From Selaginella moellendorffii (lineage: Eukaryota > Plantae > Lycopodiophyta): a DNA stretch of 64,000 bases. Positions 1 through 64,000 of this stretch are shown in pieces. Under the pieces are notes generated by a model that worked only from the letters and a program-made list of their open reading frames with translations, was not told where the DNA came from and did no database searches. Both the position numbers and the translations under genes were made by a program. The stretch lies in NCBI RefSeq assembly GCF_000143415.4, contig NW_003314286.1, positions 965,643 through 1,029,642 on the forward strand, in the 5' to 3' direction. Position 1 is the stretch's first letter, and every line of letters begins with the position of its first letter.

Positions 1-264
1 CCAACCCCACAAAGAAAATGACAGTTGACCACAAAGGACATGTCTGTATTTGTCACCAGCTGGCAACAAACATACATGTATCACCAACAAAGAACATGTG
101 GCCTTCAATGTCTGTAGCTGGCAACAAACGTGCACGCCATCGTTTTGGTAGCCATCTGGATCATTTATAGAGGAAGTCAGTATTTGCTTACTTCCCTCCC
201 TGTGTGTGCAAATTTCTGTGTGCAGAAGTGTGTGAAGGAAGAATAGATCCTAGTGTAACGTGAT

Positions 265-927
265 ATGGCTGGGAGGTGTAATCAAGGAAAGGGTGAGATG
301 GATGTAGAGGAAGCCAGTGATGAAATGGCTGCAGAAGAGAGCTCTGTGGTCACTCACGAAGAAGAGAAGTCTATTGCTGACGAAGAAAAAGGTGCAAGGT
401 CTGTAACTGCAGTCGTGGTGGCAGGACTGGGGCTTGGATCTTCGGTTATCAACAGCATCCTGAATGGGCTGGGTTCAGTACAACGCAAGATTGTAATCTC
501 GTTTGCCAACAATACTGGCCATCAGCTCACAGCTATAGGTGTATATTTCTTTTCTGGAACAGCTGACAATGGACTCCCTGGTGCTATTCCTGATAAATCC
601 ACACTCGGCTTTGGAGCTCGCAAGACAAGGGGTCCTGTGGCGAGAGGCACTGTTGGGGTTATCACTTATTATCTTTCAGCCGAAAATCGGACAGCCGCAA
701 TCATGTGGAGTGTCCCGTTTGACTACAACTTATATTCCAACTGGTGGAACTTTGAATTGCGAAATGGGAGAGTTTCCCCCTCAAGGAGCTTGTTCAACGA
801 TCTCTATTACACAGATTCTGCAATTAAGGGTGATAGCAACTTTGTCTCTCGCTTTACTAATGGACGGAAGTTTGAGGGGTCTATGGGACACTCTGGTACT
901 CCAGTTCTGGATATAACACTACACTAA
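265..927 (+). CDS. Actinoporin/bryoporin-like pore-forming protein, intronless, with an acidic N-terminal extension
   Basis: Aligns along its whole length with the equinatoxin/sticholysin pattern: amphipathic N-helix then RKIVISFANNTG, YFFSGT, RGPVARGTVGVITY, aromatic patch WSVPFDYNLYSNWW, LYY, KGD at the RGD position, and GSMGHSGTPVLDITL. Confidence 0.92.
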   Translation: MAGRCNQGKGEMDVEEASDEMAAEESSVVTHEEEKSIADEEKGARSVTAVVVAGLGLGSSVINSILNGLGSVQRKIVISFANNTGHQLTAIGVYFFSGTADNGLPGAIPDKSTLGFGARKTRGPVARGTVGVITYYLSAENRTAAIMWSVPFDYNLYSNWWNFELRNGRVSPSRSLFNDLYYTDSAIKGDSNFVSRFTNGRKFEGSMGHSGTPVLDITLH

Positions 928-1059
928 AATATTTTGAAGAGAAAGAGGAATATATCAACTACAAAAAATAAAAAATAAAAAACTGTATTAACTAAGTATA
1001 ATATATAATATTTTATTAGGTAGTTTATTTTGCTCATCGGCAAGGGGAGGAGGCGTGGA

Positions 1060-1965
1060 GACTACTCACCGGTGGATTGGGAAGCCAACGACGTTGTAGA
1101 AGCATCCATTGACGGACTTGACGAGTGAGGCGCCCACGTCCTGCAAGGCATTGAATGAATTACGAAGGTGATAAGGAACCTGGATGCCGTAACAGCCAGC
1201 TTTGTCCATGGGCTCCCCGGTCGCGATGTATGCTGTGATGGTAGCCTCGTCCAGATTACCAAACTCCTTCAGTAAGAAGAGGGGAAAACTCGAGAGCTCG
1301 AGAGCACGCTAACTTATTTTACAGAAGTCTCCTCGTAGAATGATCTTAACAATGGTGCCTGTCCGAGCGCGAGATCGAGAAACCTGGATTGAAACGAGGG
1401 CCCGACAGAGATAGGGAAGCAAATCTAGAGAACCTGTGGCATGCGGCAGGAGAATCACAACTCCTGTGTAAACTTTGTGTTGTTGGCCGGTAGAAACTCC
1501 GTTTTTGTGTGAGTTGCAAAACGATAGACAGGCGTCTTTCACATTGCGAGGCTTCTCCACAATCATTCCCTGCACAGCGTCTCACGCCAGGGATGAGAAA
1601 AAGAAAAGACATTTCTTACGTGAAGCTCCACGACTGTGTCAGCTCCAACGATTAAATCCACGTTCCTCTGGCTCTCGAGCTGAAAAACGAAAGAACTCAA
1701 CTAGAACCCCAGGAATAGTGACAAGATGACGCTTTTCTGTTCTTACTTGTATCAATCTCCTAGAAACTTCAATGGTTTTGTGAGTGGCGGTCTCCGCAGC
1801 ATAATCTGTCACAGTGCTTGTAAGCAAAGCGCCACAAAAATATTTTCTCACATCAGCAGTGGCATATGCCGGATTCCCGGAGTCGCCATCGGCAGCAATT
1901 ATGAACTGTTTCTTCAGGGTTTTCTCTAAGAAGTGTCAATCGTTGTGCCTCAATAGTGGCATGGA
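1060..1965 (-). pseudogene. Maf/ASMTL-like nucleotide pyrophosphatase gene fragment (N-terminus not found)
   Basis: Exon-like pieces translate to DYAAETATHKTIEVSRRL, GMIVEKPRNVKDA, HKVYTGVVILL, EFGNLDEATITAYIATGEPMDKAGCYGIQ and DVGASLVKSVNGCFYNVVGFPIHR, all Maf motifs. Confidence 0.75.
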
Positions 1966-2480
1966 TCATTTACCTGTGTCAAAAGTAATCAGTGCGTTTG
2001 CAGGTTTTGTCTGGAGTTGGAGAGTCTCATCGGGAGTGGAATGCTCCACAGAGCTCTGAAATTTGCCTGCCACTAAATATCTAGAGGAAGACGAGACGAG
2101 GTGGCTTCTCGCTCCGCCCCGTCTCGGTGCAAGAAGCTCTCTCAAAACTCTAGATGAGATGAAAGGAGGGTGGCCATGGCAAAAAAAATATTTATTTTTA
2201 TTTTTATTTTTTGCTCAAATTCTCGTTTTTGTGTAGACGACTGGGCTCTTCCTCCTTTGCATTTTTCCCCAGCTCGCTCAATTCCCACAGAAAATCTCGT
2301 CGGGAATGCCCTACATACAGGATTCACAGTTCGCAGTGATCGGATCCAATCACTATCTGGATTACCTGTTTCGTGCTCCGCCGCCACCTTGGTGTCGCCC
2401 TGGGCATAGCCCCGCCATTGAAAGATCCGCTGCTCCAAGCCCCTGGCGCCATGGTGGCGCCGCTGGGGTCTGGCCGGCGC

Positions 2481-2581
2481 TCCCGTTTGCTATTATTCCA
2501 AGTGGTGGAACTTTGAAATTGCTAAATGGGAGAGTTTCCCCCTCAAGGAGCTTGTAGAACGATCTCTCTGCAATTAAGGGT
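2481..2581 (+). pseudogene. Fragment of the actinoporin gene
   Basis: Diverged copy of about 713-833 (shared tggtggaactttgaa...aaatgggagagtttccccctcaaggagcttgt...ctgcaattaagggt) with small deletions. Confidence 0.85.
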
Positions 2582-2582
2582 A

Positions 2583-3141
2583 GATCCATGCCACTGTTGT
2601 TGCGACCTCGCAACCGTTGACACTACTTGATCTAATACCCTGAAGAAACAAAAAGAAGTTTAAGAAAGAAATGTAGTGGTTTTGCAAAACCTTGTCAGGT
2701 CCGATCGTCTTACATGAACTCCCGTGGCGAGCAACGTCGGCACACAAAGTTACACGGGAGTTGTGATCCTCCTGCCGCATGCCACAGGTTCTCTAGATTT
2801 GCTTCCCTATCTCTGTCGGGGCCTTGTTTCAATCAAGATTTCTAGATCCCACGCTTGGACAGCCACCATTGTTACGATCATTCTACGAGGAGACTGCTGT
2901 AACATAAGTTAGTTTGCTCTCGAGCTCTCAAGCTTTCCCCTCGACGGTGGAGTTTGGTAATCTGGACGAGGCTACCACCCATCGCGACCAGGGAGCCCAT
3001 GGACAAAGCTGGCTCTTATGGCATCCAGGTTCCTTTGTCTTTTCATTCCTCGTCGCAGTTAATTCAATGCCGTGCAGGACGCGGGCGCCTCCGTCGTCGT
3101 CGTTGGCCACCGGTAAGTCTCTCTACACCCCCTCCCCTTGC
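2583..3141 (+). pseudogene. Second, more degraded Maf-like copy in inverted orientation
   Basis: 2741-3141 is the diverged reverse complement of 1040-1482; 2583-2650 matches the reverse complement of about 1910-1968; EPMDKAGSYGIQ is retained, with frameshifts and deletions. Confidence 0.75.
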
Positions 3142-3732
3142 GTAGATCTTCATACAATCAATGCGTTTGCAGGTTTTGTCTGGAGCTGGAGAGTCTCATC
3201 CGGAGTGGAATGCTCCGGGAGAAGAATCCAGCATCGACAGAGCTCTGAAATTTGCCTGCCACTAAATATCTAGAGACAGGCGAGACGAGGCAACCAGCTC
3301 TCTAAGGGTGTTGAAAGGGTGGCGATGCTATCCCTTTCGCCGGGGACGGGAGGGTTATTGTTTTTGCTCAATGGTTTTCTCGTTTTCGTGTAGACGAAAG
3401 ATATCGTCTCTCGTCATGCATACAACGCCTCGTCGTCTGCTTCCAGGCGCTTGAATTCGTGGCCTGGCATTGGCTTTTTGGACTTGCTTGCAGCACACTG
3501 CAGAATCTTAGAGAAAGTCCACACCACGCAATAATGGAGAATATGGGCATGATTCTGTGCAAGACAAAAACAAGGATTCAGCTTCGGCAGCAGCAGCAGT
3601 AGGTAGCAACAGGAGCAGAGCAGAATCACAAGAGGAGTTGCCCACCGACTCCTTTTTACCACTCATTTCATGAAGAATTCAATCTTTCCCGTGATTTTTC
3701 TGATTTAAATCTTTTTTGTTTTCGAAAAAACA

Positions 3733-3736
<4 letters not shown>

Positions 3737-3768
<32 letters not shown>
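3737..3768. repeat. (GA)n microsatellite
   Basis: Direct observation. Confidence 0.9.
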
Positions 3769-3770
<2 letters not shown>

Positions 3771-4447
3771 ACTTATTGTTTCAACATATCATCCGACGAA
3801 CAAAACTGAAATTCTTCTTGCTGCTGCTTGCTGCCTCCTGCCTCTCTCGCCAAACATTTTTTTTTTTCCTCCTCCTCCTCCTTCCTTGCCTAGTCTCTTC
3901 TTGCGGCCGTGCGTTCAAGCTCAACAACGGTAAATTTATCCTCACCTACATATTGTGCTTCCATGCTGCTGCTGCTGCTATTTACACTGCCTGACTGACT
4001 GACTGGCGCGTTTGCCTCCCTGGCTCCCACTCCCAAGCTTTTTGTTTTTGCTCTCTTTGTCCTCACTCTCGCCACTAAATACACCGAAGTTATTCCCCTC
4101 CCTACTTTCCTGGAGAGCGAGCGAGCGAGCGAGCGAGTGAGAGAGCATTTGAATCCATCCTGAACACCACCACCATCCTTGCTGCTGCTTCCTTCTTCTT
4201 CAGCTTCCCTGATCGTCGTCGTCACCAATCAATCATCCTCCGTCAGTCCTCCAGTCCAAGTCCTCCTCTTCGTCGTCCTGCACTTAACTATTTTCTCTAG
4301 CTCTTTTTTTTTTTTCTTTTCTTTTCTTTTCTTTTGGCGTCTTCTTCTTCTTCCCCCCGTCCCGCAACACCGTCTACTAGCTAGCCGCCGATATGGTATC
4401 TGTTGTCTTGTCTGTGAGAGATCAAGTTTGAGTTGGCCGTCTCGTCG

Positions 4448-4523
4448 TCAGTTCTCATAGCTTGTTGACAGTGTGAGCGAGCTCTGGCTGGTGCTGATCG
4501 GTGGTGCCGACACCTGCGCATGC

Positions 4524-4556
<33 letters not shown>

Positions 4557-6586
4557 GGCTGTTGCTGTGACGCGTTGGCAGCACCGTCCTCTTCGCCACC
4601 ACCAGCGCCAGCGCCACCAGCGCCACTCCCGCACATCACCTGTTGCCCGCAGAGCATGTTAGACGAATCCAAACCGGTCTCGCCAATGCCGTGATGGCTG
4701 CAGTCGAACGAAACCATCATGTTGTTCTGGGTCGAGTCATTGCCAGCTCCACCTCTGGAGAAGTTAGAATCGGATATCGCCTCTTGTTGCTGCAAGAAAC
4801 CGATTCACACGTAAGAATTTAAGCGTCCAACGCTGTAGACGAAGATACCAAAAGAAACAAGAGCTATACGTACGCCAGGGTAGAAGCTTGGGTTTTGCTC
4901 CGAGTTTCGGTAAGCGTTCCACACGGGTTGCATCTCCGTAGAATCAAACACGAGAGACTCTTTGTGCTCCTCCTCCTGCTGTGGGATCAAGTCCGCCTTC
5001 TCCTCCTTGTAGATTGTTGGCTGTGTCTCCATCTCCTCATAGTAGAGAGGGAACATCTTAGCCTCCGACATCATGGCTTGCTGCATCCCAAACGGGGACT
5101 TCAGCTGCTGGACTTGATTCATTCTCATCTGATTTGTATATGCTTGGGACATCGAGGAGCTGGGAGAGCTGGCATCTCCATTGTCCCTGCACAAAGGAGA
5201 ACAAGAGCATTCGATTCGACTGACAGATAAACGTCACAAAATACCTTCTCTGGGGAAAGAAACTGAGCTCATTGTACTGCGAAGCACTGTCAGACCAAGA
5301 GGATGGAATCTGAACATCTCCCATCGACCCGTTAGGAGCCATCATAGGATACATCTATGAAAAACAAGTTACGATGAAAGAGAGAACAAAAAAAACGCAA
5401 CGGAATGTCCAACGAACTACACACACCTGTTGCAGTTGACCATAAGGTACCACTTGGTTCTATAAATGGGAAAGGTTAAAATGGTGAAGACAGAAGCATA
5501 AAAACAAACGGGTACCTGCATCATGCCTCCCATACCATGGTTTTGCAGCTCTTGCTGTTGTCAGCAGCATGAGAAGTTTAGAAAGAGAAAATTACGGCAG
5601 AACACAGACCTTGCGTGTGCGTATCTTCTGTAGTGTAGATTTCAGGCACTCTTCGAGCTGCAAAAGCTCCTCGATCCCGAGACCTCCAATGTCGCCTTCG
5701 AAAAAACTGCAGTCAAGATTACACAAGTAAACAAAGCGACGAGCCGGAGAACTATAGCCGCCGTACCGCAATCTTGTGCGCAGAGCCTCGTTCTCAAACT
5801 GAATCTTGGAGACATCCCTGTAGTGAGCCTGAAGAGGCGCAGGTGTAGCAAGCACAGAGATGAGAATCATAAAACACTCACCACCAGGCTCTCGTAGTTT
5901 GAGTTGCTGCAACAGTGGAATTAGCAAAGCTGGATTGGAATTAAATTCATTAAATTAGGATTACCTTGTCTCCCCGTTAGTTATCTCAGATCCGCTTGGA
6001 TAAGATCGTCGAATTTTGTTAATGATCTGTTACCGTGAACATACAGTTAAAACATCAATATCGCCAGTACACCGACTTACTTCTTCAGAGTCAAGCCGCC
6101 TACATGACAACAAAAGAAAACCACACGGAACAGCATTAGAGTCATAAAAGAATGCACGGAAGAAGGAGAGCTGCGAGAGACCTTTTTGTCCTTTCATTTT
6201 CAGGAAGGGAAATAAAGCGCAGGATTATCTCCTCAATCCTGTAGTTCAATCATTGCACATATAAAAAAGATCTTCAGAAACGAAAGACGATGGGAGGTGA
6301 ATTGAGCAGCCAAAGGATAATCGATCGGGAAAGTAAGAAGGAAAAAGAAAACCGAGCAAAAAAGGTGAAGAAAACGAACCACAGGAGCCTCTCTCGCTTA
6401 CCTCCCGTCATTGGGATGAATACTCAGCTTCCCAGCCGGAGAGAACATGATCAAGGCAACATCAGTGTCGCACAGCGTGGAGAGCTCGAAGGCTTTCTTC
6501 ATCAGCCCATTCCTTCGCTTGGAGTAAGTCACCTGGCGTGCCTGGTGGTTCTCGATCTTTTTTATTTCCAGCTTCACCCGACCCAT
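4448..6586 (-). CDS. MIKC*-type MADS-box transcription factor, multi-exon, with C-terminal poly-Q
   Basis: [54 protein letters not shown]; next exon [19 protein letters not shown] (MIKC* I region); several very small exons; K-like [22 protein letters not shown]; CAG repeat at about 4525-4567. Confidence 0.88.
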
Positions 6587-8158
6587 TGTTTCTGTTCTCT
6601 GGCAACCGTCAACCATTTGACATTAATGTCGTGCCCGTCAATTGAGAGCGCATCCGCTCGGTGAGTGAGCTGAACTTTTACCTTGGGATGGGCCTCTCCA
6701 ATCTGGGACTCGACACACTGCAAACACAGCCATTGCTACGCTTGTATAAAGGCAAGAAAGGAAAAACGAAAAGAAAACGAGAGAAGGAAGGAAAAAAAGA
6801 CACAGTACCTTACAAGATCTAAACTTGCAGTGCCGATCCAAGCCCCGATCAAAGCTCTCTCCTCCTCTAAGTTCTCCCCTATCCTGATTTTCCTGTCGCG
6901 ATCCTTTTGGCGCGGGGCCCGTCTTCGGTGTTGCCAGGTGCGATCGCCGACCTGTCCTTGTTCCTAGAGCTAATCACTTCCAGGCAGTGTCAATGCGAGC
7001 TGTCCTCCTCCTCATCTTCCATGAGCAGCGCCGCAAGATCAAGAACTACAATCGCATGCCAGCCGCTCCAAGACGACTGCTGCTCATTGGCAGCGATCCC
7101 GCGCTCCCAATTCTGCCCGATTCGACCTTTCTTTTTCGATATTTCGGGCCTGCCAAGCATACAAGAGCCGAGCTGCTAGAGAATGACAAACCCCGGCATT
7201 GAAATATCGATTCTTGGCGGGGCGAATCCAGCGCCGGCGCGAGCGCCTCACACCGCCATAGCTGCCGCAGCTCGTGGAGGCGCGCGCGATCGATCTTCTT
7301 CCCGGGGCACGCTGCTGAGGTGTCGGCGCCTCGACCGGAAGAACACACACACAAGAGAAGAGAAAAAATGAGAGAGGAGAAAATTAATCGACCTACGCAG
7401 GCAAACCAAAGCAAAACCAAATGGGATGAAATGGAGAAAAAGCCCCCTCTTAAACCTTGGGGCCCCAAGGGCAGTCCTTAGCAAAGCCGCCCTGTGGAAA
7501 TAGCCTTCCCCAATCAGGCGAGGCCACATCACTGACAATAGCTGCCCCCGTTTCTCACCGCGGTGTGAAAATGCCGGGTAAGACGGTAACCACCAGATTT
7601 TACCACGCCGGAGCCTGTGGGACCGGGTCGTCGACGGCGACTAAATTGGGAAAAAGCGGGGCCCACGTCAGCGTCTTTTGGGACGAAGGGGGCCATGCAT
7701 GCATGCATGGAAAATTTGTTTTTACCGCGGCCGCAACGCTGGGCATCCCGCGGCCATCCAAGCGCCACCACGTCCATGTTAACCCCAGGTAAAAACCACC
7801 ATGACCTCCATTCATCATCATCCACCATGGTAAACTCGGAGAAAGCAAGAAAGCGCCATAAATCTTACTAACATCAGTAAAAACTTAAAAGTGAAAAAAG
7901 CAAGGCTCTTGCATTGCTTTGTGTGTGTTTCTTTTGCCCCTTTCTTTACTTCTTTAGCCACCCTGGGGCTTTTAAATGCGACGCTAGAAGCGACCCAGTG
8001 GCTCCAGTTTTGCAGGATACCCGTTTGGAGCTCTCGTAGTAAGCAACTGGAACTGGAGCCCTCGCGCAAAAGCCCAGTACTGGCATTATTTGTGGCCACT
8101 GTAGTGCGTCACAGGCATCCTCCTGGCATCCAAAAAATTTAAGACTAGCATGATGTGT

Positions 8159-8182
8159 TGTGTGTGTGTGTGTGTGTGTGTG
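8159..8182. repeat. (TG)n microsatellite
   Basis: Direct observation. Confidence 0.9.
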
Positions 8183-8852
8183 CGAGAGTAGTAGAATCAA
8201 TCAACAGAAAATAAAAATTAAAGAAATTAAAGCCTGGTACGAGCAAAAGGCTCCAAACAAACGGGCCGGTTAGTGTGCATTACATTGCATCACCACCACC
8301 ATAAACTTCCCACTTCGATTTCTGGTGGTTCAACAACGTAGCTCGCGCGTCACCTTTGTTTTTTTGTTTTTCTGTTCTGTAGAAACCAAGGAGGGAGAGA
8401 AAGATCGCATTAGTTATAGCACAAGCTTACGCTGCAGTGTACGAAGGAAAAGAGGGAGAGAGAAAAAGAGCCTGGTCGCTGTGTGCGCGGAGGACAATGC
8501 ACGCCTCGACTCGATACTAGAGCCTCATCAGAGAACGAAGGAAACAAAACAATGGTCAAAAACAAGACTGACAAAGGAAATATTAACTTAGCCGCAGAAA
8601 GAATGAGGAGGAGAACTTTAACTTTGGCTTGTGCTTGGCCACGGCACGACTGTGCTGCTGCTACTCTCTGCAACGCAAAGAAACGAAAAGCAACACTCGT
8701 TAATCGAGACGCTGCAGGAGAAACAAAAGGCGGACGAGAAGAAAAAACGGACCTGTTATAAAATTTAAGTGTACAAGGTACACGGGTGACCGAGTGACCG
8801 AGTGAATAATACAGGCGGGTCGATCGTCTTCTCGAATCTCTGCGGTGGTTTC

Positions 8853-10863
8853 TCAGAAGGGGCTGACGAGTCGAGCCAATTGGAGCAGTATTTCAGGGAC
8901 GAGTTGCTCCGAGACGACTGATTCGGGTGCATCTTCTCCCTCATAAATCAATGCCACGATGTGCTCTAGAAGCTCATCTCGGCCTCCACGCATTGGATCC
9001 TGAACCACAATTTCCGTTCGTTAGTCTCCAAAATAATGCACCGCTGTGGAGCCAGTGGCTGAGCACATTGCTGTAGCGAGCGAGTGCGTGAGCCAGAGGT
9101 GTGCAAAGATGAAAACACGAATTCGTGATCGACACTCTCAAGGATATAATGGACCTGGAAAGCGACCCACCTGTAAAAATAAATCGGTATGCGTCTTATG
9201 CGGGAAAAGCTTTGTTGTAACTTTCACTCCTGCTGCTCGCAGGGAGTCTGCGAATCGAACCCTGCACGTGCAGCCACGAGAAGAATAATATCAAAATCGG
9301 GCACTGACTCGCGAAAAGGTGTGAAACTAGCATCAAAATGACAGCATAAAGTACTCACGTCGCATGGTATGGAATAGAATAGTCGGCCGTTCCGTGGAAG
9401 AGCATGGCTGGTGGCAAAAGATGCATCCATGGCTGGAAATCCTTGCGTTTAACAACGAGCTCGGGTGAAAACCGAGGCAGAGACTCCTCGCCTTCCATAA
9501 CGCTGTAAACAACAATTAGCTCTTTGTTCCAACTGATATCATTCCAAAACAAAATGCGCTAACCTTAAGAAGATTGACTTGTACAGTCCTCTCTGATGGA
9601 AATGGTCGACAAGTTCAAGCAAATTGTACCTGAAAGAATGAAAACGCCTTTAGCGCCAAATTATCGTGTTGAAATGGCTTACCCTCCAGAAATCCCGAAA
9701 AACATTTTGAACTGGGAGGGAGTCCACATCACCCTGGATCTCCCATTCAGCTTTTGCTTCTTTGCTTGGATTATTAGAGCGCAAGAAGAAAGGTGCGCAC
9801 CTGCCGATTGACCGGCAAGAAAAAGTCTGTTCATAAGTTAGAAACAATCGTCGTAAAGCCAGCTGAGAGTACTCACTTGTTTGGGTCGCCTCCAAAGCTT
9901 GCTATGTTGTTACAAAAAAAAGACAATGCATTTCCTACATCTTCCACCATGTCGCTGATGGTACCCTGGGGAAAATTCCTAGATAAACAAAAGAAGTGAG
10001 GCCCCCAGGACTGTGGCGTATTCCCTTACCTATAGTCAATGCACGCAACTATAACATCTCTTTCGACAAGACGTTTTGCTAAAAGAGACCCCCATGCCTT
10101 GTACCTGAAATTCTCATGTAATTCAAGATAGACTAGAACAAGGCAACTTTACCCAATGATCCAAGCTCCGCCGGTCACAAATGCCACAGCTGGCATTGGC
10201 TTGTCCAAATTCTCTGGTAAGTACAAGTCCAACCTGCTCAGAGCAAATCTCTGTTGACAGCAAATTTTCAAAGTGGAGCGAAAGAAGCACCTGTTCCTTG
10301 GCTGATCTCCATAAACAATGCTTCGATGAACACAGGGAGAAGTAAAATAGTACCACCCAACTGATCAAAGCACACGAGCTTTTGGTTATGCCTAGTGCCT
10401 AGCTATGGTGAAGAAATGTTTTTCAAAAGTATCAAGCGCACTTACTTTGAATAAAGCCCGGCATGAGGAATAAAGCGTACAAGCCCAGTGCCATGAGCTT
10501 ACACACCCATCGATATCCCACACTGGAGAAATAAGAAGACATTGAGAAAATCCAAAGAAGAAAAAGAAAGATCTCATCGTACCCGAGATATGAAAGGAGC
10601 TTGAAGCTGAGCTGCGTGATCAAGTAAGTTTCCGAGGCAGCGTGTTGGAAATCCGCTTTGAAAGAAGGCTGCTGCTCGATGGGAGTCCCCACAATCATCT
10701 CCGTGACAGCTCTTCTCGGCCCCCGGTGCCGCCGTCCAAATGAGGGCGCGTGAAGCGCCAACGCGGCATCCGCCGAGGCGCGCCGCGTGAGCTTCCCGCT
10801 TCCATGGTGATCCTCCCGCTCCAGCACAGCACAAGAATCGTCCTGCGAGCTCAACTCCGGCAT
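8853..10863 (-). CDS. ICME: Isoprenylcysteine alpha-carbonyl methylesterase (ICME family), multi-exon; alternative ATG at 10887
   Basis: [25 protein letters not shown]...[18 protein letters not shown] and last exon [13 protein letters not shown]...[11 protein letters not shown]. Confidence 0.88.
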
Positions 10864-11168
10864 TTCTTCACCCGGCGCACAGAGCATCTGGATCGATCAA
10901 CGAGCTCGAAATATTTCGCTCTTACCAGCCAGATCGCTCGCCAGAGATCGCCGAAAACCGGGGATCCTTTGCGTGAGGAGCGATCGATCCCTGGCGCGCG
11001 AATGTAGCTACAGCCGAATCTTGCCCTGCCAGGATCTCTTTTCACCACTTGGAGCAACACAATAGCTAGGGCAAAGATATTATACCACAAGAGCAACACG
11101 TGTCCCACAAGGTTAGTTCCAAGTCAGCACGTCACATAGTACAAAATTCGCCCACCCCGTCAAGCCCG

Positions 11169-14167
11169 TCAAGCCCGTCGTTGCCTCTTGAGCCTCTCAA
11201 GAGCTCCCAGAGGTTCGTCTTTGTCCCTGTTGTTCTCCTTCCCGGCCTTTGGATTTGCCGGAGCCTTTCCATCGTCTTCTTTTCCTCCATTCTCGGCCTT
11301 GTGAGCCAATCCTCCAAACACCGCGTCGGGAACAGCCTTTTGGACGAGCTTCTCGCCAGTCTCGTCTTCCTCGTCGCTCTCCGGCAACTCTATCTCGTCC
11401 GGATTCTTTTTCGCGTCTCCGGGAGCAAGGATCCTCCCTTCGGCCGCCTGGACTCCAGCGCTCACAAATCCCAGCTGCCTCAAACCTTCTTTCAGCGTCG
11501 ACGGAGGCTGCGTCTGACCGACCGGAGCAATCTGCCTTTCGAGAGCGGCCATTTCGTCCTCTGGAACCCCGGCGCGCTTCAGAGTGTCTACAGTTTCTTC
11601 CAGAGAGAGCCGTCCTTGATCTCGTTGCATCAAGTACTCCGGCATTATCATGTGCATCTGTTTGGAAAAGTTGATGAGCAAAGCCGGATTCTAGAGGAAC
11701 GGGAGGAAGAAAACGAAAACTTGCCTGAGTGTAGCTGGCATGCACGCTACGTTTGATCCGGAGCATCTCCTTGAAAGTGTCGTGGTTTCCATGCGTAACC
11801 TCGAAGTCATGCCATTTCGACCAGACCTCGGTATCTGACCGTGGATCTGCCATTTGCGACGCGTAGATATAAATAGCACGAGCACGATCGATCTCTCCCA
11901 GCGTCCTCTCCAGCTCTGCAAACTTCAGACACATAAGCTTCGCGTCTTTGTCTGGAAGACCGGATTGAATAGCTTCCTGGAAGAAATAACAACACAAGAG
12001 AAGGTTAAGTCACGGCAAAGAAACTACGGGAAAGCAAAAAACGAATTTTTACCTCGTAGATATCCCGTGTCTTAGGAACGCCATATATCTCAGCTGCTCT
12101 GGCAATGTAGATGTCATAGACGCTCAGCTTTTCACCATCGAGAACTGCCTTAGTCGCCCGATCGTAGATTTTCATCGCGCGTTGCGCCAGTCCAAAGTCT
12201 TCTTCAAGCTTTGCATATTGTAGATAAACTGGTTTCGCATCCTCCGGAGTAACCTTCTCGATGGCCTGCTCAAACAAGTCCCTTGCTCTTTCCAGCTTCT
12301 TCCCACCGTAGCGTTGGACAAACTTCGTGAGATACGTTGTCCAGATATCCCGTGCATGAGGATACTTGAAAACCTGGACACCTTTCTCGTACACCCCAAA
12401 CGCGTCCTCAAAGTACTTGTTCTCCTCCAGCATCGCCGCATAGTTGATGATAATCTGCGGCGTAGCTATCTTGTGCACCAGAATCTGATCGTAGACCTTT
12501 CGAGTAGACTCGAGAGTACCCAGGCTCTCTTCCAAATCCACGTAAGTCGACCACAGCTTGAGTGACCTGTAGAGCTTCATCTGAACGGGAAGATCACGGT
12601 CCCCTTGCATCAGCTTCTTCGTCGCGAAAGACGGCTCCATTGTCGCCTTCTTGAGGATGTCTCGAGCAGTTTTGTAGTTTTTGTGCTTCATCTCCATCTC
12701 GGCCCAGGCGCAGTACAGGCTCGCGAGGTCGTCCACTGTCTTGTAAATCTTCTGAACTGCTTTCTCAAACACCACCCGAGCGTTCTTCAAGTCGTTCTGC
12801 GACTCGTATAGGTGCGCGTAAGCTGTCCACAGGGAGTGATACTTCCCGACAGCTTTGAAGGGGTCCACAGTCATCACCGCCTCAGTGTAAGTTCTGACTT
12901 GGCGAGCAGGATTGTCCTTGAAAAGACTCGCTCGCTTGTGCCACTCATGGACGTTGTGGGGATTTTGCCTGAGCACCACGCTGCTAAGAAGCTCGGGCCT
13001 CCGCTCGATCAAGTACGAAAACCTCGCCAGGAGCAAGTCGACGTCGTTCTCATCAAACACCCAGAAATCCTTGAGATTGTCCTTCTTCCACTGCGCTAGA
13101 ATCTTCCTCTCCCTCCTACGCTTCTTTAGCTCCTTTTCCGGCAGCGCCACCGTGTTCCCATCCGCATCCACTTCCACCATCTCCGACTCATCCAGTTCCT
13201 CCTCGGACTCCTCATCCTCCTCTCCCATCCGGCTCATCTTGGCAGAGAGCAAACTCTCCTCGAACTTGGAGTACGCATCGAAGATGAGGCTAAAGTCCCT
13301 GACCGTGGTGACCGTCGTCATCCCCTCCTCGTACACATCCCTGACTTTCTCGAACAGCGACAACCGCGCGTAGTAATCCGCCAAGGAAGTCCACAAGCGC
13401 CCGACCTCGTCCGTAAAGTTCCGGATACCACCCCGGATGATCGCATCCACCTGGAGCCCCGACACCTCGTGTGCATGCTTGGTGAGCAAATCGCAAAGCT
13501 CAAGCCATAGCTGGTGCCGCGTCTTGGACTTGACGGACTGGAAGCTCTGATCGTTGAGAACCTCGGCCAGGCGCTCGGCGGCCTCTTGCCACTTGCCGGA
13601 ATCCATCAAGAACTCGATGAAGTCCTCCATGTGTGACGGCTCAAACTTGAGGAACCGCCGATGAACTCTAAATCCCGTCTCGCTGGGCACGCCGGGCTGC
13701 CTCACGAACCTGAGATAGAGCTCCCAGATCCTCTCGTGCTGCGTCACGGGCAGCGAGAAGAGCGCTCGATCGAACGTCCTCCTGGCCTTGGTGACATACC
13801 TCTGCTCGACCAGGGACTGGAGGTAGAGCAGCCAAATCCTGGGCATCTTGTGCATTGTGACGAGCGCGCGCTCGAAAGTGTTGTTGACGGATTCAAAGCT
13901 CGCGTGGCCCGGCGGGAGGCCGCGCACGGCCTCCATGCGCTCCAGGAGGTAGGAATGCCACAGCTTGTAGCTCCCGGGGAGGAACTTGAGCGCGCGCTCG
14001 TAGAGGATGATCCTCTTGCGGAAGGGGACATCAAACCTGGCTTGAATGTAGCGCCACCAGAGGCGCATGGAGTAGGAATTCCGGAGGATCTCCTCCTCGT
14101 ACACCAGCTCCTCGTCCGTGGGGAGGAGGTCCGGATTCATCTCCGACAAGCTCTGCTGCTGCGCCAT
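11169..14167 (-). CDS. SYF1: Pre-mRNA splicing factor SYF1/XAB2 (HAT repeats), 3 exons
   Basis: YEEEILRNSYSMRLWWRYI, LPGSYKLW, MHKMPRIW, LRQNPHNVHEWHKR, SLKLWSTYVDLEESLGT, HGNHDTFKEMLRIKRSV, NPDEIEL. Confidence 0.95.
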
Positions 14168-14256
14168 ACCTGCGGAAGAACCCTAACCCTGGAATATACC
14201 CCAGATGCTTGATACCCTTTATCTTCGATCAAAAAGATTATAATTTTTATTTAGGT

Positions 14257-14682
14257 TTAATCGCCACTAGCACATCCTTTGCATCCACATGTCTGGCACT
14301 CCAAAACCTTGACCTCCCGATTGGTTCGAGGCACTCGACACACACAAGCCGTTCCGAAGTTAAAATTTGCCTTGTGTATACAGCTTGAGCAGCACAGCGT
14401 CTCAAACCCTTGGCGCTTCCAGTGCGTCATCAAGCTCCCATCCACAAGCTTGTACTCCACACAAAATTCATAGAGCTCACGCGAGATCGTTTTCTCCTTG
14501 TGGTAGAGATCAAAGATATAGCGGCTCCTCTGGTGATTGATCTTTGAGATCTCCCAAGAATCCTCACATCTCCTTTTATCCTCAATCGGATTGTTGACTA
14601 CTTCCCGCATCCGAGTCTCAAAAGAATTGAGACGCTCCTCAATCTGCGACCATCCCTCCGGCTTCACGCTTGGCAACCTCAT
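14257..14682 (-). CDS. BUD31: BUD31/G10 homolog, intronless and divergent
   Basis: PEGWSQIEERL, HQRSRYIFDLY, ISRELYEFC, WKRQGFETLCCSSCI, CVCRVP, CQTCGCKGCASGD. Confidence 0.9.
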   Translation of the reverse strand: MRLPSVKPEGWSQIEERLNSFETRMREVVNNPIEDKRRCEDSWEISKINHQRSRYIFDLYHKEKTISRELYEFCVEYKLVDGSLMTHWKRQGFETLCCSSCIHKANFNFGTACVCRVPRTNREVKVLECQTCGCKGCASGD

Positions 14683-15055
14683 TTTCTAAAACCCTCGGGA
14701 CATCAACCCATCTTTTATAGAGCACGCTTAAAAAGGTTTTACCTTTTTTTTAAGGTACAAATCGACGGTTAGGGGAATCGGACGCTAAACCCTCTCACCT
14801 CCTTCCACTTCCACCATCTCCGACTCATCCAGTTCCTCCTCGACAGAGCGGAGGCCCGAGCGTGGCGCTCAAGCAAAGATCCCCACAACGTCCATATGTT
14901 TATTATTTATCATTGCACTTTATATATAAATTAAATTGAAGAACTCGAGTCGATTCGAAACCAGGATCGATTAGGGTTTAGAGGAGGCCGCGAGAGACAG
15001 AGAGAGGGCGTGTGGCAGTGCCAAAGGGCTAGATCGCAGCGCCGCCTCGAGCGCG

Positions 15056-16058
15056 ATGTTTCTCTTCGATTGGTTTTACAGCGTGTTGGCCACGCTCGGG
15101 CTGTGGCAGAAGGAGGCCAAGATTCTCTTCCTAGGTCTCGACAATGCGGGGAAAACAACGCTTCTCCACATGCTCAAGGACGAGGTGAGTGGTTTCCAGC
15201 TTACCCTAGATCTCCATCGCGTTCTGAGGCCGCCTCTCTTGCGCGCTCTTTTGGTTTTTTGTTTTCTTTTCTCGCAATTCTTCCAGAGATTGGTACAGCA
15301 CCAGCCCACCCAGTATCCAACATCCGAGGAGCTAAGCATCAACAAGATCAAATTCAAGGCCTTCGATCTGGGGGGTCACCAGATCGCGCGACGCGTGTGG
15401 AAGGACTACTATGCCAAGGTTGGACACTCATCTGAGAATTCTTTTATGTGTTTGCCTTGGTTTTCTACTCAAACTCCTTGCTTGAATCGTTACTTGTTCT
15501 TTCTTATCAAATGCTCGTCCTGTTCGCTTCTCTAGCTCTTGATTCCGTCACTTGGTCTGGCTTTTTCGAATCCAATGCTTTGCCTTTGAAGCGATGCTTC
15601 GGCAAAAGTTCTTTTTGTTTTCTTGCCAGTGATGGTTTGACTGGACGACTTGTTCTAGATCTAGTTGCTAGCGATGTTTTGTCACAAACTCGCCAGATGA
15701 TCTGACTGGATTCCATGGCTTGTTTACTTTGATCATCCAGGTGGACGGCATTGTTTACATAGTTGATGCGGCCGACCATGAGAGATTTCCCGAGGCGAAG
15801 AAGGAGCTGGATGCGCTCCTCTCGGACGACTCACTAGCGCAGGTCCCGTTCGTCATCCTTGGGAACAAGATCGATCTTCCATACGCGACCTCCGAGCAGG
15901 ATCTACGCTACAAGCTTGGACTAAACAACTACACAACGGGCAAAGGCAAGGTGGAGCTGGGAGAGAATATGCGCCCCATTGAGGTGTTTATGTGCAGCGT
16001 TGTGAGGAAGATGGGCTATGGAGAGGCCTTCCGGTGGCTGTCGGACTATATCAAATGA
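15056..16058 (+). CDS. SAR1: SAR1 small GTPase; exons at about 15056-15184, 15288-15418 and 15741-16058
   Basis: [76 protein letters not shown]...YGEAFRWLS. Confidence 0.96.
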
Positions 16059-16181
16059 TGAAAATAAAGAGTATCATAGATATTCACGGCATTTTCCGTC
16101 CGGTATTTTCAGTCTGACTGACGGAATCTTCTTTTGCGCCTATATTTGAAATACGTTTTTGAGGGTTTAGCGTTGCGAGCA

Positions 16182-18399
16182 ATGGCGTCGGTGACGAAGA
16201 TCAAGGTCGTGCGCCGTGACCTCGCCAAGGCGCCATCGACGAGCGGATCGGCCGGAATTTCGGAGGATAAGGTGAGCAGCGGCTTCTCGATCGCGCATTT
16301 CATCGATTTGACTTGGTATCGGGCCACTTCCCTCTCGAAATATTTCGATTTCTTTCTTGCGCTGCCTAGGACGATGGTAAGCGCAAGCGGGAGAAATCGG
16401 GGGCAAGCTGCTTGGTAAAGATCACGATCAAGATGCAAGGATCGGCCGGCAAGCCAAAGGCTGATGAGGTGAGCAGACATGAATAGGTATCGAGGCATTT
16501 CTCTCCTCTCTGATTCCTTGCGCTGCCTAGGCCGATGAGTACCAGGCGAAGCTTGAGATCCTTGACTCGCCAGACAGCGCGGTAAAATTCCTTACTCTTG
16601 GAAGATGGATTGATCGAGCAGAAACTTCTTTTTGTAGGAGGACAACGACGACCAGAATCGCGAGTCGCGCCAGGGAAAGCTAGGTCTTCTTGAATCGGCA
16701 GACAGCGCGGTAAGATTTCCATTCTTCTTCTTCCTCGCGCAGTGAAATTGATCGCCAGAACCACGAGTCGCGCCAGGAAAAGCTTGAGACTTTGGATCTT
16801 CTTGAATCGGCAGACAGCGCGGTGAGATCTCCATTCTTGCTTCTTCTCGGACAGGAACTTTCTTTTGTGTAGGAGGACGGCAATCTTGAGTCGCTCCAGG
16901 AAAAGCTAGAGGCTTGGCATCGTCTTGAATCAGCAGACAGCGCGGTTAGATTTCCATCCTTGCTTCTTCCTCGGGCAAGAACTTTCTTTGGTGTAGGAGC
17001 CGGAGGAGGACAACCACGAGCTAGAGACTTCGGATCTACTTGAGTCGGCGGACAGTGCGGTGAGATTCCCATCTTCCTCGTGCAGTGAAATTGACCGAGG
17101 TGCGTAGGAGGACGAGGACGATGAAGATAGCGAGTCCCAGGAGGAGCCGAAGGCAAAAGATTATCTCGAGGTATGAGTAGCAAGCTTCGATCATCGATAG
17201 ACCGGAGTTCACTGAAATATATCATGATGTAGGACAAAGAAGACCTCCAGGACGAGCCAGAATCCTCGGATTGTCCCGCATTACCAGATAGCACGGTATG
17301 AAAGTTTCTAGCGTTTTTACTCCATTGACTGATCAAGTCTATTGGACAAGGACGAGCACCACAACAAGCCCACGACCACGATGGACAATCTGACAAAGAA
17401 ATCGTCCAAGACTTGCGTCAGTGAATGGTTTCGGGTGTTGAAGGTGTTTGTTTTTTCTCATTTAACTCTTGGATGACTTATGTTTTTCGATATATTTCTA
17501 GGAGTGCCAGCAGCAACCAGCAAAAACTTCTCCTGGCAAAAGCTCAAAAGAAGAGTCGGGATCATCGAGACCATACACCTATGATGGAAGAGGTGAATGG
17601 TACTTTTGGATGTAGGAGTAGTGACGTCTTACGGTGTCGAGCTCCACATCAACTGGTTTGCTTTACCAGCTTTTGTTCTCACTTACTCGGAAAATTCTCA
17701 CAGATTACCCGCTTCTTGTTTCCTTTTTATAACCGGCTATGGTTAGACTCCTTGACTTTCATCCATTGCTCAGCAAGATCATTGAGCATTTGAAAGATCG
17801 AAATTCCTAGTTCTTTGTCCTTAGGGAGCGAAATGGGTTTCGTGAGTCTCAAGGGTTTGGTAACTCCGGAGGAGCGACGAAAGCTGGAAGATCCGAGACC
17901 TGGTCCCGTGGGCTTCCTGACTGGCTATGTATCAGCACTGATTGGCTACAGGTAAAACGAACGCCAAATCCTCCTCACAGAACACTTGATCACTGGAGAC
18001 TTCAACGGCAAGCGGGATGGCGGTGCCATCTTCCTCTGTGGCCGCACGCCTTACGACATGTAGGAGATGGACGAGAACGACGGGCCTTACCTCCTCTTTG
18101 GCGTGCTCTTGTCCAGGGGGTTTCGTGTCACTTTTTACAGGTGGGAGCGCGATGGCTATGGCGACGAGGTGCGCAAGGACGTGTGCTATCCCGCCTTCAA
18201 TTTCAACATACCGCACGAGGTTCGCGACGTGATCGGGCCGACCATCCGCGGAATGCTGAATGAAGTCATTCGGCATGATCGCACCGACGCTCGGAACAAT
18301 CTCAAGGTGCTCAAGGCGGGAAAAGACGCCAGGATGATCCAGCCGCAGGAGTACGATCTGTTCGTGGACTATCCAGATCGTGATGTTATTCTGGTGTGA
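16182..18399 (+). pseudogene. Orphan multi-exon gene or pseudogene: acidic repeats from duplicated exons, probably followed by a terminal domain exon (17825-18399) carrying two in-frame stops
   Basis: Repeated units ag|GAGGAC...GAATCGGCAGACAGCGCG|gt give phase-0 exons (e.g. EDNDDQNRESRQGKLGLLESADSA); 17833-18399 is one frame of 189 codons broken only by TAA (about 17953) and TAG (18061). Confidence 0.55.
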
Positions 18400-19877
18400 A
18401 GCTTGTGCTTGAGCAAGTTTGTGAAGTCATTTGGGTTCATTGCTGTGGCCTAGGGATCGCAAGGCTTTTCTCTCTCTCTCTACTTTGGCTGCTAGTTTGA
18501 CGAAGGCAAGCCGCCTAGACGGGCACAACAAGCGCCGGCAACCGGATTCTCTCGCCAGTGAAAGTCCTCCATTAACTCAAGGTACGCATCGCTTGACATT
18601 CATGAGTTCTTGAGAGTGAGATGGAGAAGAGGAGATGGAGCAAGTCAAGGACGGGAAAGCCAAGTCTTTGCCCTTAAGGTAAAATACATCCCCTGGACTC
18701 CAATAAACTTTTAGGGCAAGCAGTGCCATCTTCCTCTCTGTTTTCTTGTTTTTTTTGTCATCCAACACGTAACTTCATCTCTGCTTGTGAAGTTTTGAAT
18801 TTGGTAGCAGCTCAATTTTGTGAGGGAAAGCCTTGAAGATTTTAATAACTTCAAGCAATCGGTTTTCTAACAATTTTTCACAGGGGTCTATTTGGGTTGT
18901 TCTTTGATGTGTCACCAATGCCTGCCCTAGGAATTCAAATATTAGAACAGCATAGCCTGGTCTGAGGAGCCTAGTTTGCGCCTGCCTGTGCCTGACGAAG
19001 GATCACTGTCCCTAAAAAAGTACTTTAGCAGCCATAGTGCTGTAGAGCTTGAGAATGATGCCAGCCATGATGCTTTAGATATGACGAGAAGAACACCAAA
19101 ATGTTGTTATTTTGACATGTATAGACAAAAACAACCATAACTCCTAGGATATGAAGCACCTCAGCTACCACTTTAGCTTGGAGATCAACAGCTTTCTAAC
19201 AAGGCAAAGAACTACGGCATTCAGAAGATGCCATCACTGGAAACTCAGCACTACAAACTGGAAAAGAACAAAAAGTTGTACAGCAAATCTGGAGATCAAA
19301 ACAAATACAAGAGCCTCAAAATGACTCAAAGGGAATTGTTGCAGTGAGAGTTTAAGATGCGCCTAGAGCATGAGTGGAGAGCTGGGCATTTAGGCATAGT
19401 TATGGATCCTCTATTCCCCAAGATACAACCTACAAAGTCCATCAAAAGCTACTTCAAAGAGTATCGGTGTAAAGACAGGACACATTGCACAATTGTGACC
19501 ATTGCTGCTACCACCTAGAGATCAAATGTTTACTCTCACTCAACTCTTCATAAGCATCTTCCATGACTCGTTAGGTGTATGGTTGAATGGTGGCTATCAC
19601 ATTCTGGCCTCCTTTGAATTCAGTTGCTGAAAAGAAGAAGAATTTATCATTAAGACCAGTGAAAAGATTTCGCTCACCCAAGTTTTTATCTTCCACAAAG
19701 CCTAAAACTGATACCACTCGCGATATATAGACAAATAATGTAGATTTTCCCGTCAAATTGAAACACCATCATCTTCTCTGGGTGTGTAGTAACACCAAGC
19801 TGCTCCCAATCCATCAATGAAAGACACAGTTAGCATTAACCTATCCCATTAGCCAAGGCGCAGAGAAACAGGAGGTA

Positions 19878-21668
19878 TGACCACTTGGACTGACCCAGTA
19901 GTGCTAAGTCAGTATGGTCAACCCCACTGTGGCCTACCGGATCGCTTGGTACCCAGGGGGCCCAAGGAGGCCCAATAGCATTTGTAAAATTTCTTCGTAC
20001 CTGAATTTTGCAATTGCTACGTACAATTGTTATGTACTTTCTTTGTACCTAAACCCACTAAATTGTTATGAATTGTTTTTGCCTAAAATTATAGCAAGTA
20101 CAATGGTAACCCTACAATCTCTTGGTCTTGCCTGAATGTTCTTTTTTCTCGAACGCTCTGCTTGTTTTACTGCATTGTTTGACTGGACGACTTTTCTAGA
20201 TCTAGTTGCTAACCTTCAAGACGCAATCGACGGGTGGATCAGCGTGCAAGCCAAAGGTGGACGAGGTGAGCCATTTTGAAGCGGTATCGAGTGATTTCTT
20301 GCGCTGCCTAGTGCCTGGCGAAGCTTGAGATCCTTGAATCGGCAGACAGCGCAGTAAAATTCCTTATTCTTTTAAGATGGATTGATAGCAGGAACTTTCT
20401 TGTGTCTATGAGGACAACAACGACCAGAATCGCGAGTCGCACTAAGAAAAGGTAGAGACTTCGATCTTCTTCAACCGGTGGACAGCACGGTGAGATTTCC
20501 TCTTCCTCGTCCAGGAACTTTCTTTTGTGTAGGAGGACAACGACGACCAGAATCGTGAGCCAAGCTAGAGACTTCGGATTTTCTTGAACCGGCAAACAGC
20601 GTGGTAAGATTTCCATTTTTGCTTCAGTCAGGAACTTTCTTTTGTGTATAACAACGACGACCAGACTCGTGATTCGCACCAGGGAAAGCTAGAGGCTTCG
20701 GATCTTCATGAATCGGCACCATTCTTGTTGTTTCGAGAGAGTGATCGAGGTGCGTAGGAGGACAAGGGCGATCAAGATAGCGAGTCCCAGGAGGAGCCAA
20801 AGGAAAAAGATTATCTCAAGGTGAGTAGCATTCGATCATTGATAGACCCGAGTTTACTGAAATATAAATGACTTAGGACAAAGAGGATCTCCAGGACAAG
20901 CCAGAATCCTCCAATGTTCCCGCATTCCCAGAGAACATGGTACGAATGTTTCTCCATTTATTGTTATCGTGTCCATAGGAAAAGGAAGCGCAACTGGACG
21001 AGCCCACGACCACGAAGGACAGTCTGACAAAGAAAATGTGGAAGAACCGCGTCCATGACTGGTTCTGGATCATCGGAAGCGAGTCCCCAAAGGGAGAGTC
21101 CGTGGAAGAGTCGGGATCACGGAACCAAGATCCCGTAATGAAAGAGACGATTGGTTCTTCTGGCTGTAGAAGTTAGCGACGTCTTACGGTGGCGAGCTCC
21201 ACGTCAAATTGTAGCATTACTCTCATGGATAAATCCTCACAGATTACTCGGTTGTAAATTTTGAGGTCTATGGCTTTCCTGACGTATAGTGTTTCCCAGC
21301 TAGCTCCCAAACAGGTTTTGTACTATGAGATCGTTCTTATTAGCGAGATCATTCTGGCTTGAGCATTTAAAAGTTTTTTAGGTCTCTACTTCCAATGTCG
21401 AAATGGTGGCCAGTCATCCTGGAAATGCGGGCGTTGTGCCATGTACGCTTTAACCTAGCCCAGTCGGTATAGAGTAGGAAGTATGGTTAATTCGGGAGAG
21501 CCTGAAAGAATGGCGCTTGCATCCCTTGGGTTGTTAGTAAATGGGTCGCTGACTCTTGACCACTTGGATCCCCCAGTAGTGCTAAGTTGGTATGGTCAAC
21601 CACACCGTGGCCTACCGGATAGTGCTTGGTACCAGGAGGCCCGATGCCTTTTGTAAAAATTTCTTCCT
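19878..21668 (+). repeat. Dispersed repeat of about 110-120 bp (19878-19996 and 21558-21668), possibly a retroelement tail
   Basis: Both copies share gaccacttgga...cccagtagtgctaagt..gtatggtcaac..cac.gtggcctaccggat...tttgtaaaa..tttcttc. Confidence 0.55.
20175..21370 (+). pseudogene. Degraded duplicate of the 15635-17790 segment (SAR1 intron piece plus the repeat-exon gene)
   Basis: gtttgactggacgactt..tctagatctagttgcta matches SAR1 intron 2; the following blocks are collinear with 16439-17790. Confidence 0.75.
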
Positions 21669-21741
21669 CAAAAAGGTTAGTGATTCGTTTTTCCCTTGTC
21701 CATAGCGTGAAAGACGAAAAGGGTTTTTAGTCCCAAGGTTT

Positions 21742-22608
21742 ATGCCAATGAGCGATGGCGATGGGAAAACGAGGCTGGCCTTCTGGCAACACATGGTGGC
21801 GGGCTCGCTCACGGGCATCATCGAGCACTCGGCAATGTTCCCGGTGGACACCGTCAAGATCCACGTCCAGATGACTCCATCGTCAAACTCTTCTCCCTGC
21901 TCGCGAGCCCTCTCGGGCGCTGTGCGATCCATCCTCAAGAGCGATGGCCCCGCGGGCTTCTACAGGGGCCTGGGCGCGGTGGCGATCGGCGCTGGGCCCT
22001 CGCACGCCCTCCACTTTGCGGTGTACGAGCTCGTTCGCGACCGGCTCGGGGGCAACGAGGACGAGCACCGGCGGCGCCACCACCGCGTGGCGGCGGACAT
22101 GGCCGCGGGCGCCGCCGCCACCATCGCCGGCGACGCCCTCCACACGCCCATGGACGTGGTGACGTGGCGGCGTGTACGGCTGGAGGATCTTCCGTACCAA
22201 GGGTTCCTGGCGTTTTACGCGTCCTACGGCCCCTTCTCCGCCGTACAGTTCGCCACGTACGCGGCCGTCAAGAGGAGGATGCTGGACGCCGGGGAGCACC
22301 GGCGGGGGCGCTGGCCAGCGGGTTTACCACCCCGTTTGACGTGGTAAAAACGAGGCTCCAGTGCCAGGTAAAGATTTCGCTTTTCTCTTGTTGTTCATCT
22401 TGCTCATGTGATGGAATTTTCTTACCAGGGTGTTTGCGGTGCTGCGAAGTATGGGACGAATTCTATAGCTGCGGTTGCGCAACACATTGTTGCAAAGGAA
22501 GGCTGGGCGGCCTTGTTCAAGGAGGTGGTTCCTAGGGTTTTGTTGCATGGTCGACTTACGAGGCTGGGACGGCGTTTCTACGTACTTTGGACTCGTCCAA
22601 GAGCGTAA
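21742..22608 (+). pseudogene. Mitoferrin-like mitochondrial carrier pseudogene
   Basis: FWQHMVAGSLTGIIEHSAMFPVDTVK, GAGPSHALHFAVYE, TPMDVV and TTPFDVVKTRLQCQ|GVCG; internal deletions and a frameshift near 22300. Confidence 0.8.
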
Positions 22609-22745
22609 ACCAATGATTTTGTTTTTGTTGAGAGGTGTATGCCATCGTCTAGTTATCTAGACTCATTACAATTTTTGTGAGATGCCTGTATCAAATTATT
22701 CATGTTGCAAAAAACGCTATTATATGTACACGAAGAAAATCAATC

Positions 22746-23489
22746 CTAGAAGAAGCACAAGCACAGCAACACAAAGAAGCCCACGAACAAGAGCATCTTG
22801 GACAAAAACCTCTCTTGCTCTTGCTGGGCACTTAACGCAGCATTAGCGGGATTACTCGTCCCATTCGCAGTAGCACCAGCACCGCCGCCGCTGCCTCCAT
22901 TTCCTCCTCGGCTCCCACCGCCGGCTCCGCCGCCGCCACCATTCCCGCCACCGCCGCCAGAAACTCCCGCGCTCCCAAACCCGAGGTCGGGGAAGCCGTT
23001 GCTCGTGGCGGAGAAGCCAAAGAGGAATGGAAACAGTCCAAAGCCGAGCGTCACGTTTCCAAACTGCGTCGTCGCCGATGGCCCTGTGAAGAAACTAAAG
23101 CCCATTTGCTGGAACGCTCCTCCTCCGGAGTGAGAATTTTGCCTGTGCTGGTGTGGGAGATCGGTCCTCTGGCCGGGCGGGCGATTGGGGATATTTTCCA
23201 CGCCCTTTTTGCGCGGATCGCTGGTGCCCTTGCCGCGGCCGTAGATCGGGATCACCTTGGCCTCCTCCACGGCGGATTTGCAGACGGGGCATTCTGTGCA
23301 GCTGGATCGCGAGGCGAGCCAGCGGTAGAGGCAGGGCCAGCAGAAGAGATGGCCGCAGTGCGTGACCACCGGATCCTGCGCGAGCTCCAGGCAGATGTTG
23401 CAATCGTAGCTACCTGATCCGCCATCGCTGCCGCCGGCGCTGGCGCCATTGCTGGTGGCGCCGCTGGGATCGCCGGTGCTGGAATCCAT
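22746..23489 (-). CDS. RMA1/RNF5-like RING-HC E3 ligase with C-terminal membrane anchor, intronless
   Basis: YDCNICLELAQDPVVTHCGHLFCWPCLYRW...CPVCK...VIPIYGRG, IPNRPPGQR and a hydrophobic C-terminus. Confidence 0.92.
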   Translation of the reverse strand: MDSSTGDPSGATSNGASAGGSDGGSGSYDCNICLELAQDPVVTHCGHLFCWPCLYRWLASRSSCTECPVCKSAVEEAKVIPIYGRGKGTSDPRKKGVENIPNRPPGQRTDLPHQHRQNSHSGGGAFQQMGFSFFTGPSATTQFGNVTLGFGLFPFLFGFSATSNGFPDLGFGSAGVSGGGGGNGGGGGAGGGSRGGNGGSGGGAGATANGTSNPANAALSAQQEQERFLSKMLLFVGFFVLLCLCFF

Positions 23490-23653
23490 GCGAGAGGATC
23501 GATCGAGCAAGCCCTAGAAATATCGTGGACCAAATGGCTAGGGTTTTCTTCCTTTATCTTCTTTTGTGTTAAGTTTCCAATGACGAGGGCTTTCGTCGTT
23601 GTTTCTCACGGGGTTGGGGCGGTGTTTGCGCCAGGCGCTAAAGAGCGCTGGCG

Positions 23654-24995
<1,342 letters not shown>

Positions 24996-25300
24996 TCAAA
25001 GGTACAGGAGTTCCAGTTTCGCAAATCCTATCGTAGAGAATAGAGAAAACACTACTTTTTATACCATCTTGTTGAGATACTGGACAAGACCATCGAAATC
25101 CACTGCATGTCCGAAATTGTGTATCGTCTCACGTAGCCATTTCGTGCGGTGGCCAAATTCTCTCAAAGTTTCTTGCAAAACTATACAAAGGGATCATAAG
25201 TCGCCTACGCATCCTCCACAGTTCGAGACAGTAAGTTAACAACTATTTCACCTCCACGTAAAAAAATTCGTTCCCAAAAAAGAAATAGAATTACTTTTTC

Positions 25301-27518
25301 TTACGTGCCTGCTCGACTCATGGAAATTGCTCCTCCATTAACAGCAACACCTTTCCCTTTCCCGCCCAGCATCCGCCTCACCGAAACGAGGGGGTCCATC
25401 TTCTCTCACAAGAAAAGCAACCGTTATACAAAAGAAAAAAGAGAAAACAATCTCGCAGTACTCACCTTATTGACAGCGGCAGCCTTGTCTCTATCACTCA
25501 CAACGCCGGAATTCGCATTCGTCGCGGCGCAAGAGAAGATAGCGTCGATCGTCATCTGCCAGCCACACTTTCCTGACTGATCTGCCGCATTCGAACTTAT
25601 CCAAGGACAAAAGTAGCGATGGTGATGGACGGGATCGAATTCGCTCGGGCTGCCTGTCACAGGTCACAGAATCGTGACGCATAACCAACGAGAAAACGAG
25701 GAGCATCTAACGTACCACTGAAAATCGCGGCTTCCTTTGCAACTTCCTGGCTCGCGGCCTTCTCTCGGCTCAGTACTGTGTCCTGCTCCTCGTCGCTTCC
25801 TTGTGGAGAGCACTCCACACTCTCGGCAGAGTTTTCGTGCCTGTTGTGGTTATACGACGTCTCCACCGCGTTCACGGACGAGCTGCCCGGCAAGCCGTCC
25901 ACGGCTTTCAGTTTCTTCCTGTGTGCCGACTCCAAATCACGTTTTCTCTTGCTGCCCGACCTGTCCTGTACCGTTGTTTTCTCGGCCGGCTCTTGCTCCA
26001 GAGTCGACTTTCTCGGTTGGAAGTCATCATGCCGCTGACTGTTGAGCCCCGGAATGGGAATGGAGGCCGGAGAGGGTGCTGAGAGTCGCGTTGGTCGTGG
26101 ACCTCCGGCTATAGTAAGAGTGAGATCGAGACCCGGGTTTTTCTTTGAATCGTCGACCGCAGCGGCGTCGTTGTCTTTGGAGATCGTGGCTTCTGCGTTG
26201 ACAGTGTCGATGTTTTCGGCTGCGTTGTCGTCAACGTGTGCATTGACATCACCGGCGGGGAGGACTTCAACGTTCTTCTTCGCGGATGCTTCGATGGTTG
26301 ACAAGATTGCCGTGATGGAGAGCGAAGAACGGCTCAAAGTCCGGAACCTCCACAGCCCAACGCTTGCCTTGCACAGACGACACTCCAAAACTGCTGAGCA
26401 GGGATCGCTGCCTGTTGCAAGAGAAACCCTGAGCTCGTGAGAATCCACATTGGAGTCGTGACTATCAACAGCGTAAGGAAGAAGCCGCACCTCCCATCCA
26501 CAGAGACTTATAAGCTTTTGGGCCTGTAAGTTATAGCAAATGATCAGACCTTGACAAGAAAAACTACAGCTTTACCAACCTGTAGAAACGCCTCGTATGT
26601 TTGTCGCAGCTTTTGCACAGCCTCTCCTTGTGCAGCTTCTAACTCTCGGACTGTAGCATCATTCGAAGGCAACGCCAGCAAACTTGCAACTTGATCCCCT
26701 CTCGAGATCTTCATGCGCTCGACAGTCGAAGAGGAAATCACTGGAAGGTCAGAGAGAAGTGCCACGGATTGCAAGCGTGCTTCGTATGCTTGAACTAAAA
26801 CCGGAGCAGGAGTTGGCGGAAAAGCTGCAAGATCTTCGCCACAGCCATTTCCTTTCCACGGACAAGATGTTTTGTGGCCATCGTGAAGCTTTCGCGAAAA
26901 CTCCAGCCCCGCCGTTTCAACTGGCATTCAATCAAGGAAATAAGATGACGGTCTCTAGTCACAAAGAAAAGTACCTTCCTTCTTCGACCATGTCGCTGGA
27001 AAGGAGAAACTTAGACGCGATCCACAGACCTCGCAGCAGAGCAAATCCATATCGACATTGATCCATCCTCTTCGTGCACAAGCAACAGGGCCCGCTGCCT
27101 GATAGCATGAGTGAGATGAGAAAGAGAAGCAGGAGTTCTTCTCACTTACCGATGGTTTTCCAAACCAGCTCACGGATTTAAAGGTCCCCAGGCGCCGCAA
27201 CAAATCCTCCCGATCCCATGGCCGGCAGCTCGGCGTGGAACTGGACGCTATTTCTCCAGCATTCTTCTCTCCGGCATTCTTCTCACCGGGACTTCTCTCA
27301 AGCGCGAGAGGCGTGACGACCCGGCGCTCCAAAATGCTCTTTGTTGGTGGAGACGAGGAGCTTCTCAAAACATAAAACGAAATCTAAGCTACGAATCGAG
27401 CCACGAATACTGCGAGACATTACCATGAAGACGCCGCCTGGATCGGCGACGAGAAGATCCTGTCCATCGCTCGCTGAATGCGCTGCTCGGCATCGTCGTC
27501 CTTGTCGCCGCTCGTCAT
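25301..27518 (-). CDS. NIPA/Rsm1-like C3HC zinc-finger protein, multi-exon (3' end slightly uncertain)
   Basis: CRPWDREDLLRRLGTFK, CARRGWINVD..CCEVCGSRL, GHKTSCPWKGN, CGWEVR, CRLCKASVGLW, EFDPVHHHRYFCPWI. Confidence 0.88.
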
Positions 27519-27645
27519 CCCGAGTGAAAGCCCTAGATCATTATTTCTCTCAAGAACCCTAAAGAGTTTGGGAAGGACAAGGGAAAAACCCTAGGAAGGA
27601 AGCGCACAGCGGCGCCATTGTGTTTGAGCGGTCGATCGTTTGGCG

Positions 27646-27950
27646 ATGGCGGGGCCTGCGGGGGGTCCATACTCCGGGACGAGCACGCTGGCTATGGTGA
27701 GCGCCTCCATCTCTCGCCCAGATTGAGCTCGTTTGATCGGGTTTGTTTCGTGGATCTTAGGTCGCCAGAGTTTCTGCGTTCTCATTTGGGCTTGTCTATG
27801 GTGCGATGAAGTTAAGTTACTTGAAGGTAATCTTTGCGATCCCACTTTTTCTTGCTTGTTCCATAGATTCTAAGCTCGGTTTTCTTTATTGTTTCTTCGT
27901 AGGCAAAGGCTCGATCGGAGCAGAGAGCCGCCGCCAAAATGGCACACTGA
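27646..27950 (+). CDS. Mitochondrial ATP synthase subunit e (plant type), 54 aa; exons 27646-27696, 27761-27826 and 27903-27950
   Basis: Spliced product MAGPAGGPYSGTSTLAMVARVSAFSFGLVYGAMKLSYLKAKARSEQRAAAKMAH*, with two phase-0 GT-AG introns; the GPYSGTSTLA.VAR.SAF.FGLVYG motif is characteristic. Confidence 0.9.
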
Positions 27951-29485
27951 GACGGAGAGAACTTTCCACAGCCACCTTCCATTTCAGCCCTCGGGGACTC
28001 TTTTGATAAACCTTGGAATGGTATGGTTCATTTTTCCGCAATAGCAGCAGCTAGCAACGAATTTTTCCCCCGAGGATTCTAATCTCTTCTTTTTGGATCA
28101 TTTGGATCAAAGAATAAGCTCCTGGAGAGTCTTTTTTTCCGAAGAAGTTTTGCTCTTGCGCTGGGCTTTGATGACACAGAAACATTTCTCGATGCTGAGA
28201 GGAAAAAAAATATCCCTGCTGAGAAATCGTGCGTAGTGTCTGATGCCCAGGACCCAGGACTTAAGGGTTTTAGGGCACATGGATGGCCCATGGATGTAGC
28301 CATGCATGTAGCCACGATGGGGCCATATCCACTTGCGCAAGTTGCCTGATATTGACGTGACAGTGATGTGGGATCCGCATGCATGCCAATGGATGCGTAG
28401 GTATGCGCATATATGACAGGCCACAAGTGGGCACATGGGGCCGCTAGAGGATGGCTCGCCGAGCTTGCCTGTGACGAGCAAGTGAGGCACCAGGAATTGG
28501 AAGTAAGCGCGCTGTAACTCTTTTTTTTCTTGTTTGTAAAGGTTTTTTGTTCTTATATTTTCCTGTAGTTCGCGATTTTATTCTATCCGTGGGGCTGCAG
28601 ACAAGCATTTTTATACCCATTACTATTTACAATATCATGCTTTTTTCCCGCCTTTTGCAACTTGCTTCTGCCGCCAAGGAAAATCTTAAAACGCTCCGCT
28701 GACGCAGCTTGGTGTTAAATTTTTCCGCCATGGCAATGATAATGTAATGAGCCGAAGGCGGTGTTCAACGAATTCTCGTACGGAGGTGGTGGTCTCTTGT
28801 GGACAAGGCGCGGCTTTTTGGATCGGGAAATCAAAGGGCAACTTGGTGTGTACGGTAGGGCGACATGTCGCACGTGCGATCCTACATTCGCTGCTACCAA
28901 CGTTTGCCTAGTGGATGACGTACGGCGGGCATCAAATAGTATATCCGGTGGATGGCATGGTTGCATGACATGGCATGGCATGGCATGGGCATCATAGGTA
29001 TGGGCCCATCAATGGGATCTCCTCCTATGGTTACTTACACCCTCCTCGTCGCTGTGGTCCGGCTGTGTTCTAGGTAGAGCTGCGCTCCCCTCCCTTCTCG
29101 ATCATTGGCGCAGGGCTGGAATCGCGAGCGCCGAGCGCCTCACGATTTCTATCTGCTCAATCCGCCGGTGAGAAGCGCGGGTCCTCCTCCTCTGCAGGGA
29201 TCCCCGCGGTGGAAATCCCGCTGCCGTGGCCGGAAATTCCCCTCGCATTGGGGCTTGCGGGGCTCGTCCGAGGCGGCGCTGGCGAAATCCGGCATGGGAG
29301 CGCGGGCGTGAGAGTGCGCGCGCGATCGGTCGATATTTCGGGCGGCGAGGGAGCGGCAGCGCTGGATGCAATGTGCAGGGTAAGCGTGAGCGGGCGAATC
29401 TTGGCGCTCTCTTTCTCTTGATCCAAGATCCCTCTTCTTGTTCTTGGATCCAAAAGAGAAATCAGAGAGAAAGAGATAGAGCGCG

Positions 29486-30280
29486 ATGCTGATGAAATCC
29501 TGTGTGCAGCAAGGAGGGAACCACGACGCATTCGGGCGGTTCGAGCAAGATCACGACGACGGGGATCGGCACCGGGGCCAGCGCCTGCGCGAGCGGCGGC
29601 GGCGGCGCCACGGCGGCGGCGCAGCGGAGGAAGCGGCGATGGGGCCTTCCGAGGAGGATGGATTGCACAGCCAGGTGTGGCGGTGGATGTACCAGCTGAC
29701 GGACGAGGAGGTGGAGAAGCTGCCCGAGGAGGTGTGGGAGTACCACCGCGCGCGCAGCGGCGGCGCGGGCATCGGGCCCAACGAGTGCTGCTCGGTGCTG
29801 ATCCAGCGCGTGAGGGCGCCGCTGCCGGTGGTCTGGTCGGTGGTGCGCCGCTTCGACAAGCCCCAGCTCTACAAGAACTTCATCCGGAGCTGCAGCTTCA
29901 AGGGAGACGAGTTGAGGGTGGGGTGTACGCGCGAGGTGACCGTCGTCTCGGGCCTGCCCGCCACCTCCAGCACCGAGAGGCTGGAGATCCTGGACGATGA
30001 CAAGCACGTCTTGAGCTTCCGGGTGGTGGGCGGGGATCACCGGCTCAACAACTATCGCTCGGTGACTAGCTTGCACGAGTTCGACGTTGAGGGGGCCAAG
30101 GGGACGCTGGTGGTGGAGTCGTATGTGGTGGACGTGCCGCCCGGGAACACGAGGCAGGATACTTGCTTGTTCACGGACACGGTGGTGCGATGCAACCTCC
30201 AGAGCCTGGCACACATGACGGAGAAGCTGGCGGTGGCTTGTGCTAGCGAGCAGCATCGCCAGCTCCATCAAGCAAGGTGA
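29486..30280 (+). CDS. PYL: PYR/PYL/RCAR abscisic acid receptor with a long N-terminal extension
   Basis: VWSVVRRFDKPQLYKNFI, gate SGLPA, latch GDHRL, VVESYVVDVPPGNT..DTCLF, NLQSL. Confidence 0.94.
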   Translation: MLMKSCVQQGGNHDAFGRFEQDHDDGDRHRGQRLRERRRRRHGGGAAEEAAMGPSEEDGLHSQVWRWMYQLTDEEVEKLPEEVWEYHRARSGGAGIGPNECCSVLIQRVRAPLPVVWSVVRRFDKPQLYKNFIRSCSFKGDELRVGCTREVTVVSGLPATSSTERLEILDDDKHVLSFRVVGGDHRLNNYRSVTSLHEFDVEGAKGTLVVESYVVDVPPGNTRQDTCLFTDTVVRCNLQSLAHMTEKLAVACASEQHRQLHQAR

Positions 30281-31050
30281 AACTTTGCTCCTTCGTTGTG
30301 GTTTTTGTTTTTTTTTTTCCCTCTCTTTCTCCCTCTTTTGGTTTTGGGCCTCTCGTCGCCTTTTTATTTTTTTCTCAGTTTATTTGGAGAGGTGGTTCTC
30401 GCTTTCTTTTCTTGCTTCCCCTTTTTCGCTGTCTTTTAAGAGAATCCTGCTACTTCTGCTGCTGCCGCTGCTGCTGCTGCGCGTTGTCTTTACTTCTCTA
30501 CTTTCTCTTTTGAGGGGACACTCCTTAAACTCTTTCTCAAGGTCTCGGCAAGACGAACACGGGAAGAAGAAAGACAAAGAAGACGAAGCAAACGAAACAC
30601 ACACACGCGATGAACTGCTCAGGCGATTACTGTTTAAGAGCTCAACCACATCTTATCTCTCTATTTCTTCCTTGCATGCTGTATTTATCATGGTGTGGCA
30701 ATGGCAATACATGATGCTCTCCGTTTTTTAAGTTTTTCTTTGCAGCCTCAGTGATTCGGGCAGGACTGGTCGATCGATAGCTAGCTCTCAAACAAAACAG
30801 CGCAGGGGGCAGCGTTATCACTGGCAGCAGTCTCAGAAATAAAACGAACGGCATGCCCCGCTAGAGGATGGGGGCGGCGTGGAAATGATCGACACCATTT
30901 AGGTGGAATGGGACAATCCAGCTTTGGTACTGTACAACGGAATTTGGCCTATAGCCAGGTTTTGATATCTCGCAGCATGGCTCATGGCATATGGGAAAGT
31001 TAACTTACGCCCAACATTAGCAGCCACTCACCTCGAGGAGAATGAGAGCT

Positions 31051-34000
31051 TCATCCGCCCAAGGGGTTGGTCTGGAGGCTCTGGAGAAAGCTTGTTCCAT
31101 TGCACAGCTTCGTGGTAAGCACAATCACGTCATGTTTCATCGATTCCTGGAGGAATATTTGTCTCCAGCACGTTAGGAACAGAAACGTTCTTCTAGAGAA
31201 AGGGTGAGACATACCTGAGAGCTCAGGAATCGCAGGGCTGATATCTCGGCAAAGGTTACTCCGCCAATGAAAACCACCAGCACCAGTGCTCGGCGACCGT
31301 CCACGCTACAATCAAATCGTTTTGTCGGTGTTAAAGCTCAAGATTTGGTTTCTCTTTTCTCAGCTTACTTGTTCGCGAGGTCGGTTAAGTTGTTCGCTGA
31401 TGGCATTCTTTGATGTCCTGTTGTTAAGTTGGTCAAAGACGGTGGTCTGTGAGAGAAGCTACTTCTTCTTTGCTGCTGTGATCCCTATAAAACGAACTTT
31501 TCTTTTCCTTTTCTCTTTTAAATTTAGCTCGGTTCTTTACCTGTCGTTCTTCGAAAGTCGCTCCAGGAAGCAGCTTCATCATATCCTCAATCCCTCGCCT
31601 GCAGCGAGTGGATAAGAGTGAAATAGTCAAACAGCAGTGTTTAGCTTAGGCACCAAACTTACTCACCAGCCACTAGCATGCAGTGCATGTTGTACCAGTC
31701 TAATGCTCAGAGGAGCATAGCCCGAGAATGCGTAGGAGATATCCTTTGGACTAAAAACACACAGAGTTGGTCAAAACACGAGTTGCCTATTCCTGAAAAC
31801 TCTGTTACTTTGAGTCGTCCGTATCGCTCACCACCAATCTGAGACCCCGTTTCAGAGTCAGCCAATTGCTCTTTGATTCCTTCACAAGCGGGGAAAAAGC
31901 ATTACCGCATAAGATCCTGACATCCCAACGACATCATACCTGCTTTCGCAAAAGCCCCGCCCTTTCCAAGTCGTTGATAAAAAATAAATTTTCCCAGCCA
32001 TAGCTTTGAAGAAGCTCCCTTCTGCCCAAGACGAGACCCATTCAAGCATGTCAAGCCGATAGAAGAGAAAGGGACACGAACCGGAAGTAATCAAAATGCT
32101 TCTTCTGTAAGCCATTGTTCGTTACTGAGAGAATGACGAGCAGTCTCAGAACGCTAATCAGTGGCTCCTGCTTGTTGATCATCTCTTCGATATACTCATA
32201 ACAACTGATTCAGAAAGTGCTAGTGTCAGACTGAAAAAATATAACAGCCTTATAACGTACATATCATATTCCTGACCTTCAACGAGAGTCTGCTCCATGA
32301 TCAATCGGCTCATGAACGAGCGCTTCCTGGTAAACGTGGTCAAATATTGAGAAATATCAATGTGTCGCTGAAAGGATAGCATCAACACTTTGTTGTTTGC
32401 AAAGTACGATCTCACCGTCATCTCCGGAAGTGCATGCATCTTTTTGACAAACTTCTTGAGGTCTGAGAATTCTTGGTTCTGGACAAAAATGTTAGGCACG
32501 GTAATTAAAAACGAGGTGCTACACTTACAGTAGTTTTAACATCCGTATAATCTTGCTTCATGCTAGCTGCTTTTTCACGTAAAATCTGAAGACCAGGCTC
32601 GGAATTCATGACCGCAAAAACAAAAACAACAGGAATTACCCCTCCCACAACTCCAAAGTTGAGATCACGTAGATCTCTATATAATTTGTCACTGCAAAAA
32701 GAAAAGAAAAAAAATATAAGTGCATTCCACAAGTTGGATCATTTAATAACCTTGAGTTCAGTGGAACCTTCACCTTCTTGTCCCCACCCAAAATTGCAGG
32801 ATCCAGCTCAACACAACCGTTGTTTATGTTTAAAAACTGAAATAAATATACTCATAGATGTTGCCAGAATAGCATGTTCTTACCTCGTCGACAAGACCCT
32901 CGTAGGTCAGCTGAGAGCACATCGGAGTTACAAGGTCCACCTAATGGACAGCTTTCGGTCAGATTTCAGATAAGCATGCTGGTACCTGTCTGTCGAGAAG
33001 GATTAGTGTGTCGATTTCCGGTTGTCCTTCCTGAAAAACAAAGCACTTGTGAAACTCTATCAAGAAAACTCGACATGTTTACGGGAGTAGTCAAAGCTTG
33101 TTCTTCTTGCATTTTCTTCATGATACTGAAGACTTTCTTTGCAGCGTCACCCTTTCCCTTCACATTTGGAATAAGACCAAACCGCGACTGCGACGAAAGC
33201 AAACATATTTCAAATTTAGAGATGGATTCAAGCAATTGATGAAACCTGTAGGTTGTTAATTGTCAGTGCCAAATCCCACAAAGAGGTCGGGTCACCGTCG
33301 ACTTGAAGCTCCTGACACCAGTGTTATCTCTAGAAACAAATTGCGAGGAATAAAACTTACTTTCAAAACAAGCTCATGCTCCAGAGACAGTACATCGTCG
33401 TCAAAGGGTATAGGAAACATCCGGTACTCGCCAAAAGTAATGCCACCGTGTACTCCTTCTGCTTCTAAAACCTGGCAATATGAACGATGCAAAACTCAGA
33501 AAAAGAAACAATGGAAGTAAAAAGTCTCACCTTCTCGCACGCTGTAGATCTTCTGGGCATGAAATACAGCGAGTACTGCCTTTCCTGTTGGTTTCGTTTA
33601 TCATGTTGGATCTGAGCGGCTATAAGTTTCATCAAGGTCAAGTGAGGCCTGACAATATAAATAACGTTCGTGCAATCGGACTGAATTGGATCTCCGGAGA
33701 GATGAGATAAATTCTCCACTCCATGTTCCTGGACAAGCAAACGATGCAGAGCAATGCTGGAAAACCAACACTGATCAACTCACCTTTAAAAGAGAAATCT
33801 GGACGATAAGTGTGAGCGGTCCACTGAGCTTGGGATCCAGAACCAGGAGCTTCCTCCCCCGCATCTGGCAAAAAATCTTAGCACACACAAGGCATTCTTT
33901 TGGCAAAAACGACTTACCGAATCGAGCGCCTCGACAAGATCCAGCTGCGCTTCCTTCCTAAATTCAAGCGAGAGTGACAAGAATCTAGAAGGAGATGTGG

Positions 34001-34060
34001 AATAGACCTCAATCCGATGAGATTGATCGGCGCATTCTCCAGAGGAGGCAGCTGCGCCAT
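31051..34060 (-). CDS. VPS33: Vacuolar sorting Sec1/Munc18 protein VPS33, many exons
   Basis: MAQLPPLENAPINL, LVLDPKLSGPL, DPIQSDCTNVIYIVRP, DLRDLNF, LQRHIDISQYL, LVVFIGGVTFAEISALRFLS. Confidence 0.9.
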
Positions 34061-34141
34061 AGCGATCGCTCGACGAAGCTCGAATAGTTTAGAACCCTAA
34101 AAACCAGTGGAAATATTCCCTAAAGCCCTAAGGAAGGGGCG
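34061..34141. promoter_or_regulatory. 81-bp head-to-head VPS33/TBL3 intergenic region with a telo-box-like AACCCTAA
   Basis: Divergent ATGs at 34060 and 34142; aaccctaa at 34093-34100. Confidence 0.55.
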
Positions 34142-37100
34142 ATGACGCCGTTGGGATACAAGAAGAATTTCCGGGCGACGCCGGCATTGCAGCTCTTCTA
34201 CACGGGAGGGCCGCTGCGTCTCGCGCCGGATGCCTCATTCCTTGCCTGCGCTTGCAACGATGAGGTCAAGATCGTCGACATCGCCACCGGCACCATTCGT
34301 AAGTCTCTGGCAGGCGATTCCGAGGCTATCACAGCATTGGCGATCAGTCCCGATGGAAATACGCTCTTCGCGGCCAGCAGGAGCTTGCAAGTGAGGATCT
34401 GGGATCTCGCCACTGGCACGCTTTGTCGATCGTGGAAGGTATTGTATTGCTAGAGCTTTGTATTTTTCTCTCGAAATTTACTGTGGTTTTTTCTAGGCAC
34501 ACGATGGGTCTGTGACTGACATGGACGTATCGGTGTCGGGACTTCTAGCCACAGCCAGCATTGATCGAAGCATTCGAGTGTGGGATGTGGATGGAGGATT
34601 TTGTACGCACGCGTTCCGGGGGCACAAAGGCATCGTCACAAAAGTGATTTTCCATCCGGACCCGCATCGTTTGCTGGTAAGGAAAATATCAAAGGAGAAT
34701 CGACGTAATGCTTTGTTGTTTCTCCAGCTCTTTAGTTGCGGTGACGATGCCACAGTACGGGTGTGGGATCTGGTGACGAAAAAATCTGCCGCTCTTTTGG
34801 AGAAGCATTTCTCGACTGTCACCAGCTTGGCAGTTTCAGCGAATGGCTGGAGCTTGATTAGTGGTGCGAGGGATAAGGTATTTCTTTTCTCGATCAAGTT
34901 TTTAAGACAAATATGGTGTTATTGCGTGACAGGTTCTAAATATTTGGAGTCTTCGTGACTATAGCCATGAAGGAACTGTACCGGTATTTGAAGCAGTGGA
35001 AGCAATCTGTGTTGTTCCAGATGGCTGCAATCTACCAGGAAGCTCTATCCAGAAGAAGAAGGGCTCGAAGCCGAATGTGTTAACTGTTGGCGAGTTTGGA
35101 GTTATCCGTGTTTTCTCTGCCGAAGGGTTCGTATGAGGAACGATCATTAGTTTGTCTTTTATTGATTTTATTTTCGCTTCTGGTGATTGCAGTGGAAATT
35201 GCGTATACAAACAAAATTCTTCCGACGTTTCCATAGCAACAGAAGACGCAGACGAGACAAAGCGTGGGTTTACTGCGGCATATATTCTTCCAGATGCAAA
35301 AGGAGTTCTTTGCATCACGTACGATCACCGCCTTTTCTTTTACGAGCCATTTCTAGTGGACGACAAACAAAGAGATTTGCGCATTAGCAAGCGCCTTATA
35401 GGTTGCAACGATGAAATAACCGATTTGAGATATGTTGGAAGCGACGAGACTTCTCTTGCCGTGGCCAGCAACGTGGAGCAGGTAAAAGTGGAATAAGAAC
35501 CGTGAGTTTTCAACAATCTGTGCTGTAGGTTCGCATATACGACTTAAGCTCCATGGCCTGCACACAAGAGCTCACCGGTCACACGGACATTGTCCTTTGT
35601 CTGGACACTTGTCTTTCATCTCAAGGAAAACCAGTGCTAGCTTCGGGTGGTAAGGACCATACGGTATGTGCTCCGAAATCTAGGAATCTAACAAAAACCG
35701 TCTATGTTGTGCTCGAAGGCGAGACTTTGGGATGTTACCTCTGGTAAATGTTTCGCGATGTGTACTGGCCACAGTGCTGCAGTCGGAGCCATTGCCTTTT
35801 CAAAAAAGAAACGCAGTTTTCTGCTGACAGGAAGCAGGTACCAGCATTGTTTAATATTGCACCGTCCATCTGATTTTCTTCCGCAGGGATCGCTCTATCA
35901 AGTTCTGGGACTTTCAGTTTGTTATAGATGACAATCAACAAGATAGAGTTGCCAAGCTTTCGTGTATCCGTTCTGCCGCTGCACATGACAAAGATATCAA
36001 CTCGCTTTCTGTGGCTCCCAATGACAGCCTTCTATGCAGCGGATCTCAGGTATTCCAAATTAATCACAGTGATGCAAATGGTGACGCGTCTGCAGGACGG
36101 GACAGCTCGTATTTGGAAGCTCCCGGAACTCACTCTAGCTACGACTTTGAAAGGGCACAAACGAGGCGTCTGGTCTGTAGAGTTTTCTCCTATCGACCAG
36201 TGCGTATTAACGTCCTCCGGCGATAAAACTATACGAATATGGGCACTCTCCGACGGTTCTTGTCTAAAAACATTTGAGGGCCACACCGCCAGTGTTTTGA
36301 GAGCTTCATTTCTATCTCGCGGAACACAAATAATTTCTTCTGGTAAGTGTCGCCCTCGTTAAAAAATTTGCAACTGAACATGTCACGCTTAGGTGCGGAT
36401 GGACTGGTAAAGCTATGGACTATCAAGAGTAACGAGTGCATAAACACTTTTGATCAACACAACGACAAGGTTATAAAGTAGAAAACAGCACGTCTCCGGC
36501 TACTTACGTTTTCTTCTTATGCAACCACAGATTTGGGCCTTAGCCGTGAACAGCAACAATGAATCGTTTGCTACTGGAGGGGGTGATGCATTGGTCACTT
36601 TGTGGGAGGATTGCACCGCCTCTGACGAAGAGGAAGCTGCTAGACAAGAGGTTACTCGTAAACTCTGTTGATAAGTCTCATCTTACGTTTATTACAGGCC
36701 GAGGAAGCTCTGAAAGACCAGGATTTAGCGAATGCCCTCGCGGACACGGATTATGACAAAGCGGTTCAACTGGCATTCGAACTAAGACGACCTTTTAAAC
36801 TCCTTGGAGTTTTTACAGAGTTGTTCAGGTGCAGTCTCTTGACTCTTGAGAGCTGAGCTTTTAACAATTCAGTCTCGGTGCTTTTGGCAGATCTGGCACA
36901 GACGCAACACTAGCCTCGCTTTTGAAGAAACTCGACAGCGCATACCTGCGTCTACTCTTGGAATACATCCGCGAATGGAATTCGAAGCCAAAGTTTTGTT
37001 ATGTTGCGCAGCATGTGTTGCACTGCGTATTCAACGTTTTTCCAGCGTCCGAAATAGTAGAGGTGAGAAGAGCAGCGTGCTAAATTTCTTGGAGCATGGT

Positions 37101-37313
37101 CACACGGCGTTTTGGTTGCAGGTTCCAGGGATATCGGAGCTTTTGGAAGGCATTTTACCTTATACACAACGGCATTTTAATAGGATAGGCAGGCTGGAAC
37201 AAAGCTGTTACCTTGCGGACTATACGTTGGCATGCATGTCAGTGTTGGATCCCAGTGACCAATTGCCAGGACTTGCCGGAGAGATACATGCTAAGAAGAA
37301 GCAAAAGTTGTAA
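34142..37313 (+). CDS. TBL3: TBL3/UTP13 (TORMOZ-like) WD40 SSU-processome protein, many exons
   Basis: LQLFYTGG, CTHAFRGHKGIV, GCNDEITDL, AHDKDINS, LKGHKRGVWSVEFSP, CLKTFEGH and Utp13 C-terminus LLEGILPYTQRHFNR. Confidence 0.93.
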
Positions 37314-37498
37314 TCCGTTGGAATTTGAAGGAAAATTTTGTTTTGTTAAATTAAAATAATTTTTACTTAATCTAATTAAATGATTTACTATTGATAATAG
37401 AAGTTTTGCCAAAGAAACACGAAATCTAGACAAAAGTAGTTGTTCCTAAGATTGCTATCCAATTCAAGAATAGAAAATGTACTACAATTATTTCTATA

Positions 37499-38432
37499 TC
37501 AATTTTTGTTTCCTACAAACGTTTGCCCAAACTTCCAATCTTGAGGCGCAACATCATAATCGGTAATAGTGTCACCGTTGCTCGTGGTTACCATGAAAGA
37601 GAGGGACTGGCCAAGAAGAACTTCTGGCGATTGCCAATTCTGCCCCCAGTTTCTCACCAAAGGCTGCCACCTCCTGGTTCTCGATCCCATGACAGCCACA
37701 GCGTGGACATCCCCGGCTCCACCCACATTCCACACCAGCACCAGCATGAAATAGGCATGGCCATTGATAGAGAAATGAATGCCTCCTTCCTTTTCACAAG
37801 GTACCCTGTAGCACAACAAATGCAAACACGAAGTGAATGAATTTGTAGAAAACTATAGAAAACAATCTTTAGAGAAGGAGAGCTCACCTTCTGTACTGAA
37901 CAGGAACAATGCCGCCTCTGTACTTGGCAATCAGCTCAAATGCAGGCTGTGAGAGATCAAAGTGCTCGCGCGGGGGATTACACCAGCCTCCATCGTCGCT
38001 TGGGAGAGCAAAGTTTGGAGGGCAAAAGTTTGTGGCCGTGACCACGATGGATGGGTTGCCGGGCAAGCACCATTCCGGGTCGGCCTCGGCATTGCATTTC
38101 AATTCGAAGCAAGAGCCGCACGACCAGCCTTCGTTGAACAGGGGAGTACTCAGTGCTGCAGTGCTTACCCCATAGCCTTGGAGGTAGAGGTTCCCATATC
38201 CACAAGCTCCTCCTGAATTTACAAGATCATTGCATTGAGGCAAACATGCCAGTTAGAATGGGTTGTTTTTCTTTTTTTCTTGCTAAATGATTGTACCCAT
38301 GGTTCCAGAGGCATCACTTCCTCCATAAAAGGTTGCGTGAGCATCTTGCCATGATCCATAATCTTGAGCTCCAACTTCAGGACTCAAAAACAGCACCACA
38401 ACGGTTGCTGCAAAAAGAAATGGGAGATCCAT
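37499..38432 (-). CDS. EXPA: Alpha-expansin, 3 exons
   Basis: Signal peptide then [16 protein letters not shown]|[20 protein letters not shown] motif, [15 protein letters not shown]. Confidence 0.95.
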
Positions 38433-40026
38433 TCTTTTGCTAGTAGAAATCTTGTGACAAAGAAAAGAGAAAAGAAGAAAATCTAATATGGTGATCAAGT
38501 CTAGCCCTGAGCTCTCTTTAAATACAGAACCTCAGACTTTGGAGTAACTCTTTCCTCAACAGTAAGACAGTTATTTGTCATTGGAGATCAGGTCCCATGG
38601 TGCGACGCTCTCGATGTTATGCACACTTTGGAATCAGCAGAGATTCACACTAACCTCGAAAGAGTGGAGGAACCTTTAGAAAACTTTTCGCCACCTTTGA
38701 CTTCGACGCACGCTAGGCTTTGGTTCGAAGGGTTCAACTATTTCGCTTTGATCACCAAGTGCGGGCAGGATATGCTCCACAGGTTCATACATTATCAGCT
38801 TCTCCTTACATGTACAATCGTTGATTCTCATTGTCAACTTGAGCTCTTTGTCAGAACTCTGATTTTCTTGTCAACTCAAGAAACCTCTCTTATTGAAAGG
38901 AACTTCTCTTTCCGAAAAGATTATTCCCTATGCTTACCATAATCGAAACAAAAGCCGTATAGCTCGTATCACAGGCACACACACAAAAGTCATGAATCGA
39001 CAAAAGGTACTATTACAATATCTCCAAAAGAACAAATAAGTTACTCGCAAACTCGGGGGCTAACGGAACAGCAAATCTGTCAATCCTCGATCTCCCACAA
39101 ACCAACGCAATTTCATCCAGTCCTGTGGAGAAAAGTATGAGGAATCTCTCCAATCCAGAAAACTGGGGATGCAATTTGTAGTAGAGAGCAAGCAAATCAA
39201 ACAAATTCGCTCACCAGTTGCAATCCAAACGAAGGCTGTGGCGCGGAGGTGCAGCCGAATTTTCGTCCACAAGTCTAGGCAGGCTGAAATTAAACGCTTG
39301 GGCTCGCCATAGCCACAAGTACACGCCACCTTTCTCTCCCTTCCTGAAGTGTAGGTGGTCCCCGTCTCGATTCCAGCTGATACCGTATCAAAAAGAAGCG
39401 CAACACGGCACTCATTGTCATTGTCCGTCAAGTTCTGGATGTTTTCAATGCGATTTGGATGCCTGCTTCTCTCTCTCTCTCTCCTCGGTTCAAAAACCCG
39501 TTTTTTTCTTGGTTTCTTACAATCGATCTCCCGATCGCGATTAGATCAGTCCTGTTCCTTACCAATTCTCTGGAGATTCAGCAAAGGGGATCCGATGCAT
39601 CGCTTTGTTTTCTTAAACAGTCCATCACACAAGAGTGGTGCTCTCACCAAAGTTTTACTTTACAAACACCAACAACCTTTGGACCATTTTCTACACATTT
39701 GAAGAAGAATTTCTCTTCTTCTTAAGCTTAAAGCCAACACTGTAGATCAAGATTAGCACATCACATCAAAAGAAGACATTTTTCTTTTTTCTTTTTCTCA
39801 AGCACTAGAAGAAGAAAACTTAAATTAATTGGCACGATGTGGAACAGAGAGATCGATGATCTCTCCCTCCTAGGAAATCGAAACAAGAGTGCTCAACGAT
39901 CTCCGAGATAGCTAGATCCAAGAGAACAACGAAGATAAAAACACAAACACTGTAAGAGACTGTGGACCTTCCAGCCTGATCGATCGTAGGAGCTCTCTTT
40001 TCTTCTAGTCCCTCACACGCACTCAC

Positions 40027-40029
<3 letters not shown>

Positions 40030-40060
<31 letters not shown>
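40030..40060. repeat. (CT)n microsatellite
   Basis: Direct observation. Confidence 0.9.
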
Positions 40061-40063
<3 letters not shown>

Positions 40064-40119
40064 GATGGTTTTTCTTGGATGATCATGTACTATAAGGTAG
40101 ATACCTCATGAAAGCTTCT

Positions 40120-40545
40120 CTATCGCCACACGAAGGCGCCAATGGCGTAGTCCCTCTTGTCCTGGAGGCTGCCAGAGACAGGCAGGCCATACTCCTCGAG
40201 CAAGCGATCCAATTGCCACTCGGGCATGGCCTCATACTCGAGCTTGGTGTAGCGCGGGTAATGCAGCGGCATCTGGAACACATAAGGGCAAGAGGGATTC
40301 TTCTCCACCGCCGAGTAGGGGCATTTCTTGGGGCTGGGCGGCGCCTGATCCACGGCCGCCGCCAGGAGATCCTCGCTGCTGCTGCTGTTCCTGCGATTGA
40401 GCGAGAAGACGCGCTGGAGGAGGTGCGTGACCAGGCGCCGGGTGCGCGGCGACGCCACCGGCTGATCGGAGGGATCGTCCACCACCACTGCCGGTGCCGC
40501 TGCTGCTGGTGCCGTGACGCTCGCAGCTGGATCCAGGACCTCCAT
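40120..40545 (-). CDS. Small conserved plant protein of unknown function (FQMPLHYPRY family)
   Basis: FQMPLHYPRYTKLEYEAMPEWQLDRLLEEYGL...KRDYAIGAFVW. Confidence 0.85.
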   Translation of the reverse strand: MEVLDPAASVTAPAAAAPAVVVDDPSDQPVASPRTRRLVTHLLQRVFSLNRRNSSSSEDLLAAAVDQAPPSPKKCPYSAVEKNPSCPYVFQMPLHYPRYTKLEYEAMPEWQLDRLLEEYGLPVSGSLQDKRDYAIGAFVWR

Positions 40546-42179
40546 CGTTCGATCGAGCGCTCCCTCTTCTCTCTCTCTTTTCCTAGCTAGGGTTCTAACG
40601 GGGGAGAGGAGAACGAAGAAGAGGAGCCGCGAGAACGAGCGAAGAAGAGCACACACGCTCTTAACAATGTAGCAAGGTATATCCTTTACACGGAATCTTC
40701 GAGGCACATTTCGTCAGCTAACGGAGACCTGGCGGTATATTCAGCGGATTGACGGTGTCTGCGATGGAATGTTTTTATGAAACGGACCAATGCAAGCCTT
40801 CTGATGACAAATGGCAAGTGTGGACACAGTAAACAAGCAAAACAAATGAATTTGGAAGGATAAAGCAAGGCATAGGCCACATACACAAATGACCCCTGCT
40901 ATAGGACAGTTTTTACTTTTTTTTTTGTGTGGATAGGTTTGCACCTGCCCCATTTGAAATCGCCATTGGATCGATTTGAAAATCCGGCCGTTTTAGGGGT
41001 TTGATTGATGAGAGGCCTGCCAATTTCAACACGCAAACATTGCCACCGCCTCCCTGGGTCATGTGCTACCCAGGGAGGGTCTCTCTTATTCTAATCTCTT
41101 TCTTTGCCTTCTAGAAAGATAGGACGATTTTTCTCAAGGTCGGTTGCCGGTTTTGCTTGTTTTAATCATTGTGAGGTTCCTTGCTGTTTGTTTATTTTGT
41201 TACAAGTTTCTTACATCGTCCAGATGCCTTGCAGTGCTTGCAGTTGTGTGTCACACACAGACTCTGAACAGACCAAACTACCAAGTACCACATCTTGCAA
41301 TGCATGTTGGCATTTTGAAGTTGATAGGTTATAACTTTAGTGGCCTACTCACTTACTTGAATTCGAGGTCAGATCAGGTCCATGTCAAGTTTCGACGGGT
41401 GCACAGCTCTTCAACCTCTAGCTGCCCTAGGCTCAGAATGTATTCGTTGAGTTGAAAACGTCTATATCTAACCATGAATGAGAAATTTTGAGTTTAATTT
41501 CCACTATGAGCTTTTTCTGAGGATTCAACAAAATCCATTAGAAATTATTCTTTTTTTCTAGAATTCTAGTTTCTTATGAACTAGATCAGTATTAAAATTA
41601 TTAGAAAAATTTAAATTCTTTTATTAAAGTTTTAACTATTCTTTCCCTTAATTTAGAAAAGATGATTCATAAACATTTTCAATTAGTATAGAACACTCAT
41701 AAAAGCTTATATTAATATATAAATATGTGAATATTTTAATATCACTTTAGAATTTAAATTTAAATTATTTTTTATTTAAACAAAGTTTTCTAGATAGAAG
41801 TATTGTGAGTGCATGAAATATAGAAATATGCATTAATTAGCAAAAAAACTTAGCTTATATATAAAAGTGAGTGGTCCAAATTGAAACCAATCCAACAGCT
41901 ATCAAAATCCCACTACACTAATATTAATATATGGAAACATAGCCATACACTTGGACATTATAATATATAATATTATAAGGAATAAATGGTAAAGTTTTGA
42001 GAGGTTTACCATAAAAATATTAGAATGAAGTGTGGTAAGTAAATATAAAGCATAATTACCAAATGAAAGTTTTCTATATTCTTACAAATTTCCTTTAGTA
42101 CATTTGATCATTTGATTTTACATAAAGTTTTATCAAGTTCACATAAGTGTTTATTATACTCATGGTAAACTTTAAAATC

Positions 42180-42182
<3 letters not shown>

Positions 42183-42221
<39 letters not shown>
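42183..42221. repeat. (TA)n microsatellite followed by (TG)n
   Basis: Direct observation. Confidence 0.9.
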
Positions 42222-42227
<6 letters not shown>

Positions 42228-43784
42228 GCTTGTGTGTGTGTGTGTGTATGTGTGTTTAAAGATTGATATTAAATGAATTTCTTCAGTTCTTTTTTATTTT
42301 TATTTCTTTTCTTTTCTTTTTATGTGTATGATTTTTTATTATTATATAATGGTATCAAAAGGAAACCAAAAATAAAAAACTTAAAATTATTAGAAGAAAC
42401 TTACATATAAGATTGTGAACTAAAAAAGCTTCAAACCTGATTCATTAAATAAAAACTACTGTAATATATTAGTAATTACTTAAAAATAAGGAGAATAACA
42501 AATAAAATACTCAAAACTAAAAGCTTAATAATTGAATAAAAAGGAGTTTGGAAGGATGGAAAATAGCTAGGGTTCTTTGGTGGATGGATTAGACTCTAGA
42601 GGAATATCAAGAGTAGGCAATAGTGGATCTATAGGTGGTATTAATTGTTCTTAATCCCTTTGGATGAATAATTTCAACCATTACACATACACAATTTCTG
42701 TAGGATTGGCCTATGCTAAATCTTGTAAAATTACTATCTAATTTGCTACAACACCTAATATAGTCCCTTCTTGAGTAAGGAGCCCCTTAGACAAACCATA
42801 TGTCATAAGATTGGGAAAAGAAACTAACTTCAAATCATCTATTTGGTACTTTGTATGTGAATGATGATAAGAGTTGTAATGTTATTATTGTCCCACTTAT
42901 ATGTAGCCTAAGTGTTCAATAAACTCCACTTAGATAAGTGGAAGAATGTTTGTCAGATACTAATCTTAGGACTTAACATCAACAACTTGTGTTGTAAATG
43001 TAAATTCAACTCCATGAGTAATATTGGATTATGACCATATAGGAATTTATATGGTGAAGCACCAACATAATTTTATACATCTATGATATATACACATTAA
43101 AGAGATGATAAATAACCATCTTAATTTGAAATGCTAAAAGTTTATATACTTCATGATCATCTCTTTAAAAGCCCAGTTGAACCATTCCACTAAACCATCT
43201 ATTTATAGAAGATAAACATTTGTGAAAGTGTGGTATATCTTTAGTCGAGACATTAAAATGTGAAATGCCTCAGCCATAAATACAAGACTATTATTTGAGA
43301 AAATCTATTTTAAATAAAAATACTAGAACACCACTTGATTGAGAAGGAAGTATAAAACAATAATTGCAAATGCTACAAAGAGCATTGACTTTCACTCAGC
43401 AAGTTAAGTAGTCATAAACAATAATGACATAATTATTGTTAATAGATGATTATGGAAAAAGCACCATCAAATTAAATGCCACAAACTTAAATAAATAGGA
43501 AATTACAACTGACTCCACTTGTCCTTTTGCAACACGAGAGGGAGTATTATGAGCTTGGCACTAAAAGCAACTATGCATATATTAGATAACATCATCTCTA
43601 GCTAATAGAAAGAGTTATACAACTTCTCAATCACACAATAATATCCCATATGCTTGTCTAAAATAAAAGAATCTTGGTAGGCATGGAAAAAGAATGGAAT
43701 AAAGATTATAAGCACCACCAATTATAAATAATCATCAAGATCTATCCCCACAAAATAAAGAAAGTCATCTTTAAAATGATATTG

Positions 43785-46700
43785 ACATATGGAGTGTTAG
43801 ACCAAGTGCAAAGGCCAAGTGGTATAGAGGCCATTCATGGGGCTAACATATCTTTAAATCGGAAATAAAATTTATAAAGGTTGTGAGTGAAATTTTTCTA
43901 AGTGGTCAAAGGAATGAAAAATAAATCACTTACAAATTAGTATCAAAGCTATTCCTTAGTTTAACTCTTATTGATCATTATTACTATCACTATTTGACAT
44001 TGATATATAATGGTCCCAAGAGTGGGGTGATACTCAAGGAGTTGCATGTCAGGAGGGCATGGCTCTCCACTTTAATTCACACATGAACTTATATGCAATG
44101 TGGTGGATAGAAAGGGGCCATTAAGGGAATTACTTTAGGACCTTGGGAACAATAAAAAAATTTACTCAAAAAGTTGAGGATACAATTTATATAAGTATTT
44201 AACTTAGCAAACTAGTTAATATGGTTGTGGTAAATAACTATAGTTTAGATCATGGAAAGGATCTCCAAAATAATAAAGGGGTTGCAAAATTATCCTTATA
44301 TAATTAAGGATGGTCCTTATAAATTTAAAATTATAGTTAATGACTATGAGAGGTAAAATATAGATGAGGATATATATCCTTTGAAATGATAGTTAAGGCT
44401 ATCTTTAATAAAAGCTAAAGGAGTGAGAGGGTATATTCAAAGGATGAGTTGGTGTTCTCATCATATAAAATGATAGTTCTAAGAGGCAAAAGTATTTAAA
44501 TGTGGTGGCACATCAAAAATAGCCATGGGGTTAAGACTTTATAGAATGTTAAATTAATAAAGTCTAAAAAGCTAGATGACTCAGTGAAGTCAAGAAATGG
44601 TCCCAAAAGTTTAGAGGAAACATATTTGGATAAAAATATGTTGTACCTAGTGAATATGAGAATAGTGGGTAACTCATTAATGGTAGAAAGTGCCATATTA
44701 AAGTTGTGGAAAGGTGCTTATAAAAGAAAGCAACTTTGGCAAAGAATTATGTGTAAACACTATGTTGTAGTGCTAATTGATAGTTGGTATAAGAAATAAT
44801 TACTATTGTTTTAGCAAAACTTAGACATAAGTAGGAAGTGTTATGAAGGTAGGCTCATGAGCTAATAGTCTGGAGACACTAAATGTCTCAAAAGATGATG
44901 CTTTGAGGTCAAGGTGGTTGGTTCATGAACCCTAATGAAAATGGAATTCATATATCCTAAGCTAGTAGGCATATGATTCATGTGATTGTACTAAATATTG
45001 ATGGAGGTGTGGAATGAGTTGTAGGACATGATGACTATAAGGCAGCTAAATAAAGGTTTAGAATAATTAGAGTTAACTTCTTGTGACCTCTTGGTAAGAT
45101 AAAAAGGAGGTCAGATACATCCTTTAAGAACCCAATCTCGATAGCTATGGACTTTTAGCTGGAAGGGTTAGTTTGAGCACAACACCAAGTGTGGGGGATG
45201 CCTATAAGGTCATAGTCAACAATTTAAAGGTTTGGTAGATTTAATACTTATTAATAAACATATTAATGTATCAACGTGAGATCACTAGGTGATCCTATGT
45301 CTAAACAAGGATAAGCTAAAGGATAAGTTTCTTAATTCAAAGTGTATACATTAGTATTATGAGTCCAAGAAAATAGTCTTTAAAAAAGGACTTATAGGAG
45401 GGTTGTAAGGTTGGGCTATGAATAGAGCCCATAATAAGAAATATTAAAGAAACTTACTAAAGATGAATACTCTATGAATTTAGTAAACTAGAGCATTTGC
45501 TATGGAATAAAAAAAATACCTCAAGGATGGAAGTAGTGATCCTATGTTACTTGGTACAATAATTAAAGTATAGGAAGATAGAAGTAAAAAACTAATAATT
45601 AAAAATGAGTTTTGGAAATTGCTGGAAGAAATCCAAATGATAAATTAAGTGAGAAATTACTATATAAGGGATAACGATTTGTGGGAAAGGAAATATATTC
45701 TAATGATAAGATTACCAAATGTTTCAATTTAGTAAAGGTGAAAGCTCTAAGAGATAAAGTGGCAATGTAGCCAAATGATCGAGCAAGGATAGCCCCAACA
45801 CAAATTATGGATAAATTGAACTTAATATTTATGATGGTATAAAATAAAAGAGAGGATGATAGTACCCTTAAGTAAAGAATTTTATAAGATGGGGAAGTAA
45901 GGTTTGCATAATTTGTGTAATGCAAAGTGTTGAACACACTTAGAAAATTGACTTGAGATATCAATATTAAAGTTTTAAAGTGTGATGGTTATGTTAGTAG
46001 ATGCCAAGATTACTTTAGAGTGAATAGTAAGATTAAGATAAATAAAGTGTCTCTAATGGGTTTAGCAAGAACTAAATGAACAAAGGGAGAGAACCACCAC
46101 ATATAATCTGATAAAACTCTAAGTTGGAGAGATTATACTCCTTAGAGGATGGGCAAAGCATGGTGAGCCTTTAGTGTTGAGCCATTAATGAATATTGGCT
46201 TGGTGTTAAAGATGAAAATGGTAATCCATGATAAGATTACTTTATAAAATAGTGTCTGAGATGGATTCTGAGCTGGATTTGAGATGGAGTCTGGATGGAA
46301 AACCAAGATCGAGATTGAGTCCAAATCCAAGTTTGAAATCGCATTCGAGTCCGAGACTGATTCCAAATATTAATATAAGTTATGGGGTGAAAGCCCAAAG
46401 TGATCATCCCTCAGGGGGGGGAGGGGGGGCATGTCCTTACGAAGTTCTAAAAAAGTATAATAGAGGAGAAGGAGTCTAAAGTTAGAGTGAACATAAATGA
46501 ACAAATGGGGTAGTTTAGTGAAGTGCCAACTCTAACTCCTATAAAAGATCAAATAGTCAATGCTCCCAATCTAAGTGTAGGTGGCATGATTTACTTGGTA
46601 TCTAGTGTGGTTTATGAAAACCTTGCTCTATCCACATGGTTAGGGCACCCAAAAGCGAAAGGTGGGGGGAGTACCTATGAGGTTTGCATAGGGCCATAGT

Positions 46701-47924
46701 ATTTTGAAATGTCATCCCAAAGTTTTGGATTGTGGAAAAGAAGAAGAACAATCCTATTGTGTAGTGATTAAAGGTATAATCACGTGGTGAGGAATTTCTA
46801 GAGGTCAATAGAACTTAGTGGCCAGGCCTTTAGGCCCAAACTCTACGGCAGTATTAGCAAGCATTACCATGGATGGAGAGGGACTTGATGGGGACCAAAA
46901 GGGGGATATTGGGGAAGGGTATTCCTTATGTTTTGAGGATTTTATAGATGCTAAGATGTGGTACTAGGGTGATCACTTATAGATGGATGGTTTAGTTTTG
47001 GAGAGATGGGATTGTGGTATGGGTGGTCTTGGACTACCAATGAGACAAAGGTGAATGGACATAGCTTTAGTGTAATAAATTGTATAAACAACTAAAAAGA
47101 ACGACTCAAAAGATAGTGTATAGGGTTCAAATATAGAGGAAAAATGCTTATGAACAATAGTGCACTTTTTTTTCCAATTAGTTAAGAGTATTAGGATACT
47201 TAGGATTAAGTGTCCTTGGGTTTGAATAGTACTAGGTTAGGACTTCCTAAGAAGTCTAAATTCAGGAGTTTACATTTGGTATCAGAAAGGTCTTAAGTTA
47301 ACTCTGTTGGTTGGCTTAAAGGAATTGCACCACATGTTAATTGACATTTGGCAAGTTCAGTTTGCTCTAGCTAGTTTTGACTCAAAGGGTAGGGTGTCAA
47401 GAGAGCGGGGCTCTTGAGAGAGCTATGGCTTTTAACTTCCATTCACAAAGTTGTGAACTTGTAGGGAAAAGTAGTGCATTATAAATAACTAAAGAGAACG
47501 ATTCGAGAGACAGTCCATGGGGTTTAAAATATAAAAGGAAAGGGCTTATAAACAAAAATGCACCCCTTTTTCTAATCAGTTAAGGGTCTTGGGATACATG
47601 AGGTTAAACATCCTTAGGTTTGAATAGTACTGGGTTTTGAGAAGTCTAAATTTAAGAGTTTATAGGTTAATATGTCAGTGGTACCTTTAGGTGTTTGTAA
47701 TAGGTTCTGACATATAGAGTGCTTGGACCAAGTGCAAAAGTTAAGTGGTATAGAGGCCATCTATAGGGCTAGCATATCCCTAAGTTAGGTATAAAATTTA
47801 TGGAGGTTATAAGTGAGACTTCTCTACAGGGCTAGTATATCCCCAAGTTAGGTATAGGATTTATGGAGGTTGTAAGTAAGACTCCTCTAAGTAGTCAAAG
47901 GTGTGTCAAAATAAGTGACTTATA
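43785..47924 (+). mobile_element. Old LARD-like non-autonomous LTR element (truncated 5' LTR, decayed PBS, internal domain, 3' LTR)
   Basis: LTR end ...cacttaca at 43934 followed by tagtatcaaagc (decayed Met PBS); 45130-46245 is homologous to 53590-53660 plus 61129-62260; 46250-47924 is homologous to the LTR at 49360-51055. Confidence 0.7.
47083..47664 (+). mobile_element. TRIM of about 580 bp nested in an LTR: LTRs at about 47083-47274 and 47480-47664
   Basis: Direct repeats of about 190 bp, PBS TGGTATCAGA at 47277, purine tract before the second LTR; the flanks rejoin into the host LTR sequence (compare 63925-63965). Confidence 0.75.
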
Positions 47925-49359
47925 AAAATATTTTCAAATTCATCACAGAGCTTTCAAAACTAATGGCTCAACCTTTTAAGCCTTATAAACTTCATTAAGA
48001 GAAGATAAATTTTGCAACTGCTGATAGCATGGAATCCTTGTTTAGAAAATCAAAAGAAGGTAAATAAACAACTATTGATAGCATGGAATCCTTATCCAAA
48101 AAATCTACAAATGTTGGAATAATAGGCTCCTCATGAACATGAGAACAAAGCAAGAAAGGTATTTAAAGCTTTAAAGCACACATAGCATTATGTCCAACCA
48201 AGTTATTTAACTTAAATAATGAAATAACCACAACATGATAACCTTCTAGTAATGGTATGAAAAATAGTTTTGGGATTATCTTCCTTAGCCATTGACACTT
48301 GCCAATACCCAGAAGCAAGATTTAACTTGGTGAACTAATAAATTCTCTATAGATAATCCAAAAGATTAGTAGTGTGAGGAATAGGGTACACATCCGAAAT
48401 AATCATTTAATTTAACAAATGATAATTAATGTAGAAGGGAATACTCTCATAAAGCTTTGTTACAAGATATGGTTCACACATCTAAAGACTTCGAGACTTT
48501 TAGATAATACTGTTCTCCAATATCTCCTTAATATTTGTGAGTAAAGTCTTGATTATCTTTGGTGACTGATGTTGAATTGGAACTTTGATTGAATGAGCAT
48601 CCCCAGTTGAAATAGAATGATGTGTTGCAATCTTAGTTATAGATGATAGATTGAAGTTAAAGAGATCAACATCAATTGGTCAACTACTACCATTAAAAGG
48701 ATTTGGAGAGGGAGTAAAAGAGCAAAATAAAAACACAATAAGAAGTAATAAGGAGACAAAAGTGATGGAAGTAAAAGTAAAAATGGAGGTACGAAGGGGA
48801 ATAAAAGTAAAAGGAATGGAAGAAATATAAAGAAGTATGAAATAAGGGAGAGAAGCTTCAAAATCACATTTAATATAACTGTGCTATAACAATCCATACC
48901 AAGGACAAGGTCAAAAACTTGACTCAGCACCACCCTCAATAATTGAAGTTCAAACTCGAGATCACTTACACGTATAGCTAGGTTTGCCTCATCCTACACA
49001 TATGCATATGTATGGCTATTGCCATAAAGAATAAAGACTAACTTTGCTGCACAATACAATTGTAAATGGCAATATGTGGCAATAGGTCGAGAAATAAAAG
49101 ATAAAGTCAAGCCTATATCAATTAGCATAGAGAGAATGATAAAAATCCTTTTGTGATTTGTGTTTAAAACTATAGCCTTCACAAATGAGGTGTACAGTAC
49201 TTACGGCTGCTAACTTGTTAGGCATCTCAACTATGGGATCTGGCAAACTTGAACATCACATTCTAAGAGCATTGTGGGCCCTCCTCAAAAGTCCCATGCT
49301 CTCATGTATGAAAACAAGCTTAGAGTAAACACTAAATGAACTAATGCCAAGTGAACCAC

Positions 49360-51055
49360 TGTGAGACACAAAATCCCTAGGCCCCAAAGTGGAGCCGGAA
49401 AGGGTGCCACGTGGTAGTGGCCGAAGCGAAAGCCAAATGAGTGTAACACGTTTGGACTAAAAGCTCTGACTTGGAAGGTCGAGAGCGAGAGTGGAACTCC
49501 CAACAAAGTGCTCAAGGAACGAGCACGAAGGGAGCAATAAGCAAGGCTCCGAAAAGGGACCCAAAAAGGACTAACACATGACACGTGGAAGTGTCCGAGA
49601 TGGAGTCCGAGGCGGACCCGAGTTGGAGTCCGAGATGGACCCGAAGTGGAGTCCGATATGGAGCCCGAGATGGACCTGAAGTGGAGTCCGATATGGAGTC
49701 CAAGATGGAGTCCGAGATGGATCTGAGATGGACCTGAAGTGGAGTCTGAGATGGAGTCTGAGATGGAGTCTGATATGGAGTCCGAGATGGATCCGAGATG
49801 GACCCGAAGTGGAGTCTGAGATGGAGTCTGAGATGGTCCGAGATGGAGTCCGAGATGGACCCGAGATGGAGTCCGAGATGGACCTGAGATGGAGTCCAAG
49901 ATGGACCCGAGATGGAGTCCGAGATGGAGTCCGAGATGGAACCGAGACCGAGACCGAGACCAAGACCGAGACCGAGTCCGAGTCCGAATCTGGGACTGAG
50001 ACCGAGTCCGAGTCCGAATATTAATACAGGCAGTTGGGTGAAAGCCCAAAGCGATCATCCCCCGCGGGGGGGGGGGGGGGGGGGGGGGCCCCCCGGGGGT
50101 TCCCAAAAATTTATAGGGAGAGGGGGGGGGTTGGAACCCCGGGGAGCCCCTTTGGCCAGGAAAGGGTATTTTGGCCCCGGAAGGGCCAACCTAAAGGGGG
50201 GGGGGGGGCCGACCCCGGGGGAGCCCCAAAATAAGGGGGACCCGGCCCCCCCAGGGGGGGACCTTGGGGAAAGGTTCAAAAACCGGGCCTTTTTCCCCCG
50301 GGGAAACAACTGGGCGAAGCCCCCCGGCCAAGGGGGGGGGGGCCCCCCCTCTTGGGAACCCGGGGGGGGTTAAGGGGACCCCCCTCTTAGCCCCGGGGTA
50401 GGGCCCCCCAGGGGGGGAGGGGGGGGGAGAACCCAGGGGGGTCCCGGAAAGGCCCCGGGTTCCCAAATGTTGTCCCCAAAGGCCCAGACTGTGGAAAGGA
50501 AGAGGAGCAGTCCTCTGGGGTAGTGACCAAGGACACAGTCGTAGGTTGAGGAAGTCCCAGAGGACCATGGGACTTAGTGGTCGGGCCTGTGAGCCTTGAT
50601 CCAATGGCAGTGTCGACAGACATGGCCATGGGTAGAAAGGGATTTAGTGGGGACTGACAGAGGGATATTGAGGAAGGCTATTCCCCTTGTCGGTGGGCAT
50701 CCTAAGGATGCTAAGGAGTGAATCTGAGATGACGACTCACGGATGGTTTGCCTAGTCTTGGAGAGCCAAGACGAGGATGCATATGGTATTGGACTACCAA
50801 TGTGGCAAAGGTGATTGGGCATGGCCTTAGCATGACAAGTTGCCATGTCGGTGGTACCTTTGAGTGTCGGTCATGGGATCGAACACGTGAAGCACTTGGA
50901 CCAAGTGCAAATGTTGAGTGGTATGGATGCCATTCTCGGGGCTAGCAAGCCCCAAGTCCTGAATTGGACTTATGGAGGTTGTGAATGAGACTCCTCCAAG
51001 TGGTTGGAGGTGTGGTTAAGTGACTAAAGTAGAATGGAAAATTTAATCGCTTACA
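49360..51055 (+). mobile_element. Solo LTR (1696 bp) with 5-bp TSD ACCAC
   Basis: TGTGAGAC...CTTACA flanked by accac at 49355-49359 and 51056-51060; homologous to the LTR starting at 62312. Confidence 0.9.
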
Positions 51056-51916
51056 ACCACTTGATGGTACTCCCAAAAGAAGGATGGAGGGGTCACTATC
51101 TTATTTGTGCAAAGACCCTTCACTATTTGTATGATTCTTTATTTCCTAGAAGAATCTTTGTGTCAAAACCTTCCACTATAACAGCACCAATACAACATTG
51201 TTGATGCCAAGGCCTTCATCCAGAAAATGAAGGATGTCAATCTAGAAAATATTGACAATACCGATATATGTGGCCAACCTCATCACATGCCTAGTAGTAG
51301 ACATCTCGGCCACGACCACGTCCTTATCCTTGTACTTTAATACGAGCAGCAGTAACATCAACCTCTATCAAAACAGGACCATCTTTTATAAGAAGTAGAG
51401 TTGAATGGTATGTAGCGAGAAGTGGAAGAGGTGATATCTCATAACATTATGCCAACTGAAAAATATTGTCATAGTTAGAGCAAGTGCATGCACAAATCCC
51501 ATAAGATCTTGATGAAGTGTTAGTTACAACATTCCCAACCTGATCAACTCCAATATATTTAACTCCAAACAAAACAAGATGCTCTTGAAGTAAATGCCAA
51601 ATTTCATCATTGACTTTGACAAAGACAATGCAATTGTTGAAAGGCATCATCACAATTGTTAGCATGTTCAAATGTGCATTTGAAAATGTTTGGGTGTCAT
51701 TTGACAAGTGGATGCACTGAAATTATTATACCATTGTAATGCCGTTCTTTAGAGACATATAGAAACTTATACAAATGCTAAGCATCTCAAGAATGATAGG
51801 TGGCAATCACCATAAAGTGATTAAACCAATGGTACACATCATCACTAAAATTCCCATATAAGAATTCTGACGAGACGTGAGTATTGGTAATAAGAGCAAG
51901 AGGAGTTGTACCATAT

Positions 51917-53128
51917 TGTAAACTCTTGAATTTGGACTTCTTGGGAAGTCATTTAGCTTAGTACTATTCAAACCCAAAGACACTTAACCCCAAATATCTC
52001 AAGACCTTTAACCAATTGAAAAAGGGGGTGCACTCTTATTTATGGGCCCTTTCCCTCTATATTTGAACCTTTATAGATTGTCTCTCGAGTTGTTCCCTTT
52101 GGTTGTTTACAATCCATCATGCTTCTTTGCAAGTTCATGCCCTCATAAACAGAAGCTAAGAGCTGTAGCTCTCCCAAGAGCCCCGTTCTCTTGACACCTT
52201 ACCCCTCAGGTCGAGCCCAGCCGGAGCAAATTGGACCAGCCAAATGTCAATCAATATGTGATGTGATTCCCCTAGCCAACCAACAAAATTGGATTTGAGA
52301 CCTCTCCGATACTAAACTATAAGTCACAAATTTTTCCTTTCCAATTTGCCAACTTACCTTGTTTATCCGACTAACACTACCTTGGACTTAATTAAGTTCC
52401 CTTGCCAAGGTTTCTGCCTATTGTACTAGCTCTTACTTAGTCCTACTTGGTTTTAGTTACTCACTGCACAAGTAATGGAGTGTTAGCCATCCATCTATGG
52501 ATTCCTAAATCTCTCCCAATCCCCCTCCCCGGGTTAGACTGGACTTAAGGTTTAGTTACACTCCCCGCAGGTATAAGTAGCCAAGCACACAAAGCCTTCA
52601 GGTTCTTAACATCCCTTGGTACACCAAGACTTGACCATGAGCCTTTAAATCCCAAGCCTTGGGTGCAACACTTACTTTCGAACGCTAGGGGGAAACACTG
52701 TGGCTTAATGGCCTGGTATAGGTACCCCTACTCGTCCACTTCCATCCCAAAGGGAAGGCCCAAACCCCTAAGAAAGGCAAGGACTAATGAGCCACAAGAT
52801 ACTCAAGTGGGGCACCACTTCATAGAAGCTAGGAGCATCGTAGTCGGTTGCCTTTTCAAGAGTGGGAGCTACTCTTGAGCACTTCCTTGGGTGGCCCCTC
52901 TGGCACCACCCGAGTCCATGCTCACTCCCACCCAAGGCCCCTGGACCCAAGTCTCAACCTCAAGTCAGTTTGGAAGCACTATTGAAGAGTTCTTTCAATA
53001 TTGGTTCCTAGACCTCACTATCCCTATTATACTTTTTGAACCTTCTGCACTCTTATTCATGAGCTCTTTCCTTCTATATTTGAACTCTTATGGATCGTCT
53101 TTTGAGTCGTTCCTTTTGGTTACTTACA
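51917..53128 (-). mobile_element. Chimeric TRIM whose 5' LTR is part TRIM, part chromovirus LTR
   Basis: Minus strand: TRIM LTR start (53128 to about 53046), then chromovirus LTR 3' portion (about 53045-52318), PBS-like tagtatcggag, TRIM internal region, full TRIM LTR (about 52111-51917); flanks catat/tatat. Confidence 0.75.
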
Positions 53129-53744
53129 TATATGCCATAAATGTTGCCATCAACTGAATTGTATAACATTGAATAATTACATCAACTGCTACTCTAGAGT
53201 TAAAGAAGGAGGATATTGTTGCTTTGCCATGAAAATGAATGAACAGAAAAAAAAAAAAACAAAGTAAAAGAGAAGAAATTGAGAAAAACTATCAGGAAAG
53301 TGAGATCTAAATGATGCAAATGCTAAATCAAAAGCCTAATCCAAGCACTTCTTGGATTTGGGTTCGAGTCCCAAATCACTAGGGCGTGGTGATGGTTTGG
53401 AATATGAGGACACTCATATTTCGGTGGTCATGGACTCTTAGTGAGGAGACTAGTTTGGGCACACCGCCAAGCGAGGGATGCCTCCGAGTCGTGATGCACG
53501 GTTAGATTGCTTAAAGTGAAAGTTCAGCATATCTAACTTGAACCCTTTGGTGCAAAGAGCACCAAGGACGTGGTGAATGAGATGTGGACACCCAATCTCA
53601 GTTGCTATGGATCCGGTTTTAGGCTTGGGCGCACTGCCAGGTGTGGGGGATGCCCCCGGGTGTAAGGAACCAACTCGCCGAGGTGTCGTAGGCTAAAGGA
53701 ACCCCAAAAGCATGACCAAAATGACAAAGAGTTCATCAGATGGG

Positions 53745-53990
53745 ACGAAGTCGAAGATCGAGTCCAAGACCGACTCTAGGACTGAGTTCGAGATAGAGTC
53801 CGGAATCGAGTCCGAGACCGACTCGGGGACCGAGTTCGAAACGGAGTCCGAGATCCGAAATCGGGTCCCAGACCGAGTCCGAGGTCGAGTCCGAGGTCGG
53901 GTCCGAGATCGAGTCCGAGATCGAGTCCGAGACCGAATCCGAAGTTGGATCTGAAATCGGGTCCGAGATCGAGCCAGAGACTAAGTCCAA
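53745..53990. repeat. Degenerate CCGAGN/TCGAGN hexamer arrays inside LTRs (also 49590-50017, 60045-60330 and 62545-63160)
   Basis: Tandem ccgaga/ccgagt units and gagatggagtcc-type units; source of the low-complexity ORFs. Confidence 0.9.
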
Positions 53991-54845
53991 ATACTAATAC
54001 GGGTCAAGGGGTGAAAGCCCAAAGCGTGCGTCTCCCGGGGGGGGGGGGGGGCTGCAGGGGGTTCCAAAAGTATAGTAGGGATAGTGAGGTCCAGGAACCA
54101 GTCTTGAAGGAACTCTTCAGTGGTGCTTCCAAACTGACTTAAGGTTGAGACTGGGGCCGAGGGGCCTTGGGTGGGAGTGAGCATGGGCTTGAGTGGTGCC
54201 GGAGGGGCCACCCAGGGAAGTGCTCAAGAGCAGCTCCCACTCCCGAAAGGGAAACTGACTGCGGTGCTTCTGGCTCATGTGGAGTGGTGCCCCACTTGAG
54301 TACCTTGTGGCTCATTGGTCCTCGCCCTCCCTAGGGGCTTGGGCCTTCCCTTCGGGATGGAAGTGGGGGGGTAGAGGTACCCATACCGGGCCGTTAGGCC
54401 ACGGTGTTTCACCCCGATGTCCCGAAGCAAGTGCTGCACCCAAGACTTGGGATTTAGAGGGTCCCATGATCAAGTCTTGTGGTACCAAGGGGTGTTAGGA
54501 ATCTGGAGGCTTGGTGTGCTTGGCTGCTTGTGCCTGCGGGGAGTGTAGCCGAACCTTAAGTCCAGTCTAACCTGGGGAGGGGGATTGGGAGAGATTTGGG
54601 AATCCGTAGATGGATGGCTAACACTCCGTTGCTCGTGTAGTGAGTAGCTGAAACCAAGTAGGACGAAGTAGGAGCTGGTACCATAGGCGGGAACCTTGGC
54701 GAGGGAATTTAGCACAAGCCAAGGCAGAGTTGGTCGGATAGACGAGGTAAGCTGGCAAATTGGAAAGGAAAAATTTGTGGCTTACAATTTGGTATCGGAG
54801 CCTCTTCCTCAGTTCTAGCGAAGGATAGAGGCAGATTGCTGGGAG

Positions 54846-57800
54846 ATGGCAAGGGCAGTATGTAAGCGAACTCAAGCAGAGACGGAACCTCCTCCAGAGC
54901 TGGAGCCTCCGGTCGAACAGGAGGCTATGGATGAGGAATCCTTGCATGAGGAAGACTCTAGTGAGACAATTGGACGTTCTAGAAGGACAATTGGCATAGA
55001 CCAATGCCCTGCTAGAGACTCTCGTACGCAAGCTAAAGTGTGATGAGAAGCGGAAGAAAAAGCGAAAGACTGCGGATGCTGGCAGCGCAGAAGGTGCGGA
55101 CCCTTCGGCAGGGACTGAGGCAAAACCAGACAAGGTTGAACAGACCGAAGTGGAATCAGTCCCTCAGGCAATTCCCAAGTACAAACCAAAGCCCCCACCG
55201 GTCTTTAAGGGAGTGAATGACTATAAGGTGGTGGAGGATTGGTTTTACGATATGGAGGACTACTTCCGAGCGTTGCGATTACCGAGCTCGGAGAAGGTCT
55301 CATGTGCAAAACCATACTTGGCAGATAATGCCAAGTCTTGGTGGAGAACAACAGAGGCCAACGAAGGACCAGTGGCCACTTGGGAAATGATGAAGGCGAG
55401 GATCCGCGCAACTTACGTTCCTCCGAATGCTACTCTGCATCTAAGGGATGAGCTAAGTAGGCTGAAGCAGACCGGAACCATTCAAGAGTATGTGAATGGG
55501 TTTATGGCAAAGAAGATACTTGTCACAGACATGGGGGATATGGATGCGTTCCATGCCTTCATATCAGGTTTGCAAACCTGGGCTTGCGGTGAAGTGATGC
55601 GGTGCAACCCGACTAACTACAAGGAAGCGTTGGATGCGGCCATCAAGGTGCATTTCAACGATAACCTGTGAAAAGGGAACACGATGGGGTCGAGATCCAT
55701 GTTAAGCAAAGGGGCCAAACCAAGGGGAACTTTTAGCAGAGGGAAATTCAAGAAGAGTTTCTCTAAGAATGAGTCCTCGGGGTTCCGGAAAGGCAAATCC
55801 GGTGGCCAACGAGCGAGTACGTGGGGGAGTCAAGCGAAAAAAGACAAACCCACGGATAAGAAGGTCAAGTCGTATAGCAGCGTGGGAAACAACGTATGCT
55901 ACAACTGCGGTGAAGCGGGACACTTCTCAAGGGAATGTCCCTACCCGAAGAAGGCTAGAGCCAATATGGCCATCAAGTCGGGTGAAGTCCAAACTGAGGT
56001 ATGTGATCCAGTCCCTAACTCAAAGTTACTCATTACACGAGCAACTTTGGTAGAGAGTCGTTTGCGACATCTACTAGCCCTCCGAGGGAAGCTCGGAGGT
56101 AGCTTTGTTAAGATCCTTATTGACACGGGTGCTTCGGATAATTTTGTGGCTGCAGACATAGTCCGGCAAGCCGGACTAACGGTGCAGCGGCTAGGTGAAC
56201 CAAGGACTATAGAGTTTGTTCAAGGTAGCCAAAGCACCGATGAGGTACTTCGACAAGCGAGAGTCGAAGTAGGGACATGGAAAGTGGACATGGATTTCAC
56301 CGTGTTGGACATGGCGGGATTTGACGTGATCTTCGGAATGGACTGGTTCAATCGGTTTGTGGTAGCCTTGCATGGACAAGGTAGGAACTTTGTGGTACTG
56401 GCGAATGCCCAAGGAAGAAGATCTAGGGTGGAGGCCCAAGATCTAAGGGTAGGGCAAAGCCAGGCCAAAGATTCCTGCTTAAACCTGGTGTCCACGAGAG
56501 GACAACTCACTAAAGGAACTAAGGTAGCCTTTTTGTGCTTACTCTTGGTGAAGAGTGACAAAAAGACAGGAACGGAAGAAGTACCTTTAGTGATCCAGCG
56601 GGTGTTGGACCAATTCTAGGATACCATGCCGGAGGAGCTACCGGTGGGGCTGCCCCCATCACGACCAATAGAACACAAGATTGAGCTGGTCGAGGGTGCT
56701 GAGGCGGTGGTTCGTCCCCCTTATCGTTTGAACGAAAAAGAACTCGAGGAGCTCAAGTGCCAACTAGAGGAGTTGGTGGACAAAGGGTATGTTAGGTTGA
56801 GCAAGTCGCCATATGGGGCGCCAGTGTTATTTGTGAAAAAGAAAGATGGATCTATGCGCATGTGCATAGACTACCGGTTGCTCAACAAGTATACAAAGAA
56901 GAACAAGTACCTTTTGCCAAGGATTGAGGACCTGTTCGATAGGTTGGGAAAGGCAAAATACTTCTCAAGGATTGACCTAAGGTCAGGATACTACCAGATC
57001 AGGGTATCTGAGGAAGATGTCGAGAAGACAACCTGTCGAACGAGGTATGGTAGCTTTGAGTTTCTGGTGATGCCCTTCGGGATATGTAATACGCCGGCAA
57101 CGTTTTCGGCGCTAATGAACCACATCTTTGTACCCTATCTGGATCACTTCATGGTCGTCTATATCGACGACATCCTGATCTATAGCGAGACGCTAGAGGA
57201 GCATGCCGAACACTTGGCGAAGGTGTTTGAGAAACTAAGGGAACACAAACTGTATGCTAAAGAGAGCAAATGTGACTTTGCTCAATAAGAGGTAAAGTTT
57301 CTGGGGCATGTGGTGGGCCAGAACGGGCTCAAGGTGGACCCGGAGAAGGTCCAAGCGATCTAGGAATGGGAGCGACCATCGAATGTACACGAGTTGAGGG
57401 CATTCCTGGGGCTATGCAACTACTATCGAAAGTTTATCAGATACTATTCGAGAGTAGCCCTGCCCTTAACGGACCAAACAGGAAAAGGGAAGATGGTGTG
57501 GACAGCGGAATGCGAGGCGGCATTCGTCCACCTCAAAGGGAAGTTGAGGAAGGCTCCCGTATTGGCATTACCAGACTTTGGTAAGGACTTTGAGGTAGAA
57601 ACGGATGCTTCGGACTTTGCGTTGGGCGCAGTTTTGAAGCAAGACAACCATCCGGTAGCGTTCTTCTCGAAGAAGTTGGACAAGGATCAACGGAAGTGGC
57701 CTGCCCACGAGAAGGAATTGTTTGCGGTGGTCAAGGCGCTCAAGAAATGGCGACACTACCTTGGGAGACACTTCAAGGTTTACACGGACAATGTGGCAAC

Positions 57801-59620
57801 GAAACACTTCTTGTCACAGCCCGACCTGAGAGGGAAACAAGGTCGGTGGGCCAATGCCTTGGCCGAGTTTGATTGCGAGATTCTGTACAAGCCTGGGAAG
57901 AGCAACATCGTGGCGGATGCGCTAAGTCGAAAAGCGAGCTTGAGGTTGGCAATATCCAGCGCAACAGCAACCTTCTGGGACGATGTGCGGACAGCATATG
58001 AGAACGATGGTCTAGCACAAGAAGTGTTGCTGAGGAATCTAGAGGCGCGGGAAGCTCACCAAAGAGGTGAGCTGCCAACGGAAGAGAAAACGGGCTATGC
58101 GGAACGCAACGGACTCATCTATTACAAGCAAACGAGGGTGTATGTTCCAGAAGGGGAACTAAGGAAGGTGGCCTTAGAAGAGTGTCATGACGGACCTCTT
58201 GCGGGACACGGCGGAGTGCCCAAGACGATGGGCTTACTCAAGAGGAAGTACCATTGGCCAGATATGGCTAAGGAAGTCCAAGACTATGTAAAGACATGTC
58301 CAACATGTCAGTAGGTAAAAGCCGTGACTAAGGCTAGTGGGGGCTTGTTGCAAAGCATCCCAATTCCAGATCGTCCGTGGAAATGTCTTACGATGGACTT
58401 CATCACGGGACTCCCCCCAAGCGAGGGGTTTGATGCGATATTCGTGGTGGTGGACTGATTTTCGAAAATGGCACATTTCATACCCACCACAACGGAGGTG
58501 GATGCGGAAGGTGTGGCGAAGCTATTCTTCGAACAAGTGGTTCGAGTGCGGGGAAGACCGGATCGAGATAAGATCTTCACCAGTAGGTTCTGGAGGACTC
58601 TCCTGGAACAATATCGCACCAAGTTGAAATTCAGCACAGCCTATCACCCACAGACAGGTATGGGGTATTAAGTCAAGTTGTTGGCACTAACACTTCTTGA
58701 CAGATGGACAAACGGAAAGGGTGAATAGGCAGCTGGAGGATTATTTGCGATGCTATGTCTCGAAAGACCAGACCGATTGGGTAAGTCATTTGGGACTTGC
58801 GGAAATGTGTTATAACAACTCACCACATTCGAGTATCGGGGTGAGTCCATGGGAAGTCATCAATGGGCGAGCTATTGAAGGTCCTGTGGAACTCGGCGTG
58901 GCCGAGTATCATGGAGAGTTGCCCGCAATGGAGGCATTCACGGCGGAAAGACTCAGCATTTGGAATTTAGTGAGGGATTCCTTGGAACGGGCTCAACAAA
59001 GGCAAACTAAATACGCGAACCAGAAGTGTCGGGATGTAAAGTTCCAAGCTGGGGAGAAGGTGTGGCTGAACACCAAGAACCTCAGACTACCAAGTGGGAT
59101 CAGCCGAAAGTTGACCCAAAGGTAAAGATGCATGTATTTCTGTAAATGAATTGATCTTGAGTTCCTTAAGCAGGTTCGCGGGGCTTTACAAGATTGAGGC
59201 ACGAATCGGTAAAGTGGCTTACTGACTCCGACTTCCTCGAGAGATGGGGAAGATGCACCCAGTGTTCCACGTGAACTTACTCAAGCCGTACTTTGAGGAT
59301 CCGCTTTGCAAGGACCAAGTGAGACCTTTACCTGAGGTTATCCAAGGGGAAGAGGAATACGAAGTCGAGGCCATCCTCAATGCGCGCAAGAGCAAGTGAC
59401 AAGGACACGAGGTGAGAGAGTTCCATGTGAAGTGGAAAGGATTTCCACATTGCGAAGCAACATGGGAACCGGAGGAGAACCTAGCGAACGCGTGAGATCT
59501 AGTGGAGGAATTTCTGTAAGGCAGAACTCTATGTACTTATGCAAAATTCAATTAAAAATATCAATTTGCAAAGTTGAGCAAGTGGCACATGTTGGGACCC
59601 GAAGGCGCGCCGAAGGTAAG
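54846..59620 (+). pseudogene. gag-pol of the chromovirus (Gag, zinc knuckle, PR, RT, RNase H, IN, chromodomain) with nonsense codons and 2-3 introns
   Basis: CYNCGEAGHFSREC, LIDTGAS, YIDDIL, TDASDFALGAVL, HDGPLAGHGG...CPTCQ, HPQT|DGQTERVN, YEVEAIL...VKWKGF...TWEPEENL. Confidence 0.93.
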
Positions 59621-59957
59621 CTAATTAGCATGGGTTAGCTATGTCGACCAGGCGTAGGGCACTACGCCCGACTCCCCGCGGGGATGTCGAATCCGTAGAC
59701 GTATTCTACGGAGGTTGGGTTCGAGTCCCAACCCCCTAGTAAAGCAAGGCTGGGTTCAAGTCCCGACCCCATACTAGGGCGTGGTGAGGTGAGGGGTATA
59801 GGGACACCTATATCCCGTTGTCATGGGCTCTTGGCCGGGGAGGCTAACTTAGGCACACTGCTAAGTGGGGGGATGCCCCCGGAGACATGGTCAACAAGTC
59901 ATAGGATAAAACGAGACGTTCGATGTGGGCATCGAACTTCTTCTATGGGTGGTGGAG
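59590..59957 (+). ncRNA. Putative structured cis-acting RNA in the chromovirus 3' UTR
   Basis: More than 10 consecutive hairpins; a multi-way junction module recurs at 53355-53499, at 53578-53660 plus 61129-61140, and decayed at about 45130-45220, with compensatory stem changes. Confidence 0.6.
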
Positions 59958-62900
59958 TTGTAAAGAACCAACTCGCTGAGGTGTCGTAAGCTAAAGGAAC
60001 CCCAAAAGCATGACCAAAATGACAAAGAGTTCATCGGATGGGACGAAGTCGAAGATCGAGTCCAAGACCAACTCTAGGACCGAGTTCGAGATAGAGTCTG
60101 GAATCGAGTCCGAGACCGACTCGGGGACCGAGTTCGAGTCCGAGTTCGAGACCGAGTTTGAGACGGAGTCCGAGATCCGAAATCAGGTCCGAGACCGAGA
60201 CCGAGTCCGAGGTCGAGTCTGAGGTCGGGTCCGAGATCGGGTCCGAGATCGAGTCCGAGATCGAGTCCAAGACCGAATCCGAAGTCGGATCCGAAATCGG
60301 GTCCGAGATCGAGCCAGAGACTAAGTCCAAATACTAATACGGGTCAAGGGGTGAAAGCCCAAAGCGTGCATCTCCCAGGGGGGGGGGGCTGCAGGGGGTT
60401 CCAAAAGTATAGTAGGGATAGTGAGGTCCAGGAACCAGTCTTGAAGGAACTCTCCAGTGGTGCTTCCAAACTGACTTAAGGTTGAGACTGGGGCCGAGGG
60501 GCCTTGGGTGGGAGTGAGCATGGGCTTGAGTGGTGCCGGAGGGGCTACCCAGGGAAGTGCTCAAGAGCAGCTCCCACTCCCGAAAGGGAAATCGACTGCG
60601 GTGCTCCCGGCTCATGTGGAGTGGTGCCCCACTTGAGTACCTTGTGGCTCATTGGTCCTCGCCCTCCCTAGGGGCTTGGGCCTTCCCTTCAGGATGGACG
60701 TGGGGGGGTAGAGGTACCCATACCGGGCCGTTAGGCCACGGTGTTTCGCCCCGATGTCCCGAAGCAAGTGCTGCACCCAAGACTTGGGATTTAGAGAGTC
60801 CCATGATCAAGTCTTGTGGTACCAAGGGGTGTTAGGAATCTGGAGGCTTGGTGTGCTTGGCTGCTTGTGCCTGCGGGGAGTGTAGCCGAACCTTAAGTCC
60901 AGTCTAACCCGGGGAGGGGGATTGGGAGAGATTTGGGAATCCGTAGATGGATGGCTAACACTCCGTTGCTCGTGTAGTGAGTAGCTGAAACCAAGTAGGA
61001 CGAAGTAGGAGCTGGTACCATAAGCGGGAACCTTGGCGAGGGAACTTAGCACAAGCCAAGGCAGAGTTTGTCGAATAGACGAGTTAAGCTGGCAAATTGG
61101 AAAGGAAAAATTTGTGGCTTACACCGGGGTCATAGTCAACAATTTAAAAGGGTCTGGAAGACCTAGTTCCTATTGGTAGACCTGTTAAGGGGTCAAGATG
61201 AGATCACCAAGTGATCTTGTGGCTAAACAAAGACAAGGTCTTTGTTTGGGTTAAGGAATATAATTCCTAGTTCAAAGTGTTGATTTGAACTATTGATAAT
61301 GGTGTGGCTTGGTCGAGGTGACCAAGTGGGAAGGACACTTAAAGGAAAATTAGTTGTGCCAGTACGATGGTATAGTAAGTCCAAGAAAATAATCTCGGGG
61401 AGAGACCCATGGGAGGGTCGCAAAGTTGGGCCATGGATGAAGCCCGTAGTAGAAATTGCTAAAGAGACCTACTAGGGGTGAGCACCCGCTGGACTTAGCA
61501 AAGTAAAGCCTTTGCCATGGAACCAAAAGGATACCTCGAGAATGGAGGTAGTGATCCTATGTTGCTCACTGCAACAATCAATGGATAAAAGCAAAAGACT
61601 AGTGGCCAAATGTGTGCCATGGAGTTCATTGAAAGGAATCCAAATGGCAAAGTTAGGCATGGAATACTAATGTGTTGGATGCTAACGGATTGTGAGAAAG
61701 GAAGTGTGCTTCCAAGGATGGATTCCCAAATGCTTCAAGTTGGCAAAGGTGAAAGCTCCACGGGAGGGAGCGGCGAAGTAGCCAAAAGATAGGGCCTTGG
61801 ATAACTCTAGCACAGCTTATGATGGCTAGAACTTGGTGCCAAAAGTGGCATAAAATAGAAAGGAGGACAATGGCACCCTCAAGTGAGGAGCTTCCTAGGA
61901 TGGGAAGTGAAGTTGCACAATATGTGCAGTGAAAGGTGTCAAAGACACCAAAGAAATTAACTTTAAGAAGTCAAAATTAAAAATTCCAAGGTGAATTGGT
62001 TATGTCAATAGAAGTTGGGACTACTCGAGAATGTGTAGTGGGGTTGAGCTAGAGAATGGGTCTCTAATAGGTTTAGCGAGAGCAAACCCAATAAAAGAGA
62101 GAGAACCACCTGAGGTGGTCAAATGAGTCTTTATGTTGGAGACACTATGCTCCTTAGAGGTTGAACAAGGCATGGCAAGCCTTCAGTGTCAAACCATTGA
62201 CAAATATTGGCTAAGTGTCAAGGATGGTGAATGTAATACATGCTAGTGTTACTTTATAAAACGATTTATCATTCGATGAGGACATTGAACTTCGTCTATG
62301 GGTGGTGGAGTTGTGAGACACAAAATCCCTAGGCCCCAAAATGGAGCCGAAAGGGTGCCACGTGGTAGTGGCCGAAGCAAAAGCCAAACGAGCGTAACAC
62401 GTTTGGACTAAAAGGCTCTGACTTGAAAGGTCGAGAGCGGGAGTGGAACTCTCAACGGAGTGCTCAAGGAACGAGCATGAAGCGAGCAATAAGCGAGGCT
62501 CCAAAAAGGGACCCAAAAGGACCAACACATCACACGTGGAAGTGTCCGAGATGGAGTCCGAGATGGACCTGAGTTGGAGTCCGAGATGGAGTCCGAGGTG
62601 GACCCGAGATGAAGTCCGAGGTGGACTCGAGATGGAGTCCGAGATGGACCCGAGTTGGAGTCCGAGGTGGAGTCTGAGATGGACCAAGATGGAGTCTGAG
62701 AAGGACCCAAGATGGAGTCTAAGATGGAGTCCGAGATGGAGTCCAAGATGGAGTCCAAGATGGAGTCCGAGATGGAGTCTGAGATGGACCCGAGATGGAG
62801 TCCGAGATGGACTGAGATGGAGTCTGAGATGGACCCGAGATGGAGTCCGAGATGGACTCGAGATGGAGTCCAAGATGGAGTATTACAAGAACTTTAAAGA

Positions 62901-64000
62901 GTATATCGAGACGGAGTCCAAGATGGACCCGAGATGGAATCCGAGATGGAGTCCGAGGTCAAGACCGAGACTGGGACCGAGACCGAGACCAAGACCGAGA
63001 CCGAGACCGGGACCGAGACTGAGACCGGGACCGGAACCGAGACCGGGACCGAGACTAAGACTGGGACCGGAACCAAGACCGAGGCCGGGACCGAGACTGA
63101 GTCCAAGTTTGAGTCCGAGTCCAAGTCTGAGTCTGAGTCCGAGTCTGAGTTTGAGTCTGAGAGGGTGAAAGCCTAAAGCATTCGTCTCCTAGACCCTGGG
63201 GGGTTTGGTGAGCTCCAAAAGTATAGTAACAGGGAGGACTGCAGTGGAGCCAGTTTGGCTAGGAAAGGCCAGTTTGGCCCAGGAAGGCCAGACCTAGTGT
63301 TGGGTGATGAATTGACCACTAGGAAGTCCAAGACTAGAGTGAATACAGACCGATAAGTGGGATAGCTTGAAGAAGTGTTCAAGAGCCAGCTCTAGTTCCC
63401 CCAGGAGATCGACTGGCCGATGCTCCTAGTCCAAGTGTGGGTGGCACTACCTACTTGGATACTTGGTGTGGCTCAACGGAACCTCGCTCTAAGCTCATGG
63501 CTAGAGCACCTAAAGGCAGAAGGTGGGGAGAGTACCCACGGGGCTCACGTAGGGCCACGGTGTTCCGAAATGTTGTCCCGAAGTTCCAAATGGGGGAAAG
63601 GTGGAGGAGCAATCCTCTAGTGTAGTGACTACGGATATGGTCACATGGTGAGGAAGTCCCAGAGGACCATGGGACTTAGTAGCCGAGCCTATGGGCCTTG
63701 ATCTAGTGGTAGTGTTGGTGAACATGGCCATGGACGGAAGAGGGACTTGGCAAGAACTGAGAAAGGGATGTTGGGGAAGGCTATTCCCATGTCTGTGGGC
63801 ATCTTAAGGATGTTAAGGAGTGGATCTAGGATGACCACTTGTGGACGGATGACCCAGTCTTGGAGAGACGAGATTGTGATACAAGTGGTATTGGACCACT
63901 AGTGCAATAAAGGTGAATGGGTATGGCCTTAGTGTAATGGGCCGATATGTCAGCGGTACCTTTGGGTGTCGGTCTTGGGACTGGACACGTGGAGCACTTG

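Follow-up and report, generated by a model that had tools for sequence, protein, structure and literature searches.

A Selaginella chromovirus with spliced introns in its integrase and a likely leader intron across its PBS

Organization of the locus

The window analysed here, a stretch of 64,000 nucleotides from Selaginella moellendorffii, contains a Ty3/gypsy chromovirus inserted into a copy of a second, non-coding family, with CCGGG flanking both of its ends and an uninterrupted older copy of the insertion junction at ~45180-45240 (Table 1). The 5-bp TSD formed by CCGGG is intact (53656-53660 and 61124-61128), and the element has the TG..CA LTRs, PBS and PPT of Ty3/gypsy chromoviruses, together with Pfam matches to gag, zf-CCHC, protease, RT, RNase H, integrase, SH3 and chromo. 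These matches confirm the order gag-PR-RT-RH-IN with a C-terminal chromodomain (PF00385, E 1.5e-10), the SH3 match (PF24626, E 1.3e-4) lying below its curated cut-off. The two LTRs align with 1091 matches and 32 mismatches (K2P 0.029) and carry G runs of 15 and 11, and the PBS, going by the plant PBS motif, is one that we take to be of the tRNA-Met type, on which the SM1-Galahad paper agrees. No tRNA gene was found in the window. The integrase exon at 58704-59121 aligns to Ty3 Gag-Pol 1269-1388 (PDB 7q5b), and the D-x35-E spacing was read from the window sequence. Judged by its reading frames, the copy in the window is dead: its gag exon has a stop and, near 54966, a frame-shifting deletion, and the exon that runs from 56156 to 58657 has several stops and, near 58560, a deletion of 15 nt. 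A putative further intron donor at 59516 was rejected, nearly all DNA contig depth having another letter there. The RING protein neighbouring the element clusters at 90% with XP_002963699.2; on the sequence evidence, the genus of the host is certain and its species follows from this single gene.

Table 1. Features of the chromovirus and of the second family in the window
Feature	Coordinates	Strand	Remarks
Second family, whole solo LTR, 1696 bp	49360..51055		TSD ACCAC
Second family, two tandem hairpin-array units, left of the insertion	53340..53660	+	Similarity to the 3' array
Ty3/gypsy chromovirus, SM1-Galahad-type, 7463 bp, dead copy	53661..61123	+	TG..CA ends, TSD, Pfam domains
5' LTR, 1126 bp	53661..54786	+	12-mer array, poly-G run
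Likely leader intron L, 66 nt	54747..54812	+	GTAAGC..CTCAG, across LTR end and entire PBS; loose end, one study
PBS, presumably tRNA-Met type	54790..54802	+	Inside likely intron L
Gag exon	54846..55998	+	Capsid, zinc knuckle
Intron A, 157 nt	55999..56155	+	GT..AG, coding if retained; joint in X15, X17
Exon with rest of protease, RT, RNase H, integrase zinc finger and first two catalytic aspartates	56156..58657	+	
Intron B, 46 nt	58658..58703	+	GTATGG..CTAAC..CAG; joint in X15, X16, X18
Integrase exon with catalytic glutamate	58704..59121	+	Glutamate codon 58715-58717
Intron C, 52 nt	59122..59173	+	GTAAAG..CAG, 33% GC; joint in X15, X16, X18
Last coding exon, Tf2-like SH3 and chromodomain	59174..59520	+	PF24626, PF00385
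3' hairpin array	59590..59957	+	Two hairpins with T-loop-like 7-nt loops (59720, 59755), GACA-loop hairpin (59803), pre-PPT hairpin
Polypurine tract	59945..59957	+	Directly before 3' LTR
3' LTR, 1165 bp	59959..61123	+	
Second family, non-coding internal part	61129..62311	+	Ends in shared pre-PPT hairpin and PPT (62272-62311)
Second family, LTR	62312..64000	+	Cut by window end

Relationship to SM1-Galahad

On published features, and not on identity to a consensus sequence, the element matches SM1-Galahad, which is described from the same host as a chromovirus of ~7.5 kb with LTRs of 1076/1146 bp, an 11-25-nt poly-G, a 13-bp Met PBS and a 3885-bp ORF without the chromodomain, followed by two short ORFs, the last of which carries the chromodomain (Novikov et al. 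2012, PMC3350952). The 7463-bp length and the 1126/1165-bp LTRs of the window element agree with this account, and the two exons downstream of intron B, with the chromodomain in the last, reproduce its ORF layout. The distance from the ATG to the stop inside intron B comes to 3885 bp once 47 and 15 nt are added, these being sequence that the window copy lacks against the RNA contigs, and from this agreement in length it follows that intron B is present in the SM1-Galahad DNA consensus. The published account takes the split as extra ORFs, the available text having 0 occurrences of 'intron' or 'splic', and the introns, Gag-only isoform and 3' array reported here are absent from its description of SM1-Galahad (PMC3350952).

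The domain order is that of SM2-Galahad and other Galadriel-type chromoviruses. A 1578-aa protein (P0124), one residue off the published length of SM2-Galahad, aligns across the entire polyprotein at 42-50% but, unlike the window element, is encoded by a single ORF that is unbroken across the B and C sites; among the sequences compared, the introns are therefore particular to the SM1 lineage. The best named relatives are tomato and pepper elements at 48% (no tree), no protein near-identical to the middle integrase exon was present among the best 150 representatives (maximum 50%), and no long Gag relative was found at E<=1e-25.

Splicing of the chromovirus

Evidence for splicing comes from contigs of four of six presumed-RNA runs (X15, X16, X17 and X18; X19 and X20 were left out), the RNA status of X15-X18 being a guess made without a silent-stretch control, and these contigs derive from other copies, mostly 90-99% alike to the window copy. 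For the DNA run X1 (61,317 contigs), the 15 joints with the best support, out of 97 in a tally that leaves some joints uncounted, include none of introns A, B and C, and the sole listed indel falls inside intron B. Three 2026 RNA runs contained 12, 1 and 0 element reads per 9.2 million records each and no joint at a 3-read threshold, and with no host-gene control they are uninformative on splicing.

Introns B and C, both GT..AG and both frame-shifting, interrupt the integrase and are spliced, and the DNA copies retain them. The B joint was found in three of the four presumed-RNA runs (two of three studies) and the C joint likewise in three of four, with a short side of 24 letters in X18, and both joints occur together on one 2500-nt X15 contig and one 1083-nt X16 contig; an X17 contig, possibly DNA, is unbroken through intron B. 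Intron B sits four codons upstream of the integrase catalytic glutamate, in a region where the HPQTDGQTE-type motif is unbroken in 93 of 120 homologous polyproteins, and tblastn alignments of relatives switch between frames 1, 2 and 3 at B and C. Retention of B leads to a stop at 58669 and retention of C to one at 59123, and by conceptual translation the intron-retaining form would stop before the catalytic glutamate. The preliminary description of this DNA had proposed a splicing-gated chromovirus, and the joints in presumed-RNA contigs, the contiguity of relatives at both sites and the truncation of the integrase in the retained form all uphold that proposal. It had recognized two introns, beyond which A is now shown and a leader intron, L, is likely.

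Splicing of intron L likely excises the LTR end and the entire PBS, the evidence being a loose end rather than a listed joint and coming from two of the four runs, both of one study. Contigs of X15 and X16 depart from the window at 54811 into letters mapping to 54716-54744, a match of 25 specified letters with no mismatch (0 expected by chance) that is followed by AG/GTAAGC. The donor GT of L is also present in an 85%-identical antisense LTR piece near 52355 and absent from the 3' LTR of the window copy, and the loose end may also reflect a transcribed copy with a genomic deletion. Folding of the leader is no better than that of shuffles (z -1.1). Among the X15-X18 contigs, none joins L to A, B or C, and none retains A where B and C have been removed.

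Intron A is spliced in some contigs, which removes the protease active site (DTG at 56122-56130), and its joint was found in two of the four presumed-RNA runs, with a short side of 28 letters in X17. Intron A folds above shuffles (z -3.7) with its donor predicted to be paired, a lead only. A reading in which B and C alone are genuine introns, tolerated by the family, and in which L and A are products of cryptic splicing in RNA from decayed copies and play no part in the life cycle, is quite unlikely. Such a reading accords with L coming from one study, with the near silence of the family in the three 2026 RNA runs and with A being ordinary coding sequence through which relatives align in frame, but A recurs at identical bases in two studies, no X15 or X16 contig covers it, and its removal brings a stop at 56159-56161, one codon past the joint, with a product of Gag only, the same outcome as that of splicing in EVD and BARE1. 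It also gives no reason why B and C persist.

Separate RNA pools could also arise at the RNA ends, with spliced RNAs stopping before the array and PPT, or with genomic RNA from another start site bypassing splicing. The early polyadenylation of EVD and the two start sites of BARE are precedents, and the spliced X15 and X16 contigs do end at 59502 and 59512, upstream of the array, with ATTAAA at 59551 in an AT-rich stretch. However, both stops come from one study and contigs are uninformative on RNA ends, X17 and X18 have contigs over 59411-59669 and 59583-59739, and an X15 contig continues 765 nt past the intron A acceptor and so has no EVD-like stop there, which leaves this reading improbable.

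The 3' hairpin array and the non-coding family

The 3' RNA had been described as structured, and indeed none of 100 shuffles folds as well as the array at 59590-59957 (z -4.76), but other 150-nt windows are equally structured (56050, z -5.9; 56350, z -4.9). The introns had also been placed directly upstream of the array; the two integrase introns do lie upstream, but distances of 417 and 887 nt separate their ends from it, and the SH3/chromodomain exon intervenes.

Outside the insertion, the non-coding family carries the same module. Its units at 53340-53660 are 73.7% identical to the chromovirus array over 133 nt and 86% over 36 nt (fold z -4.82), and the pre-PPT hairpin and PPT are common to both elements (59919-59961 versus 62272-62314, 90.7% over 43 nt), as had been stated for the non-coding relative. 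With the insertion discounted, its stretch from array to PPT block measures 1143 nt. None of 299 retrotransposon proteins matches 53050-53660 or 61129-62311 at E<=1, the longest stop-free frame in the latter is 105 codons, and the internal region is thus without gag or pol, as in a LARD. This internal part is 69% identical to an older copy at 45354-46249. PPT and 3' LTR of the interrupted copy are present, its 5' LTR and PBS were not found within the window, and an older copy of the family has 2.3 kb of internal sequence together with an LTR end and PBS-like site at 43938. The LTR of the second family, previously called different, is diverged but not unrelated, sharing a 67-nt block of 80.6% identity with the chromovirus LTR, and both LTRs carry the same kind of 12-mer array. 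Hijacking of the module is indistinguishable from common descent because the two LTRs are homologous. The introns, array and shared PPT block of the preliminary description stand, whereas its placement of the introns and its relation between the LTRs do not; the second element is, in addition, the older target of the insertion.

In both families the GACA hairpin keeps all 10 of its pairs, with 3 double changes, and the T-loop hairpin keeps 7 and 8 of 8 pairs in the two families with 2 double changes; this covariation is modest, at P 0.06-0.12 per hairpin for the two best and nothing for the other two comparisons. Changes from G-C to A-T in hairpins can arise by deamination. No viral contig held a relative, and metagenome contigs gave 11 distant loci, of which 10 had ~70% GC and no polyprotein and one (L005) is a 1071-nt chromovirus piece with one frame across the C site; the T-loop motif is in none of the 11. 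Brome mosaic virus box B resembles a tRNA T-loop. The two 7-nt loops of the array recall this T-loop likeness, with no sequence or Rfam match, and the function of the array is predicted. Structured cis elements for export or template recruitment are described for IAP (RTE), musD (MTE), CTE/RRE and box B (PMC12786077; PMC5869524).

By analogy with these, the array may be a CTE/RTE-like element for nuclear exit or packaging of intron-retaining RNA that would thereby preserve the introns, a reading that is compatible with our preferred one but unlikely. The strong folding in both families, the kept pairs and double changes, the retention and duplication of the array in a non-coding relative, and the precedents of IAP and musD in LTR elements and of the CaMV leader in plants (PMC12786077) speak for it. 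Set against these are the weak covariation and the equally structured windows elsewhere, the lack of any Rfam family at gathering score or, over the array, at E<=5, the position of the array behind all introns with no array-intron pairing above shuffles (25-36 of 40 shuffles as good), and its presence in the second family without any pol sequence; moreover, according to the review that gives these precedents, NXF1 is unused by plants and export of plant LTR RNA is unstudied (PMC12786077). The most likely role of the array, a predicted one, is to act in cis in packaging or in the choice of template, and the two families would share it by descent.

Comparison with known systems

Retrotransposition is classically proved by the loss of introns, and according to published accounts plant LTR elements generally lack them, with Ogre and EVD-type cases as exceptions. 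Foamy viruses have their splice donor upstream of the PBS, so that their spliced RNAs are without it. They make large splices from one major donor, whereas the window element has several host-style introns of 46-157 nt. As in the window element, foamy virus enzymes come from spliced RNA, that of pol (PMC7828637).

In EVD, other Arabidopsis Ty1/copia elements and barley BARE1, an intron at the gag/protease border is reported to yield a frameshift, a near stop and a Gag-only mRNA (PMC5580714; PMC3735527), and splicing of intron A at the same border has these consequences. BARE is further described as having separate RNA pools for translation and replication (PMC3735527). EVD and BARE1 are, however, copia elements with one optional intron and none required for integrase, whereas the window element is gypsy; the EVD intron removes the entire protease and intron A only its first part; and, in these accounts, what keeps spliced RNA out is the start site in BARE and early termination in EVD, and not the removal of the PBS. 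Among plant Ty3/gypsy elements, Ogre and CRR have spliced transcripts, and Ogre has to be spliced for RT-RH-INT to be translated (cited in PMC6317226, PMC3735527), but its intron lies between two ORFs, whereas the window element has two inside integrase domains and one likely across the PBS. Similarly, Penelope-like elements still have their introns once they have transposed, among them one in the 5' UTR that straddles the repeat boundary, but they are not LTR elements and have no tRNA priming, and the significance of retention is called unknown in that account (PMC8557442). In searches of the open-access literature, we found no account of introns in SM1-Galahad or of a PBS-removing intron in an LTR retrotransposon.

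Proposed mechanism and implications

We consider it probable that splicing, which acts on three internal introns of the family RNA and likely on a fourth that contains the PBS, sorts this RNA into template and messenger pools. Unspliced RNA would keep the PBS and be the sole reverse-transcription template, with its integrase truncated before the catalytic glutamate; RNA that has lost L, B and C but still contains A would encode full Gag-Pol, including integrase and chromodomain, and be unprimable; and RNA spliced at A too would give Gag alone, setting a Gag excess. As L is the first intron transcribed, RNA entering splicing would lose the PBS and leave no intron-less daughters, and the likely unprimable state of spliced mRNA would explain why the introns persist. 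RNA that kept L yet was spliced at B or C would yield intron-less daughters. The likely leader intron that removes the PBS is a simpler gate than an export element, and one that the preliminary description had overlooked.

The proteins would act in trans and could favour non-coding relatives with cis signals alone. More tentatively, and with somewhat less than even confidence, a PBS placed in its own intron may have the spliceosome mark each mRNA as uncopyable, which would let ordinary spliceosomal introns enter and stay in the integrase, let copia-style Gag splicing be re-invented, and let the element become an obligate trans helper for non-coding relatives with the same T-loop hairpin as a signal for packaging.

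A high-copy family with integrase introns must exclude spliced RNA from replication, and a PBS-spanning intron is a simple way of doing so that bears on how a single transcript is apportioned to translation and to packaging. Elements listed as 'broken' or multi-ORF in repeat libraries may be intact, spliced genes.

Identity and State of the Chromovirus

The two LTRs of the Ty3/gypsy chromovirus, 1126 and 1165 bp long, align with 1091 matches and 32 mismatches (K2P 0.029), and the 5-bp duplication CCGGG lies on either side of the element. In a profile search, its Pfam domains follow the order gag, zinc knuckle, protease, RT, and RNase H, succeeded by an integrase zinc finger and core, a Tf2-like SH3, and a chromodomain. 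This copy is dead, because its reading frames are interrupted by stops and two stretches present in transcript contigs, one of 47 nt near 54966 and another of 15 nt near 58560, are missing from it. The element is assigned to SM1-Galahad by its features. A RING protein encoded nearby falls into one cluster with a protein of Selaginella moellendorffii. The published account of SM1-Galahad describes an element of ~7.5 kb in hundreds of copies, with LTRs of >1 kb containing poly-G runs, a 13-bp Met primer-binding site (PBS), and a 3885-bp ORF without a chromodomain followed by two short ORFs, the last encoding the chromodomain (Novikov et al., 2012; PMC3350952). Counted from the ATG at 54846, the stop inside intron B is reached after 3885 bp once the two stretches that this copy lacks (47 + 15 nt) are added. 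Introns and splicing are mentioned nowhere in that paper (PMC3350952). The family is already known; the literature searched yielded neither a description of its splicing nor any LTR retrotransposon whose integrase is interrupted by introns or whose PBS is spanned by one. A 2025 review names Ogre and EVD as departures from the rule that LTR elements of plants lack introns (PMC12786077).

Features of the window
Feature	Position (strand)	Length	Remarks
Chromovirus	53661-61123		LTR ends, duplication, Pfam domains
Intron L (likely)	54747-54812	66 nt	Pyrimidine-rich CAG end; loose end, X15 + X16 (one study)
Intron A	55999-56155	157 nt	Joint in X15 and X17 (28-letter side)
Intron B	58658-58703	46 nt	GT..AG; GC 0.41 (exons 0.50); joint in contigs
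Intron C	59122-59173	52 nt	GT..AG; GC 0.33 (exons 0.50); joint in contigs
3′ hairpin array	59590-59957		z -4.76
Second-family array, two units	53340-53660		z -4.82; 73.7% over 133 nt with the 3′ array
Second-family solo LTR	49360-51055 (+)	1696 bp	TSD ACCAC; middle (about 50070-50470) rich in G/C homopolymers, looks like poor sequence
Older second-family copy	43800-47080 (+)		CpG strongly depleted (o/e 0.08)
TRIM-like small family	47085-47662 (+); 51915-52330 (-)		LTRs ~190-200 bp; Met-type PBS
Antisense SM1-Galahad LTR piece	52320-53049		85% identical; joined to minus-strand TRIM-like copy
Decayed RT fragment and weak integrase-like matches, other elements	48245-48670 (-) and 43025-43600		RT E 3e-13; integrase-like best E 0.003
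Actinoporin-like gene	259-927 (+)		Single exon; PF06369, E 8.9e-44
Partial duplicate of actinoporin-like gene end	near 2490-2580		Short piece
MADS-box gene	about 4700-6590 (-)		Many short introns; presumably MIKC*-like, by eye
SYF1-type splicing factor gene	11197-14182 (-)		Two consecutive frames (intron or frameshift); PF23231 and others
Degenerate repeat	16617-17084; 20389-20718	about 115-123 nt	Two clusters

Splice Joints and Introns in DNA Copies

Splice joints were sought in contigs of four runs from three studies (X15 and X16, of one study, X17, and X18), which are classed as RNA by an automatic guess only and derive from other copies of the family. Joints of introns B and C are present in X15, X16, and X18 (for intron C with a side of 24 letters in X18), and the two occur together on single contigs in X15 and in X16; one X17 contig is continuous through intron B. 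Reads numbered 12, 1, and 0 in three raw RNA runs from 2026 and carry no weight on splicing. Homologous polyproteins used as tblastn queries (P0124, P0002, and others) align in three frames that break at introns B and C, and the motif around intron B is in one piece in 93 of 120 homologues. Intron B sits four codons ahead of the catalytic glutamate of the integrase D-x35-E motif, and the alignment of the exon with this glutamate to Ty3 Gag-Pol begins at residue 1269. Retention of either intron shifts the frame and brings a stop, so that a complete integrase cannot be made from RNA that keeps the introns.

Splicing of intron A takes out the protease DTG at 56122 and leads to a stop one codon past the joint, the same outcome as that reported for the copia elements EVD and BARE1 (PMC5580714, PMC3735527). 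Intron A is itself well structured (55980-56200, +; z -3.7), and its donor is predicted to be paired, a possible control of retention.

The DNA run X1 covers the entire stretch with 61,317 contigs; introns A, B, and C are all absent from the 15 best-supported of at least 97 joints, and the sole indel listed falls inside intron B. The SM1-Galahad-type family evidently transposes with introns in place, because the published consensus ORF ends inside intron B and the TSD of this copy is intact. Penelope-like elements likewise retain introns, for reasons termed unknown in a report on them (PMC8557442).

The Likely Intron L and the Primer-Binding Site

Contigs of X15 and X16 exit the compared stretch at 54811, and their remaining letters map to 54716-54744 in the 5′ LTR with no mismatch at 25 specified places, directly followed by AG|GTAAGC. 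We infer intron L from this loose end in one study instead of from a listed joint, because the compared stretch started at 54790. This intron would enclose the end of the LTR (54786) together with the PBS (54790-54802). Cryptic splicing, as an explanation of introns L and A, appears unlikely. In the older second-family copy, an acceptor-like pyrimidine-AG stands behind a PBS-like site (43938) with spacing as in the chromovirus, hinting that this copy may share intron L.

The 3′ Hairpin Array and the Second Family

The 3′ array combines a GACA-loop hairpin with two T-loop-like ones, and its folding bears out the structured 3′ module of the preliminary description; all three occurrences of the T-loop motif in the 64-kb window lie within the hairpin arrays. 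The chromovirus was inserted in an older non-coding element, the second family, of which 1143 nt of internal sequence were matched by 0 of 299 retrotransposon proteins. The pre-PPT hairpin and PPT proposed to be common to both agree at 90.7% over 43 nt. The LARD-like element was also said to keep the module despite a different LTR; the module is indeed shared, but the LTR differs only in part, being longer and having a 67-nt block in common at 80.6%. An X17 contig runs across the second-family PPT into its LTR (loose ends). The insertion at 53656-53660 hit a hairpin unit homologous to the chromovirus's own 3′ array. DNA contigs at 59740 carry on into more T-loop-like hairpins with other stems (loose ends), and the number of array units seems to vary among copies.

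Array stems are kept with a few double changes, in a weak test: the two best hairpins reach P 0.06-0.12, and stem covariation gave no signal in the other two comparisons. It had been suggested that the array, like a CTE or RRE, could let intron-retaining RNA be exported; export of LTR-element RNA is unstudied in plants according to the 2025 review (PMC12786077). Such a role is compatible with sorting by splicing but unlikely, as the array matches no Rfam family, shows no pairing with introns above shuffles, and is no more structured than some other parts of the chromovirus.

Proposed Mechanism

Splicing at introns A, B, and C is seen in contigs, introns are kept in DNA, and the coding outcome of each form follows from the sequence. 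The earlier term "splicing-gated chromovirus" is supported by these joints, and we consider it probable that splicing of introns A, B, and C and of the likely intron L sorts RNA into primable template and mRNA. It is also conceivable, though doubtful, that RNA ends separate the pools, which is compatible with sorting by splicing; in one study, the spliced contigs break off at 59502 and 59512, close to an ATTAAA at 59551. Spliced foamy virus RNAs lose the PBS. Foamy viruses splice pol (PMC7828637). BARE keeps spliced RNA out via the start site (PMC3735527), whereas loss of the PBS is proposed for the chromovirus. Under sorting by splicing, intron L would be removed from any RNA that undergoes splicing, unspliced RNA alone would be a primable template, and splicing of intron A would set the Gag excess. 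The proteins would act in trans, an arrangement that would suit non-coding relatives.

Follow-up and report, generated by a model that had tools for sequence, protein, structure and literature searches.

The 3' UTR of a Ty3/gypsy chromovirus in the genome of Selaginella moellendorffii carries an RNA module of about 120 nt for which comparison of four copies supports a conserved fold with its structure under selection. The copies, here called A to D, lie in a window of 64,000 nucleotides, the whole stretch of DNA that was analysed (contig NW_003314286.1, positions 965,643 to 1,029,642), and all are on its plus strand. A preliminary description had named helices and loops for copies A to C, and all of these are present at the places it gave. 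The multi-way junction that it proposed is also real, but it had missed one arm, P3, and the junction is four-way.

In copy A, the core of the module (59817–59895) is built on a bulged closing helix, P1/P2 (59817–59830 with 59882–59895), which surrounds the arms P3 (59831–59847, with a variable purine loop), P4 (59848–59865, with an 8-nt loop) and P5 (59866–59881, with a GATG loop). With at most one unpaired base between P3, P4 and P5, the four-way junction is near-perfect. Directly 5' of it stands P0 (59793–59816), a 10-bp hairpin with a GACA loop and a pair probability of 0.99–1.0 in context. The internal loop of the module is 2x1 or 2x2. P4 can be drawn in two registers, and one of the double changes reported below hinges on the register chosen.

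The other copies differ in completeness. B (53381–53499) is complete and forms the first of a tandem pair with C. The 5' part of C occupies 53569–53660 and has P3 deleted in this copy; C is split by the insertion of the element that carries A, which entered at the base of P5, as seen from the target duplication (53656–53660 and 61124–61128), and the 3' strand of its closing helix follows the second duplication at 61129–61140. D (45130–45220) is a decayed homologue of C.

Paired changes in the stems carry the case for an RNA structure. When A and B are aligned with MAFFT and the output is left unedited, 71 of 72 cells are paired and 6 of 37 pairs are changed on both sides, a result reached by 3 of 500 shuffles, and slid-register controls are 37–47% paired. 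A table registered by hand, and therefore fitted to the structure, compares three independent versions: between A and B it gives 36–38 canonical pairs of 38 with 7–8 double changes (permutation p 0.001–0.0001), between A and C 22 of 22 with four double changes, and between B and C 22 of 22 with five. Across these three comparisons the permutation p ranges from <0.0001 to 0.008, with substitution types kept throughout. The same table gives no significant covariation between D and C (18 of 22 canonical, p 0.32). The loops are invariant while the stems differ at 24 of 76 positions, in line with the earlier claim of conserved loops and paired stem changes. Most double changes are G-C/A-T transitions and one is a transversion. 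Among the 98 pairs of A, B and C, 13 are G-U and none is A-C, which points to RNA on the sense strand; neutral deamination should yield both, and the decayed copy D has seven G-U and two A-C in 28 pairs.

Built from nothing but A and B, a covariance model retrieves C at 42 bits and D at 41 bits, and its remaining 12 matches in the 64 kb, at E up to 5, reach 12.6 bits at most. One of these, a weak fifth match at 59630–59693 (12.6 bits, E 0.064), is a 10-bp hairpin followed by a bulged helix, like a small P0 plus P1. On the plus strand, A (59793–59897) folds with a z of -5.5, a value equalled by none of 200 shuffles, and B with a z of -2.6, reached by three of 200; on the minus strand the values are -2.2 and -1.3. 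The mean z of the 3' UTR is -2.8 (6 folding windows), against -0.5 and -0.6 for the two LTRs (19 folding windows each) and -1.0 for the leader and coding sequence (84), and the interval with the module ranks second of 162. The closing helix of A has a pair probability of only 0.07 with the whole UTR folded (59521–59960) and does form in the fold of 59620–59960; that of B has a pair probability of 0.3–0.55. The earlier suggestion of selection on RNA structure thus finds support in folding z, in covariation and in the retrieval of C and D by the A and B model.

The families behind the copies are represented in contigs of a DNA run (X1), of which 18004 align on 58500–60050 and 4398 on 53335–53680, counts that mark both families as high-copy, although copy number does not follow from depth. 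The element of B and C breaks off on its 5' side at about 53358, and the absence of family depth 5' of 53347 indicates that it is truncated here. B and C are bridged by X1 contigs, which makes the tandem a family-level trait, and the P3 arm that the window copy of C has lost is present in other copies of the C family. In one X1 contig, chromodomain-coding sequence and the module are linked and are followed by 438 letters unlike A, which suggests that B and C may belong to a coding sister family. The heavily decayed element around D still has an LTR end, a site resembling a PBS and an internal region of about 2.3 kb, in which tblastn detected no coding remnant. The module had been described as shared by autonomous and non-autonomous elements: A indeed sits in a gag-pol element and D in one with no detected coding remnant, but the non-autonomous status is shown only loosely, with B/C 5'-truncated.

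Variation within the families bears on the pairing as well. Among 39 variant rows for the B/C region, 16 fall in the range of B and 11 of these at paired positions, where 10 keep the pairing; the variant at 53418 (31% of depth) breaks a P0 pair of B, and two paired positions of P3 both differ from the window, at frequencies of 81% and 91% counted site by site. C>T changes at CG sites make up many of the compatible variants; such changes yield G-U in any case, and these variants weigh little as evidence. Among the 40 of 92 variant rows listed for the A region, one lies in the module core (59814) and is compatible with pairing. Between module C and its polypurine tract (PPT) and LTR lies a non-coding, hairpin-rich spacer (61141–62311, plus strand) homologous to the stretch after D. 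It has no open reading frame (ORF) of 120 codons, which makes an internal ribosome entry site (IRES) or enhancer for a downstream gene unlikely. A dense run of hairpins at 61141–61400 (z -4.5) directly follows C and has its homologue after D.

The chromovirus that hosts A (53661–61123, plus strand) is 7463 bp long and flanked by a 5-bp target duplication. Its LTRs (53661–54786 and 59959–61123; 1126 bp and about 1165 bp) contain poly-G runs of 15 and 11, the PBS begins at 54787, and the coding order is gag-PR-RT-RH-IN-chromodomain. Gag has one CCHC zinc knuckle, several stop codons interrupt the coding part of this copy, and the last exon, of 115 codons, gives a Chromo match at E 1.5e-10. Module A follows the last stop codon (59520) and precedes the PPT (about 59945–59957), which places it in the 3' UTR.

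Two GT-AG introns appear to interrupt the integrase region on the plus strand, one of 46 nt at 58658–58703 and one of 52 nt at 59122–59173, before the SH3/chromodomain exon. The evidence for splicing is one contig (X15), from a run guessed to be RNA, which lacks exactly 46 and 52 nt with record positions contiguous across both gaps. DNA contigs (run X1) cover both introns, and none of the 15 joints listed, out of 36, skips the introns exactly. The X15 contig ends at 59502, although contigs cannot show RNA ends, and downstream of the stop codon the sequence becomes AT-rich and includes a poly(A)-like hexamer (59550). Unspliced, the reading frame stops in intron 1, and the module lies 1.1 kb downstream of that stop. 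Raw RNA reads numbered 9 and 1 on 58500–60050 and 1 and 0 on B/C, in samples of about 12% of each run that are too sparse for ends or strand. Plant LTR retrotransposons are generally without introns, with Ogre and EVADE named as exceptions in the consulted part of a 2025 review (PMC12786077). No description of the module or of the introns was found in the literature searched, which was mainly open-access; Repbase entries and the REXdb supplements, outside that search, may annotate the introns or the sequence of the element.

The host element fits the published description of SM1-Galahad. The host species is S. moellendorffii in both cases (the SYF1 protein encoded in the window is 99% identical to the S. 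moellendorffii protein, and the next species are at 67–68%), and the element reported under that name is about 7.5 kb long, with LTRs of more than 1 kb that carry poly-G of 11–25, a tRNA-Met-type PBS, and a main ORF that ends before the chromodomain and is followed by two short ORFs (PMC3350952). Its chromodomain has a short ORF to itself, about 113 aa long (PMC3350952), where our element has the 115-codon last exon. The two extra ORFs reported there are exons in the present reading, and the two introns would account for them; the part of the published description available to us mentions neither a 3' UTR structure nor introns (PMC3350952).

Further features accompany the module in the 3' UTR. 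A single-stranded 8-mer upstream of P0 is identical in A (59780–59787), B (53385–53392) and C (53569–53576) and could form 5–6 bp with the P4 loop in all three copies; within the paired stretch a single loop position varies, between U and C, and its partner is a G. Composition-matched permutations give this pairing a chance of 2–11%, before correction for the 21 segment pairs tried, and it has no double-sided change. We regard it as a candidate pseudoknot, a hypothesis with weak statistics. A DIS-like palindrome in the P4 loop was rejected, as it is not common to A and B. Two hairpins resembling the T-arm of tRNA, with 7-nt loops, precede A (59713–59733 and 59748–59768) and also match the Pol III B-box consensus; one such hairpin precedes B (53355–53377) and none lies directly upstream of C. 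Their loop is self-complementary over 6 nt, and when the whole UTR is folded the two before A reach pair probabilities of no more than 0.3 and 0.1. The usual definitions of the T-loop, B-box and hammerhead motifs are used here. The 5' part of the 3' UTR holds another hairpin run (59620–59712, plus strand, z -4.7), and a hairpin at 59918–59937 stands just before the PPT; this hairpin and the PPT also occur before the LTR at 62312.

The module has no Rfam family, and no copy was found outside the S. moellendorffii genome among the loci searched. Against Rfam, the region 43000–64000 gave 14 matches at E up to 10, all below the gathering threshold and none on A, B or C, in agreement with the preliminary description, which had recognised no known family. 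A pattern scan of metagenomes returned 10 matches, none similar to the window, and a viral scan 24; all 34 loci score 12 bits or less by the module model. An integrase-led search with a single protein found no loci, and a broader one found 12 viral and 34 genome-bin loci, mostly at 29–46% identity. In none of these 46 loci, which are distant gypsy elements, does the model find the module (best E 0.18), and they are too distant to stand for Galahad relatives in ferns or mosses. The 34 genome-bin loci lie in bacterial or archaeal bins, and their gypsy-type integrase matches are likely eukaryotic contamination.

Several known classes of RNA were tried and rejected. The core of a hammerhead ribozyme or retrozyme is absent from A, B/C and D and has no Rfam match there, and the module lacks the 5+6-nt internal loop with a cleaved CA by which twister-sister is defined (PMC11620745), its own internal loop being smaller. 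No tRNA genes were called, which disposes of a tRNA or permuted tRNA. A Helenus-type TRIM with a tRNA-like promoter does not fit B boxes that are internal, outside the LTR and without an upstream A box, and a complete Pol III unit does not fit the lack of a strict A box upstream of the B box and of a run of four T after A or B. The loops, GACA and GATG, are not the GACG of the gammaretroviral packaging hairpin.

We hypothesize that the module is a cis signal, similar to the avian DR or the MusD MTE, that routes full-length, intron-retaining genomic RNA to nuclear export and to packaging by Gag. This reading, drawn by analogy, is the one we favour and consider quite possible, though we hold it tentatively. 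As genomic copies retain the introns, the RNA that is reverse-transcribed would have to be the unspliced one, and a full integrase-chromodomain would need spliced RNA. A compact surface for protein binding would be made up of the invariant loops together with the 8-mer, which a pseudoknot with the P4 loop may lock in place. It would be bound by an export adaptor of the host or by the Gag of the element itself, not by NXF1, a receptor reportedly not used by plants (PMC12786077). Replication would have to exclude the spliced mRNA, which could, for instance, end upstream of the module.

Position speaks for such a signal: as with known DR-like elements, the module lies between the last ORF and the 3' LTR, on an RNA with retained introns; the copy pattern and a probable compactness also agree. 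Retroelements meet this need through structured cis elements close to the 3' end: in the 3' UTR, 5' of the LTR, avian leukosis virus (ALV) is reported to carry a single DR and Rous sarcoma virus (RSV) two, and the DR acts in both export and packaging (PMC9143442). Like these and the CTE of MPMV, the module is structured, occurs in one or two copies and belongs to an RNA that retains introns; unlike them it is a four-way junction in a plant, whereas the avian DR and the MPMV CTE are described as hairpins that depend on NXF1, and the Rfam search at E up to 10 gave no match at the module. The MTE of MusD, adjacent to the 3' LTR, depends on both a pseudoknot and a kissing loop (PMC4588558). It shares with the module a multi-stem fold, its position and long-range tertiary contacts, for which the module has a candidate, and the sizes are comparable if the whole 340-nt UTR domain is counted; however, the function of the MTE is proven by mutation, whereas the module is known from sequence and resembles it by analogy rather than by demonstrated homology. 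LARD and TRIM elements, non-coding LTR elements that keep a folded internal RNA (PMC7215508), resemble D and the spacer after C, whereas the module is found in a coding element too and its structure is resolved to single pairs.

With no match to a known export element in the Rfam search, the case for export rests on position and analogy. Being 3' of the introns, the module would also be on the spliced RNA unless that RNA ends early. The protease-coding stretch at 56100–56500 folds about as strongly as the module (z -5.4 to -5.7), so an export signal could lie elsewhere; the export element of MLV overlaps pro-pol (PMC4588558). Of the roles listed in the preliminary description, export and packaging fit the position and the intron-bearing host, and neither a ribozyme nor a translation enhancer found support.

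A more specific form of the hypothesis, which we think rather unlikely, is that the module is a genome-selection element: a pseudoknotted four-way junction flanked by T-arm mimics that would export and earmark RNA with retained introns, independently of NXF1, alongside a spliced integrase-chromodomain mRNA that terminates early. If true, it would be the first element to select the genome at the RNA level in a plant LTR retrotransposon, and the chromovirus would in this way retain spliceosomal introns within pol. According to the consulted part of the 2025 review, how the RNA of plant LTR retrotransposons is exported has not been studied directly (PMC12786077). The locus offers a candidate signal of 120 nt, resolved to the base pair, in an element that has to distinguish spliced from unspliced RNA, and a candidate this compact makes the export question testable with short RNAs and a reporter.

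The main rival to an export signal is a pure packaging or dimerisation signal, read by Gag in the cytoplasm and with no role in export. The T-arm loops, being self-complementary, could form kissing contacts from one RNA to another, and in each of A, B and C the GACA loop is complementary over 2 bp to the GATG loop, which would allow a kiss like that of gammaretroviral GACG loops. The module is also kept in D, an element without detected coding sequence, and the Gag of the host element has its CCHC knuckle. The box B stem-loop of brome mosaic virus resembles the T-loop of tRNA. That stem-loop is reported to be needed for RNA recruitment (PMC5869524), and GACG tetraloops function in packaging and dimerisation (PMC516450). 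The gammaretroviral GACG hairpins likewise come as two short hairpins with invariant GA-initiated tetraloops, but those of the module have other loops than GACG, lie 3' and are not adjacent to each other; a 2-bp complement is expected by chance, and C has no T-arm hairpin directly upstream. Packaging signals are, moreover, mostly 5'. We judge packaging alone to be possible but unlikely. Less probable again is a role in 3'-end processing or stability, in which the fold would shield a long unspliced RNA from early polyadenylation, nonsense-mediated decay (NMD) or exonucleases. An RNA that stops in intron 1 would have a long 3' UTR, and the AT-rich stretch with its hexamer and the end of the spliced contig at 59502 could be read in the same way; however, the RSV stability element lies directly after the stop codon (PMC9143442), whereas the module is 1.1 kb from the intron-1 stop, and elements without a reading frame would not need protection from NMD.

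The remaining explanations are all improbable in our view. Perfect B-box matches at 59719, 59754 and 53362, together with Cassandra and Helenus as precedents (PMC10886601), could make the module a small RNA of an internal Pol III unit, or the boxes DNA-level sites for TFIIIC, but the missing A box and T runs, the place of the boxes outside the LTR, the lack of called tRNA genes and the lack of a box in C leave this very unlikely. That the module has no specific function, with general folding of retroelement RNA, DNA hairpins or deamination mimicking covariation, would accommodate the predominance of transitions among the double changes, the strong folding of other regions and a comparison limited to three versions. 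The observed pairing nevertheless exceeds a permutation null that keeps the transition bias, and G-U without A-C, the transversion double change and invariant loops amid changed stems also oppose it; we give it very little weight. Lowest of all we place a new self-cleaving ribozyme: the four-way junction, the invariant loops and the T-loop-like hairpins would suit one, and other retroelements carry ribozymes (PMC11620745), but the hammerhead core, the twister-sister loop and any Rfam match are lacking, and a cut here would part the RNA from its PPT and 3' repeat.

Other features of the window lie around these elements. LTRs of otherwise different families share a GAAA-tetraloop hairpin before poly-G (46385, 50036, 54009, 60349 and 63163). 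At 49360–51056 lies a solo LTR, about 1.7 kb long and flanked by a 5-bp target duplication; an LTR of this type also comes after the C element, at 62312. Small TRIM-like elements with a PBS are found at 51914–53128 (minus strand) and 47083–47662 (plus strand), the former carrying a large piece of the LTR type of element A, and a decayed reverse-transcriptase remnant (27–39% identity) lies at 48254–48600 (minus strand). Host genes in the window encode the splicing factor SYF1 (11197–14182, minus strand), a piece of a mitochondrial carrier (21711–22532) and a RING-finger protein (22746–23510, minus strand).
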